Of a DNA stretch of 64,000 nt, positions 1-64,000 are shown piece by piece. Origin of the DNA: Bugula neritina (Eukaryota > Animalia > Bryozoa); contig OZ037765.1 in assembly GCA_964035545.1 (NCBI GenBank), forward strand, positions 34,285,504 through 34,349,503. The letters are read 5' to 3'. The notes below the pieces were generated by a model. The model worked only from the letters and a program-made list of their open reading frames with translations. It did not search any database and had not been told where the DNA came from. The position numbers and the translations under genes are program-made. Numbering within the stretch: the first letter of the stretch is position 1; the number at the start of each line of letters is the position of its first letter.

Positions 1-328
1 ATACTATATCTACTCTGTACACTATACTATATCTACTCTATACACTATACTATATCTACTCTATACATTATACTATATCTACTCTATACACTATACTATA
101 TCTACTCTATACACTATACTATATCTACTCTATACACTATACTATATCTACTCTATACACTGTACTATATCTACTCTATACATTATACTATATCTACTCT
201 ATACATTATACTATATCTATACTCTATACACGATACTATATCTACTCTATATACTATACTACATCTACTCTATACACTATACTATATCTATACTCTATAC
301 ACGATACTGTATTAACTCTATACTATAT
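1..328. repeat. 23-bp satellite (TATACTATATCTACTCTATACAC)n
   Basis: Seen directly; marks the unit junction. Confidence 0.95.
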
Positions 329-329
329 A

Positions 330-646
330 TCGAGGGCTACTGAAAGGGAATATTTCATGGCGAGGGCCACATTGTAAAATTTAACTTGGGCTGGAGGCCA
401 CAGCATCTGTAATTTAAAATAACTCTATTCCAAATGCCTGTGAATCATTACACAATGAAGTCCCAATAATTAGGTACTGCAAGCTGTATGTTTTTAGCAT
501 ATATGAAAATGGGGCATTTAAAAGGCGGTTGTCCACTCGAATTCATATACCTGTGCAAATAGTTTTATCTGTTATGCCTTTGAAGGCCACATAAATGTAG
601 GGGAGGGGGAGGGGAGGCACATCCATGCCACCTGTTGGACAGCTCT
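330..646. mobile_element. Possible hAT-type MITE remnant at the start of each unit (also ~24085-24406, ~46000-46321)
   Basis: GGGCCACA motifs and terminal GTTGGACAGC(T/C)CTG; the other end is lost in the satellite. Confidence 0.35.
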
Positions 647-3264
647 GCTTGAGGCAACGAGCAATAAATATTTTAAGAGTTGTATTCCTTTAAAGTGAAA
701 ATTTACTTTGCTTCGGATATGGTTTTCAACAAAAATTATAACATTTGTAATATATACAAAAATGTGTTTCCATAAAAAAAATTTATGAGTAAATTTGACT
801 ATAAAAACTGAATTTGTGAATAATTGTAGTACGCGAACGACAGAATAAAACCATTACATGTGCAGTTCCGGCGTACAAAGTCATGGCTACTACCAGTGAA
901 TCAACCGCAACTGCAATAAATGATACTTGGGCCATTGCTTCCTTTTCAAAGGCGAATGAATTTTTGGGATTCTCTTCATTTGACACTAGCAATGTTATTT
1001 TGACAAATAGGCAGTCTATGTCAATATATAAGGTAACATATTTCATTTTCTGTAATGCTAATTTGAGGAATTTTTATAAACATAATCATAATAAAATTAA
1101 TATTGTTGTACTAGTCAAGTAGTAGTACAGTACTACTAGACACTAGTATAAGTATAATTACAACCAGTAGTACTTATAGTAGTATTAGTACTACTACTAG
1201 TACTAGTAGTACTAATAGTACTACTACTAGTACTAGTACTAAACGCTTAAACAGTAACCAGTACCCGGTCCAGATGCAGCAGACGTTGTACTCAAGTTCA
1301 AGTTGTAGTAGTACTACTACTAGTACTATGGTAGACTGGTAGGACCTGTACTTTGACTTGCAGTAAAATTCATACTTATTACGTAGTTACACTTTGACTT
1401 TCAGTTTTTTGCTTTCAGTTTTAGTGTTCGTAGTACAACTTCTATTAAATTTTGTTTATTTCTAACAGTAGCTGACTAACTCTAGTAACTTAAACTGGTG
1501 TGAGTATATCTAAACTAAGATTGGTAAAAACACAACTTTAGTTAGTTACTGTAACACTAACTATTAGTTGGAGTCTACTTCATGACTTGTATTTGTACGA
1601 ATAGTGATAATCACAGTATGAATAACTCAATAACTATAAGCGAAGATAAGTTAAAGTGTTTTAGTAAAATTAAATAACAACTTACTCTTACTGACTAAAC
1701 ACTCGGTCAAAGTCATTCACGGTCGCTAAAAAGTGAATAGTGGTATAATAGTAAAGTCAATTCAACGTAGGGCTAATGCAGCTCTGAGTGACGCCGAGTC
1801 AAACAGTTATTAATTATTATGATAATCGATGTAAACAGCAGAAATTTTTTCAACTTGATTTTAAATTGACTAATTCGTAATAACTATAAGTCTTGGATTA
1901 AATCAGTTGATACTCGCGTTTTAATTAAGCCTCTCGGTGAATGGCACTGAGTCCTAACAAATATTTAAAGTGAATTTCAGTGATTACTATTGAGTATTGA
2001 AATGTGATGACACACATTTACTAACTTAGCTTTTAGTTACTTTAAAATTTATTTTATTCATACTCAGTTGTTGAGTAATTAGCATAAATCAACCAGTGTA
2101 GTTCAATTTAAAATCATACTCAATCACAATAGGCTTTATTTTTTTGCTAAACTAATTCTAAATGACCATAAAATTTATGCTATGATGAGTTGTTTGTATC
2201 GCTTTTAAAATGATCTTATAATTTTGTTATTGAGTTGAGGAAATAAATTTAGTTATTTCAGAGTTTCACCGGCCTGGATGAGTATTCTCTGCAGTACAGC
2301 CTCTTTCTCATATAAATCACTGTGGAATAAATTATTACTGAAAGTAATAATAACTTGACATGTGTTTATATGCTTCGTTCATGAGCGTATTTTTCTGTTT
2401 AGAATATTAATAAATACTAGAGTTTGAGTTGTGATGAACTTAGGTGAGTGATCAGCAGACAGTCTCAAGTTGTACTCTCAAATCAGAGAGCAGTTTCTGT
2501 CTGCCTGTGGTTTATGATCACGGAAGAAGAACATTATGTTGGTTTGGTTGAGAATATTGGGAAGAAGAGACTTTGTGTCTGGACAAATGAACTTTCTAAC
2601 TACAAGGACTGGAAGAAGAAACTGGTAAATCTCTCACTTTGAGTATTTCACGTGTTTTGTGATTTATAAGATAACATGTTTACAATAACACAATTTGTTG
2701 GTCATTTGGTGGAGTATATTTATAGCATTGGAAATGTTGGAGTGGTGAGAATAGAATATAGAGAATGATAACCTAATGATGATTGGTTTATAATACAAGT
2801 GTAACTGTTGTAGTTATCAACTGAGGTGACTGAACTGGTAGAAGTAGAGAAGACAGAACCACTGGTGGTCACATCTAATAACTGTGTGTGCTGGTTGTCT
2901 CATGTGGAGGACACTTCACTGTCTGTCCATCTGCTGCCTCCAGATCTGAGAGATGCTGACGTGGAGATTAGTCAGTTTAAAAGTTACAGTTGGAGTAATA
3001 GAACTGAGATTGTCTACATTGTGACTGTTGATGTGAGTATCACAATGTGTCAGTGTGGTGTCACAATGTGTCAGTATGATGTCACAGTAGTCAGTATGGT
3101 GTCACGATGTGTCAGTTAGTATAATGTCACATGTGTCAGTTAGTATAATGTCACATGTGTCAGTATGGTGTCACATTAGTCAGTAAAGTTACAATGTGTC
3201 AGTGGAGTGTCACTGTGTATCAGTATGATGTCACAATAGTCAGTAAAGTGTCACAATGTATCAG

Positions 3265-3420
3265 TATGGTGTCACAGTAGAGTGTCACAGTAGAGTGTCA
3301 CAGTAGAGTGTCACAGTAGAGTGTCACAGCAGAGTGTCACAGTAGAGTGTCACAGTAGAGTGTCACAGTAGAGTGTCACAATAGAGTGTCACAGTAGAGT
3401 GTCACAGTAGAGTGTCACAG
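3265..3420. repeat. 13-bp minisatellite (GTGTCACAGTAGA)n; also ~26965-27175 and ~48868-49195
   Basis: Seen directly; intronic. Confidence 0.9.
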
Positions 3421-4243
3421 TTGTTGACATGCATCATCATCATTGCTGTTGAAATATCTACAGTTTCTGTTGTTATTTCGGAGACGGCACCTTGTATAAA
3501 AGTTACAGTTCAACAACAAGTAGGTGTTTGGTAAGTCTACGCAAGTGTTTCTCAACTACACAGATGTGACATCAGTGTGTAGAGTTGTCCCTCATGCTGA
3601 GTCTAATTACATTGCTACTAGTGAGTTTGATATTATTGAATATATACTGTGTCTCTGTATGACGTCACCTTTACAATAACCAGTTTATCTGAAATACTCT
3701 ATACAGGTGGTAAGGGTGAGATACTATACTCTACCGGTACATCTGAAGAAGTTATTTCCTCTCTCAACTCAGAGTTTTCTACTCAGTGTGTCTCTCTTCA
3801 CCTACTAGACTCTGACCAGCTTCTCATTGCAACATCTCACAGCTCTACGAATACAGGCTAGTATAGTTTACCTTTTCTGAAGATGATTGTTCTAGTAGAG
3901 TAGTTTTACTGTAACTGTATGCCTCCTTTACTTGAATATGAGTAGATGTAAGCCAATCAGTGTAACTGTACTCATAGCACCTGTTTAGACGTGTCACAGT
4001 TGAAGTATGGTGACATATGCTGGTCTTGTAGGTGTCTTACTTATATTCAGTATCAAGTTCAGAACTACGAGGGTTCTAAAGAATCTAGACAGTGAGCTCT
4101 ACGGTGATAAACCTGTGACTCTTCTGCCTCCATACATACTGACTCACACGGAGAGCTCATTGCAGGCTCACTCGTATAAGTATAGCAAGTTGACACTAAG
4201 GAGCATGATGGGCAGTTCGAGACTGTCTGCTGATTCTGAGTTG

Positions 4244-4680
4244 GTGAGTCACCAGGTTATTCAGTGAGTTACCAGGTTATTATTCAGTGAGTTACCAGGT
4301 TATTCAGTGAGTTACCAGGTTATTCAGTGAGTTACCAGGTTATTCAGTGAGTTACCAGGTTGTTCAGTGAGTCACCAGGTTATTATTCAGTGAGTTACCA
4401 GGTTATTCAGTGAGTTACCAGGTTATTATTCAGTGAGTCACCAGGTTATTCAGTGAGTTACCAGGTTATTCAGTGAGTTACCAGGTTATTATTCAGTGAG
4501 TTACCAGGTTATTATTCAGTGAGTCACCAGGATATTCAGTGAGTTACCAGGTTATTCAGTGAGTTACCAGGTTATTCAGTGAGTGACCAGGTTATTCACT
4601 GAGTTACCAGGTTATTCAGTGAGTTACCAGGTTATTCAGTGAGTTACCAGGTTATTCAGTTAGTCACCAGGTTATTCAGT
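4244..4680. repeat. 20-bp minisatellite (GTGAGTTACCAGGTTATTCA)n, unit A
   Basis: Seen directly. Confidence 0.95.
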
Positions 4681-5239
4681 CATTGCATTGCTGTGATTTT
4701 AGTTTGAGGTTTAAGAATTGCTTCTCTTTTCAAACTTCTTCAACGCCCAAGAGTGCATATCAACCTAATTTGTGTTTTATAAGATTATCCTCCTGTCTGA
4801 TTTTACCATGGATGCCGATTCCAAAGGAGATGCTGGAGTTGACCTTCACTTCCCACTGGACCAGCTCTGAAGGTGTGTCTATATGTTTTCAGTAGAGTCT
4901 AGTTTGGCTGAAGCAGAATCTCACCAAGTCCTCTGCACTATATAACCAGTTTATCCTCTGATGAGTTTCTAGGCTATTCTCAGAATCTAGTCATTTATAT
5001 TCTACTTCAAGAGCATCGAATAGATGGCAGCAGGTAGTGATGAAGTGAGTTAAACTCAGAACTCTTTCAGAAAAGGTATGAATTCACTCTAACAGGTGGA
5101 GTTATTCCCCCCATGTCTCAATATGTATTACATGTGTCCACTTTCTCATTTCTCTATATATATTCTACACAGTTCTCCTCGGTTTCTTAATCCCAGCTGC
5201 TGAAACTCTTTTCTGCAGGCTGGTTGGGAGTTGGCAGTG

Positions 5240-5530
5240 TGGTGTTGCTATGTGATAGTATGTTGCTAGGTGATGCTGTGTTGCTAGGTGATGATGGGTT
5301 GTTAGGTGATAGTTTGTTGCTAGGTGATAGTGTGTTGCTAGGTGGTAGTGTGTTCCTAGGTGATGATATGTTGCTAGGTGATTGTGTGTTGCTAAGTGAT
5401 GGCTTGTGCTAGGTGACAGTGTGTTGCTAGGTGATGATGTGTTGCTAGGTGATAGTGTGTTGTTAGGTGATGCTGTGTTGCTAGGTTACAGTGTGTTTCT
5501 AGATGACAGGGTGTTGCTAGGTGATGCAGT
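5240..5530. repeat. 18-bp minisatellite (GTGTTGCTAGGTGATNNT)n; also ~29550-30003 and ~51640-51853
   Basis: Seen directly. Confidence 0.9.
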
Positions 5531-7073
5531 GTAGTAACTAACTGTACTATTGGAGGAGAGACACCTTGGAGTATTTATATGTATGACTCACTGTTACAAG
5601 TTCATAGGACTTGCTTGATATCATGTGCAAGTCCTTTGAAGTTGACTTCTGAGTTGACAGAGCAGTAAACCACCAACTCAGTCACATGACTACAATCCAC
5701 TCAGTAGTAATCTGTACTAGAATATATTCTATCATTACATCTCAATACTCACATCTACTGTTTAGTACACCAACACTAACAACAGGCATTACATGTATTT
5801 AGTTATTTGTATTGTGTAATTAGTGAGTGACAGTGACATTGCAACTATCCAACAGTTTAGTACACTTGAACTTGAAAGTTGTTGTTTTGTCATTATCTAA
5901 GTTTTCTTTGCTGTAAGTTAAACATAGAGATTTGTTAGAATTCAAAATTTTATTAAAATACTTCAAGATAACTTGACCTTGTCCCCATTCTAATACTTAT
6001 AAACTGAAGTAATATTTATGCTGTATTATATGAATAGATACATTTAATCTATTTGATTACCTCCTATTACACATCTATACTACTTTACTCACACCCTTCT
6101 CTACTCACAGGATTATAAACAATGAAGAGTTGCTAACCACAGCCATTATTATTTATTTGTTACAATTTCAAGGTCAACCAGAGAGTAAAGCAGTGCAATG
6201 AATAAACTGCATCTAAGTTCAAAGCTGGAAATGACAGTTTTATATCTCATATATTTTCTTTTATTATTCTATAGGGATAATTATCTTACTAATCATTGAT
6301 TTGAATTTATTCTAATTGACAAAAATCACTCCTACTTGAAATAAATTATATACGAAATATTGAAAGATGCTCACTAAACTAGATTGAATAGTGTTGGGGT
6401 GTCAACATGCAAGAATACTGCTTCCTGTTTGGGTATCAGTGAGCTTCATATATACTGCAAATTGTGAAAGAAGCAGAGGCTGTTACTCTACTATAAAGAG
6501 ACTGCTCTTCACAGTGATATGTCAATTACATAACTTTTAGTCTTTAAGAAATGCTCCCTCTGTATCTTATGGTTCAAAAGAAGAGTTTGGACTCCGTATT
6601 GTGGCTGATTATATTCCATGTGTGTATAGGATCAAACTGGCTAAATTTACTATCAGTGAGTTAATTCTGGAATATTACTACTTCATGAGTCTAGACTTCA
6701 GGACCTCAGCTTATATTTTAACCCCTAGATACTAATAATTACTTGCTTATTGGAACCAGTAATATGTTGGCTTACTTATAAAGGTGAGCATTAAATAGAT
6801 ACATGGAAAGACAGAGATTGGTGTGTCCCACAAGGCTAGTTTTGCATGTTGGCATCTCATTACAGATAATACTATTAGTACTTTGCTTTTATTAGTCTAT
6901 TATCATCATTTTAAAATATACATTGATTTCACACAAACTTTCATTGGAGAAATTAGCATTTAAGTCACCAAAAATAGTCCTTCAAAAAACTATAATAGAC
7001 GAGAGGTTAGTTTGTAGGCAACACAGGTAATGTAGAGGAATTCATGATAATATGTCTTCATAAAGATGCAAAG

Positions 7074-7225
7074 GTATTAGGACTAGTAGCTGGACCAGTA
7101 TTAGGACTAGTACCAGGGCCAGTATTAGGACTAGTAGCTGGACCAGTATTAGGACTAGTAGCTGGACCAGTAGCTGGACCAGTATTAAGACTAGTACCAG
7201 GGCCAGTACCAAGGGGACTAATAAG
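7074..7225. repeat. 24-bp minisatellite (GGACTAGTAGCTGGACCAGTATTA)n; also ~56704-56895
   Basis: Seen directly. Confidence 0.9.
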
Positions 7226-8452
7226 GCTACTACTCAGTTCCAACACAGCATTTTCCACTGTATATGCAGACAAATTCTACATGATTTAAACCATCACAGT
7301 TGTTGGCCTAGACATAAATATATTTTTAACCGGAATAATAATAATAATGGAGAAAGGTTGTGTTCTAGATAAGAAAACATGTTACTGTTACAATATAAGG
7401 TTCTACTAACTCGACAGTCTATAATAAAGTGCCACTCCAATAGCCAATATCCAAGCCATACAAGCTGGTAGGAAATCTGGACGCCTGTAAGGCAGTTAGC
7501 CAATCACCTCAGGTTAGCTTGTAGCTTATCTACTAAAGACTATAAACTACATTATATTCCATGCCCTCCTTTTTATAGAGATGAACTACAGTATATGCCA
7601 GCCGTAATAATTCCAGTGGTTTATAGCTTTATTACTGTAGAACCAAGACTAGAAGAACATAAACATATCATCTGCCTGCAGGTTTGACCAGCTTGAAAAA
7701 CCCAGCTATTACCAAAAGCTTCAAATAAAGCTAAAGCAGAAATATGCTTTCTAAAGTTTCCTCATTAAAAAAGTTTCTGGAGGGAATCTTTGGAGTTGTA
7801 AAGTCATAAACAGAGTACCTTTAGTGACAGATTCCATGAATCCATTTAATTAATTGCTTTGACTTATATATTTGTATTATCTCTTAACATAATCTTATGA
7901 AATGTTTTACATATTATAATAACAGTAAGTATATACTATATAATAACAATAAGTATATACTATATAGTAATACAAAGTACATACTATATAATAATAGTAA
8001 GTATATACTATATAATAATAATAAACTCTCTCCATAGGTCATGATTCATTCTCACAAGATTCCATATAGATCATGAAAAGGGCAAGGACCCTGTGTTTTG
8101 TCTTTTTTCTTATGTGTACTTGTTTATGCATGTGTGTTTAGGGACAAAAACAGTAAATTCAAATATCAGGAATTATATTACAAACAAGTTGAGCATAACT
8201 TGTGTATCACAGCTACGCGTATTCGCCTATTCTTATAGCCATCACCATATCAGCTAACGAAGCTTTTCATTATACCAGCATGTTCACATATCTTCACATT
8301 TCTCACTGGTTATAGGCAGTATAGCTGATTTGTCAACTGCAAAGGTACTATATAAACTAGAACTAATACCAAAGAGTATACATAGCTTGAGTGAATATCA
8401 TTATTCTAAATGTGTCTAACGTCAATACCAAAGAGCATAATTTCAACAACCT

Positions 8453-8640
8453 ATCACGTGATCATATAAACACTATTACTTGCAGCGCAGCACTAACTAG
8501 CACACACTAAGAGGGAAGTCACTTATCCCTTCCTAGTCATAGTGAGAAGATAATCAAGTTAGTTTATGGAGGATATTATGTAACATGTGCAGATGGTGAA
8601 GAGTATCTCAACTCACCTGCTGACTTCATTTTAATTCACT
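8453..8640 (+). promoter_or_regulatory. Putative core promoter and 5'UTR exon of copy 1
   Basis: Palindromic E-box ATCACGTGAT (8453-8462), then TATAAA (8465-8470), then a segment ending in a strong donor gtaagt at 8641; conserved at 58114 and 60883. Confidence 0.5.
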
Positions 8641-9027
8641 GTAAGTACAATTTATTTATTATATAAATGTAAGTGACTTGACAGTTAGTCCACTTTAGTG
8701 CTGTGTGGGCCCATAATAAGTAAATTTAGGTTGAATATGGACACATCTACAGAGTTGATTAACCTGAAAATGAAGAGAATTTAACATTTATTTGATGTTA
8801 TAAAATTTCTCAGTACATCATGTTACAGGTGTTACTTGATTTTACATCCTTTCTAGAGTATATTATATGATATAACTATATGGCTGGTATACATAGTACC
8901 AGTATAGATATGTTACAGAAATGTCAAAAGCTAGATTTAGTTTCTAGTATTCTACCATGTATATAGTTGTTACAGATGAAAATGAAGACTATTGAATACA
9001 ACTAGAGCTGTAACCTGTGACTACAGG

Positions 9028-9064
9028 ATGGGTCAACGTAAATCTGTTCCTAGAGACGAATCAA
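9028..9064 (+). CDS. Copy 1 first coding exon MGQRKSVPRDES (N-myristoylation consensus)
   Basis: ATG GGT CAA CGT AAA TCT...TCA A|gttagt; phase 1 joins the 9948 exon in frame; same sequence in copy 2. Confidence 0.7.
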
Positions 9065-12000
9065 GTTAGTAAATCATATAAATATAAATACTACCAGTTA
9101 TAGCTGCAGAATTTTTACATTATACGTTTTTATGAGTTATATGACATTCAGTTGCAGCACTAGAGAAATTGAAGTAGCATTAGTTCTATAATTCTCTTAA
9201 AAAAATTTGCATTGGGGTGTGGTTAAAAATCTCACGAGAACATAACTCTATTTGTTACATTTCTGATCTAGAAACACCAGCTTTGTTCAACTTTTTATTA
9301 CTTTGCTCCTAACTTTTTGTTGACCACAACTGGGTGCATTATTGTATAATGTTATTATACTGAAGCTTATATTATAATAATATATTAAAGTATGATATAT
9401 TATTATTATACTGACTTATATTATAATATATCAAAGTATAATATATTGTTATACTGACATATATTATATTATATCACAAATAAAGTGTTATTATTATTTT
9501 ATATTATATTGTAACTAATATACTAACCTACATCATGTTACGTTACAATAATTGTAGTAACCTTAGTAAACTGTTATAACATGCACATTTTACTGACCTA
9601 TATTGCTTTATATTACATTATATTACACTAGAATACTATAACACATACTGTACAGAAGTATAAACAACATGGCTACCCTTTACCTGTCATCTGCTATAGT
9701 TGATGTCTGCATCAGTTACAGGGATGAGTCATACTCTTAGGTATAAACTGACAAAGTGGGCACAACTTGAATATACATTCAGATTTTATCACAGGATTTC
9801 AATTTAATTATCTGTAATTTTAAGTAGTTAAAATGTAAAATGTTTATTGTGTAACTATTGCCAGTTATGGTTCTATGCATTGATAGTGTTTACAAACATT
9901 CTATTATAATAAAAACTTTTATTTATAAAGTAGTGAATATCTTGTAGGGAAGTACAGTGTGTGGTTCAACACATCCAGTATAGATGGAGCTGATGATGAG
10001 TGGATGGAGAATGATATCACATCCTACACTATAGAAGAGATCAATGATATAAGTAGACATCATACAGTTATAACTCATGTTATACTGAAGCATGACATTC
10101 TTCCAAATATCAACAAACTGTTTCCTCATCTCACACATCTGAAGGTATCTGGAGTAGAGAGTGATGCTAACTGGACCAGGTATTATTTTATTACAATATG
10201 AAACTATATTAATAAGTGAGATATTATCTTGTAGTAGAATGTGGAGTAATCTCCCTTCACAATAACACTAGCTTTAGTAACAATTTTTGTATTATTTACC
10301 TTATTTATTGTATTTCTATTTATGCTTCAATTTAAAGTGAGTTGGTGTCATTCAAACATAGTCTAAACATATAATAGTATAATAGTATGTGATAATTATG
10401 TAGAATTGAATATACTGTTACACCTGTATATAATTATTATGTTACAGCATATCTTCACTGAAGAATCTTGAGGTATTGGATATGTCATTCAGTGACTTAT
10501 CTAAAGGTCTACCAAACAATATATGCAGATCCTTACCATCATTGAGAGAATTGTACATGGAGGTCTGTCAACTTCCAACTCTACCAAAAAGGTGTGTATT
10601 ATATTATACATTACGAATTTATCTGCACTATCTTTATTGAGTCAACTAGACTCTGTGTATATTATACGTCACAAGTCAATTATTGTATTCTATTCTATTA
10701 GATATGTATACTCAGATAGAAATGGTATAACAAATTCTCATTTATTACTCTAATAAATCTGGACAAGTAAATTATTTTGCAGTATAACTATATAACTATG
10801 TTGCATTAAATAGGTTATATTGAGAACAGGTGATAATACAGACCCTTTTCCAATGCCCCCCCCCCCCCCCCGGTACTCAATTTCAAGTTAGGAGTTGAGT
10901 CCTCTTCAACAGGGATTGAGTTAAACCATGTTTTAGAGAGAAAACTAATTACAACTTTAAAGTTTGACTGTTATTTAAAATCTCAACTATGCTATGGAAT
11001 TGTTCTTATAGGAGATAGATATTCTGGTATAGCACACATATTAGCAGTTCAAGAAATATTTTACAAACATTTCTTCATAATAAGTTTTGAAAAAAAGTAA
11101 ATTTGAAAGCCTTTTCGTGATTTTGGTTATTGAGCAATGCTGAAGAGCAGTTGAGGTATGAATTCCTTTATTTATTTGTTGTGCTGGCTGTCACCACTTT
11201 GTTTAGATCTGTTAACCTTTCAATTCCTTGGAAAAGGGTCTACTGATATAAAATAAGCTATACTCTTAAGTGAACTATTACACTGTTGAGTGAAATGTAG
11301 AGTGCTAATGATAATACCCAGGAGTTCAATAGACTTTGATGATTTTCTACCCGTGTGTTATATGTTACAGCATATCTTCACTGAAGAATCTTGAGGTATT
11401 GGATATATCACATAACTACCTATTTGAAGGTCTACCTGACAATATATTCACATCCTTACTGTCACTGAGAAAGTTGTACATGATGGACTGTAACCTGTCA
11501 ACTCTACCAAACAGGTGTGTATCATTTAATTGTACATATATAATAATATAGAGTAGGAGAAACTCTACTAACTATACAATATTAATTCATGACTTGGCTG
11601 TTAAAATATTATTATTGGAGTGGTTTGTGCAGTACATGTGTACTTGATATTCAGGTAAATGACAACTCTCAATACTCTGTTAGTAAAAGTAGATTTGATG
11701 TCATGTTTTTATGGGTTACATGCTGTGGTTATATTCTTACTAAAATATTATACAACATTTCATACCTGTATGTTATGTTACAGCATATCTTCACTGAAGA
11801 ATCTTGAGGTATTAAATATATCATATAATAACCTATCTGAAGGTTTACCTGACAATGTATTCACATCCTTACTATCATTGAGAGAGTTGAACATGGTGAG
11901 GTGTGAACTGCCAACTCTACCAAACAGGTGTGTATTATATTAGCCAATCCAAAGATCAGCACCATGAAAGTCAGTCATATGTTGCTGCCTTTTTCTATCA

Positions 12001-15000
12001 AAACTAAATGCATAAACATTTTACTCACTAACATAGAGCCAAATTTTAACTGTATGTTTTTTGGCATAATACACCCCAATATAGGGGGCAGGTTGAACTG
12101 CCCGTGGGAAAGTTGAATCAATGCGTTTATCCTATAATATAATTTGTTTTATCTATTTTGTAAGTTAAAAAATGACTTATTAAAAAGTAACAATAAGAAT
12201 CATTAAAAAAATTAGAACAAATAACAGAATTTCTGAATGTGATCTATCATTGTAACCATTCAACATCTCAAAGTAGATACTTTAAAACCCAAGCAGCAGC
12301 AGCAGCAAACTGGCAGGAAGCTCTTTTTGCAATTCATCCTTGAACAATGTATGCAGATATGAGATGGGGTCCTCTCATATGACATCAGAAAATACACAGC
12401 GCAGCATGGTTGAGTCTAACCAACTTATTTTGTTGGCTGTTTGAAGGCTCTCAACCTAATGAATTACACTATCCTGCCTTGCTTTACCGTTATAGGTCAT
12501 TGCCCAGCTTTGAAACTATGTTGAAAATATATTCTTGAACTTGACTGATCTATTAAAACTTGAGAAGCTATGCAAGTTTTTATGAAAATGGCAAATTTTT
12601 AATTTGATCATTTTTATGCAAACAGTGTGAAAAATCCTCTCTCACCTGAAAACTTCATTTCATACATTTCCATATGTTTGATAATGTTGTGAATTTATGC
12701 CGTTAAATCTCAATGTGTTATTGAGATTAGAGCATAAGCTGGTATATTGCGAGTGTAATATTCTATTTATCTGAAGCAAGATTTCATACCTGTATTTAAT
12801 ATGTTACAGCATATCTTCACTGAAGAATCTTGAGGTATTGAATATATTAGATAACTACCTATCTGAAGGTCTGCCTGACAATATATTCACATCCTTACTG
12901 TCATTGAGAATGTTGAGCATGGAGAACTGTACACTACCAACTCTACCAAACAGGTGTGTATTATATTATACATTATGAAGTTATCTGCACTATCTTTATT
13001 GAGTCAACTAGACTCTGTGTATATTATACGTCACAAGTCAATTATTGTATTCTATTCTATTAGATATGTACTCAGATAGAAATGGTATAACAACTTCTCA
13101 CTTATTACTCTAATAAATGTGGACAACTCAATAGATCCCATTCAGAGGTCCTCAAGATCTCCCTTACATTTAAGAGTTGTGTCCTCCCAAAAAGAAAATA
13201 GATTGAACAAAATAATCTTGAATTCCTTTTTGTGACTTTGGTTGCTGAGCAATGCTGAAGTGCCACTTCAGCATTGCTCAGTAAAGAAAATCACAAAAAG
13301 GAATTCAAGTTTATTTTTTTCAAAATTCTCTTGAAGAAATATCTTTAAAAAAAATTTTCAACTGCTAATATGTGTGCATATACCAAAATATCCATCTCCT
13401 AAAAAAACAATTCTATAACATAATTATAATTTTAAGTAGCAGCCAAATGTTAAATTTTGAATGGGTTTGCTCTTTAAACAAAAGTTCAACTTACTTACTT
13501 TGAGAAGACGTAACTCTTAAGTGTAAAAGAGATATCCGGGCACCTGAAAAGGGTCTATTATTTCAAATGAAATAAGTTATATTAAATTGAGTTATAAATA
13601 TGTTATAATATTATGCAATGCTCATATATTGTTAAGTATAGAATGTACAGTAATAGTAATAATATGTAGTATAGTTAAATTAACTTTGATTATTTTCTAC
13701 CTGTATATTTTTATGTTACAGCATATCTTCACTGAAGAATCTTGAGGTATTGAATATATCACAGAATAACCTATCTGAAGGTCTACCTGACAATATATTC
13801 ACATCCTTACTATCATTGAGAAAGTTGGGCATAAATAGTTGTAAACTGTCAACTCTACCAAACAGGTGTGTATCATTTAATTACATGTATAATAATAATA
13901 TAGAGTAGGAGAGACTCTACTAACCATACAATATTAATTCATGACTTGACTGTTAAAATATTATTATTGAAGTGGTTTGTGCAGTACATGTGTACTTGAT
14001 ATTCAGGTAAATGACAACTCTCAATACTCTGTTAGTAAAAGTAGATTTGATGTCATGTTTTTATGAGTTACATGCTGTGGTTATATTCTTACTAAAATAT
14101 TGTACAACATTTCATACCTGTATATTATGTTACAGCATATCTTCACTGAAGAATCTTGAGGTATTGTATATGTCAGAGAATAACCTATCTGAAGGTCTAC
14201 CTGACAATATATTCACATCCTTACTATCATTGAGAGAGTTGAACATGAAGAACTGTGAACTGTCAACTCTACCAAACAGGTGTGTATTATATTACATTAT
14301 GAAGTTATCTGCACTGTCTACATCAGGCGCACCAAACGCTGTGTGTACAAGATTTCTTAAGACAATTACTATATTGTATCAGATGTACACAAATAGAAAT
14401 CATGGTATGACAATTTCTCATTCATTACTCTGATATATGTTGTCAACTAAATTATTCCGCAGTGAAATATGTTATATTGAGACTAGGTATGAATATGTTG
14501 CAATGTAAAACTATACTAGAACATAAATGAGCTATTGAGTAAAATGTGGAGTATTAATACGTATTATAGTTAAATTGACTTTGATGATTTTCTACCTGTA
14601 TTTTATAGCAGCATATCTCCACTGAAGAATCTTGAGGTATTGAATATATCAGAGAATAACCTATCTGAAGGTCTACCTGACAATATATTCACATCCTTAC
14701 TATCATTGAGAAAGTTGAACATGAGGAACTGTAAACTGTCAACTCTACCAAACAGGTGTGTATTATATTATACATTATGAAGTTATCTGCACTATCTACA
14801 TCAGGCGCACCAAACGCTGTGTGTACGAGATTTCTTAAGACAATTACTATAATATTGAGTCAGATGTACACATATAGAAATGGTATGACAATTTCTCATT
14901 CATTACTCTGATATATGTTGACAACTAAATTATTCCGCAGTGAAATATGTTATATTGAGACTAGGTATGAATATGTTGCAATGTCAAACTATACTAGAAC

Positions 15001-18000
15001 ATAAATGAGCTATTGAGTAAAATGTGGAGTATTAATACGTATTATAGCTAAATTGACTTTGATGATTTTCTACCTGTATTTTATAGCAGCATATCTCCAC
15101 TGAAGAATCTTGAGGTATTGGATATATCAGAGAATAACCTATCTGAAGGTCTACTTGACAATATATTCACATCCTTAATATCATTGAGAGAGTTGAACAT
15201 GAGGAACTGTAAACTGTCAACTCTACCAAACAGGTGTGTATTATATTATACATTATGAAGTTATCTGCACTATCTACATCAGGCGCACCAAACGCTGTGT
15301 GTACGAGATTTCTTAAGACAATTACTATAATATTGAATCAGATGTACACATATAGAAATGGTATGACAATTTCTCATTCATTACTCTGATATATGTTGAC
15401 AACTAAATTATTCCGCAGTGAAATATGTTATATTGAGACTAGGTATGAATATGTTGCAATGTAAAACTATACTAGAACATAAATGAGCTATTGAGTAAAA
15501 TGTGGAGTATTAATACGTATTATAGCTAAATTGACTTTGATGATTTTCTACCTGTATTTTATAGCAGCATATCTTCACTGAAGAATCTTGAGGTATTGGA
15601 TATATCACAGAATAAGCTATCTGAAGGTCTACCTGACAATATATTCACATCCTTATTATCATTGAGAGAGTTGAAAATGGGTAGCTGTAAACTGTCAACT
15701 CTACCAAACAGGTGTGTATTACATAATAGTGTAGAAAGATAATTATTGTAATAAATATAAGTTAAAAATATATTTTTACATGTGTTCATAAAACTCTAAC
15801 AGATTTGCTACACTGAGATATATTATAATATTATACTGAGATACATTATAATGTTATACTGAGATATATTATAATACTATATATACTGAGATCTATTATC
15901 ATGCTATACTGAAATATATTATAATATTATACTGAGATATATTGTAATATTATAGGGGGTAACAGGGGCACAACGGTCATAGGGGTAGAAAAAGCCGGCG
16001 TAAATATTTTAGGATGTCGTTGAAGCCTTATAACTTTTTACACTCAAAGGCAAGAAGCCTAAATTTTACTAATATTGTTGCCATTGCTTGTCTCTACAAT
16101 GCTTAACTAGTATAACAGCAAAAACTGAAATAAATTTTCCTTGAGGCACATTTATTTTCAATTTGGCCACATGGGGCACAATGGGCCACCTGATTATTGC
16201 ACCCTGATCACTGTTATTAGTTTGTTTGCCCAAAAAGTTGGTTGAACTGTTACTAAAATCTATAAATATAGCCATTTCTGACCTTTTTGTAAAATATCAA
16301 AGACATCATGGTAAGACTACAAAACTACAAGTTGAAGCTCCCCTAATACATACATCTGGTGAGGTTGAAGCTTTGCCATTTTATACATAATACAAAACAC
16401 TCCGCTGTTGCTACTTGCTACTAGTAGATAGTCATGATAATCATTATATATTACACCATTGAGGGAATATACATGCATTTGACTGAAATAAATTGTGATT
16501 TGCTCATTCGCTCTCCCCTTTCCGTTCCGTACTCCAGTCACAAACCTCAGCCATGCATGCACCTTAGCTACAGTTCATTGAAAAAAGTTCACTCAGAATT
16601 TTTGTAGTACATTTTAGTAAAGTTTTTTTTAATAAACGTTGCTCTGAAGTGAAAATAACAAAACATTTTTAGTTTTTAACAGTAATGATAATGGCACTGC
16701 AGAACCGAGTGACGTGCGTTTGATTTTGCCTTCCTCTGCTATCCGTAGTGGCACAAACCGTACAGCTAAAACATGAATTTTGCTGTAGATCTGAAAGAGT
16801 ATCTTTATTTATTTGTATTATTAAATAAATAAAGATCAGATACAACAAAATACGCAAAATTTCAATATATTTGTTGTGTCCCATTGTACCCCGGTACTGG
16901 GGCACAATGGGCCAATTTTTTCGTCATGAAAATTTCATTATTCTGAAAGTTGTGAAAGAGATAGAAACAGGAAACTGGTACCTGTAATAGATAACAGATG
17001 TAGCATTAAGACTAGAGATTATTGAACTAGTAACTTGAAAAACAGACAAATGAGAGCAACAAATGCAAAATTCGGCCGGTTGTGCCTCCCCCCCCCCCCC
17101 CCCCCCGTTACCCCTACTGAGATATAATATAATGTTATACTGAGATATAATATAACGTTATACTGAGGTATATTATAACGTTATACTGAGATATATTATA
17201 ATGTTATACTGACATATATTATAATGTTAGACTGAGATATAATATAATATTATACTGAGACATATTATGATATTATACTGAGATATACTATCATGTTATA
17301 CTAAGATTTATTATAATGTTATACTGAGATATATTATAATGTTATACTAGCTGAGATATATTATAATGTTATACTAAGATATATTATAATATTGATTATT
17401 GTTGTAATTTGCACAATTACTATGCTTGGGTTTTGCTTGCGAGTTCAGTATGCTTTTCTAACTAGTAATTACTAGGGTAGTAGCCGTATAATAATTTTTA
17501 TTATCCACAATAAACACAGTATAAAACATCACATCAATTTACTACAATACAATAGCCATCTAATACTACGTGTACACACTTCGAGTCCTCGCTCACAACA
17601 ACGTGATAATTGTTAACTACCTGAGAACTGTCACTGGGCCGGAAAATCATCTTCCGGTTCTTCTTATTGGATAATACATTGGGGCCTTTAGTATTCCCGA
17701 GGAGATAAGATGGAGGAGAGGAGATAATTCTACATTATGATACTGCGTGACCCACTACAATATTATACTGAGATATATTATAATGTTATACTGAGATATA
17801 TTATAAGATTATACTGAGATATATTATAATGTTATACTGAGGTATACTATAAGATTATACTAAGATATATTATAATGTTATACTGAGATATAATATAATG
17901 TTTTACTGAGATATATTATAATATTATACTGCGATATATTGTAATAGTATAGTGAGATATATTATAAGGGTAATCAATAAACAGTTACTGTGTGATGCAT

Positions 18001-21000
18001 TGTATAATTAACCTGCCTTATTCCATCAAATACCAGGGAGTGTAACTCCAAGCATCTATGAAATATAATTACTAAACAATAGAAATTGCAGAGAATCTTA
18101 TATATTTACTACAGTGGTATTATATTACAAAGTATATTATGGAATTTTATTATTTATATGTTTATACAAAAGCCTTTTCAAAACAACAATTGTATTTTTG
18201 TCAGCGTACAGATTCTACAGAAGTTAGAGGAACTGGACATATCGTCAAGTAACTTCACCAATTTACCATCTCCTGTGTACACACTGAGTAGTCTGCAAGA
18301 ACTGAATATATCTTCCAATTACTCTTTGACATCCTTAGGATCTGAGATATTACAGCTAACTCAACTTCGTACACTGTATGTTAGAAATTGTGATGCTCTC
18401 ACCTCTCCTCCACTGGAAGTATGTCAGAGAGGAGTAGATGCTGTGAAACAATACTACACAGACTTGGCTAAAGGAGCTGGTAGACGTCTTCCATTCGCTA
18501 CTATAGCTGTGCTGGGTAATACGATGGCTGGGAAGACCAGTCTAATTAGAACATTACAGAATGCTGACAGAAAGAGAGTTCTGACCGACAGAGGACCAGA
18601 TGCTGTGAGAGATGAGGCAACAAAGGTGTTCAATGTTGAAGAGTTGGAGGTGGATGGTACAGTACTCCGTCTCATTGATATGGGAGGCCAGGAGGTCTAC
18701 CATATCACTTATCAACTAACACTGAGACAAAATTGCATTCCAGTCATAGTAGTCAACATGGAACAGTACGAAGAGGTTTCAAATGAATCAACACACAGAG
18801 AAGCTGTTAAAAGATTAGCCTTTAATTACATGTCTCACCTCTACCTGGCTAACCCAACCCTGGGTGCTCCAAAACTTATCTTCACACATAAAGATAAGTT
18901 TCAAAATGTGGAATTCCAAGAGCTTCGAACGAACTTTCTAGACACTTCCAATCAGCTGTGTGAGGAGATGATTAAAGAAGAGAAAGCATTGGGTGGAGAA
19001 TTTGCTCAAATCAAACATTTTAGTGAATCAACTAAAGGAGTCTTTCTTGGTGAAGACATTTATGAGGTGGGGAAAGATGATAAGTATGAAGTGTTTGACC
19101 TGATCAGGGAGTCTTTTCTTCAAAGCAGTCACAATTTTGTGAAACCATTACCTTTGGTCTGGGAGGAAGTAAATGAAAAAGTGCTGTCTATTCCCTCTGT
19201 GTACAGCACCTTTGATGAGATACTGAAATACGTGCAAACCGAACTTCAACAAATCGAATCGAGTCAGCTGGACATAATCCTCACATACATGCATGACTGC
19301 GGCAAAGTCTTGTGGTATAAAGATATCAGCTCTCTCCGGCCATACATATTCCACAAGATTCCACAAGTCACCAAACTTCTCTGCGTCTTGTATCATCATG
19401 ATCCTGACATATGGCAGAGTAGAGTTGACAAGTTCCAGCCATATTTTTCAGAGGATGGGATGCCTGTTGAAAAAGAAGACTTCAAAAGATTTGTTAATCA
19501 TTTCACTAAGACTGGTTTAATGATGCAATGCCTTCTCACTCATCTGGTTAAACAAGAAACGCCATTTACTGGTCTGGAAGATGTAAAAGTTGCTGTTTGC
19601 TTGCTCCTCACATTCCGTTTGTTATATGGTCCTTTACCTGCTGATTTCAAAGAGCCCTGTTTTATTGTTCCTCAGTTTGCTAATGACCTCTTTGATACCT
19701 CTTACTCTTCGCCAAAGAATATGCTTCTTCGAGTTGAAACCCAATTCAAGGGCTTAGCGCTACCACAATATGTCTACCAGCAGATGAATGTTGGTTTGCT
19801 AGAGTTGTTTTCCGATGAATTTGCTGTGATTAAAGTGAAGAAAAATGGCGCCAATGTCTATCAAGATGGTATCTACACACAGCTGGTACACGACTACAAA
19901 TCTAGAAAAGTGTCACTCCACGTGTCATCTAATGCTGCCAACATCAGCAGAATGTGGGAGAGACTCATCACCACCAACAACAACATCCTTAGACATGTTC
20001 TAGAAACTTGGAAAGCGAGTAGACCAGTCACTACATGCTACTGTGCTCACTGTCTTCTGCTAGGACTTCCTTGTCCTAATAAAGTGCTGAATCCTCTGTG
20101 GTGTCTTCGCTCCTTGAAACATTCCACACCAACAAGTCCCAGACTGTGCAGCGGATCTTCAACAACCCTGTGTGGTGATGAGGAGATACCCAGTGCTCTT
20201 CTGTATCCATGTACGTGTAATTTTATTTCAAAAATAGTTGATTTCTCTGTGGTTTATTTATCAACTTCTATTATTGGAATAATTTTTGTGGTAACTGACA
20301 GTTTTTCATTCTCCAGGCAGTCCTCTCTATCCAGAAGAAGCTGATAACATAAAAGAATGTGTCAACAAACTGAGATCTGCAAGAGAAGAAACTGCTTCAA
20401 CTGTCCCTGGTAGGATCAGTTGTCTATCATAAACTGTTACTGTTAGAAGTAACATCCTTTGCCTGAGCTCAGTCATATGTAAACAGCAAAGGACAAGAAC
20501 TCATGACCCTCAGTTATATAGGCTCTCTGCAAAAGCTCACACACCTTCAATTGTTTTAATTTATTTGTATAATTATTGACTGAAAAACACTCAAGTACTG
20601 ATTCGATTCATTGTTTATAGTCCTTTTGATACTTAGTATCTGTTACTTAGCACTGAATATATCTCTTTTTCGTTTTATTTTAGAGATGGGTAGAGAAAAG
20701 AATTGGTTAACTCAAACTACCTCAGTCCTTGTTGAAAACGACAACATCAGTGAATGCTCTGATGTTGAAGAGGAAGGATATGCTGACTTCACTAAAGATG
20801 ACCTTGAACCTTTCATATCTCTAGTTGAGGGTATGCAGCTGAAACCTACCAACAATGAACCAGTAAAACAGCTGTTTGACAACGACCGACAGGTAAAACA
20901 AGTTTTTTGATTTCTTTTTAGATCATTGATTAATATTTTTTTGATATTATGGCTCTTCATCTAATTTCTATTACATTTCATACTTGATTTGATTAATCCA

Positions 21001-22781
21001 TTTTCTGTTGTCTACTTTTAGTAATATAAAATTGATTGGTTTGCAGGTTTATGCGATGAGTGACCCTGTTAGAGGTCGTGTCATGATCATAAACAATGAG
21101 AGATTCTTTAGAGATGATGGCAGTGAACTGACTGAGGCAACCCGAGATGGTTCATACATCGACTATGTTAACATCAAAACTCTGTTGAAAGACATGGGAT
21201 TTGTTGTAGCCAATGAAGATGATCCTCTGTTTGACCTGAGTAAACAGGTTACTGTATCAATTTCTTATCTTTTCCTGTAGTTTATTCTCCCCAGGCTGTA
21301 GCTAGCTGTGATATAGCCTATAGCAAGTATTTTTACTGCAGAACCGAGGCATTGTATTCCAACAAATCTACAATAATATATTGTTAAATTGTATTCAAAT
21401 TATTAGTTTTTCTCAGTTCTGAGTTTTAGTTTAGAAACAGCAGCACTACTTAATAGTTCATCTTTGTTATAAATGTTTTAGTGTAATTTTGAAGCAGCTT
21501 TTGCTCGTGCGTAGAAACATTTACTTATCCAAACTTGATTTTACACACCATTATATACTTTTATTTTGCCAGGAGATATTATCAGAAGTGAGGAAGGAGA
21601 CCACCGACAAAGACCACAAAGATCTTGGCATGTTCATTCTAGTCATCATGTCACACGGAACTTCTGGAAACATCTTCTATGACAAATACTGTAAACCTGT
21701 CAACTTGTCAGAAGTCAAAGATTTACTCTCAGCTAGTAACTTTCTTGCCATGAGAGGAAAACCCAAACTCATCATCTTCCATGCTTGTTCTGGCAGTGAG
21801 TAATGCAGAGTTGTTCGTCATGTTACTAGAACTAGCAGTTAGATTGCATAGTTTCCTATAACTATAACATTAATTAATTTAAGGAATCATTATTTTCAAG
21901 ATGCCTTATGTTATTGGAGTATGCCTATGTGGAAGTGAGCTACACCTCATAACTGGAATCCAATAAACAGTGCTGTGTAATAGAGTTCTGCTTGTGAATC
22001 CAGTCCTAACTTATTACTTACCAACAAATCACAGAGTCTACATTATATGTATTTCATATACAGGCAGAGCTGACTTTGGTAATGCTGCACAGTCGCAAAG
22101 CCCAGACACCGTCTCACCACCAACGCCAACCCCTCTACCCTCATCTTCTGCAACAGCTGGGAGTGAGTCTTCTGCAGGTCAAAATGTGTCTCCAAATATT
22201 CACTTTGATAAATTCACTCACCTAGATGCTGATGACTTCTACATTGTGAAGCCAAGTACAGAAAGTTAGTGAGAAGAAAATTATATTTGAGTTGACTAAA
22301 ACTTTTATTGGTGCAAATTAAAATATTTGTTGCATGTAAATAAAACTATAGTAAGAATTAAATAGAAAGTATTTCACATATCAATTTGGCCTTCATATTT
22401 AACTGCTCATTTTCATGTGTTGCAGCTTACAAGGCTGGTAGGAATGAGAATTATGGTACCTGGTTTATCAGAATACTGGTGGCTACATTCTACAGACACA
22501 GCTGTCACAGAGATGTTAGTGAGCTGTTTAGGATAGTAAGTACTTCAGTATTACTCTTTGTATGATACTGTGGAGTGTGTTGAGTCATCAGCTTTATATT
22601 TCTCTTATATTTATACTTACAGATACAAGACAGAGTTAGACGAGTCAGTATTGCATATTGTAAGAAGACAGGAGATGAAGCAGCTGGTGGTAATGTACCT
22701 AATTGTCAGGAATGTACTTTCACTCACCTCAGAAAACTTTTCTTCTTCCCAGAGTTCCATGGCAGACAACTCCCACAGTGA
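9028..22781 (+). CDS. LRR-Roc-COR-caspase fusion gene, copy 1 (19 coding exons, ~1588 aa)
   Basis: Hand-spliced exons: 9028-9064, 9948-10179, nine 144-nt LRR exons (starts 10448, 11371, 11784, 12810, 13722, 14136, 14612, 15090, 15568), 18205-20210, 20317-20409, 20684-20892, 21047-21247, 21573-21795, 22064-22264, 22426-22535, 22623-22781 (TGA). All introns GT-AG with compatible phases; total 4767 nt. Motifs: MGQRKS, LRRs, GNTMAGKTS/DMGGQ/THKD, SHG...HACSG, GTWFI. Confidence 0.85.
9948..10179 (+). CDS. Copy 1 exon 2 (N-terminal cap / degenerate LRR)
   Basis: cttgtag| ... ACC AG|gtatt; lies in ORF 9959-10201; contains LFPHLTHLKV. Confidence 0.75.
10448..10591 (+). CDS. Copy 1 LRR cassette exon 1
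   Basis: 144 nt, phase 2-2; ISSLKNLEVLDMSFSDLSKGLPNNICRSLPSLRELYMEVCQLPTLPK. Confidence 0.85.
10840..11241. mobile_element. MITE in LRR intron 1-2
   Basis: 14-bp TIR AGACCCTTTTCCAA / TTGGAAAAGGGTCT. Confidence 0.65.
11371..11514 (+). CDS. Copy 1 LRR cassette exon 2
   Basis: 144 nt; ISSLKNLEVLDISHNYLFEGLPDNIFTSLLSLRKLYMMDCNLSTLPN. Confidence 0.87.
11784..11927 (+). CDS. Copy 1 LRR cassette exon 3
   Basis: 144 nt; ISSLKNLEVLNISYNNLSEGLPDNVFTSLLSLRELNMVRCELPTLPN. Confidence 0.87.
12810..12953 (+). CDS. Copy 1 LRR cassette exon 4
   Basis: 144 nt; ISSLKNLEVLNILDNYLSEGLPDNIFTSLLSLRMLSMENCTLPTLPN (not in the ORF track). Confidence 0.87.
13130..13559. mobile_element. Related MITE, opposite orientation, in LRR intron 4-5
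   Basis: Ends AATAGATCCCATTCAG / CTGAAAAGGGTCTATT; body is reverse-complementary to 10900-11145; internal hairpin. Confidence 0.6.
13722..13865 (+). CDS. Copy 1 LRR cassette exon 5
   Basis: 144 nt; ISSLKNLEVLNISQNNLSEGLPDNIFTSLLSLRKLGINSCKLSTLPN. Confidence 0.87.
14136..14279 (+). CDS. Copy 1 LRR cassette exon 6
   Basis: 144 nt; ISSLKNLEVLYMSENNLSEGLPDNIFTSLLSLRELNMKNCELSTLPN. Confidence 0.87.
14612..14755 (+). CDS. Copy 1 LRR cassette exon 7
   Basis: 144 nt, TAGCAG acceptor; ISPLKNLEVLNISENNLSEGLPDNIFTSLLSLRKLNMRNCKLSTLPN. Confidence 0.87.
15090..15233 (+). CDS. Copy 1 LRR cassette exon 8
   Basis: 144 nt, TAGCAG acceptor; ISPLKNLEVLDISENNLSEGLLDNIFTSLISLRELNMRNCKLSTLPN. Confidence 0.87.
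15568..15711 (+). CDS. Copy 1 LRR cassette exon 9
   Basis: 144 nt, TAGCAG acceptor; ISSLKNLEVLDISQNKLSEGLPDNIFTSLLSLRELKMGSCKLSTLPN. Confidence 0.87.
15812..17967. repeat. 23-bp minisatellite (ACTGAGATATATTATAATGTTAT)n interrupted by insertions; also 37817-38173 and 40245-40420
   Basis: Seen directly, in the intron before the Roc-COR exon. Confidence 0.88.
15955..17114. mobile_element. Non-autonomous Tc1/pogo-like DNA element
   Basis: TA-GGGG(G)TAAC...GGCACAAC / GTTGTGCC...GTTACCCC-TA ends; internal GGGGCACAATGGGCCA motifs; an inverted end fragment recurs at ~35010-35148. Confidence 0.7.
18205..20210 (+). CDS. Copy 1 large exon: 3 LRRs + LRR-Roc linker + Roc GTPase + COR + Cys-rich segment
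   Basis: Inside ORF 18086-20344. PPLEVCQRGVDAVKQYY linker, P-loop GNTMAGKTS (18515-18541), DMGGQEVYHITYQ (G3), THKD (G4), COR-like PLVWEEV and YMHDCGKVLWY, then CYCAHC. Confidence 0.92.
21047..21795 (+). CDS. Copy 1 caspase large subunit (p20) exons 21047-21247 and 21573-21795
   Basis: VYAMSDPVRGRVMIINNERF...TRDGSYID...GF; FILVIMSHG (His 21654-21656); GKPKLIIFHACSG (Cys 21786-21788). Confidence 0.92.
22064..22781 (+). CDS. Copy 1 caspase intersubunit linker and small subunit (p10) exons 22064-22264, 22426-22535, 22623-22781
   Basis: Ser/Pro-rich linker with QSPD-T; DFYIVKPSTETYKAGRNENYGTWFIRIL; ends TFTHLRKLFFFP, a typical caspase C-terminus. Confidence 0.88.
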
Positions 22782-23494
22782 GTGACGTCTGCAGCACATC
22801 ACGTGTTCACATGCAGCACACACAGACCTGCCATATTAGCTAGACACTTGCAGCTGCTAGACAGACTTGTCATGTCTTTGATTTTATGCAATCATTTCTA
22901 ATTTTATTAGTTTATATATTTTTCATGTACCTGTGACATTATTTTTATTCTGCTAAGTTTTTTATACAAGCTTTTCAATTTTACCAATTTATTTGTAAAC
23001 AGTTGATAGACGTTATCACATATTGGTGAGCAGTAGCTATTCCATACTGTAAGACCTGATCAATATCTGCTGGGAGTGGAAAGTCATGCTTAGACCCCAC
23101 ATTTAAGTTATTAATGGGATCAATAACACATTTAAGTTAGCAACTTTTCCCATTACTGCTTTTTCAGTTTCTTAGCTGCTATAAATAGAGACATGATGGG
23201 TTACACAAAGGATTTTATGAATATTTATATTATATAATATGTAAAAGTATGATAGTAATAATAGGTAGCTTTTTCTTTGCTATGTACAAGCTATCAAATT
23301 ATAGCTGTTGTAGTTAAACACTGACAGACTGTAGCAGTATTTTAACTTCTGTTGTAACTGAAACCTCAGTGATCAGTCAATCAATATATAGTTGTGATTT
23401 ATTGTTAGTTTGTGGTTTTAATGATTTCTTTTAGTTGCCACTTATGCAGTTTTTATATCAAAAGTGATTGTATGTTTTTATAAATATATTATAT

Positions 23495-24083
23495 TATATC
23501 TACTCTGTACACTACATACTATATCTACTCTATACACTACACTATATCTACTCTGTACACTCTACTATATCTACTCTATACACTGTACTATATCTACTCT
23601 ATACACTATACTATATCTACCCTATATACTATACTATATCTACTCTATACTATACTATATCTACTCTATACACTATACTATATCTACTCTATACTATACT
23701 ATATCTACTCTATACACTACACTATATCTACTCTATACACTATACTATATCTACTCTATATACTATACTATATCTACTCTATACACTATACTATATCTAC
23801 TCTATACACTATACTATATCTACTCTATACACTATACTATATCTACTCTATACACCATACTATATCTACTCTATACACTATACTATACTATATCTAGTCC
23901 TTACTATATCTACTCTATACACCATACTATATCTACTCTATACACTATACTATATCTACTCTATACACTATACTATATCTACTCTATACACCATACTATA
24001 TCTACTCTATACACTATACTATATCTACTCTATACACTATACTATATCTACTCTATACACTATACTATATCTACTCTATACCA
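23495..24083. repeat. 23-bp satellite at the unit A/B junction
   Basis: Seen directly. Confidence 0.95.
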
Positions 24084-24641
24084 TATAGCGCGGGCTACTG
24101 AAAGGAAATATTTCATGGCGAGGGCCACATTGTAAATTTTAGCTTCGGCTGGGGGCCACAGCATCAGTAATTTGAAATAGTTACTTTATTTCAAATGCCT
24201 GTGAGTCATTACACAATGAAGTCCCAATAATTAGGTACTGCAAGGTGCATGTCTCTAGCATATATAAAAATGGAGCATTTAAAAGGCTGGTGTCCACTCG
24301 AATTCATATACCTGTGCAAATAAATTTATCTGTCAAGTTTTTGAGGGTCACATGAATGTCAGCGGGAGAGGGGGGCACATCCGGAGCCACCTGTTGGACA
24401 GCCCTGTTTTAGGCAACAAGCAATGAATGTTTTAGGAGTTGTATTCCTTTCAAGCGAACATTTACTTTGCTTCAGATATGGTTTTCAACAAAAATTATAG
24501 CATTCAAGTTATATATGAAAGCACGTCTTTATAAAAAAAATTCATGGGTGAATTTGACTATAAAACCTGAATTTGTGTATCATTCTAGTAAGCGAACGAC
24601 GGGATAAAAACACTACCTATGCAGTTCCGGCGTAAAAAGTC

Positions 24642-27600
24642 ATGGCTGCTACCAGTAAAACAACCGCAACTACAATAAATGATACTTGGGCCATTGCTTC
24701 CTTTGCAAAGGCGAATGAGTTTTTGGGATTTTCTTCATTTGACACTAGCAATGTTATTTTGACAAATAGGCAGTCTATGTCAATATATAAGGTAGTATAT
24801 TTCATTTTCTGTAATGCTAATTTGAGGATTTTTTATAAACATAATAAAATTAATGTTGTACTTGTTGTACTAGTACTAGTTGTAGTACAGTACTACTAGA
24901 CACTAGTATAAGTATAACTACAACCAGTAGTAGTTATAGTAGTATTAGTACTACTACAACTACTAGTAGCACTAATAGTACTACTACTAGTACTAAACGG
25001 CTAAAACGCTAAAACAGTAACCTGGTTACTGTTTTAGCGTTCAGTACTAGTAGTAGTACTAGTAGTAGTACTAACCAGTGCCCGGTCCAGAGGCAGCAGA
25101 CGTTGTAGTAGTACTACTACTAGTACTAGTGGTAGACTGGTAGGACCTGTACTTTGACTTGCAGTAAAACTAAAAGTCATACTTATAGTTATTACGTAGT
25201 TACACTTGACTTTGAATTTCAGTTTTTTTGCTTTTAGTTTTAGTGTTCATAGTACTAGTACAACTACTACTTAATCTAGTTTATTTTTAACAGTAGCAGT
25301 AACTGGCTAACTCTAGTAACTTAAACTGGTGTGAGTATATCTAAACTAAGATTAGTAAAAACACAACTTTAGTTAGTTACTGTAACACTAACTATTAGTT
25401 AGAGTCTACTTCATGACTTGTATTTGAACGAATAGTGATAATCACAGTATGAATAACTCTATAACTAATAACTATAAGCGAAGCTAAGTTAAAGTGTTTT
25501 AGTAAAATGAAATAACAATTTACTCTTAGTGACTAAACACTCGGTCAAAGTCATTCACGGTCGCTAAAAAGTGAATAGTGCTATAATAGTAAAGTCAATT
25601 CGGCATAGGGCTAATGCAGCTCTTAGTGATGCCGAGTCAAACAGTTATTAATTATTATGATAATCGATGTAAACACACAGGAACTTTTTCAACCTGATTT
25701 TGAATTGACTAATTCGTAATAACTATAAGTATTGGATTAAATCAGTTGATACTTGCATTTTAATTAGGCCTAAGCCTTTCGGTGAATGGCACTGAGTTCT
25801 AATAAATATTTAAAGTAAATTTCAGTGATAACTATTGATTATTAGCATGTGATGACACACATTTACTAACTTAGCCTTTAATTACTTTAAAATTTATTTT
25901 ATTCATACTCAGTCATTGAGTGATTAGCATAAATCAACCATTGTAGTTCAATTCTGAATCATACTCAATGACAATAGCCTTTATGTTTTTGCTAAACTAA
26001 ATCTAAATGGCCTTAAAATTTATACCATGATGAGTTGTTTGTATCGCTTTTAAAATGATCTTAGAATTTTGTTATTGAGTTAAGGAAATAAATTTAGTTA
26101 TTTCAGAGTTTCGCCGGCCTGAATGAGTATTCTCTGCAGTACAGCCTCTTTCTCATATAATTCACTGTGGAATAAATTATTACTGAAAGTTAAGGCAACA
26201 ATTACTCTACATGTGTTTATATGCTTCATTCATGAGAGTAGTTCTCAGTTTAGAATATTATTAAATACTAGAGTTTGAGTTGTGATAAACTTAGGTGAGT
26301 GATCAGCAGACAGTATCAAGTTGTACTCTCAAATCAGAGAGCAGTTTCTGTCTGCCTGTGGTTTATGATCATGAAGAAGAAAATTATGTTGGTTTGGTTG
26401 AGAATCTTGGAAAGAAGAGACTTTGTGTCTGGACAAATGAACTTTCTAACTACAAGGACTGGAAGAAGAAACTGGTAAATCTCTCACTTTGAATATTTCA
26501 CTTGTTTTGTGATTTATAAGATAATATGTTTACGATAACACAATTTGTTGGTCATTTGGTGGAGTATATTTATAGCATTAGAAATGTTGAAGTAGTGGGA
26601 ATAGAATATGGAGAATGATAACCTAATGATGGTTGGTTCATAATACAAGTGTAACTGTTGTAGTTATCAACTGAGGTGACTGAACTGGTAGAAGTAGAGA
26701 AGACAGAACCACTGGTGGTCACATCTAATAACTGTGTGTGCTGGTTGTCTCATGTGGAGAACACTTTGCTGTCTGTCCATCTGCTGCCTCCAGATCTGAG
26801 AGATGCTGACGTGGAGATTAGTCAGTATGAAAGTTACAGATGGAGTAATAGAACTGAGATTGTCTACATTGTGACTGTTGATGTGAGTATCTCAATGTGT
26901 CAGTATGGTGTCACAATGTGTCAGTATGGTGTCACAATGTGTCAGTAAGGTCTCACACCTAATCAGTAGAGTGTCACAGTAGAGTGTCGCAGTAGAGTGT
27001 CGCAGTAGAGTGTCGCAGTAGAGTGTCGCAGTAGAGTGTCACAGTAGACTGTCACAGTAGAGTGTCACAGTAGGGTGTCACAGTAGAGTGTCACAGTAGG
27101 GTGTCACAGTAGAGTGTCACAGTAGAATGTCACAGTAGAGTGTCACAGTAGAGTGTCACAGTAGAGTGTCACAGTTGTTGACATGCATCATAATCATTGC
27201 TGTTGAAATATCTACAGTTTCTGTTGTGTTATTTCAGGGACGACACCTTGTATATAAGTTACAGTTCAACGACAAGCAGGTGTTTGGCAAGTCTACGCAG
27301 GTGTTTCTCAACTACACAGATGTGACATCAGTGTGTAGAGTTGTCCCTCATGCTGAGTCTAATTACATTGCTACTAGTGAGTCTGATACTATTGAATCTA
27401 TACTGTGTCTCTGTATGACGTCACCTTTACAATAACCAGTTTATCTGAAATACTCTATACAGGTGGTAAGGGTGAGATACTATACTCTACCGGTACATCT
27501 GAAGAAGTTATTTCCTCTCTCAACTCACAGTTTTCTACTCAGTGTGTCTCTCTTCACCTACTAGACTCTGACCAGCTTCTCATTGCAACATCTCACAGCT

Positions 27601-29350
27601 CTACGAATACAGGCTAGTATAGTTTACCTTTTCTGAAGATGATTGTTCTAGTAAAGTAGTTCTACTGTAACTGTATGCCTCCTTTACTTGAATATGAGTA
27701 GATGTAAGCCATTCAGTGTAGCTGTTCTCATAGCACCTGTTTAGACGTGTCACAGCTCAAGTATGGTGACATGTGCTGGTCTTGTAGGTGTCTTACTTAT
27801 ATTCAGTATCAAGTTCAGAACTACGAGGATTCTAAAGAGTCTGGACAGTGAGCTCTACGGTGACAAACCTGTGACTCTTCTACCTCCATACATACTGACT
27901 CACACGGAGAGCTCATTGCAGGCTCACTCATATAAGTACAGCAAGTTGACACTAAGGAGCATGATGGGCAGTTTGAGACTGTCTGCTGATTCTGAGTTGG
28001 TGAGTCACCAGGTTATTCAGTGAGTTACCAGGTTATTCAGTGAGTCACCAGGTTATTCAGTGAGTTACCAGGTTGTTCAGTGAGTCACCAGGTTATTCAG
28101 TGAGTTACCAGGTTATTCAGTGAGTTACCAGGTTATCCAGTGAGTTACCAGGTTATTCAGTGAGTCACCAGGTTATTTAGTGAGTTACCAGGTTATTCAG
28201 TGAGTTACCAGGTTATTCAGTGAGTTACCAGGTTATTATTCAGTGAGTTACCAGGTTATTCAGTGAGTTTCCAGGTTATTACTCAGTGAGTTACCAGGTT
28301 ATTCAGTGATTTACCAGGTTCTTCAGTGAGTTACCAGGTTATTCAGTGAGTTACCAGGTTATTCAGTGAGTTACCAGGTTATTTTTCAGTGAGTTATCAG
28401 GTTATTCAGTAAGTTACCAGGTTATTCAGTGAGTTACCAGGTTATTCAGTGAGTTACCAGGTTATTCAGTGAGTTACCAGGTTATTTTTCAGTGAGTCAC
28501 CAGGTTATTCAGTGAGTTACCAGGTTATTCAGTGAGTTACCAGGTTATTCAGTGAGTTACCAGGTTATTCAGTGAGTTACCAGGTTGTTCAGTGAGTCAC
28601 CAGGTTATTCAGTGAGTTACCAGGTTATTCAGTGAGTTACCAGGTTATTCAGTGAGTTACCAGGTTATTCAGTGACTTACCAGGTTATTCAGTGAGTCAC
28701 CAGGTTATTCAGTGAGTTACCAGGTTATTCACTGAGTTACCAGGTTATTCACTGAGTTACCAGGTTATTCACTGTGTTACCAGGTTATTCACTGAGTTAC
28801 CAGGTTATTCAGTGAGTTACCAGGTTATTCAGTGAGTTACCAGGTTATTCAGTGAGTTACTAGGTTATTCAGTGAGTTACCAAGTTATTCAGTGAGTTAC
28901 CAGGTTATTCAGTAAGTCACCAGGTTATTCAGTGAGTCACCAGGTTATTCAGTGAGTTACCAGGTTATTCAGTGAGTTACCAGGTTATTCAGTGATTGCA
29001 TTGCTGTGATTTTAGTTTGAGGTTTAAGAATTGCTTTTTTTTTCAAACTTCTCCAACACCCGAGAGTGCATATCAACCTAATTTGTGTTTTATAGAATTA
29101 TCCTCCAGTCTGATTTTACCATGGGTGTTGATTCCAAAGGAGATGCTAGAGTTGACCTTCACTTCCCACTGGACCAGCTCTGAAGGTGTGTTTATATGTT
29201 TTCAGTAAAGTCTAGTTTGGCTGAAGCAGAAATTCACAAAGTTCTCTGCACCATAAAACCAATTTGTCCTGTGATGAGTTTCTAGGCTCTTCTCAGAATC
29301 TAGTCATTTATATTCTACTTCAAGAGTATTGAATAAATGGCAGCAAGTAA
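24642..29350 (+). pseudogene. NOL11: NOL11-like partial gene / pseudogene, unit B (best preserved)
   Basis: Exons 24642-24791, 26295-26474, 26664-26882, 27238-27376 are open and in phase. The next exon lacks a canonical AG (ttacaa) and GT (gctagt); exon 27788-27999 follows; downstream exons are degenerate and no 3' half is visible. Confidence 0.65.
28000..28994. repeat. 20-bp minisatellite, unit B
   Basis: Seen directly. Confidence 0.95.
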
Positions 29351-31782
29351 TGATGAAGTGAGTTAAACTCAGAACTCTTTCAGAAAAGGTATGAATTCAC
29401 TCTAACAGGTGGAGTTATTCCCCCATGTCTCAATATGTATTACATGTGTCCACTTTCTCATTTCCTGATATATTCTACACAGTTCTCCTCGGTTTCTTAA
29501 TCCCAGCTGCTGAAACTATTTTCTGCAGGCTGGTTGGGAGTTGGCAGTGTGGTGTCGCTATGTGATAGTGTGTTGCTAGGTGATGCTGTGTTGCTAGGTG
29601 ATGATGGGTTGTTAGGTGATAGTTTGTTGCTAGGTGGTAGTGTGTTCCTAGGTGATGATATGTTGCTAGGTGATTGTGTGTTGCTAGGTGATGGTGTGTT
29701 GCTAAGTGATGGCTTGTGCTAGGTGCTAGGCTGGTTGGGAGTTGGCAGTGTGGTGTTGCTATGCGATAGTATGTTGCTAGGTGATGCTGTGTTGCTAGGT
29801 GATGATGGGTTGTTAGGTGATAGTTTGTTGCTAGGTGATGTGTTGCTAGGTGATAGTGTGTTGTTAGGTGATGCTGTGTTGCTAGGTGATGCTGTGTTGC
29901 TAGGTGATGGTGTGTTGCTAGGTGACAGTGTGTTGCTAGGTGACAGTGTGTTGCTAGGTGACAGTGTGTTGCTAGGTGACAGGGTGTTGCTAGGTGATGC
30001 AGTGTAGTAAGTAACTGTACTATTGAAGGGAGACACCATGGAGTATTTATATGTTTGACTCACTGTTACAAGTTCATAGGACTTGCTTGATATCATGTGC
30101 AAGTCCTTTGAAGTTGACTTCTGAGTTGACAGAACAGTAAACCACCAGCTCAGTCACATGACTACACTCCACTCAGTAGTAATCTGTACTAGAATGTATT
30201 ATATCATTACATCTCAATACTCACATCTACTGTTTAGTACACCTACACTAATAACAGGCATTACATGTATTTAGTTATTTGTATTGTGTAATTAGTGAGT
30301 GACAGTGACATTGCAACTATCCAACAGTTTAGTACACTTGAGACTTGAGGATTGCCATTTTGTCATTATCTAAGTTTTCTTTGCTGTAAGTTAAACATGG
30401 AGATTTGTTAGAATTCACATTTTTATTAAAATACTTCAAGATGCCTTGACCTTGTCACCACTCTAATACTTATAAAACTGAAGTAATATTTATGCTGCAT
30501 TATATGAATAGAGACATTTAATCTATTTGATTACATCCTATTACATATCTATACTACTTTACTCACATCCTTCTCTACTCACTGGATTATAAACAATGAA
30601 GAATTGCTAAACGCAGCCATTATTATTTATTTGTTACAATATTAAGGTCAACCAGAGGGTAAAGCAGTGCAATGAATAAACTGCATCAGTTTTATATCTT
30701 ATATATTTTATTTTATCATTCTATACCCCCTATTCACACTTACCGTATCGTACGCCGTAACAGCAAATATCAGCCATTTTTAATGTGTCCGGGCTGAAGT
30801 TTTCAAAGTCCGCTATCAGGTACGATCTATGACACTTCATTGGACAATTATATCCAATGAATTATGCAAAAGTTTTTCTGTCCAATAGGAGTCCGCCGCA
30901 ACTTATTTAAATCAAGCAGTGCTTAATACTACTAATTACTTGCTTATTAGAACCAGTAATATGTTGGCTTACTTATAAAGGTAAGCATTAACTAGATACA
31001 TGGAAAGACAGTGATTGGTGTGTCCCACAAGGCTAGTTTTGCATGTTGGCATCTCATTACAGATAATACTATTAGTACTTTCTTTTATTAGTCTATAAGT
31101 ATCATTTTAATATATACATTGATCCACCCAAAGTTTATTTCGAGAAATTAGCATTTAAATCATCAAAAATAGTCCTTCAAATAACTATAATAGACGAGAG
31201 GTTAGTTTGTAGGCAACAAAGCTACTGTTTGAGTTACTCATAAAGGAACTGTAGAGGAATTCATGATAGTAAGTCTTCATGAAGATGCAAAGGTAATACA
31301 TATTATGTTGTCTCTGCATCTCAACTTACCTTTGGACTTTGCTTGTTGACTAAGCTGTGTAGTTTATCAGTAAAGGTAAATATGGGTGCATGGACCATAA
31401 ACACTGATAAGGTAGCTATGATATAATATTATATAGCTGTATAACACAGTCTTCATTACTATTTGTAGAGTTAACAACACTGTGACACACACTGCAGTCA
31501 TAACTACCACAAAGTATAACTTGATTCAAGTAACAGTTATACCTCAAGTATATACTAAAAGGTATGTATTTAAATATCACCATATGAGAGGTGGAGAAGA
31601 AAACAGGTGACCTTTCTCAGAACTAGGTCAAGGTACATATGCAGATGGCGAAGAGTATCTCAACTCACCTGCTGACTTCATTTTTTGGTTATGAATGTGT
31701 GTGTTGTAGTTGCTAGAAAATAGTGATATTTTGCTTCAAGTTTAAGAGAGAGAACTGAGCTTGTAATGGTAGCAGAATGAAT

Positions 31783-34700
31783 ATATGTGACCAGTCGAGA
31801 CAAAACCGGGGATGTGGCGGTGTTTATAAAGTGTAGTAAATGAAGGTTTAATTTGGAAATACTTAAATTTGAAATTAATTTCCAATTTTTAGATTTTGAA
31901 CTTTTCTAATACAAAAAAATCCAAGGATTTCAAAAATTATACTTTCGTAGGCATTTGATGACTCCTTCAGCTCTAAAATTGCATTTAAAGTTGGTAACTA
32001 AGGCTTTCAATTTTTTAAATGATGAAAAAATTGCGAAGTTATCAATTAAAGAAAGAAGACAATGTTAGTCATTTTCATAGCGTGAGATCTTGCAGATTTT
32101 CTTTTTATCAAATAAATTTAGCTTACACCTCTTTCTTCGTATTGTCAGAAGCATCGTATTTAAGATCGAAGGCTAGTTTTAGTTTTTCATCGCGTTCCAT
32201 CCAAAGTTAGCTTTTAAGTTACTGAGCTGTTTTGCCCTTTTGGTGATAAATGCTGAACTTAATCTTTATCTTTAGCGTTCAAGCTTGAAAATCACAACAA
32301 TACATGTAATTATACTCAAAACAATCATTTACGCTACTAACTTAGAATTGTTGCCAAGATTATTTGTAGTTATCAATTTATTAATATTTATACCATCACT
32401 AGGACTAGGAGTAGGAGTACCGAGTATGTCTTAGAGTTAGTCTATTCTATTTCTATACTAGTAACTATTTAAATGACTCTCACTATGACTCACAGTTTGA
32501 GGTACGGTTACTCATAATGATAATCATAATGAATATCATTCATGATTTACTGATACTGGTATTTGGTAGTAAAACCAAATGTAGCTCATTAATATTAATA
32601 GTATAAGTAATTAATAATTATAAATTCACTATTTGAGTCTGACTCTGAGTTTCGCCTTTGCTCTTAAAACTTGATACTCATACTGATAGTGATAGTATTA
32701 TATTTATTTATTTATTCTATAGTTGATTTTTCAATTTACATTGGACTTGCTCTTAGTAACTTTTAGCCTTCGTCTTAGATTTTGTCAATACGGCTACTGA
32801 TTACTATTACTATTAACATTAGGCATACTAGTCAAACTACCGGTTTCTTTTGTGATTTGTAAATTAGCTCAAAGTTTGATTTAAAATATAATGATAAAAT
32901 CTTTATCACATCATGCAGGCTTACAGTTACTGTCAAAACTCAATTGATAATTATATTTATATTGATAAAAGCATCACCTATAACCAAATTGAAATGATAA
33001 ATGTGACTAAATGTAAATGAGTATAATGATGGAATATTAATGCGAGTTCATGATGATTCTATAGTTGACTGACTTAGTTTTTCAGTAAGTTACTTTTAGT
33101 ATTATTTAGTGAGTAGTAACACTAACTGAATGCATAAATAGTCTAAACTTTTTAATTTTATTATAAGATGAGCAAAAATTTATTCATATTTTAAAGTAAT
33201 TTATTGAATTCAAATTGATTTTATAGTAAATGTCTTTAATAGATTCAGTTGCACTTAGCTAGCTTTTTTACTCAATTAAATGCCTGAGTGGTTAATAGTT
33301 ATCTAAAGACATTGCTTCAAAATTGCCAATTGCAGATATGCTAGATATTCAAGTGTATAATGTGTAATTTTACTGATAATACTATGTTAATATAGAATCA
33401 TCCGATATTCTGTACATTTTAGAAAGTAGACTTGCGAGGGCATTAGAGTGAAGACTTATACCTACACAACTCTACTACCTATCAATCTAATACTTCTAAT
33501 GTAGACACACTGAATTTTGGCTTGCAAGGTTATGGCTTCTGCTTATTTCATTCATAAAAAGGTTTGCAGTCTTTTAATGATGTGCTTGAAAATTATCGAG
33601 AATTTTTTTAATTCAAATTGTTCTGTTGAATTCAATAAATTTAAACGCTAATGAAATGCAGGATGACAATTAACTGCTGCCATAATAGTACCACAAGAGT
33701 GTTTAACCAACTAAATTTTTATAATATAACTGGGTATAATTTCTAATCAAGCTACTGTTTCCTTTTGTTATTTAAAAGAAGTCAAAATTGTACTTTCAGC
33801 TCTGGAATAGACAATAAGTGGGTAGATTGGCAGGATGGATGTCAAGTAGCAGCATCTATAATTGCTAGAAAATCAGCTGATGATAGTGATGAAGCTTTTG
33901 CCACATACATGATGTTATGTGTCCATACTCCGTAAACTCATATTATGAAGACCAAGGAAGTAGAAAGATGAAAAGTGCTTTTTTTGCAAAAACCATAGAA
34001 GCGACCTTATTTTCTTTTCTTGATAAGAGTTAATTCAAGCATAATGGTTGTATCCAGGCTGGATTTTTTACTGCATTTAATTGATTTTTTAAAATAATGT
34101 ATTTGATGTTTTAAATGTGAATATTAATGCCTAATAAAACTCAAAAGTTCTGTTAGCTGATTTTATGTTTATATTTTCAACATCTCAGCCAAATCAATTG
34201 CTAAATTTAGTTGCCGTTAGAGATTATAAAGATATTTATGAATAAATCTCGCATGATCTCATAATAGTAAAATAATTTTCTCATAAGTGTTCTACTCATT
34301 AAGCAAAAATTATGAAACAGCACAGCTCAAGAGCTGCAGTTTGATATATTACACAATATATTAGAGGAAAGGGAGATATTCAATGTATAAGAGGAAGCAG
34401 CTGCCATTTTGTTTTATAAGACTTCCTGCTGACTTGGATGCCTAATTTAAATATCTCAACACACAAACTTGCTAAAACATTCTCTTCTTTGCTGGAATTG
34501 TTAAACCTTTCAACCATTGAACAAAGTAAAAAGCGAATTGACAAATAAATTAGACAAAAAGTTTGGCGGCCATATTTGACCTAATTTTATGTTGAGGCAG
34601 CATGAAATTTGGTTCAACAGAAAGCCCAAACTTTCACAACTATTATATAAAGACCCGTTGCTAAGGCTTGTAAATTGTAAACAAACAATTCTCAACTTAT

Positions 34701-34921
34701 TCTAGAGTTGCCAACTTTAAACGCGATTTTCTCGAAACAGTAAGTTAGAAATTCTAAAAACGTTAAAGTTTTTAAATGCTGATATCTCGAGTTCTATTTA
34801 TGCTAGAGACTTCAAATAAAGTGCAAAATGTTCAGAAAAGTCTGCTCTATCACTTCATAATAATAACTAAGTTTTCAACATTTTATATACATCCCTTGTT
34901 TTGTGGTGCCAGGTCACATAT
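31783..34921. mobile_element. ~3.1-kb non-coding TIR DNA element (superfamily uncertain)
   Basis: Imperfect ~33-bp TIR ATATGTGACC-N7-ACAAAAC-N2-GGGATGT at both ends, plus a subterminal inverted match (TTTAAAGTTGG.AACT at ~31985 and ~34710); only in unit B. Confidence 0.7.
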
Positions 34922-35428
34922 TTAGATTACTAATATAATACAACAAGCTATACACTAGTTTCCTAGTACTGAGTCTACTATAGCCAGGTGTAGTGTGGGC
35001 GCTTGTGAGGGGGTGAGGGACAACGGAGGGAGGCACAACAGTCCAAATTTTGAACTTTTTGCTCTCATTCGTCTGTTTTTTCAAGTTACTAGTTCAATAA
35101 TCTCTAGTCTAAATGCTACACCAGTTGTTTATTATAGATATCAGTTTTCACAAAGTTTGCTAAACTCAAAATGAAAACAATTTAGCAATTATTTGGTGTT
35201 ATAAAATCTCTCAGTACATCATCTTACAGGTGTTACTTGATTTTACATCCTTTCTAGAGTATATTATATGATATAACTATATGGCTGGTATACATGGTAC
35301 CAGTAGAGATATGTTACAGAAATGTCAAAAGCTAGCTTTAGTTTCTAGTATTCTACCATGTATATAGTTGTTACAGATGAGAATGAAGACTATTGAATAC
35401 AACTAGAGCTGTAACCTGTGACTACAGG

Positions 35429-38400
35429 ATGGGTCAACGTAAATCTGTTCCTAGAGACGAATCAAGTTAGTAAATCATATAAACACTACGTAACCATGGT
35501 AACTACAGAACTTTTATATTTTACTTTTATGTGTTATGACATTCAGGTGCAGTAGTGGAGAAGTTGAGATAGCATAAGTTCTTTATTGTTCATAACAAAT
35601 TATACGTTGGGGTTTGGGTTTACATTGTCACGAGAACACAACTTCTTTTGCTACATTTCTGATCTAGAAACACATGCGATTTTCATTTCTTTACCCTGCA
35701 CTAATTAGGACCACAACTGAGTAATATTTTGCTGGTGTTTATTATATAATGTTATATATTATATAATATTATATACTGATTGTTAGTTATATAATGATTT
35801 AGCTTCGCCCATGTATTTCTATATACAGTGTTGAGTGAGATCTCTTCATTTAAATTCTCATGAGAACATAACTCCTTTTGTTACATTTATAATCTACAGT
35901 TTCATTACTTTGCACCTAGCTCTGTTTTCACCATAGCTGAATATTATATTGTTATAGTGTTTATATACTATAACTATTATGCTATAACTATTATACTATA
36001 ACTATTATGCTATAACTATTATACTATAACTATTATACTGTAACTATTATACTATAACTATTATACTATAACTATTATACTATAACTATTATACTGTAAC
36101 TATTATACTATAACTATTATACTATATCTATTATACTGACTTATATTATATTATATTGTATTATATTATATTATATTATATTATATTATATTGTATTGTA
36201 TTGTATTGTATTGTATTGTATTATATTGTATTATAATATATTATATTATATTATATTATAACATATACTGTACAGAAGTATAAACAACATGGCTACCCTT
36301 TCACCTGTCAGAATATCTCACAGGATGTATTTTGAAGAACTTATAAAATCTCCAAGTTTACTTAAACACTGTTTATAGTGTTGAGACACTCTATTATTTG
36401 ATATCAAAGTTATTATTTATAAAGTGGTGAATATTTTGTAGAGAAGTACTATGTGTGGTTCAACAAATCTAGAATAGATGGAGCTAATAATGAGTGGATG
36501 TGGAATGATATTAAATCCTACACTATAGAAAAGATCAAGAAGAAAAGTAGACATCATACAGTGACTCATGTTGTACTGAAGTATGACATTCCTCCAAATA
36601 TCAACACACTGTTTCCTCATCTCACACATCTGAGGGTATCTAGAGTATACAGGAATGCTGACTGGACCAGGTATTATGTTGTTATTATAATTTATAACTA
36701 TATTCATAAGTGAGATATTATCTTGTAGTAGAATGTGGAGTAATCTCCCCTCACAATAACACTATAGCTTTAGTAACAACTTTTGTATTATTTACCTTAT
36801 TTATTGTATTTCTATTTATGTTTCAATTTAAAGTGAGTTGCTGTCATTTAAACATAGTCTAAACATATAATGTATAATAGTATGTGATAATTATGTAGAA
36901 TTGAATATACTGTTACACCTGTATATAATTATTATGTTACAGCATATCTTCACTGAAGAATCTTGAGGTATTGAATATGTCATTCAGTGACTTATCTAAA
37001 GGTCTACCAAACAATATATGCAGATCCTTACCATCATTGAGAGAATTGTACATGGAGGTCTGTCAACTTCCAACTCTACCAAACAGGTGTATATTATATT
37101 ATACATTATGAAGTTATCTGCACTATCTTTATTGTGTCAACTAGACTCTGTGTATATTATACGTCACAAGTCAATTATTGTATTCTATTCTATTAGATAT
37201 ACTCAGATAGAAATGGTATAACAACTTCTCACTTACTCCTCTAATAAATTATTTTACTGTGTAACAGTTTATATTGGCACCAGGTATAAAATTTGTTATA
37301 ATATAAAATTATATCCATATAAGTTAGATACTCTCTTGTAGCTGATTGTAATGTGAAGCTATTATACATTTCTCTTTCTCTTTGAAATAACCTGAGTCTT
37401 AGTAGCAACTGCTGTATTATTTATCTGGCTCTTAGTGGTCAGATCAAGAGTTAAGTAAAACTAAATTATTCTTATTCAATAATAATACTTTTATATAGTA
37501 GGTCAACTTACTACCTTTTCGTTATGTTACAGCATATCTTCACTGAAGAATCTTGAGGTATTGAATATATCAGCGAATAAGCTATCTGAAGGTCTACCTG
37601 ACAATATATTCACATCCTTACTATCATTGAGAGAGTTGAACATGAAGTACTGTAAACTCCCAACTCTACCAAACAGGTGTGTATTATATTATAGTGTAGA
37701 ATGATACTGTAATATATATAATATATAAACATAAAGTCAATATAATTGTGTAGAAACTTATGACATAATATTTTACCATAATCAGAGTGATTTATAATAT
37801 TATAATTATGTCTATTATGAGATATATTATAATATTATACTGATATATATTATAATGTTATACTGAGATATATTATAATATAATACTGAGATATAATATA
37901 ATGTTATACTGAGATATATTATAATGTTATACTGAGATATAATATAATGTTATACTTATATATAATATAATATTATACTGAGATATATTATAATGTTATA
38001 CTGAGATATATTATAATGTTATACTGAGATATATTATAATATTATACTGCGATATATTGTAATAGTATAGTGAGATATATTATAATGTTATACTGAGATA
38101 TATTATAATGTTATACTGAGATATATTATAATATTATACTGAGATATAATATAATGTTATACTGAGATATAATCAGGGATGTAGTGGTACCCATACGGTC
38201 CCATACGCCGTATGGCCTAAAAGAAAATAGGCTGTTCTTGGCCATACGCCCGTATGGGCATATATTTTTTGAAAGTGTTAGCCTAGGGCCACACTGTGCG
38301 TGCGTGATAAATAAAGCTTTCATTTTTAAATCGCACTCCCTTTCAATAAAACGTAATTTACTGGAATTTAGCACTAAAATAAAGAAATTGGGCTCGCTTA

Positions 38401-41400
38401 ATAATACCAGGTGACGACGACAGAGACGATTCACACTTGCGTTGAAAATGCAGAGCGACAAGTGCGAATGTTTTCTCAACGCGCACAGTGGACACCTTTG
38501 CTACTTGTGATTTCAATTTTCGCATGCGAAAATACGCACCGTGTGGCCCTAGGCTTACTGATTAGTGCACAGGATAGTTAGGGCATCCTCACTGAGAACA
38601 TCATAAATTTCGCTCACAATATAGTTTAAGTTCTTGTTATGTTAATGCTATGTGGGTGGCATGCGTGTTGCCTACTTGTGATTGTTTAGCCTGAGATTAC
38701 ACTATGAATAATAAGCAGCTATCAACATTCCATCTTCTCATCTCTACGTATTCATTGAAGCGCGAAGTGCTGCGCATTAGTGATTACTAAGGAAAAAATA
38801 TTTCATTTTCAGTGTATAAATCACTAATTTGTAGAAAGTCTATGAAGGCTATTGAAAAGATAAAAAAGTTTGCTATGCATAAATTTCTCAGGTTTTCGAC
38901 AGTGTTTGTTTTATTCGAATACTATGCTTTCCTGCTGAGATATTTGGCAGGGATTGAAAAATAAACTTTTCAGGTAAAATTGCCCAAAATAGTAGATTTT
39001 TGTCTATAACCTTGCAAAAAAAATATTGAAAATTCGAAAAATCAGGTGCTCTGAGGAACAGGAAGATCTAAAACATAGTTTTTAAATTTTAATTCTAGCA
39101 CAATTAAGTACGGTTTTATTTGGCGGGACTGAATTCTTATAATATACCAATAATGTGGCCTCAGCAAGGCAGTGTCAGCTAGAAAGTTGCCATTATTTAT
39201 CTTGTGTGGACTTGCATTTTGTCAATAAGCAATGAAATTTGGAAAAAAACCAACATGAAATCCAGAAATAAAATCAAAATGTCTTCAGGAAACAATACCA
39301 GGTGTGTAGGAGAGGTTAATGAAAATTTATCACTGAGGTCTACAGGTCTATATCCACATTTTGGTTGCGTTATTCCATGTTAATTATCAATGCAATGAGG
39401 TTTTGCAAACTATACACCACCATAAGTAGGTAACCTTTTATGTTTGATTGTACTAACGTTTGGCTTTACATTTAATCATCTTCTAGGTTAACACATATTG
39501 AACCTGTCAAATTTGTTCTTTTGGGTATATTTCCTTGATGTGTCTAGTGGAAGCTCAGGGGTTTTACTTTAAAACCAAGTTAACATACTCTTCTTTGGTG
39601 TGCTTTATTGTGTGAAAGGAGGTGCGGTGGTATCTCCTTATGGATTAGACTAGTAGGCTATACTCTAATAAACTCCAACTAGGTTTTCAACCAATTTCTG
39701 CTTGCCAATGAGTTATCAATTCAAATTGCTCTTTATAAATAACCAACACACATTTTCTGATTTGCAATCTTCCTCTGTTCTGTTCTATTATTCTTTTTCT
39801 GTGCACGGCAGTGTATTGGTTATTTAAAGTAATCAGGTTGCATTTGGAGAGCACTTGTTACCTGTCTCTATCCTTCCATCTTTTTGAGATCTTCAGCAAT
39901 TTTTCTGTACAGGTTGGACTTAGTGTCAGTTGAGTAAGACTACATTTAAAATTACAGTCAACAGGTATGGGACAATACTGAATATTTATATAGTTTGCAG
40001 CGATGCCCAGTCGTCATGTAGCTGGTATGGTATGAAAATAATAGTGAGGTGCACATTTCAACACAGATTTTTTTCAGAAGAATTAGAATTCACAATGGCT
40101 TTAAATTGCATAAATTTGCATCAGAAGCGCTCTGAGGGCTTCGGCGGCCGGGGCACTGCCCCGGACCCCGCCGGGGGCCTGGGCGGCCCCCTGGACCCCC
40201 GGCCTGAGAGTATGGCCTAGAACATTTTTGCCACTACATCCCTGGATATAATATAATATTATACTGAGATATATTATAATGTTATACTGAGATATATTAT
40301 AATATTATACTGATATATAATATAATGTTATACTGAGATATAATATAATATTATACTGAGAAATATTATAATGTTATACTGAGATATATTATAATATTAT
40401 ACTGAGATATAATATAATGTCAATCCATAGTTACTGTGTGATGCATTGTATCATTTACCTGCTCCAACTTGTATCAAACACCACGGAGTATAACTCCTAA
40501 CAGCTATAAAATCTATGTACACAAAGCTATAAATATAGTTGCAGAATCCTATATATTCATTATAATAGTATATATTAGAGAGTATATTATATAATTATAT
40601 TATTTATTTTCATATCAAAGCAGTATTTGTTTTTCTTTCAGCATACAGAATCTACAGAAGTTAGAGAGACTGAACATATCAGAGAATAACTTCACCAGTT
40701 TACCATCTCCTGTGTACACACTGAGTAGTCTGCAGAAACTGTATATATCCTCCAATAAGTCCCTGACATCCTTAGATCCTAGGATATTACAGCTAACTCA
40801 ACTTCATACACTGCATGTGTCTGGTTGTAATGCTCTCACATCTCCTCCACTAGAAGTATGTGAGAGAGGAGTAGATGCTGTGAGACAATATTACACAGAC
40901 TTGGCTAAAGGTGCTGGTAGAAGTCTACCATTTGCTACTGTCGCTGTGCTGGGTAATACGATGGCCGGAAAGACCAGTCTAATCAGAACATTACAGAATG
41001 CTGACAGAAAGAGAGTTCTGACCGACAGAGGACCAGATGCTGTGAGAGATGAGACAACAAAGGTGTTTAATGTTGAAGAAGTGGAGGTGGATGGTACAGT
41101 ACTCCGTGTCATTGATATGGGAGGCCAGGAGGTCTACCATATTACCTATCAACTGACACTGAGACAGAACTGTATTCCAGTCATAGTAGTCAACATGAAA
41201 CAGTACGAAGAGGTTTCAAATGAATCAACACACAGAGAAGCTGTTAAAAGATTAGCCTTTAATTACATGTCTCACCTTTATCTGGCTAACCCGACCCTGG
41301 GTGCTCCAAAACTTATCATCACACATAAAGATAAGTTTCAAAATGTAGAATTTCAGGAGCTTCGAACAAACTTTCTAGACACTTCCAATCAGCTGTGTGA

Positions 41401-44400
41401 GGAAATGATTAAAGAAGAGAAAGCATTGGGTGGAGAATTTGCTCAAATCAAACATTTTAGTGAATCAACTGAAGGAGTCTTTCTTGGTGAAGACATTTAT
41501 GAGGTGGGGAAAGATGATAAGTATGAAGTGTTTGACCTGATCAAGTTGTCTCTTCTTCAAAGCAGTCACAATTTTGTGAAACCATTACCTTTGGTCTGGG
41601 AGGAAGTAAATGAAAAAGTGCTGTCTATTCCCTCTGTGTACAGCACCTTTGATGAGATACTGAAATACGTGCAAACCGAACTTCGACAAATTGAGTCGAG
41701 TCAGCTGGATATAATCCTCACATACATGCATGACTGCGGCAGAGTCTTGTGGTATAAAGATATCAGCTCTCTCCGGCCATACATATTCCACAAGATTTCA
41801 CAGGTCACCAAACTTCTCTGTGTCTTGTATCATCATGATGCTAACATATGGCAGAGTAGAGTTGACAAGTTCCAGCCATATTTTTCAGCAGATGGGATGC
41901 CTGTTGAAAAAGAAGACTTTGAAAGATTTGTCAATCATTTCACTGAGACTGGTTTGATGATGCAATGCCTTCTCACTCATCTGGTTAAACAAGAAACACC
42001 ATTTACTGGTCTGGAAGATGTAAAAGTTGCTGTTTGCTTGCTCCTCACATTCCGTTTGTTATATGGTCCTTTACCTGCTGATTCCAAGGAGCCCTGTTTT
42101 ATTGTTCCTCAGTTTGCTAATGACCTCTTTAATACCTCTCACTCCTCGCCAAAGAATATGCTCCTTCGAGTTGAAACCCAATTCAATGGCTTAGCGCTAC
42201 CACAATATGTCTACCAGCAGATGAATGTTGGTTTGCTAGAGTTGTTTTCCGATGAATTTGCTGTGATTAAAGTGAAGAAAAATGGCGCCAATGTCTATCA
42301 AGATGGAATCTACACACAGCTGGTACACGACTACAAATCTAGAAAAGTGTCACTCCACGTGTCATCTAATGCTGCCAACATCAGCAGAATGTGGGAGAGA
42401 CTCATCACCACCAACAACAACATCCTTAGACATGTTCTACAAACTTGGACAGCCAGTAGACCAGTCACTACATGCTACTGTGCTCACTGTCTTCTGCTAG
42501 GAGCTCCTTGTGCTAAGAAAGTGCTGAATCCTCCATGGTGTCTTCGTTCCTTGAAACATTCCACACCACCTCCGAAAATGTGTAGCGGGTCTTCAATAAC
42601 CCTGTGTGGCGATGAGGAGATTCCAAGTGCTCTTTTGTATCCATGTACGTCTAATTTTACTTCATACAAAATAGTTGGTTTCTCTGTTCTTTATTTATCA
42701 ACTTTTATTATTATAATAATTTTTGTGGTAATTGACGATGTTTCATTTTCCAGGCAGCCCTCTATCTCCAGAAGAAGCTGATAACATAAAAGAATGTGTC
42801 AACAAACTGAGATCTGCAAGAGAAGAGACTGCTTCAACTGTTTCTGGTAGGATCAGTTGTCTATCATAAACTGTTACTGTTAGAAGTAACATCCTCTGCC
42901 TGAGCTCAGTCACATGTAAACAGCAAAGGACAAGAACTCATGACCCTTAGTTATATAGGCTCTCTGCAAAAGCTCACACACCTTCAATTGTTTTAATTTA
43001 TTTGTATAATTATTGACAGAAAAACACTCAAGTATTGATTCTGTTCATTTTTTATAGTCTTTTTGATACTTAGTTTCTGTTACTTAGCACTGAATATATC
43101 ACCTTTTGTTTTCTTTTAGAGATAGGTGGAGAAAAGAGTTTGTTAACTCAAACTACTTCAGTCCTTGTTGAAAACGACAACATCAGTGAATGCTCTGATG
43201 TTGAAGAAGAAGGATATGCTGATTTCACTAAAGATGACCTTGAACCTATTATATCTCAGGTTGAGGGTATGCAACTGAAACCTACCAACAATGAACCAGT
43301 GAAACACCTGTTTGACAACCACAAACAGGTAAAACAAGTTTTTCTTATTCATTTTTAGACCATTGATTAATATTTTTTGATATTGCGGCTCTTCATTTAT
43401 TTTCTAATAAATATCATATTTGATTTTATTAATCCATTTTCAGTTGTCTATACTCTTAGTAAGATAAATTTGATTGGTTTGCAGGTTTACGCGATGAGTG
43501 ACCCTGTTAGAGGTCGTGTCATGATCATAAACAATGAGAGATTCTTTAGAGATGATGGCAGTGAACTGACTAAAGTAACTCGAGATGGTTCATACATCGA
43601 CTATGTTAATATCAAAACTTTGTTGAAAGACATGGGATTTGTTGTAGCCAATGAAGATGATCCTCTGTTTGACCTGAGTAAACAGGTTACTGTATCAATT
43701 TCTTATCTTTTCCTGTAGTTTATCCTCCCCAGGCTATAGCTAGCGGTGATATATAGCAAGTATTTTTACTGCAGAACGGAGGCATTGCATTCCAACAAAT
43801 CTACAATAATATGTTGTTAACTTGTATTCAGGTTGTTTGTTTTTCTCAGTTCTGAATTTTAGTTTAGAAACAGCAGCACTACTTAATAGTTTATCTTTGT
43901 GATAAATATTTCAATATAACTTTGAAGCAGCTTTGGCTTTCGCGTAGACACATTTACTTATTCAAACTTGTTTTTACACACCATTATATACTTTTATTTT
44001 ACCAGGAGCTATTATCAGAAGTGAGGAAGGAGACCACCCACAGAGACCGCAAAAATCTTGGCATGTTCATTCTAGTCATCATGTCACATGGAACTTCTGG
44101 AAACATCTTCTATGACAAATACTGTAAACCTGTCAACTTGTCAGAAGTCAAAGATTTACTCTCAGCTAGTAAATTTCCTGCCATGAGAGGAAAACCCAAA
44201 CTCATCATCTTCCATGCCTGTTCTGGCAGTGAGTAATGCAGAGTTGTTCCTCATTTTACTAGAACTAGCAGTTAGATTGCATAATTTCCTATAACTATAA
44301 CATTAATTAATTTGAGAAATCATTATTTTCAAGATGCCTGATGTTATTGGAGTATGCCTATGTGGAAGTGAGCTACACCTCATAACTGGAATCCAATAAC

Positions 44401-45209
44401 CAGTGCTGTGTAATAGAGTTCTGCTTGTGAATCCAGTCCTAACTTATTACTCACCATCATACCACAGAGTCTACATTGTATGTATTTTATATACAGGCCG
44501 AATTGACTTTGGTAATGCTGCACAGTCACAAAGCCCAGACACCGCCTCACCACCAACACCAACCCCTCTACCCTCATCTTCTGCAACAGCTGGGAGTGAG
44601 TCTTCTGCAGGTCAACATGTGTCTCCAAATATTCACTTTGATAGATTCACTCACCTAGATGCTGATGACTTCTACATTGTGAAGCCAAGTACAGAAAGTT
44701 AGTGGGAAGAAAATTATATTTGAGTTGACTGAAACTTTTATTGGTACAAATTAAATTGTTGCAAGTCAATAAACCTATTACAAACTTTAAATAGAACTAT
44801 TACACATATCAATTTTACATCCATATTTAACTGCTCATTTTTATGTGTTACAGCTTACAAGGCTGGCAGGAATGAGAATTATGGTACCTGGTTTATCAGA
44901 ATACTGGTGGCTACATTCTACAGACACAGCTGTCACAGAGATGTCAGTGAGCTGTTTAGGATAGTAAGTACTTCAGTATTACTCTTTGTATGATACTGTG
45001 GAGTGTGTTGAGTCATCAGCTTTATATTTCTCTTCTATTTATACTTACAGATACAAGACAGAGTTAGACGAGTCAGTATTGCATATTGTAAGAAGACAGG
45101 AGATGAAGCAGCTGGTGGTAATGTACCTAATTGTCAGGAATGTACTTTCACTCACCTCAGAAAACTTTTCTTCTTTCCAAAGTTCCATGGCAAACAACTC
45201 CCACAGTGA
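35429..45209 (+). CDS. LRR-Roc-COR-caspase fusion gene, copy 2 (12 coding exons, ~1250 aa)
   Basis: Exons 35429-35465, 36442-36670, 36943-37086, 37533-37676, 40642-42644, 42754-42846, 43120-43328, 43485-43685, 44006-44228, 44497-44697, 44854-44963, 45051-45209; 3753 nt, open frame, same splice sites as copy 1. Confidence 0.85.
36943..37086 (+). CDS. Copy 2 LRR cassette exon a
   Basis: 144 nt; nearly identical to copy 1 cassette 1. Confidence 0.85.
37533..37676 (+). CDS. Copy 2 LRR cassette exon b
   Basis: 144 nt; ISSLKNLEVLNISANKLSEGLPDNIFTSLLSLRELNMKYCKLPTLPN. Confidence 0.85.
38174..40244. mobile_element. Non-autonomous hAT DNA transposon
   Basis: Perfect 14-bp TIR CAGGGATGTAGTGG / CCACTACATCCCTG and 8-bp TSD GATATAAT (38166-38173, 40245-40252). 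Confidence 0.88.
38281..38554. mobile_element. PIF/Harbinger-like MITE nested in the hAT element
   Basis: 21-bp TIR GCCTAGGGCCACAC(T/G)GTGCGT with one mismatch; TTA TSD. Confidence 0.8.
40642..42644 (+). CDS. Copy 2 large LRR-Roc-COR exon
   Basis: Overlaps ORF 40712-42781; same G motifs as copy 1; one codon shorter. Confidence 0.92.
43485..45209 (+). CDS. Copy 2 caspase exons (p20, linker, p10)
   Basis: SHG (His 44087-44089), HACSG (Cys 44219-44221), GTWFI, LRKLFFFP. Confidence 0.9.
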
Positions 45210-45599
45210 GTGACGTCTGCAGCGCATCACGTGTTCACATGCAGCAGACACAGACCTGCCATATTAGCTAGACACTTGCAGCTGCTAGACAGACTTGTCA
45301 TACGTTGTTATACGTGCATTTTAGTTTTACCAATTTATTTGTAAACAGTTGATATGCGTTATCACATATTGGTGATCAGTAACTCTTCCATACTGTAAGA
45401 CCTGATCAATATCTGTTGTAGTTAAACACTGACAGACTGTAGCAGTATTTTAACTTCTACTGTAACTGAAACCTCAGTGATCAGCCAATCAATATATAGT
45501 TGTGGTTTATTGTTAGTTTGTGGTTTTAATGATTTCTTTTAGTTGCCACTTACGAAGTTTTTATATCAAAAGTGATTGTATGTTTTTATAAATATATAT

Positions 45600-45998
45600 T
45601 ATATCTACCCCGTACACTATACTATATCTACTCTATACTATACTATATCTACTCTATACTATACTATATCTACTCTATATACTATACTATATCTACTCTA
45701 TATACTATACTATATCTACTCTATACTATACTATATCTACTCTATACACTATACTATATCTACTCTATACTATACTATATCTACTCTATACTATACTATA
45801 TCTACTCTATATACTATACTATATCTACTCTATACACTATACTATATCTACTCTATACACTATACTATATCTACCCTATACACTATACTATATCTACTCT
45901 ATACACTATACTATATCTACTCTATACACTATACTATATCTACTCTATACACTATAATATATCTACTCTATACACTATACTATATCTACTCTATACCA
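45600..45998. repeat. 23/18-bp satellite at the unit B/C junction
   Basis: Seen directly. Confidence 0.95.
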
Positions 45999-46556
45999 TA
46001 TAGCGCGGGCTACTGAAAGGAAATATTTCATGGCGAGGGCCACATTGTAAATTTTAGCTTCGGCTGGGGGCCACAGCATCAGTAATTTGAAATAGTTACT
46101 TTAGTTCAAATGCCTGTGAGTCATTACACAATGAAGTCCCAATAATTAGGTACTGCAAGGTGCGTGTCTCTAGCATATATAAAAATGGAGCATTTAAAAG
46201 GCGGGTGTCCACTCGAATTCATATACCTGTGCAAATAATTTTATCTGTCAAGTTTTTGAGGGTCACATAAATGTCAGCGGGAGAGGGGGGCACATCCGGA
46301 GCCACCTGTTGGACAGCCCTGTTTTAGGCAACAAGCAATGAATGTTTTAGGAGTTGTATTCCTTTCAAGCAAACATTTACTTTGCTTCAGGTATGGTTTT
46401 CAACAAAAATTATAGCATTCAAGTTATATATGAAAGCACGTCTTTTTAAAAAAAATTCATTGGTGAATTTGACTATAAAACCTGAATTTGTGAATCATTC
46501 TAGTAAGCGAACGACAGGATAAAAACACTACCTATGCAGTTCCGGCGTAAAAAGTC

Positions 46557-49500
46557 ATGGCTGCTACCAGTAAAACAACCGCAACTACAATAAATGATAC
46601 TTGGGCCATTGCTTCCTTTGCAAAGGCGAATGAATTTTTGGGATTTTCTTCATTTGACACTAGCAATGTTATTTTGACAAATAGGCAGTCTATGTCAATA
46701 TATAAGGTAGTATATTTCGTTTTCTGTAATGCCAATTTGAGGATTTTTTATAAACATAATAAAATTAATGTTGTACTTGTTGTACTAGTACTAGTTGTAG
46801 TACAGTGCTACTAGACACTAGTATAAGTATAACTACAACCAGTAGTAGTTATAGTAGTATTAGTACTACTACAACTACTAGTAGCACTAATAGTACTACT
46901 ACTAGTACTAAACGGCTAAAACGCTAAAACGGTAACCTGGTTACTGTTTTAGCGTTTAGTACTAGTACTAGTAGTAGTACTAACTAGTGCCCGGTCCAGA
47001 GGCAGCAGACGTTGTAGTAGTACTACTACTAGTACTAGTGGTAGACTGGTAGGACCTGTACTTTGACTTGCAGTAAAACTAAAAGTCATACTTATTACGT
47101 AGTTACACTTGACTTTAAATTTCAGTTTTTTTGCTTTTAGTTTTAGTGTTCATAGTACTAGTACAACTACTACTTAATCTAGTTTATTTTTTAACAGTAG
47201 CAGTAACTGGCTAACTCTAGTAACTTAAACTGGTGTGAGTATATCTAAACTAAGATTAGTAAAAACACAACTTTAGTTAGTTACTGTATCACGAACTATC
47301 AGTTAGAGTCTACTTCATGACTTGTATTTGAACGAATAGTGATAATCACAGTATGAATAACTCCATAACTAATAACTATAAGCGAAGCTAAGTTAAAGTG
47401 TTTTAGTAAAATGAAATAACAATTTACTCTTAGTGACTAAACACTCGGTCAAAGTCATTCACGGTCGCTAAAAAGTGAAATGTGCTATAATAGTAAAGTC
47501 AATTCGGCATAGGGCTAATGCAGCTCTTACTGACGCCGAATCAAACAGTTATTAATTATTATGATAATCGATGTAAACACACAGGAACTTTTTCAACCTG
47601 ATTTTGAATTGACTAATTCGTAATAACTATAAGTATTGGATTAAATCAGTTGATACTTGCATTTTAATTAGGCCTAAGCCTTTCGGTGAATGGCACTGAG
47701 TTCTAATAAATATTTAAAGTAAATTTCAGTGATAACTATTGATTATTAGCATGTGATGACACACATTTACTAACTTAGCCTTTAATTACTTTAAAATTTA
47801 TTTTATTCATACTCAGTCATTGAGTGATTAGCATAAATCAACCATTGTAGTTCAATTCTGAATCATACTCAATGACAATAGCCTTTATGTTTTTGCTAAA
47901 CTAAATCTAAATGGCCTTAAAATTTATGCTATGATGAGTTGTTTGTATCGCTTTTAAAATGATCTTATAATTTTGCTATTGAGTTGAGAAAATAAATTTA
48001 GTTATTTCAGAGTTTCGCCGGCCTGAATGAGTATTCTCTGCAGTACAGCCTCTTTCTCATATAGTTCACTGTGGAATAAATAATTACTGAAAGTAATAAT
48101 TACTCTACATGTGTTTATATGCTTCATTCATGAGAGTAGTTCTCTGTTTAGAATATTATTAAATACTAGAGTTTGAGTTGTGATGAACTTAGGTGAGTGA
48201 TCAGCAGACAGTATCAAGTTGTACTCTCCAATCAGAGAGTAGTTTCTGTCTGCCTGTGGTTTATGATCACGAAGAAGAACATTATGTTGGTTTGGTTGAG
48301 AATCTTGGAAAGAAGAGACTTTGTGTCTGGACAAATGAACTTTCTAACTACAAGGACTGGAAGAAGAAACTGGTAAATCTCTCACTTTGAATATTTCACT
48401 TGTTTTGTGATTTATAAGATAATATGTTTACAATAACACAATTTGTTGGTCATTTGGTGGAGTATATTTATAACATTGGAAATGTTGAAGTGGTGAGAAT
48501 AGAATATGGAGAATGATAACCTAATGATGGTTGGTTCATAATACAAGTGTAACTGTTGTAGTTATCAACTGAGGTGACTGAACTGGTAGAAGTAGAGAAG
48601 ACAGAACCACTGGTGGTCACATCTAATAACTGTGTGTGCTGGTTGTCTCATGTGGAGGACACTTCACTGTCTGTCCATATGCTGGCTCCAGATCTGAGAT
48701 CAGTCAGTTTAAAAGTTACAGTTGGAGTAATAGAACTGAGATTGTCTACATTGTGACTGTTGATGTGAGTATCACAATGTGTCAGTATGGTGTCACAATG
48801 TGTCAGTAAAGCGTTACAATGTGTCAGTATGGTGTCACAATGTGTCAGTATGGTGTCACAATGTCTCAGTAGAGTGTCACAGTAGAGTGACACAGTAAAG
48901 TGTCACAGTAGAGTGTCACAGTAGAGTGTCACGGTAGAGTGTCACAGTAGAGTGTCACAGTAGAGTGTCACAGTAGAGTGTCACAGTTGAGTGTCGCAGT
49001 AGAGTGTCACAGTAGAGTGTCACAGTAGAGTGACACAGTAGAGTGTCACAGTAGAGTGTCACAGTAGAGTGTCACAGTAGAGTGTCACAGTAGAGTGTCA
49101 CAGTAGAGTGACACAGTAAAGTGTCACGGTAGAGTGTCACGGTAGAGTGTCACGGTAGAGTGTCACAGTAGAGTGTCACAGTAGAGTGTCACAGTTGTTG
49201 ACATGCATCATAATCATTGCTGTTGAAATATCTACAGTTTCTGTTGTGTTATTTCAGGGACGACACCTTGTATATAAGTTACAGTTCAACGACAAGCAGG
49301 TGTTTGGCAAGTCTACGCGGGTGTTTCTCAACTACACAGATGTGACATCAGTGTGTAGAGTTGTCCCTCATGCTGAGTCTAATTACATTGCTACTAGTGA
49401 GTCTGATACTATTTAATATATACTATGTCTCTGTATGACGTCACCTTTACAATAACCAGTTTATCTGAAATACTCTATACAGGTGGTAAGGGTGAGATAC

Positions 49501-51435
49501 TATACTCTACCGGTACATCTGAAGAAGTTATTTCCTCTCTCAACTCACAGTTTTCTACTCAGTGTGTCTCTCTTCGCCTACTAGACTCTGACCAGCTTCT
49601 CATTGCAACATCTCACAGCTCTACGAATACAGGCTAGTATAGTTTACCTTTTCTGAAGATGATTGTTCTAGTAAAGTAGTTCTACTGTAACTGTATGCCT
49701 CCTTCACTTGAATATGAGTAGATGTAAGCCAATCAGTGTAGCTGCTCTCATAGCACCTGTTTAGACGTGTCACAGCTCAAGTATGGTGACATATGCTGGT
49801 CTTGTAGGTGTCTTACTTATATTTAGTATCAAGTTCAGAACTACGAGGGTTCTAAAGAGTCTGGACAGTGAGCTCTACGGTGATAAACCTGTGACTCTTC
49901 TACCTCTATACATACTGACTCACACGGAGAGCTCATTGCAGGCTCACTCATATAAGTACAGCAAGTTGACACTAAGGAGCATGATGGGCAGTTTGAGACT
50001 GCCTGCTGATTCTGAGTTGGTAAGTCACCAGGTTATTAAGCGAGTTACCAGGTTATTCAGTGAGTTACCAGGTTATTCAGTGAGTCACCAGGTTATTCAG
50101 TGAGTTACCAGGTTATTCAGTGAGTTACCAGGTTATTCAGTGAGTTACCAGGTTATTCAGTGAGTCACCAGGTTATTCAGTGAGTTACCAGGTTATTATT
50201 CAGTGAGTTACCAGGTTATTCAGTGAGTTACCAGGTTATTCAGTGAGTTACCAGGTTATTCAGTGAGTTACCAGGTTATTATTCAGTGAGTTTCCAGGTT
50301 ATCCAGTGAGTCACCAGGTTATTTAGTGAGTCACCAGGTTATTCAGTGAGTCACCAGGTTATTCAGTGAGTTACCAGGTTATTCAGTGAGTTACCAGGTT
50401 ATTCAGTGAGTCACCAGGTTATTCAGTGAGTTACCAGGTTATTATTCAGTGAGTTACCAGGTTGTTCAGTGAGTTACCAGGTTATTCAGTGAGTCACCAG
50501 GTTATTCAGTGAGTTACCAGGTTATTATTCAGTGAGTTTCCAGGTTATCCAGTGAGTCACCATGTTATTTAGTGAGTCACCAGGTTATTCAGTGAGTCAC
50601 CAGGTTATTCAGTGAGTTACCAGGTTATTCAGTGAGTTACCAGGTTATTCAGTGAGTTACTAGGTTATTCAGTGAGTTACCAGGTTATTCAGTGAGTTAC
50701 CAGGTTATTATTCAGTGAGTTTCCAGGTTATTATTCAGTGAGTTTCCAGGTTATTCAGTGAGTCACCAGGTTATTCAGTGAGTTACCAGGTTATTATTCA
50801 GTAAGTTACCAGGTTATTCAGTGAGTCGCCAGGTTATTCAGTGAGTTACCAGGTTATTCAGTGACTTACCAGGTTATTCAGTGAGTCACCAGGTTATTCA
50901 GTGAGTTACCAGGTTATTCAGTGAGTTACCAGGTTATTCAGTGAGTTACCAGGTTATTCAGTGAGTTACCAGGTTATTCAGTGAGTTACCAGGTTATTCA
51001 GTGAGTTACCAGGTTATTCAGTGACTTACCAGGTTATTCAGTGAGTCACCAGGTTATTCAGTGAGTTACCAGGTTATTCAGTGATTGCATTGCTGTGATT
51101 TTAGTTTGAGGTTTAAGAATTGCTTTTTTTTCAATCTTCTCCAACACCCGAGAGTACGTATCAACCTAATTTGTGTTTTATAGAATTATCCTCCAGTCTG
51201 ATTTCACCATGGATGTTGATTCCAAAGGAGATGCTGGAGTTGCCCTTCACTGCCCACTGGACCAGCTCTGAAGGTGTGTTTATATGTTTTCAGTAGAGTC
51301 TAGTTTGGCTGAAGCAGAATCTCACCAAGTCCTCTGCACCATAAAACTAATTTATCCTCTGATGAGTTTCTAGGCTCTTCTCAGAATCTAGTCATTTATA
51401 TTCTACTTCGAGAGTATTGAATAAATGGCAGCAAG
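46557..51435 (+). pseudogene. NOL11: NOL11-like pseudogene, unit C
   Basis: Same exons as units A/B; 16-nt deletion at ~48700 frameshifts exon 3. Confidence 0.65.
50020..51083. repeat. 20-bp minisatellite, unit C
   Basis: Seen directly. Confidence 0.95.
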
Positions 51436-52313
51436 TAATGATGAAGTTAGTTAAACTCAGAACTCTTTCAGAGAATGTATGAATTCACTCTAACAGGTGG
51501 AGTTATTCCCCCATGTCTCAATATGTATTACATGTGTCCACTTTCTCATTTCCTGATATATTCTACACAGTTCTCCTCGGTTTCTTAATCCCAGCTGCTG
51601 AAACTATTTTCTGCAGGCTGGTTGGGAGTTGGCAGTGTGGTGTTGCTATGTGATAGTGTGTTGCTAGGTGATGCTGTGTTGCTAGGTGATGATGTGTTAG
51701 GTGATAGTTTGTTGCTAGGTGATAGTGTGTTGCTAGGTGGTAGTGTGTTCGTAGGTGATGATGTGTTGCTAGGTGATAGTGTTTTGTTAGGTGATGCTGT
51801 GTTGCTAGGTTACAGTGTGTTTCTAGATGACAGGGTGTTGCTAGGTGATGCAGTGTAGTAACTAACTGTACTATTGAAGGGAGACACCTTGGAGTATTTA
51901 TATGTTTGACTCACTGTTACAAGTTCATAGGACTTGCTTGATATCATGTGCAAGTCCTTTGAAGTTGACTTCTGAGTTGACAGAACAGTAAACCACCAAC
52001 TCAGTCACATGACTACACTCTACTCAGTAGTAATCTGTACTAGAATATATTCTATCATTACATCTCAATACTCACATCTACTGTTTAGTACACCAACACT
52101 AACAACAGGCATTACATGTATTTAGTTATTTGTATTATGTAATTAGTGAGTGACATTGACCTTGCAACTATCCAACAGTTTAGTACACTTGAACTTGAAA
52201 GTTGTTGTTTTGTCATTATCTAAGTTTTCTTTGCTGTAAGTTAAACATAGAGATCTGTTAGAATTCAAAATTTTATAAAATACTTCAAGATAACTTGACC
52301 TTGTCACCACTCT

Positions 52314-54807
52314 CTCTCTCTCTCTCTTGCAGTCAGTCGATACGGCTATGACTGTTTTATGGATTAAGCTTAGATTTGGTTGCAGCTCTCCACGCAGCTC
52401 TGTTGTCAGCTGTCTGCTGCCATGAACTCAAGTTTATTGCTCTCCATTTCATATTCCTCTTAGCAACATCTTTAAGTCTGAGTCTAGGTTGCCCTGTACT
52501 TCTTTTACCCTTTTTCAGCTGAGAGTAGAGCAATTGCCTTGGTAGCCGGCTATGTTCCATCCTGTGCACATGGCCTAGCCATCTCAAGTTCTTTTCTATA
52601 AGGATGTCGGCCATGCTTGGCAAATTGGCACGTCTTAATATTTCTTCATTCGTAACTTTGTCATACCATTTTACAGCCATTATGTCTCTCAGTTGCCTCA
52701 TCATGAAGGCGCTTAGCTTCTTCACCTGTGTCCTGTATATTGTCCATGTTTCTGCTCCATACAGCAGGCTTGAGAGCACCACCGCTCTGTAGACTTTACA
52801 CTTTACCCTGATGGATACGTGCCTGTTGTTCCAGAGTCTCTGCTGCAGCTTACCGTAAGCCGCACTTGCTTTGCCTAATCTGTTCCGTAGCTCTTTATCT
52901 ATTTTTGCCGTACAGGAAACAGTACTTCCTAGATAAGTAAAGTTTGAGGCAAGTACAACTGGTTCTTGATCTATCATGACAACTTCAGGTTCAGGTGGAG
53001 GGTGGATGAGTTTGATTGGCTGGTACATGCATTCTGTCTTTTTTATGTTGATTTTTAAGCTAAACTGAGCCGCTGCTTTTGCAAAGTTGTTCACTAGCAC
53101 CTGCATATCTGCAGCGCAATGTGCCACCAAAGCACTGTCATCAGCAAACAACATCTCTCTGACTAGGTGTTTGGTGGTACGGGTCTTAGACTTGAACTGA
53201 GCCACATCAAAGAGGTCAGCCCCATGTCGAGTTTGAATATAAATCCCTTCATTTACATTTTGAAATGCCACCTCAAGCATAGCGGTCAAGTATAATGAAA
53301 ATAGTGTTGGCGCAAGAACACACCCCTGCTTGACACCATTGGTTACTGCAAACTCATTTGAAGCATCTCTACCTTGCACTACCTTGGCTTGCATGCCTGC
53401 ATGAAGAGCTTTTATCAGGTTGGTGACCTTCTCAGTTAAGCCAAACTTCTTCAGTACCCTCCAGAGGCCATCTCTTGATACTGTATCAAAGGCTTTTGTA
53501 AAGTCTATAAATACAGCATACAGCTCCATGTTTTGTTCAGCACATTTTTCTTGAATTTGGCGAAAGCTAAATATCATATCAATGGTGCTCCTGCTGTTTC
53601 GAAAGCCACACTGTGTTTCTGGGAGTATTCCTGGAGTTATATTTACATTGATTTTGTTGAGGATGATACGGGCCATAATCTTTCCAGCTATAGACAAAAG
53701 CGAGATTCCTCTATAATTACCACAGTCCTTCCTACTACCCTTTTTAAAAATGGGCACAATTTTCGCATTTTTCCAGTTCTGTGGCATCTTTTCATTACTC
53801 CATATATAAGCAATCAGATCATATAGTCTCTCTTTAAGCCTGATTCCACCGTACTTCCACACCTCAGCTGGAATGCCACATTCTCCAGGAGATTTATTCT
53901 CCTTGGTTGCATCTATAGCATCCAGAAGCTCATCAAAACTTGGCATATCGTCTAGGCTTAAATTGGGTGGCATATTTGTGAGACTATTGAGAGCTTCCTG
54001 ATCCACTTCCCCTGGTACATTCAGCAACAGGTCAAAATGTTGGGCGAACCTTTTTAAGGTATCATTCTTTGCTGTAAGTACTGTTTTACCACTTTGGTCC
54101 AGCAATTGGGCGATTCCCCTGTTCTGTGGCCCATAGACTTCTCTAAGGCCATTGTAAAATGCCTTCATGTTGTTTTTATCAGCTGCCTGTTGGAGTTATT
54201 CTGCTTTTTCCTCCCACCATTGAGACTTTTTCTCTCGAGTGTATTGTTGCAACTTGCTGCGTGCTTGCGCTAATCGGTCAGTGCTACTTCTTGTTCTTCT
54301 CTGTAGTGCTTTTGATTTAGCCTTATTTCGTTCATTAAGTAATGCGTTCAGCTTTGCATCATTGTCATCAAACCAATCTTGATGCTTTCTTTCTGCTCTA
54401 CCTAAGACTTTGGTAGCTGTGTTGAAGGCTGAGATCTTTAACCTTCCCCATCTCTCTTCTAAGGTTACACCATCATCATCTCTATAGTCCATTGCCTTAT
54501 CCATCTGTTTCTGAAACTCCTGTAGCATATCCTGATTTTGTAGTTTCCCCACATTGAGTTTGCATGCGGAGTTCCCTCTTGTCTTGTTCTTTGCTTTCCT
54601 TAATGCAAATGCTAGCTTGGACCTGATCATGGTATGGTCAGTTGAGCAATCAGCACCTCTCATTGCCCTAGTATCTAGCACATCATTCTGGTCTTTCCGT
54701 CTTGTAATCACATAATCGAGGAGGTGCCAATGCTGAGAACGTGGGTGCATCCAGGTGACTTTATGATGCTGCCTGTGCTTAAATACTGTGTTCGTGATAA
54801 CAAGCTG
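52314..54807 (-). mobile_element. 5'-truncated RTE-clade LINE (APE C-terminus + reverse transcriptase)
   Basis: ORFs 54196-54750 and 52357-54168 are in one frame split by a single TAA. Motifs HPRSQHWHLLDY, NYRGISLLS, QGCVLAPTLF, EMLFADD. (GA)n 3' tail and CTCT duplication; absent at the matching site in units A/B. Confidence 0.92.
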
Positions 54808-54906
54808 CTCTAATACTTATAAAACTGAAGTAATATTTATGCTGTATTATACGAATAGAGACATTTAATCTATTTGATTACATCCTATTACACATCTATA
54901 CTACTT

Positions 54907-55694
54907 CATGGGGCTGCCACACTACAGTCGAAACGGCCATCTTGAACGCGTTTTCGAGGCTAAGCGATGACCTCTGTGAAGTCACAACTGTCTGATTTCT
55001 GAACGCAACTGTCAGTTTTTAGCGATGAGAGTTCGACATGTTGAACTGTCATCGCTGAAGTTGAGCGATCAGCCAATCACTGACTGGCCAGGTAAGCCTT
55101 GATTGGTTAAGTGCTTTTACTTTTTCCACATGCTGCTAGCGAGCATTATTATTTGATTTGGTTCTTCGAAAATTATATTATTTTACTTTTAAAATAATTA
55201 TGATGAAGTTATGTATGAAATTTTTAATAAATTATGAAAATAAGCATTTATTAGACAAATTTTGCTGAATTTTATCTGCATATTTAGTTTTTCTAATTTG
55301 ATTGAATTTTATTAGCGTACTATTTAGTTCTTTGGGCTGGTGAATGAGCTTGAATAAAGCTAGGTAATCTGATTAAATAAAGCTAGTAATTTTGAATAAT
55401 TGAAGTTAGTAAATTAAAATAAAAATAACTAGTAAATCTTATTAAATTATGCTAGTAATTCTCAATATATTGCGTTAAATTGGATTGTTGGTTACTGTGG
55501 ATACTGCAGAAACTGAGTTATAGCATTCCTATTGGTTAAAAGTTTACTGCGGGGCTAGAGACAGTTAGCTTTCATTGTTCGTAGTGAACTGTAGTGTGAC
55601 CAGCAAAAAGTAGGACGTGACGTTGAAGGTATGCGCGAGCAGCTCCAAAATGGCCGCCACAGTCGAGTTTCGACTGTAGTGTGTCATGGGCATA
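54907..55694. mobile_element. Harbinger-like MITE
   Basis: Inverted ends CACACTACAGTCGAAAC / GTTTCGACTGTAGTGTG; absent at the homologous site ~6085. Confidence 0.65.
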
Positions 55695-58113
55695 ACTCAC
55701 ATCCTTCTCTACTCACAGGATTATAAACAATGAAGAGTTGCTAACCACAGCCATTATTATTTATTTGTTACAATTTCAAGGTCAACCAGAGGGTAAAGCA
55801 GTGCAATGAATAAACTGCATCTGAGTTCAGAGCTGGAAATGACAGTTTTATATCTCATATATTTTCTTTTATTATTCTATAAGGATAATTATCTTACTAA
55901 TCATTGATTTAAATTTATTCTAATTGTCAAAAATCACTCCTACTTGAAATGAATTATATAGGAAATATTGAAAGATGCTCACTAAACTAGATTGAATAGT
56001 GTTGGGGTGCCAACATGCAAGAATAGTGTTTCCTGTTTGGGTATCAGTGAGCTTCATATATACTGCAAATTGTGAAAGAAGCAGGTGCTGTTACTCTACT
56101 ATAAAGAGACTGCTCTTCACAGTGATATGTCAATTACATAACTTTTAGTCTTTAAGAAATGCTCCCTCTGTATCTTATGGTTCAAGAGAAGGGCTTGGAC
56201 TCTGTTTTGTGGCTGATTATATTACATGTGTGCATAGGATCAAAATGGCTAAATTTACTATCAGTGAGTTAGTTCTGGAATATTACTACTTCATGGGTCT
56301 AGACTTCAGGACCCCAGCCTATATTTCAACCCCTAGATACTAATAATTATTTGCTTATTGGAACCAGTAATATGGTGGCTTACTTATAAAGGTTATACAT
56401 TAAATAGATACATGGAAAGACAGAGATTGGTGTGTCCCACAAGGCTAGTTTTGCATGTTGGTATCTCATTACAGATAATACTATTAGTACTTTGCTTTTA
56501 TTAGTCTATAATTATCATTTTAATATATACATTGATTCACTCAAACTTTATTTGGAGAAATTAGCATTTAAATCAGCAAAAATAGTCCTCCAAATAGCTA
56601 TAATAGATGAGAGGTTAGTTTGTAGGCAACACAGCTACTGTTTGAGTTACTCATAAAGCTAATGTAGAGGAATTCATGATAATATGTCTTCATAAAGATG
56701 CAAAGGTATTAGGGCTAGTAGCTGGACCAGTATTAGGGCTAGTAGCTGGACCAGTATTAGGGCTAGTAGCTGGACCAGTATTAGGACTAGTACCAGGGCT
56801 AGTATTAGGACTAGTAGCTGGACCAGTATTAGGACTAGTACCAGGGCCAGTATTAGGACTAGTACCAGGGCCAGTACCAAGGGGACTAGTAAGGCTACTG
56901 CTATGCATTTTCCGCTGTGTATGCAGACAAATTCTAAATGATTTAAACCATCACAGTTGTTAGCCTAGACATAAATATTTTAACCATAATAATAATAATG
57001 GAGAAAGGTTGTGTTTTAGATAAGAAAAACATGTTACTGTTACAATATAAGGTTCTACTAACTCAACAGTCTGTAATAAAGTGTCACTCCAATAGCCAAT
57101 ATCCAAGCCATACAAGCTGGTAGGAAATCTGGACGCTTGTAAGGCAGTTAGCCAAACACCTCAGGTTAGCTTGTAGATTATCTACTAAAGACTATAAACC
57201 ACATTATATTCCATGCCCTCCTTTTTATAGAGATGAACTACAGTATATGCCAGCCGTAATAATTCCAGTGGTTTATAGCTTTATTACTGTAGAACCAAGA
57301 CTAGAAGAACATAAACATATCATCTGCCTGCAGGTTTGACCAGCTTGAAAAACCCAGCTATTACCAAAAGCTTCAAATAAAGCTAAAGCAGAAATATGCT
57401 TTCTAAAGTTTCCTCATTAAAAAAGTTTCTGGAGGGAATCTTTGGAGTTGTAAAGTCATAAACAGAGTACCTTTAGTGACAGATTCCATGAATCCATTTA
57501 ATTAATTGCTTTGACTTATATATTTGTATTATCTCTTAACATAATCTTATGAAATGTTTTACATATTATAATAACAGTAAGTATATACTATATAATAACA
57601 ATAAGTATATACTATATAGTAATACAAAGTACATACTATATAATAATAGTAAGTATATACTATATAATAATAATAAACTCTCTCCATAGGTCATGATTCA
57701 TTCTCACAAGATTCCATATAGATCATGAAAAGGGCAAGGACCCTGTGTTTTGTCTTTTTTCTTATGTGTACTTGTTTATGCATGTGTGTTTAGGGACAAA
57801 AACAGTAAATTCAAATATCAGGAATTATATTACAAACAAGTTGAGCATAACTTGTGTATCACAGCTACGCGTATTCGCCTATTCTTATAGCCATCATCAT
57901 ATCAGCTAACGAAGCTTTTCATTATACCAGCATGTTCACATATCTTCACATTTCTCACTGGTTATAGGCAGTATACACGTAGCTAATTTGTCAACTGCAA
58001 AGGTACTATATTATAAACTAGAACTAATACCAAAGAGTATACATAGCTTGAGTGAATATCATTATTCTAAATGTGTCTAACGTCAATACCGAAGAGCATA
58101 ATTTCAACAACCT

Positions 58114-58301
58114 ATCACGTGATCATATAAACACTATTACTTGCAGTGCAGCACTAACTAGCACACACTAAGAGGGAAGTCACTTATCCCTTCCTAGACA
58201 TAGTGAGAAGATAATCAAGTTAGTTTATGGAGAATATTATGTAACATGTGCAGATGGTGAAGAGTATCTCAACTCACCTGCTGACTTCATTTTAATTCAC
58301 T
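58114..58301 (+). promoter_or_regulatory. Putative core promoter / 5'UTR exon, unit C module 1
   Basis: ATCACGTGAT 58114-58123, TATAAA 58126-58131, donor at 58302. Confidence 0.45.
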
Positions 58302-58686
58302 GTAAGTACAATTTATTTATTATATAAATGTAAGTGACTTGACAGTTAGTCCACTTTAGTGCTGTGTGGGCCCATAATGAGTAAATTTAGGTTGAATATG
58401 GACACATCTACAGAGTTGATTAACCTGAAAATGAAGAGAATTTAACATTTATTTGATGCTATAAAATTTCTCAGTACATCATCTTACAGGTGTTACTTGA
58501 TTTTACATCCTTTCTAGAGTATATTATATGATATAACTATATGGCTGGCACATGGTATCAGTAGAGATATGTTACAGGAATGTCAAAAGCTAGCTTTAGT
58601 TTCTAGTATTCTACCATGTATATAGTTGTTACAGATGAGAATGAAGACTATTGAATACAACTAGAGCTGTAACCTGTGACTACAGG

Positions 58687-58705
58687 ATGGGTCAAAGTGA
58701 ATCAA
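58687..58705 (+). CDS. First coding exon MGQSES of a further paralog (no downstream exon before the next module)
   Basis: Same context as 9028 and 35429 (ctacagg ATG GGT CAA...TCA A|gttagt), 18 nt shorter. Confidence 0.55.
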
Positions 58706-59078
58706 GTTAGTAAATCATATAAATACTACGTAACCATGGTAACTACAGGAATTTCATACTTTATTTTTATGTGTTATGACATTCAGGTGCAGTAGTGATG
58801 AAGTTGAGATAGCCTAAGTCTTTATTGTTCATAACAAATTATACGATGGGTGTGCAGGTTTACATTCTCACGAGAACATAACTTCTTTTGCTACATTTCT
58901 GATCTAGAAGCACATGCGATTTTCTTTTGTCATTGCATTGCACTATTTGGACCACAACTGAGTAATATATTTCTCGTGTTTATTATATAATGTTATATAT
59001 TATATATTATATAATATTATATACTGATTGTTAGTTATAATGATTTAGTCTCACCCATGTATTTCTATATACAGTGTT

Positions 59079-59848
59079 TGTTTGTTTGTTTTATTTTGTC
59101 GTAGTTGGAGAAAAAAAATTAATTGAGAAAAAATAAACAAAATGACAGGGCCTATGGCGCAATAGCACTGTAGCTAGTCGAGGCGCCGAGCCATGAATGG
59201 TTGACAGTTATATAAGATTTTTGTTTAGGTTTTTGGAAGTTTTTAGCAACTCAAAGAGTTTTATTTTTTTATCTGGAAATTTGCCATTAGGTGGTCTCTC
59301 AGGGCAAATTTGAAACCAGCCTCCCTCTCCACAGCACGAATAGAACTAGGCAATTTATTCCATAGCGACGATCATTGGAATTCCACTCTTCGTTGACCTG
59401 CAGCAGTTGATGATGGAGGAGTTTGTAGGCTGAACTCTGAAAATCTTGTGGGATAGTTATGTGTGAGGTGTGTTAGTTGAGAATAGTAAAGTTTATGTGA
59501 GAGCAGTATTAGTTTGAATTTGTGTAGAGTGTGAATAGGCATGATTGAAGAACTAAGAAACAGTGGTTTAGATGGGGAAAGGTGATGCTTTTTATAGATA
59601 ATTCTCAGTATTTTCTTTTGTAGTAAATGTAATGGTTCAAGATAAATGTTTGCTGCATTACCCCACGATTCTAGGCAATATGTTATCTTAGAATTTACAA
59701 AAGAGTTATATATTTGTATTAGAATTTTTCTAGGTAGGTGATGGGAACATTTACTTATCAAGCCTACTAAGGGCCTTAGGTTTTGACAAGGTTTACTGCA
59801 ATGTTGTTGCCAAGAAAGATGTGAATCTATTATAATACCTAAGAAGGT
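59079..59848 (-). mobile_element. 3' fragment of an L2/CR1-type LINE
   Basis: ORF 59372-59881 (FLGIIIDSHLSW...YCLESWG...LQKKILRII...HNYPTR), (CAAA)n tail, TGTT duplication; empty sites at ~35830 and ~61835. Confidence 0.8.
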
Positions 59849-60882
59849 TGTTGAGTGAGATCTCTTCATTGAAATTCTCATGAGAATATAACTTCTTTCT
59901 TACATTTCTAAACTACAGTTTCATTACTTTGGACCTAGCTCTGTTTTGATCATAGCTGAGTATTATATTGTTATAGTGTTTATATACTATAACTATTATA
60001 CTATAACTATTATACTATAACTATTATACTATAACTATTATACTATAACTATTATACTATAACTATTATACTATAACTATTATACTATGACTATTATACT
60101 ATAACTATTATACTATAACTATTATACTATAACTATTATACTATAACTATTATACTATAACTATTATACTATAACTATTATACTATGACTATTATACTAT
60201 AACTATTATACTATAACTATTATACTATAACTACTATACTATAACTACTATACTATAACTGTTATACTGACTTATACCATATTATATCATGTTATATTAT
60301 ATTATATTATATCATATTATATTATATTATATTATATTATATTATATTATATTATATCATATTATATTATATTATATTATATTATATTGTATTATATTAT
60401 ATTATAACAGGACTTTAGGATTTCTGATCACCTTGACCTTTGACCGCTTTTGACATTTACAATAACTGTTGAGTGTCTTTTCCTAAACCCCCCCAATCCA
60501 AACCTATACCCCCATCCCAACTCCCCAAACTCAATATTGTAAATGTGCCACCTATTAAATGCCATCGACTTTTTCACTGATAGTCTAAACACAATATTCT
60601 CCTAAATTCTGAGAATAGCATGTTTATTGTTATACTCTAATGACTATACTGTAGTTATATTACATGTAAACTGTATACAGTATCATAGCTACATCTATTA
60701 CCAGTCACTATACAGCTATTCACATCTGTCACATCTGTCAACTGCAAGTTTTCCTGTTGGCTGGCTGCCAAATGTCTTCTATAAACTAGAACTGATACCA
60801 AAGAGTATACATAGCTTGAGTGGGTATCATTATTATAAATGTGTCTAAAGCCAATACCAAAGAGCATACATTTCAACAACCT

Positions 60883-61072
60883 ATCACGTGATCATATAAA
60901 CACTATTACTTGCAGTGCAGCACTAACTAGCACACACTAAGAGGGAAGTCACTTATCCCTTCCTAGACTCATAGTGAGAAGATAATCAAGTTAGTTTATG
61001 GAAGATATTATGTAACATATGCAGATGGTGAAGAGTATCTCAACTCACCTGCTGACTTCATTTTAATTCACT
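60883..61072 (+). promoter_or_regulatory. Putative core promoter / 5'UTR exon, unit C module 2
   Basis: ATCACGTGAT 60883-60892, TATAAA 60895-60900, donor at 61073. Confidence 0.45.
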
Positions 61073-61452
61073 GTAAGAATAATTTATTTATTATAAAAAA
61101 TGTAAGTGACTGAAAGGTTAATTTACTTTAGTACCTGTAATGGGAGAAATTGCGTTGACAATAGAGACCTCTTACAGAGTTGATTAACCTCAAAATGAAG
61201 AGAATTTAGCAATTATTTGATGTTATAAAATCTCTCAGTACATCATCTTACAGGTGTTACTTGATTTTACATCCTTTCTAGAGTATATTATATGATATAA
61301 CTATATGGCTGGTATACATGGTATCAGTAGAGATATGTTACAGGAATGTCAATAGCTAGCTTTAGTTTCTAGTATTCTACCATGTATATAGTTGTTACAG
61401 ATGAGAATGAAGACTATTGAATACAACTAGAGCTGTAACCTGTGACTACAGG

Positions 61453-61471
61453 ATGGGTCAAAGTGAATCAA
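61453..61471 (+). CDS. Second tandem first coding exon MGQSES
   Basis: Duplicate of 58687-58705. Confidence 0.55.
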
Positions 61472-61971
61472 GTTAGTAAATCATATAAATACTACGTAAC
61501 CATGGTAACTACAGAACTTTTATATTTTACTTTTATGTCTTATGATATTAAGGTGTAGTAGTGGAGAAATTGAGATAGCCTAAGTTCTTTATTGTTCTTA
61601 ACAAACTATACGTTGGGGTGCAGGTTTACATTCTCACGAGAACATAACTTCTTTTGCTACATTTCTGATCTAGAAGCACATGCGATTTTCATTTTTTTAC
61701 CCTGCACTAATTTTACCACAACTGAATAATATTTTGCTGGTGTTTATTATATAATGTTATATATTATATAATACTATATACTGATTGTTAGTTATATAAT
61801 GATTTAGTCTCACCCATGTATATCTATATACAGTGTTGAGTGAGATCTCTTCATTGAAATTCTCATGAGAACATAACTTCTTTCTTACATTTCTAATCTA
61901 CAGTTTCATTACTTTGCACCTAGGTCTGTATAATTGACAGTAGCTGAGTACTATATTGTTATAGTGCTTAT

Positions 61972-62900
61972 ATACTATAACTATTATACTATAACTATTA
62001 TACTATAACTATCATACTATAACTATTATACTATAACTATTATACTATAACTATCATACTATAACTATTATACTATAACTATTATACTATAACTATTATA
62101 CTATAACTATTATACTATAACTATTATACTATAACTATTATACTATAACTATTATACTATAACTATCATGCTATAACTATCATACTATAACTATTATACT
62201 ATAACTATTATACTATAACTATTATACTATAGCTATTATACTATAACTATTATACTATAACTATTATACTATAACTATTATACTATAACTATTATACTAT
62301 AACTATTATACTATAACTATTATACTATAACTATTATACTATAACTATTATACTATAACTATTATACTATAACTATTATACTATAACTATTATACTATAA
62401 CTATTATACTATAACTATTATACTATAACTATTATACTATAACTATTATACTATAACTATTATACTATAACTATTATACTATAACTATTATACTATAACT
62501 ATTATACTATAGCTATTATACTATAGCTATTATACTATAACTATTATACTATAACTATTATACTATAACTATTATACTATAACTATTATACTATAACTAT
62601 TATACTATAACTATTATACTATAACTATTATACTATAACTATTATACTATAACTATTATACTATAACTATTATACTATAACTATTATACTATAACTATTA
62701 TACTATAACTATTATACTATAACTATTATACTATAACTATTATACTATAACTATTATACTATAACTATTATACTATAGCTATTATACTATAGCTATTATA
62801 CTATAACTATTATACTATAACTATTATACTATAACTATTATACTATAACTATTATACTATAACTATTATACTATAACTATTATACTATAACTATTATACT
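61972..62900. repeat. 14-bp minisatellite (TATACTATAACTAT)n; also ~35963-36135 and ~59983-60268, each followed by (TATTA)n
   Basis: Seen directly. Confidence 0.95.
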
Positions 62901-64000
62901 GACTTATATCATATTATATTATATTATAGTATATTATATTATATTATATTATATTATATTATATCATATTATAGTGGTGGTCACCTTTCACTGCCGTGTG
63001 GCCGGATCACATCATATTAAATTATAGTATAGTATGTTGTTTTATTATACTGACATATATTATATTATATGACAAATATAATACTGACCTATACTATAAC
63101 ATGTTGTTATTGTAACTATTATACTAACCTACATCATATTATATTGTACTATAGTATGATATTATATTAATATACCATAACACATGCAATACAGAACTAT
63201 AAACAACATGGCCATGTTAATCCTTTACACACAGTTTCAGTTAGTATACAGAATATACAGAGTAAAATATTAATATATTATGTTATATTTTACTTTCCTT
63301 AGAGCTGTGTTCTGTCAACAACTGAGTAACTATAGTAACCAGAGGGAGTAGTAATGTTGTCTGTATTATGTTGTTAGTCTTTATTATATATTATATTATA
63401 TTATATTATATTATATTATATCATATTATATTATATTATATTATATTATATTATATCATATTATATTATATTATATTATATTATATTATATTATATTATA
63501 TTATATCATATTATATTATATTATATTATATTGTATTATATTATATTATATTATATTATAACAGGATTTGGGATTTCTGATCACCTTGACCTTTGACCGC
63601 TTTTGACATTTACAATAACTGTTGAGTGTCTTTTCCTAAACCCTCCCAATCCAAACCTATACCCCCATCCCAACTCCCCAAACTCAATATTGTAAATGCG
63701 CCACCTATTAAATGCCATCGACTTTTTCACTGATAGTCTAAACACAATATTTTCCTAAATTCTGAGAATAGCATGTTTATTGTTATACTCTAATGACTAT
63801 ACTGTAGTTATATTACATGTAAACTGTATACAGTATCATAGCTACATCTATTACCAGCCACTATACAGCTATTCACATCTGTCACATCTGTCAACTGCAA
63901 GTTTTCCTGTTGGCTGGCTGCCAAAAGTCTTCTATAAACTAGAACTGATACCAAAGAGTATACATAGCTTGAGTGGATATCATTATTATAAAGGTGTCTA

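Follow-up and report, generated by a model that had tools for sequence, protein, structure and literature searches.

The locus at positions 9028 to 22781 of the window, a 64,000-nucleotide stretch of the Bugula neritina genome (contig OZ037765.1), raises the question of whether an animal gene joins an LRR sensor, a Roc-COR GTPase and a caspase in a single chain, and how such a protein would act. Judged from its exons and reading frame, this gene, here copy 1, very probably encodes one fused chain of LRRs, Roc-COR and caspase.

Exon structure and continuity of the reading frame

Copy 1 (9028-22781, + strand) comprised 19 exons totalling 4767 nt, which encode 1588 aa followed by a stop. On local translation the spliced frame had no internal stops, and 18 of 18 introns were GT...AG. 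The order of domains was a Met-Gly-x-x-x-Ser start, LRRs, Roc-COR, a tether of ~100 aa and a caspase with His1386 and Cys1430. The initial annotation had joined the LRR, Roc-COR and caspase exons in one stop-free frame through linker exons 20317-20409 and 20684-20892, and this was reproduced with exactly these coordinates. The joined protein was translated for the frame check and the comparison of copies only; Pfam searches were made on single exons, and the structure of the COR-caspase junction was taken from the model of the Watersipora homolog P0074 as a stand-in.

The start exon (9028..9064, +) encodes MGQRKS, a Met-Gly-x-x-x-Ser pattern and candidate N-myristoylation signal, and the N-terminal Gly may thus be myristoylated. 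The window's three other start exons share the pattern, as do Watersipora P0068, P0195 and P0199 and a candidate start of the relative L002. Exon 2 (9948..10179, +), a N-terminal cap or degenerate LRR, had no Pfam match, gave weak LRR-like leads only in the Atlas, and was the part differing most between copy 1 and its tandem paralog, copy 2. For exons 1-2, dN/dS between the copies was 2.45 (26 N, 3 S), not significantly above 1 (p 0.15) and different from that of Roc-COR-caspase (p 2e-5).

Linker exon 1 (20317..20409, +; phase 1/1, 31 codons) matches a single helix that the prediction for the Watersipora homolog places behind COR; an equivalent phase-1/1 exon was present in L002 and L004, and an equivalent exon in L005. 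Linker exon 2 (20684..20892, +; phase 1/0) encodes an acidic flexible tether and candidate self-cleavage region, within which cleavage may take place; a S-D-x-S-D-type motif is common to the relatives, where copy 1 reads ECSDVEEEG. In the P0074 model the tether is partly disordered, this stretch lying between a single helix and a pair of short ones. A death-fold domain in the linker was rejected on this model and on Pfam, which gave no such match on linker exon 2 or in full-length homologs, as the initial annotation had maintained; the CARD, DED or death domain that precedes the protease in initiator caspases was not found. The dN/dS of the linker exons was 0.25 between the copies (Fisher p 0.002), and the exon phases 2,1,1,0,0,1,1,0 were retained in L002 (53% identity) and L004 (34%), which argues that the splice frame through the linkers is not due to chance. 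Linkers, Roc, COR and caspase were all under purifying selection (dN/dS 0.14-0.35, copy 1 against copy 2).

It is highly improbable that the locus instead holds a LRR-Roc-COR gene and a separate caspase gene, placed head to tail and joined only by gene prediction. Such an arrangement would fit the paralog L009, split into two calls in the annotation of the Bugula assembly, the RefSeq model P0068, which has another terminal exon despite caspase exons downstream, and the stop at 20342-20344 that is met if intron 12 is read through. Against it, in all loci checked the COR exon is free of stops and closes with a conserved phase-1 donor, the introns from the COR exon to the caspase are short (106, 274 and 154 nt), AATAAA and ATTAAA are absent from the copy 1 sequence between the COR exon and the caspase exons, conservation extends to the linker exons, and copy 2 lacks the Met that opens linker exon 2. 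The fused chain, with both catalytic motifs and the same exon plan, was found in 10 Watersipora RefSeq models, and caspase exons followed COR in 10/10 bryozoan loci with enough downstream DNA. Two Watersipora models were considered as caspase-less paralogs and this was rejected, as both have caspase exons downstream. Transcript-derived protein was sought among the Logan/ENA matches; the loci checked (L003, L004, L007 and L008) appear genomic, and P0109 is a genome annotation.

Roc-COR and caspase domains

The large exon 12 (18205..20210, +) encodes three LRRs, the Roc GTPase and a COR ending in a Cys-rich segment. G1, G3 and G4 were all present, as the P-loop GNTMAGKT (18515-18538, +), DMGGQ and THKD; these motifs, together with MSHG and HACSG in the caspase, are intact as previously described. 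The single-exon Pfam searches matched LRR, and Roc was recognised above the cut-off (E 5e-7). Because the Pfam match of COR-A was weak (E 0.012), the position of COR directly after Roc was confirmed by structure. The AlphaFold2 model of exon 12 (pLDDT 90, pTM 0.87) matched LRRK1 (E 2e-23) and the C. tepidum Roco, CtRoco (E 2e-20), in Foldseek; in VIA it reached Z 26.4 to the LRRK2 Roc-COR (residues 92-668, 460 residues aligned, rmsd 4.1) and Z 15.5 to the isolated COR 3DPT. The P-loop GK[ST] was kept in 63/65 family rows. The nucleotide-binding domain is a Ras-like Roc GTPase and not a NACHT or NB-ARC ATPase.

The caspase large subunit (21047..21795, +) is encoded by exons 21047-21247 and 21573-21795, with the catalytic codons at 21654-21656 (His) and 21786-21788 (Cys, in HACSG); a Ser/Pro-rich intersubunit linker and the small subunit follow (22064..22781, +; exons 22064-22264, 22426-22535 and 22623-22781, the last with the stop). 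Peptidase_C14 was matched on exons 15 and 16 (catalytic exon, E 5.5e-11). The large subunit aligned with caspase-3 p17 around SHG and QACRG (E 4e-8), which places MSHG (His1386) and HACSG (Cys1430) as the His-Cys dyad. Homologs carry a full caspase domain (Peptidase_C14, E 1.5e-36), and a homolog structure model resembles procaspases, with large and small subunit folds; the nearest solved relative is caspase-3. The small-subunit exons have homologous exons in L001, L002, L004, L005 and L011. Both copies have HACSG where the canonical pentapeptide is QACxG (x = R, Q, G); most bryozoan relatives, among them most Watersipora homologs, have QACSG, and L002 has ETCSG. This atypical pentapeptide makes standard specificity less certain but leaves confidence in the caspase fold unchanged. 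As regards possible cleavage after Asp, equivalents of both S1-pocket Arg (TRDG, GRNE) are present in copy 1 and most relatives, and the S1 Gln position is His.

It was also considered that the caspase domain might be a bait or scaffold for pathogen caspase inhibitors or for other caspases, the signal leaving through Roc-COR. This is very unlikely. The atypical pentapeptides and the loss of the catalytic Cys in L009 agree with it, and among bacterial conflict systems there are some in which inactive caspase effectors occur commonly (PMC7159879). However, nearly all members examined retain the catalytic His and Cys, both S1 Arg equivalents persist in copy 1 and most relatives, and the caspase dN/dS of 0.35 between the copies indicates purifying rather than diversifying selection, unlike a decoy.

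Paralogs and variation of the LRR cassettes

Copy 2 (35429..45209, +) has 12 exons and encodes 1250 aa, stop-free. Its amino-acid identity with copy 1 was 94-95% in Roc, COR and caspase. The initial annotation held that every junction was preserved in this copy: junction types and phases are the same, but copy 2 has only two LRR cassette exons (starts 36943 and 37533, +) and not nine. An assembly-haplotype artefact as the origin of copy 2 was rejected, given 92% DNA identity, a different LRR number and three spacer units in the window. The start exon of a further copy (58687..58705, +; MGQSES) is repeated at 61453, the remainder of that gene lying outside the window.

The nine LRR cassette exons of copy 1 (10448..15711, +) are each 144 nt long, of phase 2/2 and with two LRRs per exon; they start at 10448, 11371, 11784, 12810, 13722, 14136, 14612, 15090 and 15568. 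Their introns were copied in blocks (1~4, 2~5, 6~7~8) at 96-99%. Exposed strand positions gave pN 0.28 and pS 0.06, against pN 0.03 and pS 0.08 at framework positions. Replacement and silent changes numbered ~38 vs 1 in exposed codons and 8 vs 9 in framework codons (p 3e-5, the repeats of one array not being independent). Replacement thus accounts for nearly all change in exposed codons, a pattern consistent with an immune receptor, and it is this diversifying change that bears out the receptor-like reading first given to the gene.

The bryozoan family consists of many dispersed paralogs. Of the marks that Kaur 2021 gives for conflict systems, fast LRR evolution and the presence of several paralogs were both found; another, variable effectors, was not, as all 10 loci with enough DNA carry a caspase.

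The same protein might instead serve a non-pathogen role, either colony self/non-self recognition, with LRR variation for allorecognition, or tissue turnover (polypide regression, metamorphosis), which we regard as unlikely. Bryozoans are colonial and recycle their zooids through cell death, as such a role would suit; allorecognition genes too show diversifying selection and copy-number change, and part of the stretch is present in runs guessed as RNA from four studies. The prediction is nevertheless of a cytosolic protein, its exons showing neither an evident signal peptide nor a membrane helix, the dispersed paralogs suit a receptor repertoire more than one histocompatibility locus, and the same design occurs in the solitary amphioxus.

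Proposed activation and relation to known systems

The reading of copy 1 as a member of an expanded bryozoan family of cytosolic, probably lipid-anchored sensor-proteases of innate defence, in which Roc-COR proximity would switch the caspase, has as a whole about an even chance of being correct. A defence receptor with an active protease is likely; activation of the caspase by Roc-COR-controlled proximity is a balanced proposition. The N-terminal Gly, if myristoylated, would keep the protein at the membrane, the variable LRR face would bind foreign or altered-self ligands, and binding would change both the nucleotide on Roc-COR and its dimer or cluster state. Two tethered caspase domains would then meet, dimerise like initiator caspases and self-cut in the intersubunit linker, possibly also in the acidic tether, and death or alarm substrates would be cut without a CARD/DED adaptor. 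Activation by induced proximity is established for initiator caspases. A long tether, which the homolog model shows as disordered, favours proximity over rigid allostery. The initial annotation had proposed that ligand binding by the LRRs would drive Roc-COR to dimerise and thereby directly activate the caspase. CtRoco, the best-studied Roco, forms dimers in its empty and GDP-bound states, whereas GTP leaves it monomeric (PMC5714945); a dimer may thus be present already at rest, and the switch may run in either direction.

This nucleotide behaviour favours a second course, which is possible but doubtful, in which Roc-COR rests as a GDP-bound dimer wrapped by the LRRs and keeps the caspases non-productive until ligand and GTP open the dimer and the freed or clipped caspases pair. 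A resting dimer would mean permanent caspase proximity and need restraint, and the conserved acidic motif of the tether could serve as release site. A long tether predicted to be disordered is, however, ill suited to holding caspases rigidly, and at about 15% identity the coupling of nucleotide to dimer state in a bacterial Roco may not apply.

If Roc-COR gates the protease, as the proximity reading proposes, the protein would be an animal cell-death or immune receptor able to dispense with STAND ATPase and death-fold adaptor alike, and with a gated cycle a GTP-switched animal counterpart of the inflammasome. Caspase self-cleavage would then be a simple read-out of which Roco nucleotide or oligomer state is 'on'; this bears on LRRK2, for which the Roco monomer-dimer cycle is still debated, and the caspase would be a natural protease read-out. 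Little has been described of bryozoan immunity, and the family is also a candidate for how these animals recognise pathogens. It is conceivable, although we lean against it, that this is a large family of single-chain membrane-anchored receptors whose LRR cassettes are gained, lost and diversified, whose Roc-COR dimer cycle directly gates the caspase, and whose origin is separate from those in amphioxus and bacteria.

NLR inflammasomes, the Apaf-1/caspase-9 apoptosome and the caspase-8 DISC offer a functional comparison, with a repeat sensor, a nucleotide switch and a proximity-activated caspase, whereas the bryozoan gene has no NACHT/NB-ARC and no CARD/DED/PYD, uses a GTPase switch and holds the caspase in the same chain. 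The LRR-Roc-COR core and fold are shared with MFHAS1/MASL1, LRRK1/LRRK2 and the C. tepidum Roco. After COR, MFHAS1 has no enzyme and LRRK1/2 have a kinase; the bryozoan family differs from them in its caspase and its many copies.

Novelty, as first claimed, held only in part. The architecture search for LRR, Roc, COR and Peptidase_C14 returned the full order in 10 Watersipora RefSeq models and in amphioxus proteins, and the order is also known from bacteria (PMC8195603); it is not in itself new, and a bryozoan-only architecture was rejected. No characterised animal Roco-caspase was found in the literature searched, which left out most subscription papers, nor a description of the bryozoan family or Roco-caspase experiments in any organism. 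One receptor design is thus found in bacteria, amphioxus and bryozoans.

Bacterial LRR+AP-GTPase(Roc)+COR+caspase proteins appear in Kaur 2021, in the text and in the source data of Figure 6 (PMC8195603; Fig. 6D), with a predicted counter-invader role. These AP-GTPase-COR systems likewise have LRR, Roc, COR and a C-terminal caspase-clan effector in one chain, fast-evolving N-terminal LRRs and a predicted defence role, whereas the bryozoan gene has an animal-type caspase and is spliced, with LRR cassette exons. In the tree, from which rows without a clear P-loop span (P0045, P0160, P0116 and P0185) were excluded, the bryozoan Roc-COR fell separately from the four sampled Rocos of bacteria; with the animal-type caspase, a recent bacterial source is not supported.

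In amphioxus, LRRs, Roc-COR and a caspase with QACRG form a single chain in 12 proteins (e.g., XP_002614028.1 / C3XQ16). These proteins are likely the same as the 'LRRs-caspase' hybrids for which Zhang 2008 proposed a 'shortcut receptor'; Roc-COR is not named in that text (PMC2575513). The caspase exon breaks lie at matching places in both families, whereas the tether is 9-24 aa in amphioxus and about 60-100 in bryozoans, and LRRs and Roc-COR share one exon in the one amphioxus gene checked, in contrast to the bryozoan cassettes. Amphioxus LRR-Roc-COR genes also exchange effectors (caspase, death, GT4, OTU), an exchange seen in amphioxus only. Bryozoan and amphioxus caspases are 26-27% identical, no nearer than unrelated caspases, and in the Roc-COR tree the two form separate 100/100 groups that are not sisters in the best tree, although a single clade is not rejected (AU p 0.10).

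Brown-algal ROCOs, described as candidate immune receptors (PMC3341825, PMC11378527) with shuffling of phase-2 LRR exons (PMC11378527), are similar in their expanded LRR-Roc-COR family, phase-2 LRR cassettes and diversifying selection. Their exons hold one LRR per 72 nt, against two per 144 nt in the bryozoan, and the C-terminal peptidase of group 3 is of IPR009003 (trypsin-like clan) and not a caspase. In databases the Watersipora homologs are named 'MFHAS1 homolog', and the Atlas cluster closest to the Watersipora homolog, at a score of 0.85 that serves only as a lead, is a COR+CHAT family of cyanobacteria.

Gene model, copy 2 and domain identity

The focal gene (9028-22781, +) belongs to the Roco family and encodes a caspase-fold protease. 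Local splicing and translation yielded 19 exons, 18 GT-AG introns and 1588 codons without a stop, in agreement with the single open frame proposed in the initial annotation, and the two linker exons between the COR exon and the caspase exons (from 21047) were recovered at the positions it had given, 20317-20409 and 20684-20892. It had also stated that every junction is preserved in the tandem paralog, copy 2 (35429-45209, +; 1250 codons); junction types and phases are indeed identical, but copy 2 has only two LRR cassette exons, against nine in the focal gene.

Pfam searches on single exons matched LRR, Roc, Peptidase_C14 and, weakly, COR. The predicted fold of the large exon comprising LRRs, Roc and COR (18205-20210; pLDDT 90) aligned along its whole length with LRRK1, LRRK2 and the C. 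tepidum Roco (Foldseek E 2e-23), with Z values of 26.4 across residues 92-668 and 15.5 against an isolated COR domain; this match of the modelled structure settles the COR identity.

The predicted protein starts with MGQRKS, which conforms to the N-myristoylation consensus and is a candidate signal. Gly2 and Ser6 are retained in two further start exons of the window despite an 18-nt deletion, and also occur in three Watersipora models and in a candidate start of the related locus L002. To judge from cassette introns 6-8, which are 98-99% identical, the LRR cassettes expanded by block duplication; the exons next to these introns show differences at 4-11 of their 144 bases. Replacement and silent changes numbered approximately 38 and 1 at exposed LRR strand positions and 8 and 9 in the framework (p 3e-5), and as the compared repeats belong to one array and are not independent, this is a strong hint of diversifying change, short of a formal test.

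Probable single chain and its possible switch

A fused LRR-Roc-COR-caspase chain is predicted with high confidence. The linker exons are under purifying selection (dN/dS 0.25, p 0.002, focal gene against copy 2), and the introns from COR to caspase measure just 106-274 nt and lack a poly(A) signal. The phase series 2,1,1,0,0,1,1,0 and a 110-nt exon are conserved in L002 (53% identity) and in a second related locus, L004 (34%), each with an open frame. Watersipora RefSeq holds 10 models, all predictions, with Roc-COR and caspase in a single chain and both catalytic motifs; the one whose gene was mapped shares the exon plan of the focal gene. Each of the 10 bryozoan loci whose sequence extends far enough beyond COR has caspase exons there. 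Together, these indirect data make the fused chain very likely, and separate LRR-Roc-COR and caspase genes very improbable. The RefSeq models are predictions, however, and one of them, P0068, has a different last exon, so that isoforms without the caspase may exist. At its locus (L011), linker-2 and all caspase exons were found 1-8 kb downstream; the unrelated terminal exon reflects either a faulty prediction or such an isoform. In 13 putative RNA runs (four studies), 18-25% of sampled words were present, compatible with expression of the focal gene or close paralogs.

Between the focal gene and copy 2, dN/dS was 0.14 for Roc, 0.29 for COR and 0.35 for the caspase, indicating conservation. Of 65 family rows, 63 retain an intact P-loop; the Watersipora protein P0090 (XP_067948342.1) combines a degenerate P-loop with an intact QACGG caspase and is a possible GTPase-dead variant. 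The tether between COR and caspase in a Watersipora homolog is modelled as one helix plus a disordered stretch of about 50 residues and lacks a death fold, in line with the initial annotation, which saw none in the focal gene; family members share an acidic motif in this stretch.

The best reading, which we hold with about even confidence, is a membrane-anchored cytosolic sensor-protease whose caspase is activated through a change of Roc-COR state; all steps beyond the anatomy we infer. Ligand bound at the variable LRR face would alter both the nucleotide state of Roc-COR and its oligomerisation, the tethered caspases would meet, dimerise and self-cleave, and the activated caspase would cleave death or alarm substrates. 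The main rival, rather unlikely, reverses the switch: without nucleotide or with GDP the C. tepidum Roco forms a dimer, and in its GTP-bound form it is monomeric (PMC5714945), so the Roc-COR dimer may be the restrained state. A role in allorecognition or tissue turnover is improbable, and a caspase serving as bait or scaffold still more so; both, like separate genes, rank below proximity activation and the reversed switch. In the focal caspase, His, Cys and the equivalents of the two S1 Arg residues are all retained, with HACSG as its active-site motif against QACRG. L009, a paralog in GCA_010799875.2 (a Bugula neritina assembly) that the public annotation presents as two genes, lacks the catalytic Cys motif, ILLA replacing IIQAC (8000-8100), and is a possible pseudo-caspase member.

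Relatives and origin

The focal gene is not an NLR, and its caspase does not belong to the death-fold initiator class. The closest named relatives are from the bryozoan Watersipora subatra; a single JGI contig matches at 86% DNA identity, its introns aligning as well. Together with the paralog L009, these matches point to a cheilostome bryozoan, probably Bugula, as the source. This domain order has precedents. Kaur et al. (PMC8195603) catalogued LRR, AP-GTPase (Roc), COR and caspase in this order in bacteria, and Zhang et al. 2008 (PMC2575513) present amphioxus 'LRRs-caspase' proteins as coupling recognition directly to apoptosis, Roc-COR not being named there. The analysis identified 12 amphioxus proteins carrying LRR, Roc-COR and caspase; no experimental study of this design was found in the searchable literature. 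The bryozoan expansion is real and apparently undescribed; its design is already listed for bacteria and reported in part for amphioxus.

Sister genes of the amphioxus family carry a death, GT4 or OTU domain in place of the caspase, an exchange resembling bacterial effector-swapping systems. In the large Branchiostoma LRR-Roc-COR family (P0214-P0253, P0114, P0167), near relatives differ in C-terminal effector: caspase, death domain, GT4 glycosyltransferase, OTU protease or combinations. Brown-algal ROCOs have phase-2 LRR cassette exons like the focal gene, and one group bears a peptidase (PMC11378527).

We lean towards separate origins of the bryozoan and amphioxus fusions. Their tethers differ, their caspases share 26-27% identity, a level not above that of unrelated caspases, and the best tree does not place their Roc-COR groups as sisters; on the other side, a single clade was not rejected (AU p 0.10), and caspase intron positions coincide. 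Other unusual fusions (P0255, P0257, P0201, P0160) include an LRRC8/pannexin-like membrane region with LRR and caspase (ENA), ankyrin repeats with caspase, and LRR-Roc-COR with a weak CARD match (both Logan).

Tandem array

The AT-rich animal DNA of the window is arranged in tandem units of approximately 22-26 kb, probably at least four. The window begins inside the 3' spacer belonging to a preceding copy, and in 55695-64000 a further one is represented by its start exon together with the region upstream, both present twice (start exons at 58687 and 61453), followed by no exon 2 or LRR exon within the window. A LINE-type retroelement (52357-54816, -; RVT_1 E 3e-32; two long frames) lies in the spacer of the third unit and is missing at the equivalent place in the first. 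The spacer also gave a weak Pfam match to the WS/DGAT C-terminal domain (786-1073, -), which at E 6e-4 narrowly missed the cut-off and may represent a fragment of a gene or a chance hit; the stretch was copied along with the gene (24620-24832, 46535-46747), with a shorter open frame in both later copies. Minisatellite arrays (1-330, 4244-4680, 23484-24088, 27997-28995, 50020-51084 and 59983-63563) accompany the tandem unit, vary in length between copies and are a source of spurious long ORFs.

What the first reader, a model, noticed from the sequence alone, without database searches (positions are those of the whole stretch)
10448..15711. Array of nine interchangeable 144-nt phase-2/2 LRR cassette exons with variable exposed positions
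Each exon encodes two LRRs (48 codons) on a near-invariant frame ISSLKNLEVLxISxNxLSEGLPDNIFTSLLSLRxLxMxxCxLxTLPN. Variation concentrates at the x positions of the LxxLxLxxN/CxL strand. The second-repeat segments read KLYMMDCN, ELNMVRCE, MLSMENCT, KLGINSCK, ELNMKNCE, KLNMRNCK, ELKMGSCK, with few changes elsewhere. Symmetric phase lets any exon be skipped, duplicated or swapped in frame. This parallels the exon-shuffled hypervariable LRR-ROCO genes of the brown alga Ectocarpus and, loosely, lamprey VLR cassettes. Inference: a diversifying ligand-recognition surface, possibly combinatorial through alternative splicing or recombination.
Basis: partly seen in the sequence, partly recalled or inferred. 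Interest (0 to 1): 0.88.

Follow-up and report, generated by a model that had tools for sequence, protein, structure and literature searches.

The report
Fast-evolving LRR cassette exons, bryozoan ROCO-caspase
Nine look-alike 144-base exons build the leucine-rich-repeat sensor arm of an LRR-Roc-COR-caspase gene in what is probably a moss animal (bryozoan), and their exposed binding positions change about seven times faster than the neighbouring introns, which marks a large, apparently undescribed germline family of candidate non-self receptors.

Summary
Nine exons at 10448-15711 are each exactly 144 nt, flanked by AG and GT, and open. All are in phase 2/2 with an AG|C (Ser) junction codon, and each encodes two LRRs. 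Two more lie in the next paralog.

They form the sensor arm of a gene built as short N-terminus, LRRs, Roc-COR GTPase, caspase. It is one of three tandem units in the window. The genome holds at least 74 Roc-COR exons (113 candidates) and at least 161 cassettes of this type.

In a sample of 74 cassettes, the eight most variable codons all sit at x positions of the two LxxLxLxx(N/C)xL motifs. In 19 independent recently duplicated pairs, non-synonymous change at these codons is 7.1 times the flanking-intron divergence (P about 4e-54). Framework change equals the intron rate.

Cassette number differs between close paralogs: 9, 8 and 2. At least one exon was replaced precisely between unchanged introns.

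Germline diversification by duplication, unequal crossing-over, exon-confined conversion and selection is therefore well supported. Alternative splicing and somatic shuffling could not be tested and have no support.

The closest known analogue is the exon-shuffled LRR-ROCO family of brown algae. The scan had already met this family on other DNA of the same genome (s1-453596, s1-444236).

The parts
9028..9064 (+). Candidate exon 1 (context). It encodes MGQRKSVPRDES, followed by a GT donor. The start resembles an N-myristoylation motif (MGxxxS).
   Evidence: Read directly from the sequence. The 43-nt stretch is identical in unit B at 35429-35471, while the surrounding DNA is about 84% identical. 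There is no RNA proof for this exon.
9948..10179 (+). Exon 2: short N-terminal region with a first LRR-like turn. It ends ...ACC AG|gt (phase 2).
   Evidence: ORF frame and sequence. The GT..AG joint 10179->10448 appears in runs X2 and X1.
10448..10591 (+). Cassette A1, a divergent 'first-slot' type (…DMSFSDLSKGLPNNICRSLPSLRELYMEVCQLPTLPK).
   Evidence: It is near-identical to B1 (2 nt different), and their flanking introns are 95-97% identical.
11371..11514 (+). Cassette A2.
   Evidence: Against A5, the downstream intron differs at 4/197 positions but the hypervariable codons differ at 11/24 nt.
11784..11927 (+). Cassette A3.
   Evidence: Against A6, the upstream intron differs at 5/200 but the hypervariable codons at 7/24.
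12810..12953 (+). Cassette A4.
   Evidence: It is identical to the cassette at C1:34231289 in the 8-cassette paralog.
13722..13865 (+). Cassette A5.
   Evidence: The two-cassette block 11294-11942 is duplicated as 13642-14294 at 90.8% identity.
14136..14279 (+). Cassette A6, the first unit of the 478-bp tandem repeat.
14612..14755 (+). Cassette A7.
   Evidence: Against A8, the introns differ at 4/400 and the exons at 4/144, and all four exon differences are non-synonymous.
15090..15233 (+). Cassette A8.
15568..15711 (+). Cassette A9, a 'last-slot' type (…ELKMGSCK) also found as the last cassette in two paralogs.
   Evidence: Against A8, the upstream intron differs at 1/200 but the hypervariable codons at 6/24.
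18205..20214 (+). Large exon (2010 nt, also phase 2/2) carrying four more LRRs plus Roc GTPase plus COR.
   Evidence: Acceptor ag|C at 18205 and donor GTGTAA at 20215. Pfam Roc PF08477 scores 30.4 bits against a cut-off of 27. The AF2 model has pLDDT 89.7. Foldseek matches LRRK1 8e05 at 1.9e-24 and the C. tepidum LRR-Roc-COR structure 6hlu at 1.1e-22.
21008..22269 (+). Caspase (Peptidase_C14) exons, context only. Boundaries are approximate and ORF-based: 21008-21280, 21489-21803, 21970-22269.
   Evidence: Pfam PF00656 at 3.5e-11 and 7.6e-4. The SHG and ACSG motifs are visible in the translations. The same architecture occurs in Watersipora XP_067947674.
36943..37086 (+). Cassette B1 of the adjacent paralog (unit B).
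37533..37676 (+). Cassette B2. Unit B has only two cassettes before its intact large exon, which starts at 40643.

Best explanation
The array is the germline-encoded, modular sensor arm of one member of a very large family of LRR-Roc-COR-caspase (ROCO-type) genes in an animal that is probably a cheilostome bryozoan.

How the array is built. Each 144-nt exon encodes a two-LRR super-repeat. All introns are in phase 2 and every junction codon is AG|C. Tandem duplication, loss by unequal crossing-over, and replacement of a cassette therefore always keep the reading frame.

How the array evolved. It grew by nested tandem duplications that carried the introns along. The contents of the exons then diverged far faster than those introns at eight positions. 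These positions lie on and just after the beta-strands of the concave LRR face. The divergence came from positive diversifying selection on point changes, plus exon-confined gene conversion among more than 160 cassettes that share a near-identical framework.

How the protein is inferred to work (not shown). It is read here as an intracellular single-chain receptor, perhaps membrane-tethered. The variable LRR face binds a non-self or altered-self ligand, the Roc-COR GTPase acts as the switch or oligomeriser, and the C-terminal caspase is the effector. Most likely all cassettes of a gene are spliced in constitutively, and diversity lies between genes and alleles rather than between cells.
For: Structure of the array:
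- Exact 144-nt phase-2/2 exons with intact splice sites.
- 74 of 75 sampled family cassettes have the same form, and 73 are distinct proteins.

Where variation sits:
- All eight top-entropy codons are x positions of the two LRR motifs (P = 1.6e-6).
- In a confident model of the contiguous homologous LRRs of the same protein (pLDDT 89.7), the strands lie at residues 9-11 and 32-34.
- By register these are cassette codons 9-11 and 34-36, with codons 14, 16, 38, 39 and 41 in the loop just after.

Rate tests:
- In 19 disjoint recent pairs, intron p = 0.040 and hypervariable pN = 0.286, a 7.1-fold excess (Fisher P = 4e-54).
- In the same pairs, framework pN = 0.039 and pS = 0.035.
- Codons 14, 34, 36, 38, 39 and 41 are individually significant after Bonferroni correction.
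- Inside the window, A8-A9 differ at 1/200 intron positions against 6/24 hypervariable nt, and A2-A5 at 4/197 against 11/24.
- For the window alone, dN/dS is 2.2 at hypervariable codons and 0.53 in the framework.

Recombination:
- The 478-bp tandem units are 96% identical.
- A 98%-identical paralog has 8 colinear cassettes against 9 here, and unit B has 2.
- The cassette at C1:34392666 keeps the introns of the first slot (0/98 upstream, 4/100 downstream).
- Its exon nevertheless differs at 21-23 nt from the first-slot cassettes A1 and B1.
- That exon is only 3 nt from a cassette with unrelated introns.

Gene context:
- Roc, the COR fold and the caspase domain are present.
- 113 candidate and 74 scored Roc-COR exons are mostly open.
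- The Watersipora homolog has the same domain order and 141/153-nt ag|C…AG|gt LRR exons.

Transcription:
- Splice joints and exon-only depth are seen in RNA-like runs.
Against: - No isoform-level RNA data were available, so constitutive inclusion of all nine cassettes is assumed, not shown.
- Reads at 93% likeness or more may come from paralogs.
- Gene conversion and point-mutation selection cannot be cleanly separated. Conversion inflates the apparent substitution rate, and tree-based site models were not run.
- The hypervariable codons were chosen by their variability. The per-codon Bonferroni tests against the intron rate mitigate this circularity but do not remove it.
- No ligand, no expression response and no biochemical evidence exists for the receptor/caspase mechanism.
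- The hypervariable positions were mapped to the concave face by register with neighbouring LRRs, not on a model of the cassettes themselves.
- The bryozoan assignment rests only on the best named homologs (31-39% identity) and is not proven.
Confidence: 0.75

Rival explanations
1. Transcript-level combinatorial diversity. The symmetric cassettes are alternatively spliced (skipped in varying combinations), so one gene yields many LRR arms, as reported for brown-algal LRR-ROCO genes.
For: - Phase symmetry with a fixed AG|C junction allows any skip in frame.
- Alternative splicing of LRR exons is reported in Ectocarpus ROCO genes (PMC11378527).
- One contig in run X2 joins 10588 to 15565.
Against: - The 10588->15565 joint has only 24 letters on its short side, and those letters are identical in every cassette. 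It fits unit B (two cassettes) or any other paralog equally well.
- Other joints are consistent with consecutive splicing, for example 12951->13721.
- All splice sites look equally canonical.
- No long reads were available.
- A protein search from the cassette found only unspliced genomic ORFs.
Confidence: 0.12
2. Somatic DNA-level diversification (VLR-like). Cassettes are copied or rearranged in somatic cells to give clonally different receptors.
For: - The genome holds a large pool of more than 160 framework-identical cassettes.
- Exon-precise replacement has demonstrably happened at least once in the germline lineage.
Against: - Every unit examined is a complete, spliceable gene with its own cassettes. 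There is no incomplete 'acceptor' gene flanked by promoter-less donors.
- The observed replacements and number changes are fixed differences between paralogs in one assembly.
- DNA-like runs gave no interpretable structural variants.
- No evidence for a deaminase or recombinase was sought or found.
Confidence: 0.02
3. No adaptive diversification. The x positions are simply unconstrained, the framework is kept uniform by purifying selection and concerted evolution, and the apparent excess comes from conversion that moves existing neutral variants around.
For: - Across all pairs, hypervariable nt divergence (0.36) is no higher than near-splice-site intron divergence (0.28-0.39).
- Conversion is real.
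- Framework pN is about equal to pS in recent pairs.
Against: - In recent duplicates with introns only 4% diverged, hypervariable codons are already 29% diverged at non-synonymous sites.
- Conversion alone homogenises. Keeping 65 distinct codon 34-41 strings among 73 cassettes beside synonymous framework sites that differ by only 5.7% needs selection for diversity, or targeted mutation.
- The residues used are rich in the charged, aromatic and small polar residues E, D, R, K, W, Y, N, S and G.
Confidence: 0.08
4. Assembly artefact or decaying pseudogene array with no function.
For: - The 478-bp repeats at 96-99% identity are the kind of sequence assemblers can mis-count.
- Several paralogous Roc-COR exons carry one stop, including the 98% paralog.
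Against: - All 11 cassettes and 74 of 75 family cassettes are open with intact AG/GT.
- The large exons of units A and B are open.
- RNA-like contigs show spliced joints.
- The exon architecture is conserved in Watersipora.
Confidence: 0.02

Closest known systems
Brown-algal (Ectocarpus, Saccharina) LRR-ROCO genes with exon-shuffled LRR exons (Zambounis et al. 2012, PMC3341825; Teng et al. 2024, PMC11378527)
   Same: - N-terminal LRR followed by Roc-COR.
- LRRs are encoded by equal-length, frame-symmetric exons that duplicate and shuffle.
- Positive selection acts at concave-face positions.
- The genes are clustered, with pseudogenes among them.
- They are proposed immune receptors.
   Different: - Here there are two LRRs per 144-nt exon, not one per 72 nt.
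- The host is an animal.
- A caspase domain follows COR. The word 'caspase' does not occur in the text of the 2024 survey.
- The family is larger, with at least 74 Roc-COR exons against 9-47 genes per alga.
- The framework is far more uniform, even at synonymous sites.
- Exon-precise replacement between conserved introns is documented here.
- Alternative splicing is reported there and untested here.
- No algal sequence was among the best 150 matches. Common descent of the exon structure was not tested.
Lamprey and hagfish variable lymphocyte receptors (VLR)
   Same: - Diversity is carried by LRR modules with variable residues on and next to the beta-strands of the concave face.
- There is a large genomic pool of framework-identical cassettes.
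- Gene-conversion-like copying of cassettes occurs.
   Different: - VLR cassettes are non-spliced donor fragments copied somatically into an incomplete germline gene. Here every cassette is a normal exon of a complete gene.
- The changes seen here are germline differences between paralogs.
- No LRRNT or LRRCT caps and no signal peptide were noted by eye in the translated exons.
- The protein looks intracellular and is fused to a GTPase and a protease.
NLR / STAND receptors (animal NLRs, plant NB-LRR R genes) and apoptosome or inflammasome logic
   Same: - The architecture combines an LRR sensor, an NTPase switch and a death effector.
- The families are lineage-specific and clustered in tandem.
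- Solvent-exposed xxLxLxx residues are under diversifying selection.
- Unequal crossing-over and conversion act between paralogs.
   Different: - The switch is a Roc-COR GTPase, not a NACHT or NB-ARC ATPase.
- The LRRs are N-terminal.
- The caspase is in the same chain instead of being recruited through CARD, PYD or death-fold adaptors.
Prokaryotic AP-GTPase (Roco) conflict systems and metazoan ROCO proteins (LRRK1/2, MFHAS1, DAPK1)
   Same: - The LRR-Roc-COR core fold is shared (Foldseek hits to 6hlu, 8e05 and LRRK2).
- Kaur et al. 2021 (PMC8195603) describe rapidly evolving N-terminal LRRs and variable C-terminal effector domains in the bacterial versions.
- NCBI's automatic annotation names the Watersipora homologs 'MFHAS1 homolog'.
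   Different: - Vertebrate ROCOs are few, single-copy signalling proteins without hypervariable LRRs.
- The bacterial genes have no introns or cassettes.
- Sequence similarity to bacterial COR proteins is weak (E 1e-8 to 1e-13).

Membership tests
ROCO proteins (Roc-COR tandem) | Roc (Ras-of-complex) GTPase domain with P-loop and switch motifs | tested here: met
   Pfam PF08477 scores 30.4 bits against a cut-off of 27 (E = 5.2e-7) on the large exon. The motifs GNTMAGKTS, DMGGQ and HKDK are visible in the translation.
ROCO proteins (Roc-COR tandem) | COR domain directly C-terminal of Roc | tested here: met
   The window exon itself gave no Pfam COR hit. However, the AF2 model (pLDDT 89.7) aligns over Roc-COR with C. 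tepidum Roco 6hlu (1.1e-22), 3dpu RocCOR (5e-18), the 3dpt COR domain (1.3e-10) and LRRK1/2. Homologs carry PF16095.
Leucine-rich repeat (typical/'SDS22-like' LxxLxLxxN/CxL) modules | Repeats of about 23-25 residues with the LxxLxLxx(N/C)xL motif forming a beta-strand | tested here: met
   Pfam LRR_1, LRR_4 and LRR_8 hit single cassettes. Two motifs per cassette are invariant at the L and N/C positions. Strands are modelled at the equivalent positions of the neighbouring contiguous LRRs. The single-cassette model itself was poor (pLDDT 71).
Exon-shuffled LRR-ROCO receptors (brown-alga type) | One LRR per 72-nt frame-symmetric exon | tested here: not met
   Here there are two LRRs per 144-nt exon, and 141 or 153 nt in Watersipora. 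It is the same principle with a different unit.
Exon-shuffled LRR-ROCO receptors (brown-alga type) | Evidence of exon duplication or shuffling and of variable exon number between paralogs | tested here: met
   Tandem 478-bp units. Colinear paralogs have 9, 8 and 2 cassettes, and about 2 to 9 across the family. Exon replacement between conserved introns is documented.
Exon-shuffled LRR-ROCO receptors (brown-alga type) | Positive selection at concave-face positions | tested here: met
   Hypervariable pN is 7.1 times the intron divergence, and six codons are significant after Bonferroni correction. Window-only dN/dS at hypervariable codons is 2.2. No likelihood site model was run.
Exon-shuffled LRR-ROCO receptors (brown-alga type) | Alternative splicing of LRR exons | not testable with these tools
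   Only short Logan contigs were available, and the cassettes are near-identical at their ends.
Exon-shuffled LRR-ROCO receptors (brown-alga type) | Common descent with the algal genes | not tested
   The best relatives are bryozoan and unnamed metagenomic or transcriptomic proteins. No phylogeny with algal ROCOs was built.
VLR-type somatically assembled LRR receptors | An incomplete germline gene plus non-spliced donor cassettes assembled somatically | tested here: not met
   Units A and B are complete genes whose cassettes have canonical AG/GT sites, and spliced joints are seen. Somatic variation itself is not testable here.
Caspases (Peptidase C14) | Caspase fold with a His/Cys catalytic dyad, in the same gene | tested here: inconclusive
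   PF00656 at 3.5e-11 on 21489-21803, with SHG and ACSG present. The Watersipora homologs carry the caspase in the same annotated protein. That the caspase exons are spliced to this gene's Roc-COR exon was not shown by RNA here.

The most novel reading that the evidence does not exclude
The pool of more than 160 framework-identical, frame-symmetric cassettes may be used combinatorially within an individual colony. This could happen by regulated exon skipping or by somatic exon-precise conversion of the kind seen once in the germline record. Zooids or cells of a colonial animal would then express different LRR-Roc-COR-caspase receptors. That would be an anticipatory or allorecognition system independent of VLRs and immunoglobulins, wired directly to a death protease.
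Probability: 0.07. Interest if true: 0.93.

Novelty: new variant of a known kind. Interest (0 to 1): 0.64.

Why it matters
If the reading holds, an animal lineage has independently built, or retained, the exon-cassette route to LRR diversity so far described for brown-algal ROCO genes. It has coupled that route in one chain to a GTPase switch and a caspase, and expanded it to roughly a hundred genes.

That gives a compact, testable model of how a sensor, a switch and an executioner can sit in a single protein. It is also a candidate for pathogen sensing, symbiont control or colony allorecognition, in a phylum for which my searches found no paper describing immune receptors.

The intron-calibrated contrast is an unusually clean natural example of diversifying evolution. 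Exposed codons change 7 times faster than the introns that flank them, and the framework changes at the intron rate. The documented exon-precise replacement shows how symmetric exons let conversion shuffle recognition modules without disturbing gene structure.

Tried and rejected
- Fetching the whole 1.1-Mb cluster. I did not try to obtain more genome letters by another tool. The analyses therefore rest on 75 of at least 161 cassettes. An ortholog test against the metagenome contig L002 (89% colinear with C1:22720209-22724343) could not be completed.

- Exon skipping from reads. Read laying gave only short contigs. The joints 10588->15565, 11904->10444 and 15711->15571 are ambiguous because cassette ends are identical and paralogs map at 93% or more.

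- Spliced multi-cassette peptides. A protein search on the cassette region within a longer genomic ORF returned only unspliced genomic ORFs from metagenomes.

- Single-cassette AlphaFold model. Confidence was mediocre (pLDDT 71, the other four models 52-56), and a helix ran through the second motif. I did not use it for mapping.

- Joined spliced protein. Mapping of the hypervariable sites used the contiguous LRRs of the large exon instead.

- Block-wise recombination test. I asked whether pairs with a similar upstream flank share the first variable block (codons 11-16) and pairs with a similar downstream flank share the second (codons 34-41). The signal was weak and one-sided and is not claimed.

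- 'Nearest exon has unrelated flanks' screen. Most flagged cases are expected by chance given the uniform framework. Only C1:34392666 is compelling, and C1:34545471 weaker.

- Literature. Four searches for an animal or bryozoan LRR-Roc-COR-caspase family found nothing relevant. The library is not exhaustive.

- Likelihood site models (PAML, HyPhy) are not installed and were not emulated.

Full report
WHAT IS THERE

The window is AT-rich eukaryotic DNA (21-41% GC in 2-kb steps). It holds three tandem paralogous units of about 22 kb each: A at roughly 1-23.5 kb, B at roughly 23.65-45.5 kb, and C from about 45.6 kb to the end of the window.

Unit A contains nine exons at 10448-15711. Each is exactly 144 nt and has AG before it and GT after it. 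Each begins with C and ends with AG, and each holds 47 uninterrupted codons.

The upstream exon (9948-10179) ends in AG. The large downstream exon (18205-20214) begins with C. Every junction codon is therefore AG|C (Ser), and any number of cassettes keeps the reading frame.

Each cassette encodes two LRRs, and Pfam LRR_1, LRR_4 and LRR_8 hit single cassettes. Unit B has two such cassettes (36943, 37533) and an intact large exon starting at 40643.

THE GENE

The 2010-nt exon after the array carries four more LRRs, a Roc GTPase (PF08477 above its cut-off) and a COR domain. A 56-sequence AlphaFold model of this exon is confident (pLDDT 89.7, pTM 0.87).

The best structural matches of that model are all LRR-Roc-COR proteins:
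- LRRK1 (8e05, 1.9e-24)
- the C. tepidum LRR-Roc-COR crystal structure (6hlu, 1.1e-22)
- LRRK2
- the isolated RocCOR and COR structures (3dpu, 3dpt)

Downstream exons encode a caspase (PF00656, 3.5e-11, with SHG and ACSG motifs).

A candidate first exon (9028-9064, MGQRKSVPRDES) is 43/43 nt identical between units A and B, inside DNA that is about 84% identical. Its start resembles an N-myristoylation motif. That is an inference from the sequence only.

All searches were done exon by exon, by reference.

WHOSE GENE

The best named relatives are annotated proteins of the bryozoan Watersipora subatra, at 31-39% identity over the Roc-COR exon. Two of them (XP_067947674 and XP_067948342, about 1415 aa) have the same LRR-Roc-COR-caspase order.

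In the Watersipora genome, two of the LRR exons checked in detail are 141 and 153 nt with ag|C…AG|gt boundaries. Other LRR matches there are 144-153 nt, but their boundaries were not resolved. The Roc-COR region is again covered by one uninterrupted match of 2055 nt. The two-LRR, phase-2 exon architecture is thus old in this lineage.

Closer relatives (up to 88% identity) come only from 'symbiont' metagenomes, that is, host DNA. One such contig is colinear with a locus of this genome at 89% identity and has the same five cassettes. This suggests a sibling species. I take the organism to be a bryozoan, but this is not proven.

THE FAMILY

The genome is 216 Mb. It contains 113 candidate Roc-COR exons, of which 74 were scored at 48-100% identity, and most are open. 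They cluster on C1 at 33.8-35.06 Mb, where the window lies, on C6 at 2.5-6.3 Mb, on C5 and elsewhere.

A 20-mer from the cassette occurs 161 times with up to 2 mismatches, against 0 for the reversed control.

I combined those positions with the Roc exon positions to count cassettes per gene. The counts are lower bounds and run from about 2 to 9 (2, 3, 4, 5, 6, 8, 9). The paralog whose Roc-COR exon is 98% identical has eight cassettes colinear with unit A's nine. It lacks one 478-bp unit.

For comparison, brown algae are said to have more ROCO genes than any other organism reported so far, at 9-47 per species (PMC11378527).

WHERE THE VARIATION IS

Of these, 74 have exactly the canonical form, and 73 are distinct proteins.

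Entropy per codon peaks at codons 11, 14, 16, 34, 36, 38, 39 and 41. All eight fall among the 12 x positions of the two LxxLxLxx(N/C)xL motifs (P = 1.6e-6). The residues used there are mostly E, D, R, K, W, Y, N, S and G. Codons 34-41 form 65 different strings among the 73 cassettes for which both 150-nt flanks were available.

In the confident model of the contiguous LRRs of the same protein, the beta-strands lie at residues 9-11 and 32-34. In the shared register these are cassette codons 9-11 and 34-36. Codons 11, 34 and 36 therefore lie in the strands, and codons 14, 16, 38, 39 and 41 lie in the loop immediately after.

By established LRR structure this is the concave face and its rim, the region that varies in VLRs and plant R proteins. 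The mapping is by register, not on a model of the cassettes themselves. A model of a lone cassette was too poor to use.

HOW FAST, AGAINST WHAT YARDSTICK

Over all pairs of cassettes, hypervariable codons differ at 35.7% of nucleotides. The framework differs at 5.0% (third positions 5.7%). The flanking introns are at or near random. Taken alone, that pattern could mean neutral x positions inside a homogenised framework.

The decisive comparison uses cassettes that were duplicated recently together with their introns. I took 19 disjoint pairs whose 300 nt of flanking intron are at least 90% identical. In these pairs:
- intron divergence is 0.040
- framework pS is 0.035 and framework pN is 0.039
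- hypervariable-codon pN is 0.286, which is 7.1 times the intron rate (Fisher P = 4e-54)

Codons 14, 34, 36, 38, 39 and 41 each exceed the intron rate after Bonferroni correction, with P between 3e-5 and 4e-21.

The same pattern is visible inside the reported coordinates:
- A8/A9: 1/200 intron differences against 6/24 at hypervariable nucleotides
- A7/A9: 2/200 against 8/24
- A2/A5: 4/197 against 11/24
- A7/A8: 4/400 intron differences against 4/144 exon differences, all four non-synonymous

Nei-Gojobori estimates on the nine cassettes alone give dN/dS of 2.2 at hypervariable codons (5.5 against all-codon dS) and 0.53 in the framework.

RECOMBINATION

Unit A is a record of nested tandem duplications. 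The block holding A2 and A3 matches the block holding A5 and A6 at 90.8% identity. A6 to A9 form a 478-bp repeat at 96% identity.

Many cassette pairs share only one flank: 54 share the upstream flank only and 51 the downstream flank only. This is as expected from crossovers within or between cassettes.

One case is unambiguous exon-precise replacement. The cassette at C1:34392666 sits between introns that are practically identical to those of the distinctive first-slot cassettes A1 and B1 (0/98 upstream, 4/100 downstream). Its exon nevertheless differs from A1 at 23/144 positions (from B1 at 21), spread evenly. That exon is only 3 nt from a cassette elsewhere whose introns are unrelated.

Because cassettes share homology only within the exon, conversion tracts are naturally confined to it. 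Conversion therefore contributes to the 'fast' change.

Conversion by itself homogenises, however. Near-unique hypervariable strings persist beside synonymous framework sites that differ by only about 5%. That still calls for selection in favour of diversity, or a targeted mutational process, for which there is no evidence.

EXPRESSION AND SPLICING

Two RNA-like runs show depth on the exon-containing bins and about zero on intron-only bins. Both show the GT..AG joint 10179->10448. A cassette 4 to cassette 5 joint is also seen.

All read data were short assembled contigs accepted at 93% likeness or more, so paralogs certainly contribute.

The apparent skip 10588->15565 rests on 24 letters common to all cassettes. 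It fits unit B or other paralogs as well as it fits exon skipping. A protein search designed to catch spliced multi-cassette peptides found only unspliced genomic ORFs.

Alternative splicing, polymorphism between individuals and somatic variation therefore remain untested.

MECHANISM

Shown:
- the exon anatomy and its frame symmetry
- membership in a large clustered LRR-Roc-COR(-caspase) family
- variation concentrated at motif x positions and exceeding intron divergence
- cassette gain and loss, and exon-confined replacement, between paralogs

Inferred:
- The LRR arm is a ligand-binding surface.
- The protein is an intracellular single-chain receptor, possibly membrane-tethered, in which Roc-COR is the switch or dimeriser and the caspase is the effector. 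This is analogous to NLR/apoptosome logic and to the bacterial LRR-AP-GTPase conflict systems described by Kaur et al. (PMC8195603).
- All cassettes are normally included in the transcript.

COMPARISON AND NOVELTY

The closest described system is the brown-algal LRR-ROCO family. It has one LRR per 72-nt symmetric exon, exon shuffling, positive selection at concave-face sites and, in the 2024 study, alternative splicing.

The present case works in the same way but differs in several respects:
- the unit is two LRRs per 144 nt
- the host is an animal
- the effector is a caspase in the same chain
- the family is larger
- the framework is extremely uniform

It is not VLR-like in mechanism. Four literature searches found no description of an animal LRR-Roc-COR-caspase family, although NCBI's automatic annotation labels the Watersipora proteins 'MFHAS1 homolog'.

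The scan itself has already followed up two other pieces of this genome and reached the same family-level reading (s1-453596 and s1-444236). Two first-reader notes on this window (s1-487146, s1-487376) agree with what I found.

I class the finding as a new variant of a known kind.

VERDICT

The 'diversifying recognition surface' reading is strongly supported at the level of germline evolution. The 'combinatorial through splicing or somatic recombination' reading is unsupported and untested.

Noticed in passing
window 52357-54750 (- strand): A non-LTR retrotransposon is inserted in the intergenic part of unit C. It has an intact 603-aa ORF with a reverse-transcriptase domain (PF00078, 2.8e-32), preceded by a 184-aa ORF with no Pfam hit. 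The insertion is absent from the equivalent place in units A and B.
   Followed up: partly
window 4244-4680, 28000-28995, 50023-51084 (and 1-323, 23490-24081, 45595-45996): The same minisatellites sit at the same relative places in all three units but differ widely in copy number. The 20-mer GTGAGTTACCAGGTTATTCA has 21, 49 and 52 copies. The 23-mer TATACTATATCTACTCTATACAC has 14, 26 and 18 copies.
   Followed up: no
window 2826-3119 and 26676-26948 (+): An ORF of 90-97 aa (MTELVEVEKTEPLVVTSNN…) is conserved between units A and B in the spacer between ROCO genes. It has no Pfam hit. It may be an exon of another gene or of an upstream part of the unit.
   Followed up: no
window 13157-13533 (core 13203-13323): A foldback, MITE-like element lies in the intron between cassettes A4 and A5. 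It has 60-nt arms that are 90% complementary and 1 nt apart, nested in a wider inverted repeat. A related fragment lies in intron 1 (about 11100-11150). This explains the 'goes back' joints seen in the DNA runs.
   Followed up: partly
window 9028-9064 and 35429-35465: The candidate first coding exon begins MGQRKS, which resembles an N-myristoylation motif. It is perfectly conserved between units A and B, while the surrounding DNA is about 84% identical.
   Followed up: partly
L002:6000-10100 versus G000:C1:22720209-22724343: The 'symbiont metagenome' contigs that carry relatives of this family are only 89% identical to the colinear locus of this genome, yet have the same five cassettes. They probably come from a sibling host species, which would be useful for an ortholog-based selection test.
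   Followed up: partly
G000:C1:34236261-34238006 and other places listed: About a dozen of the 74 scored Roc-COR exons carry one or two in-frame stops. One of them is the 98%-identical neighbour of unit A. The family therefore includes recent pseudogenes.
   Followed up: no
L031 (G000:C5:17307282-17308795): On another chromosome-scale contig, six cassettes of the same type are packed at 271-276-bp spacing, so the introns are only about 130 nt. In the window the introns are 269-882 nt.
   Followed up: no
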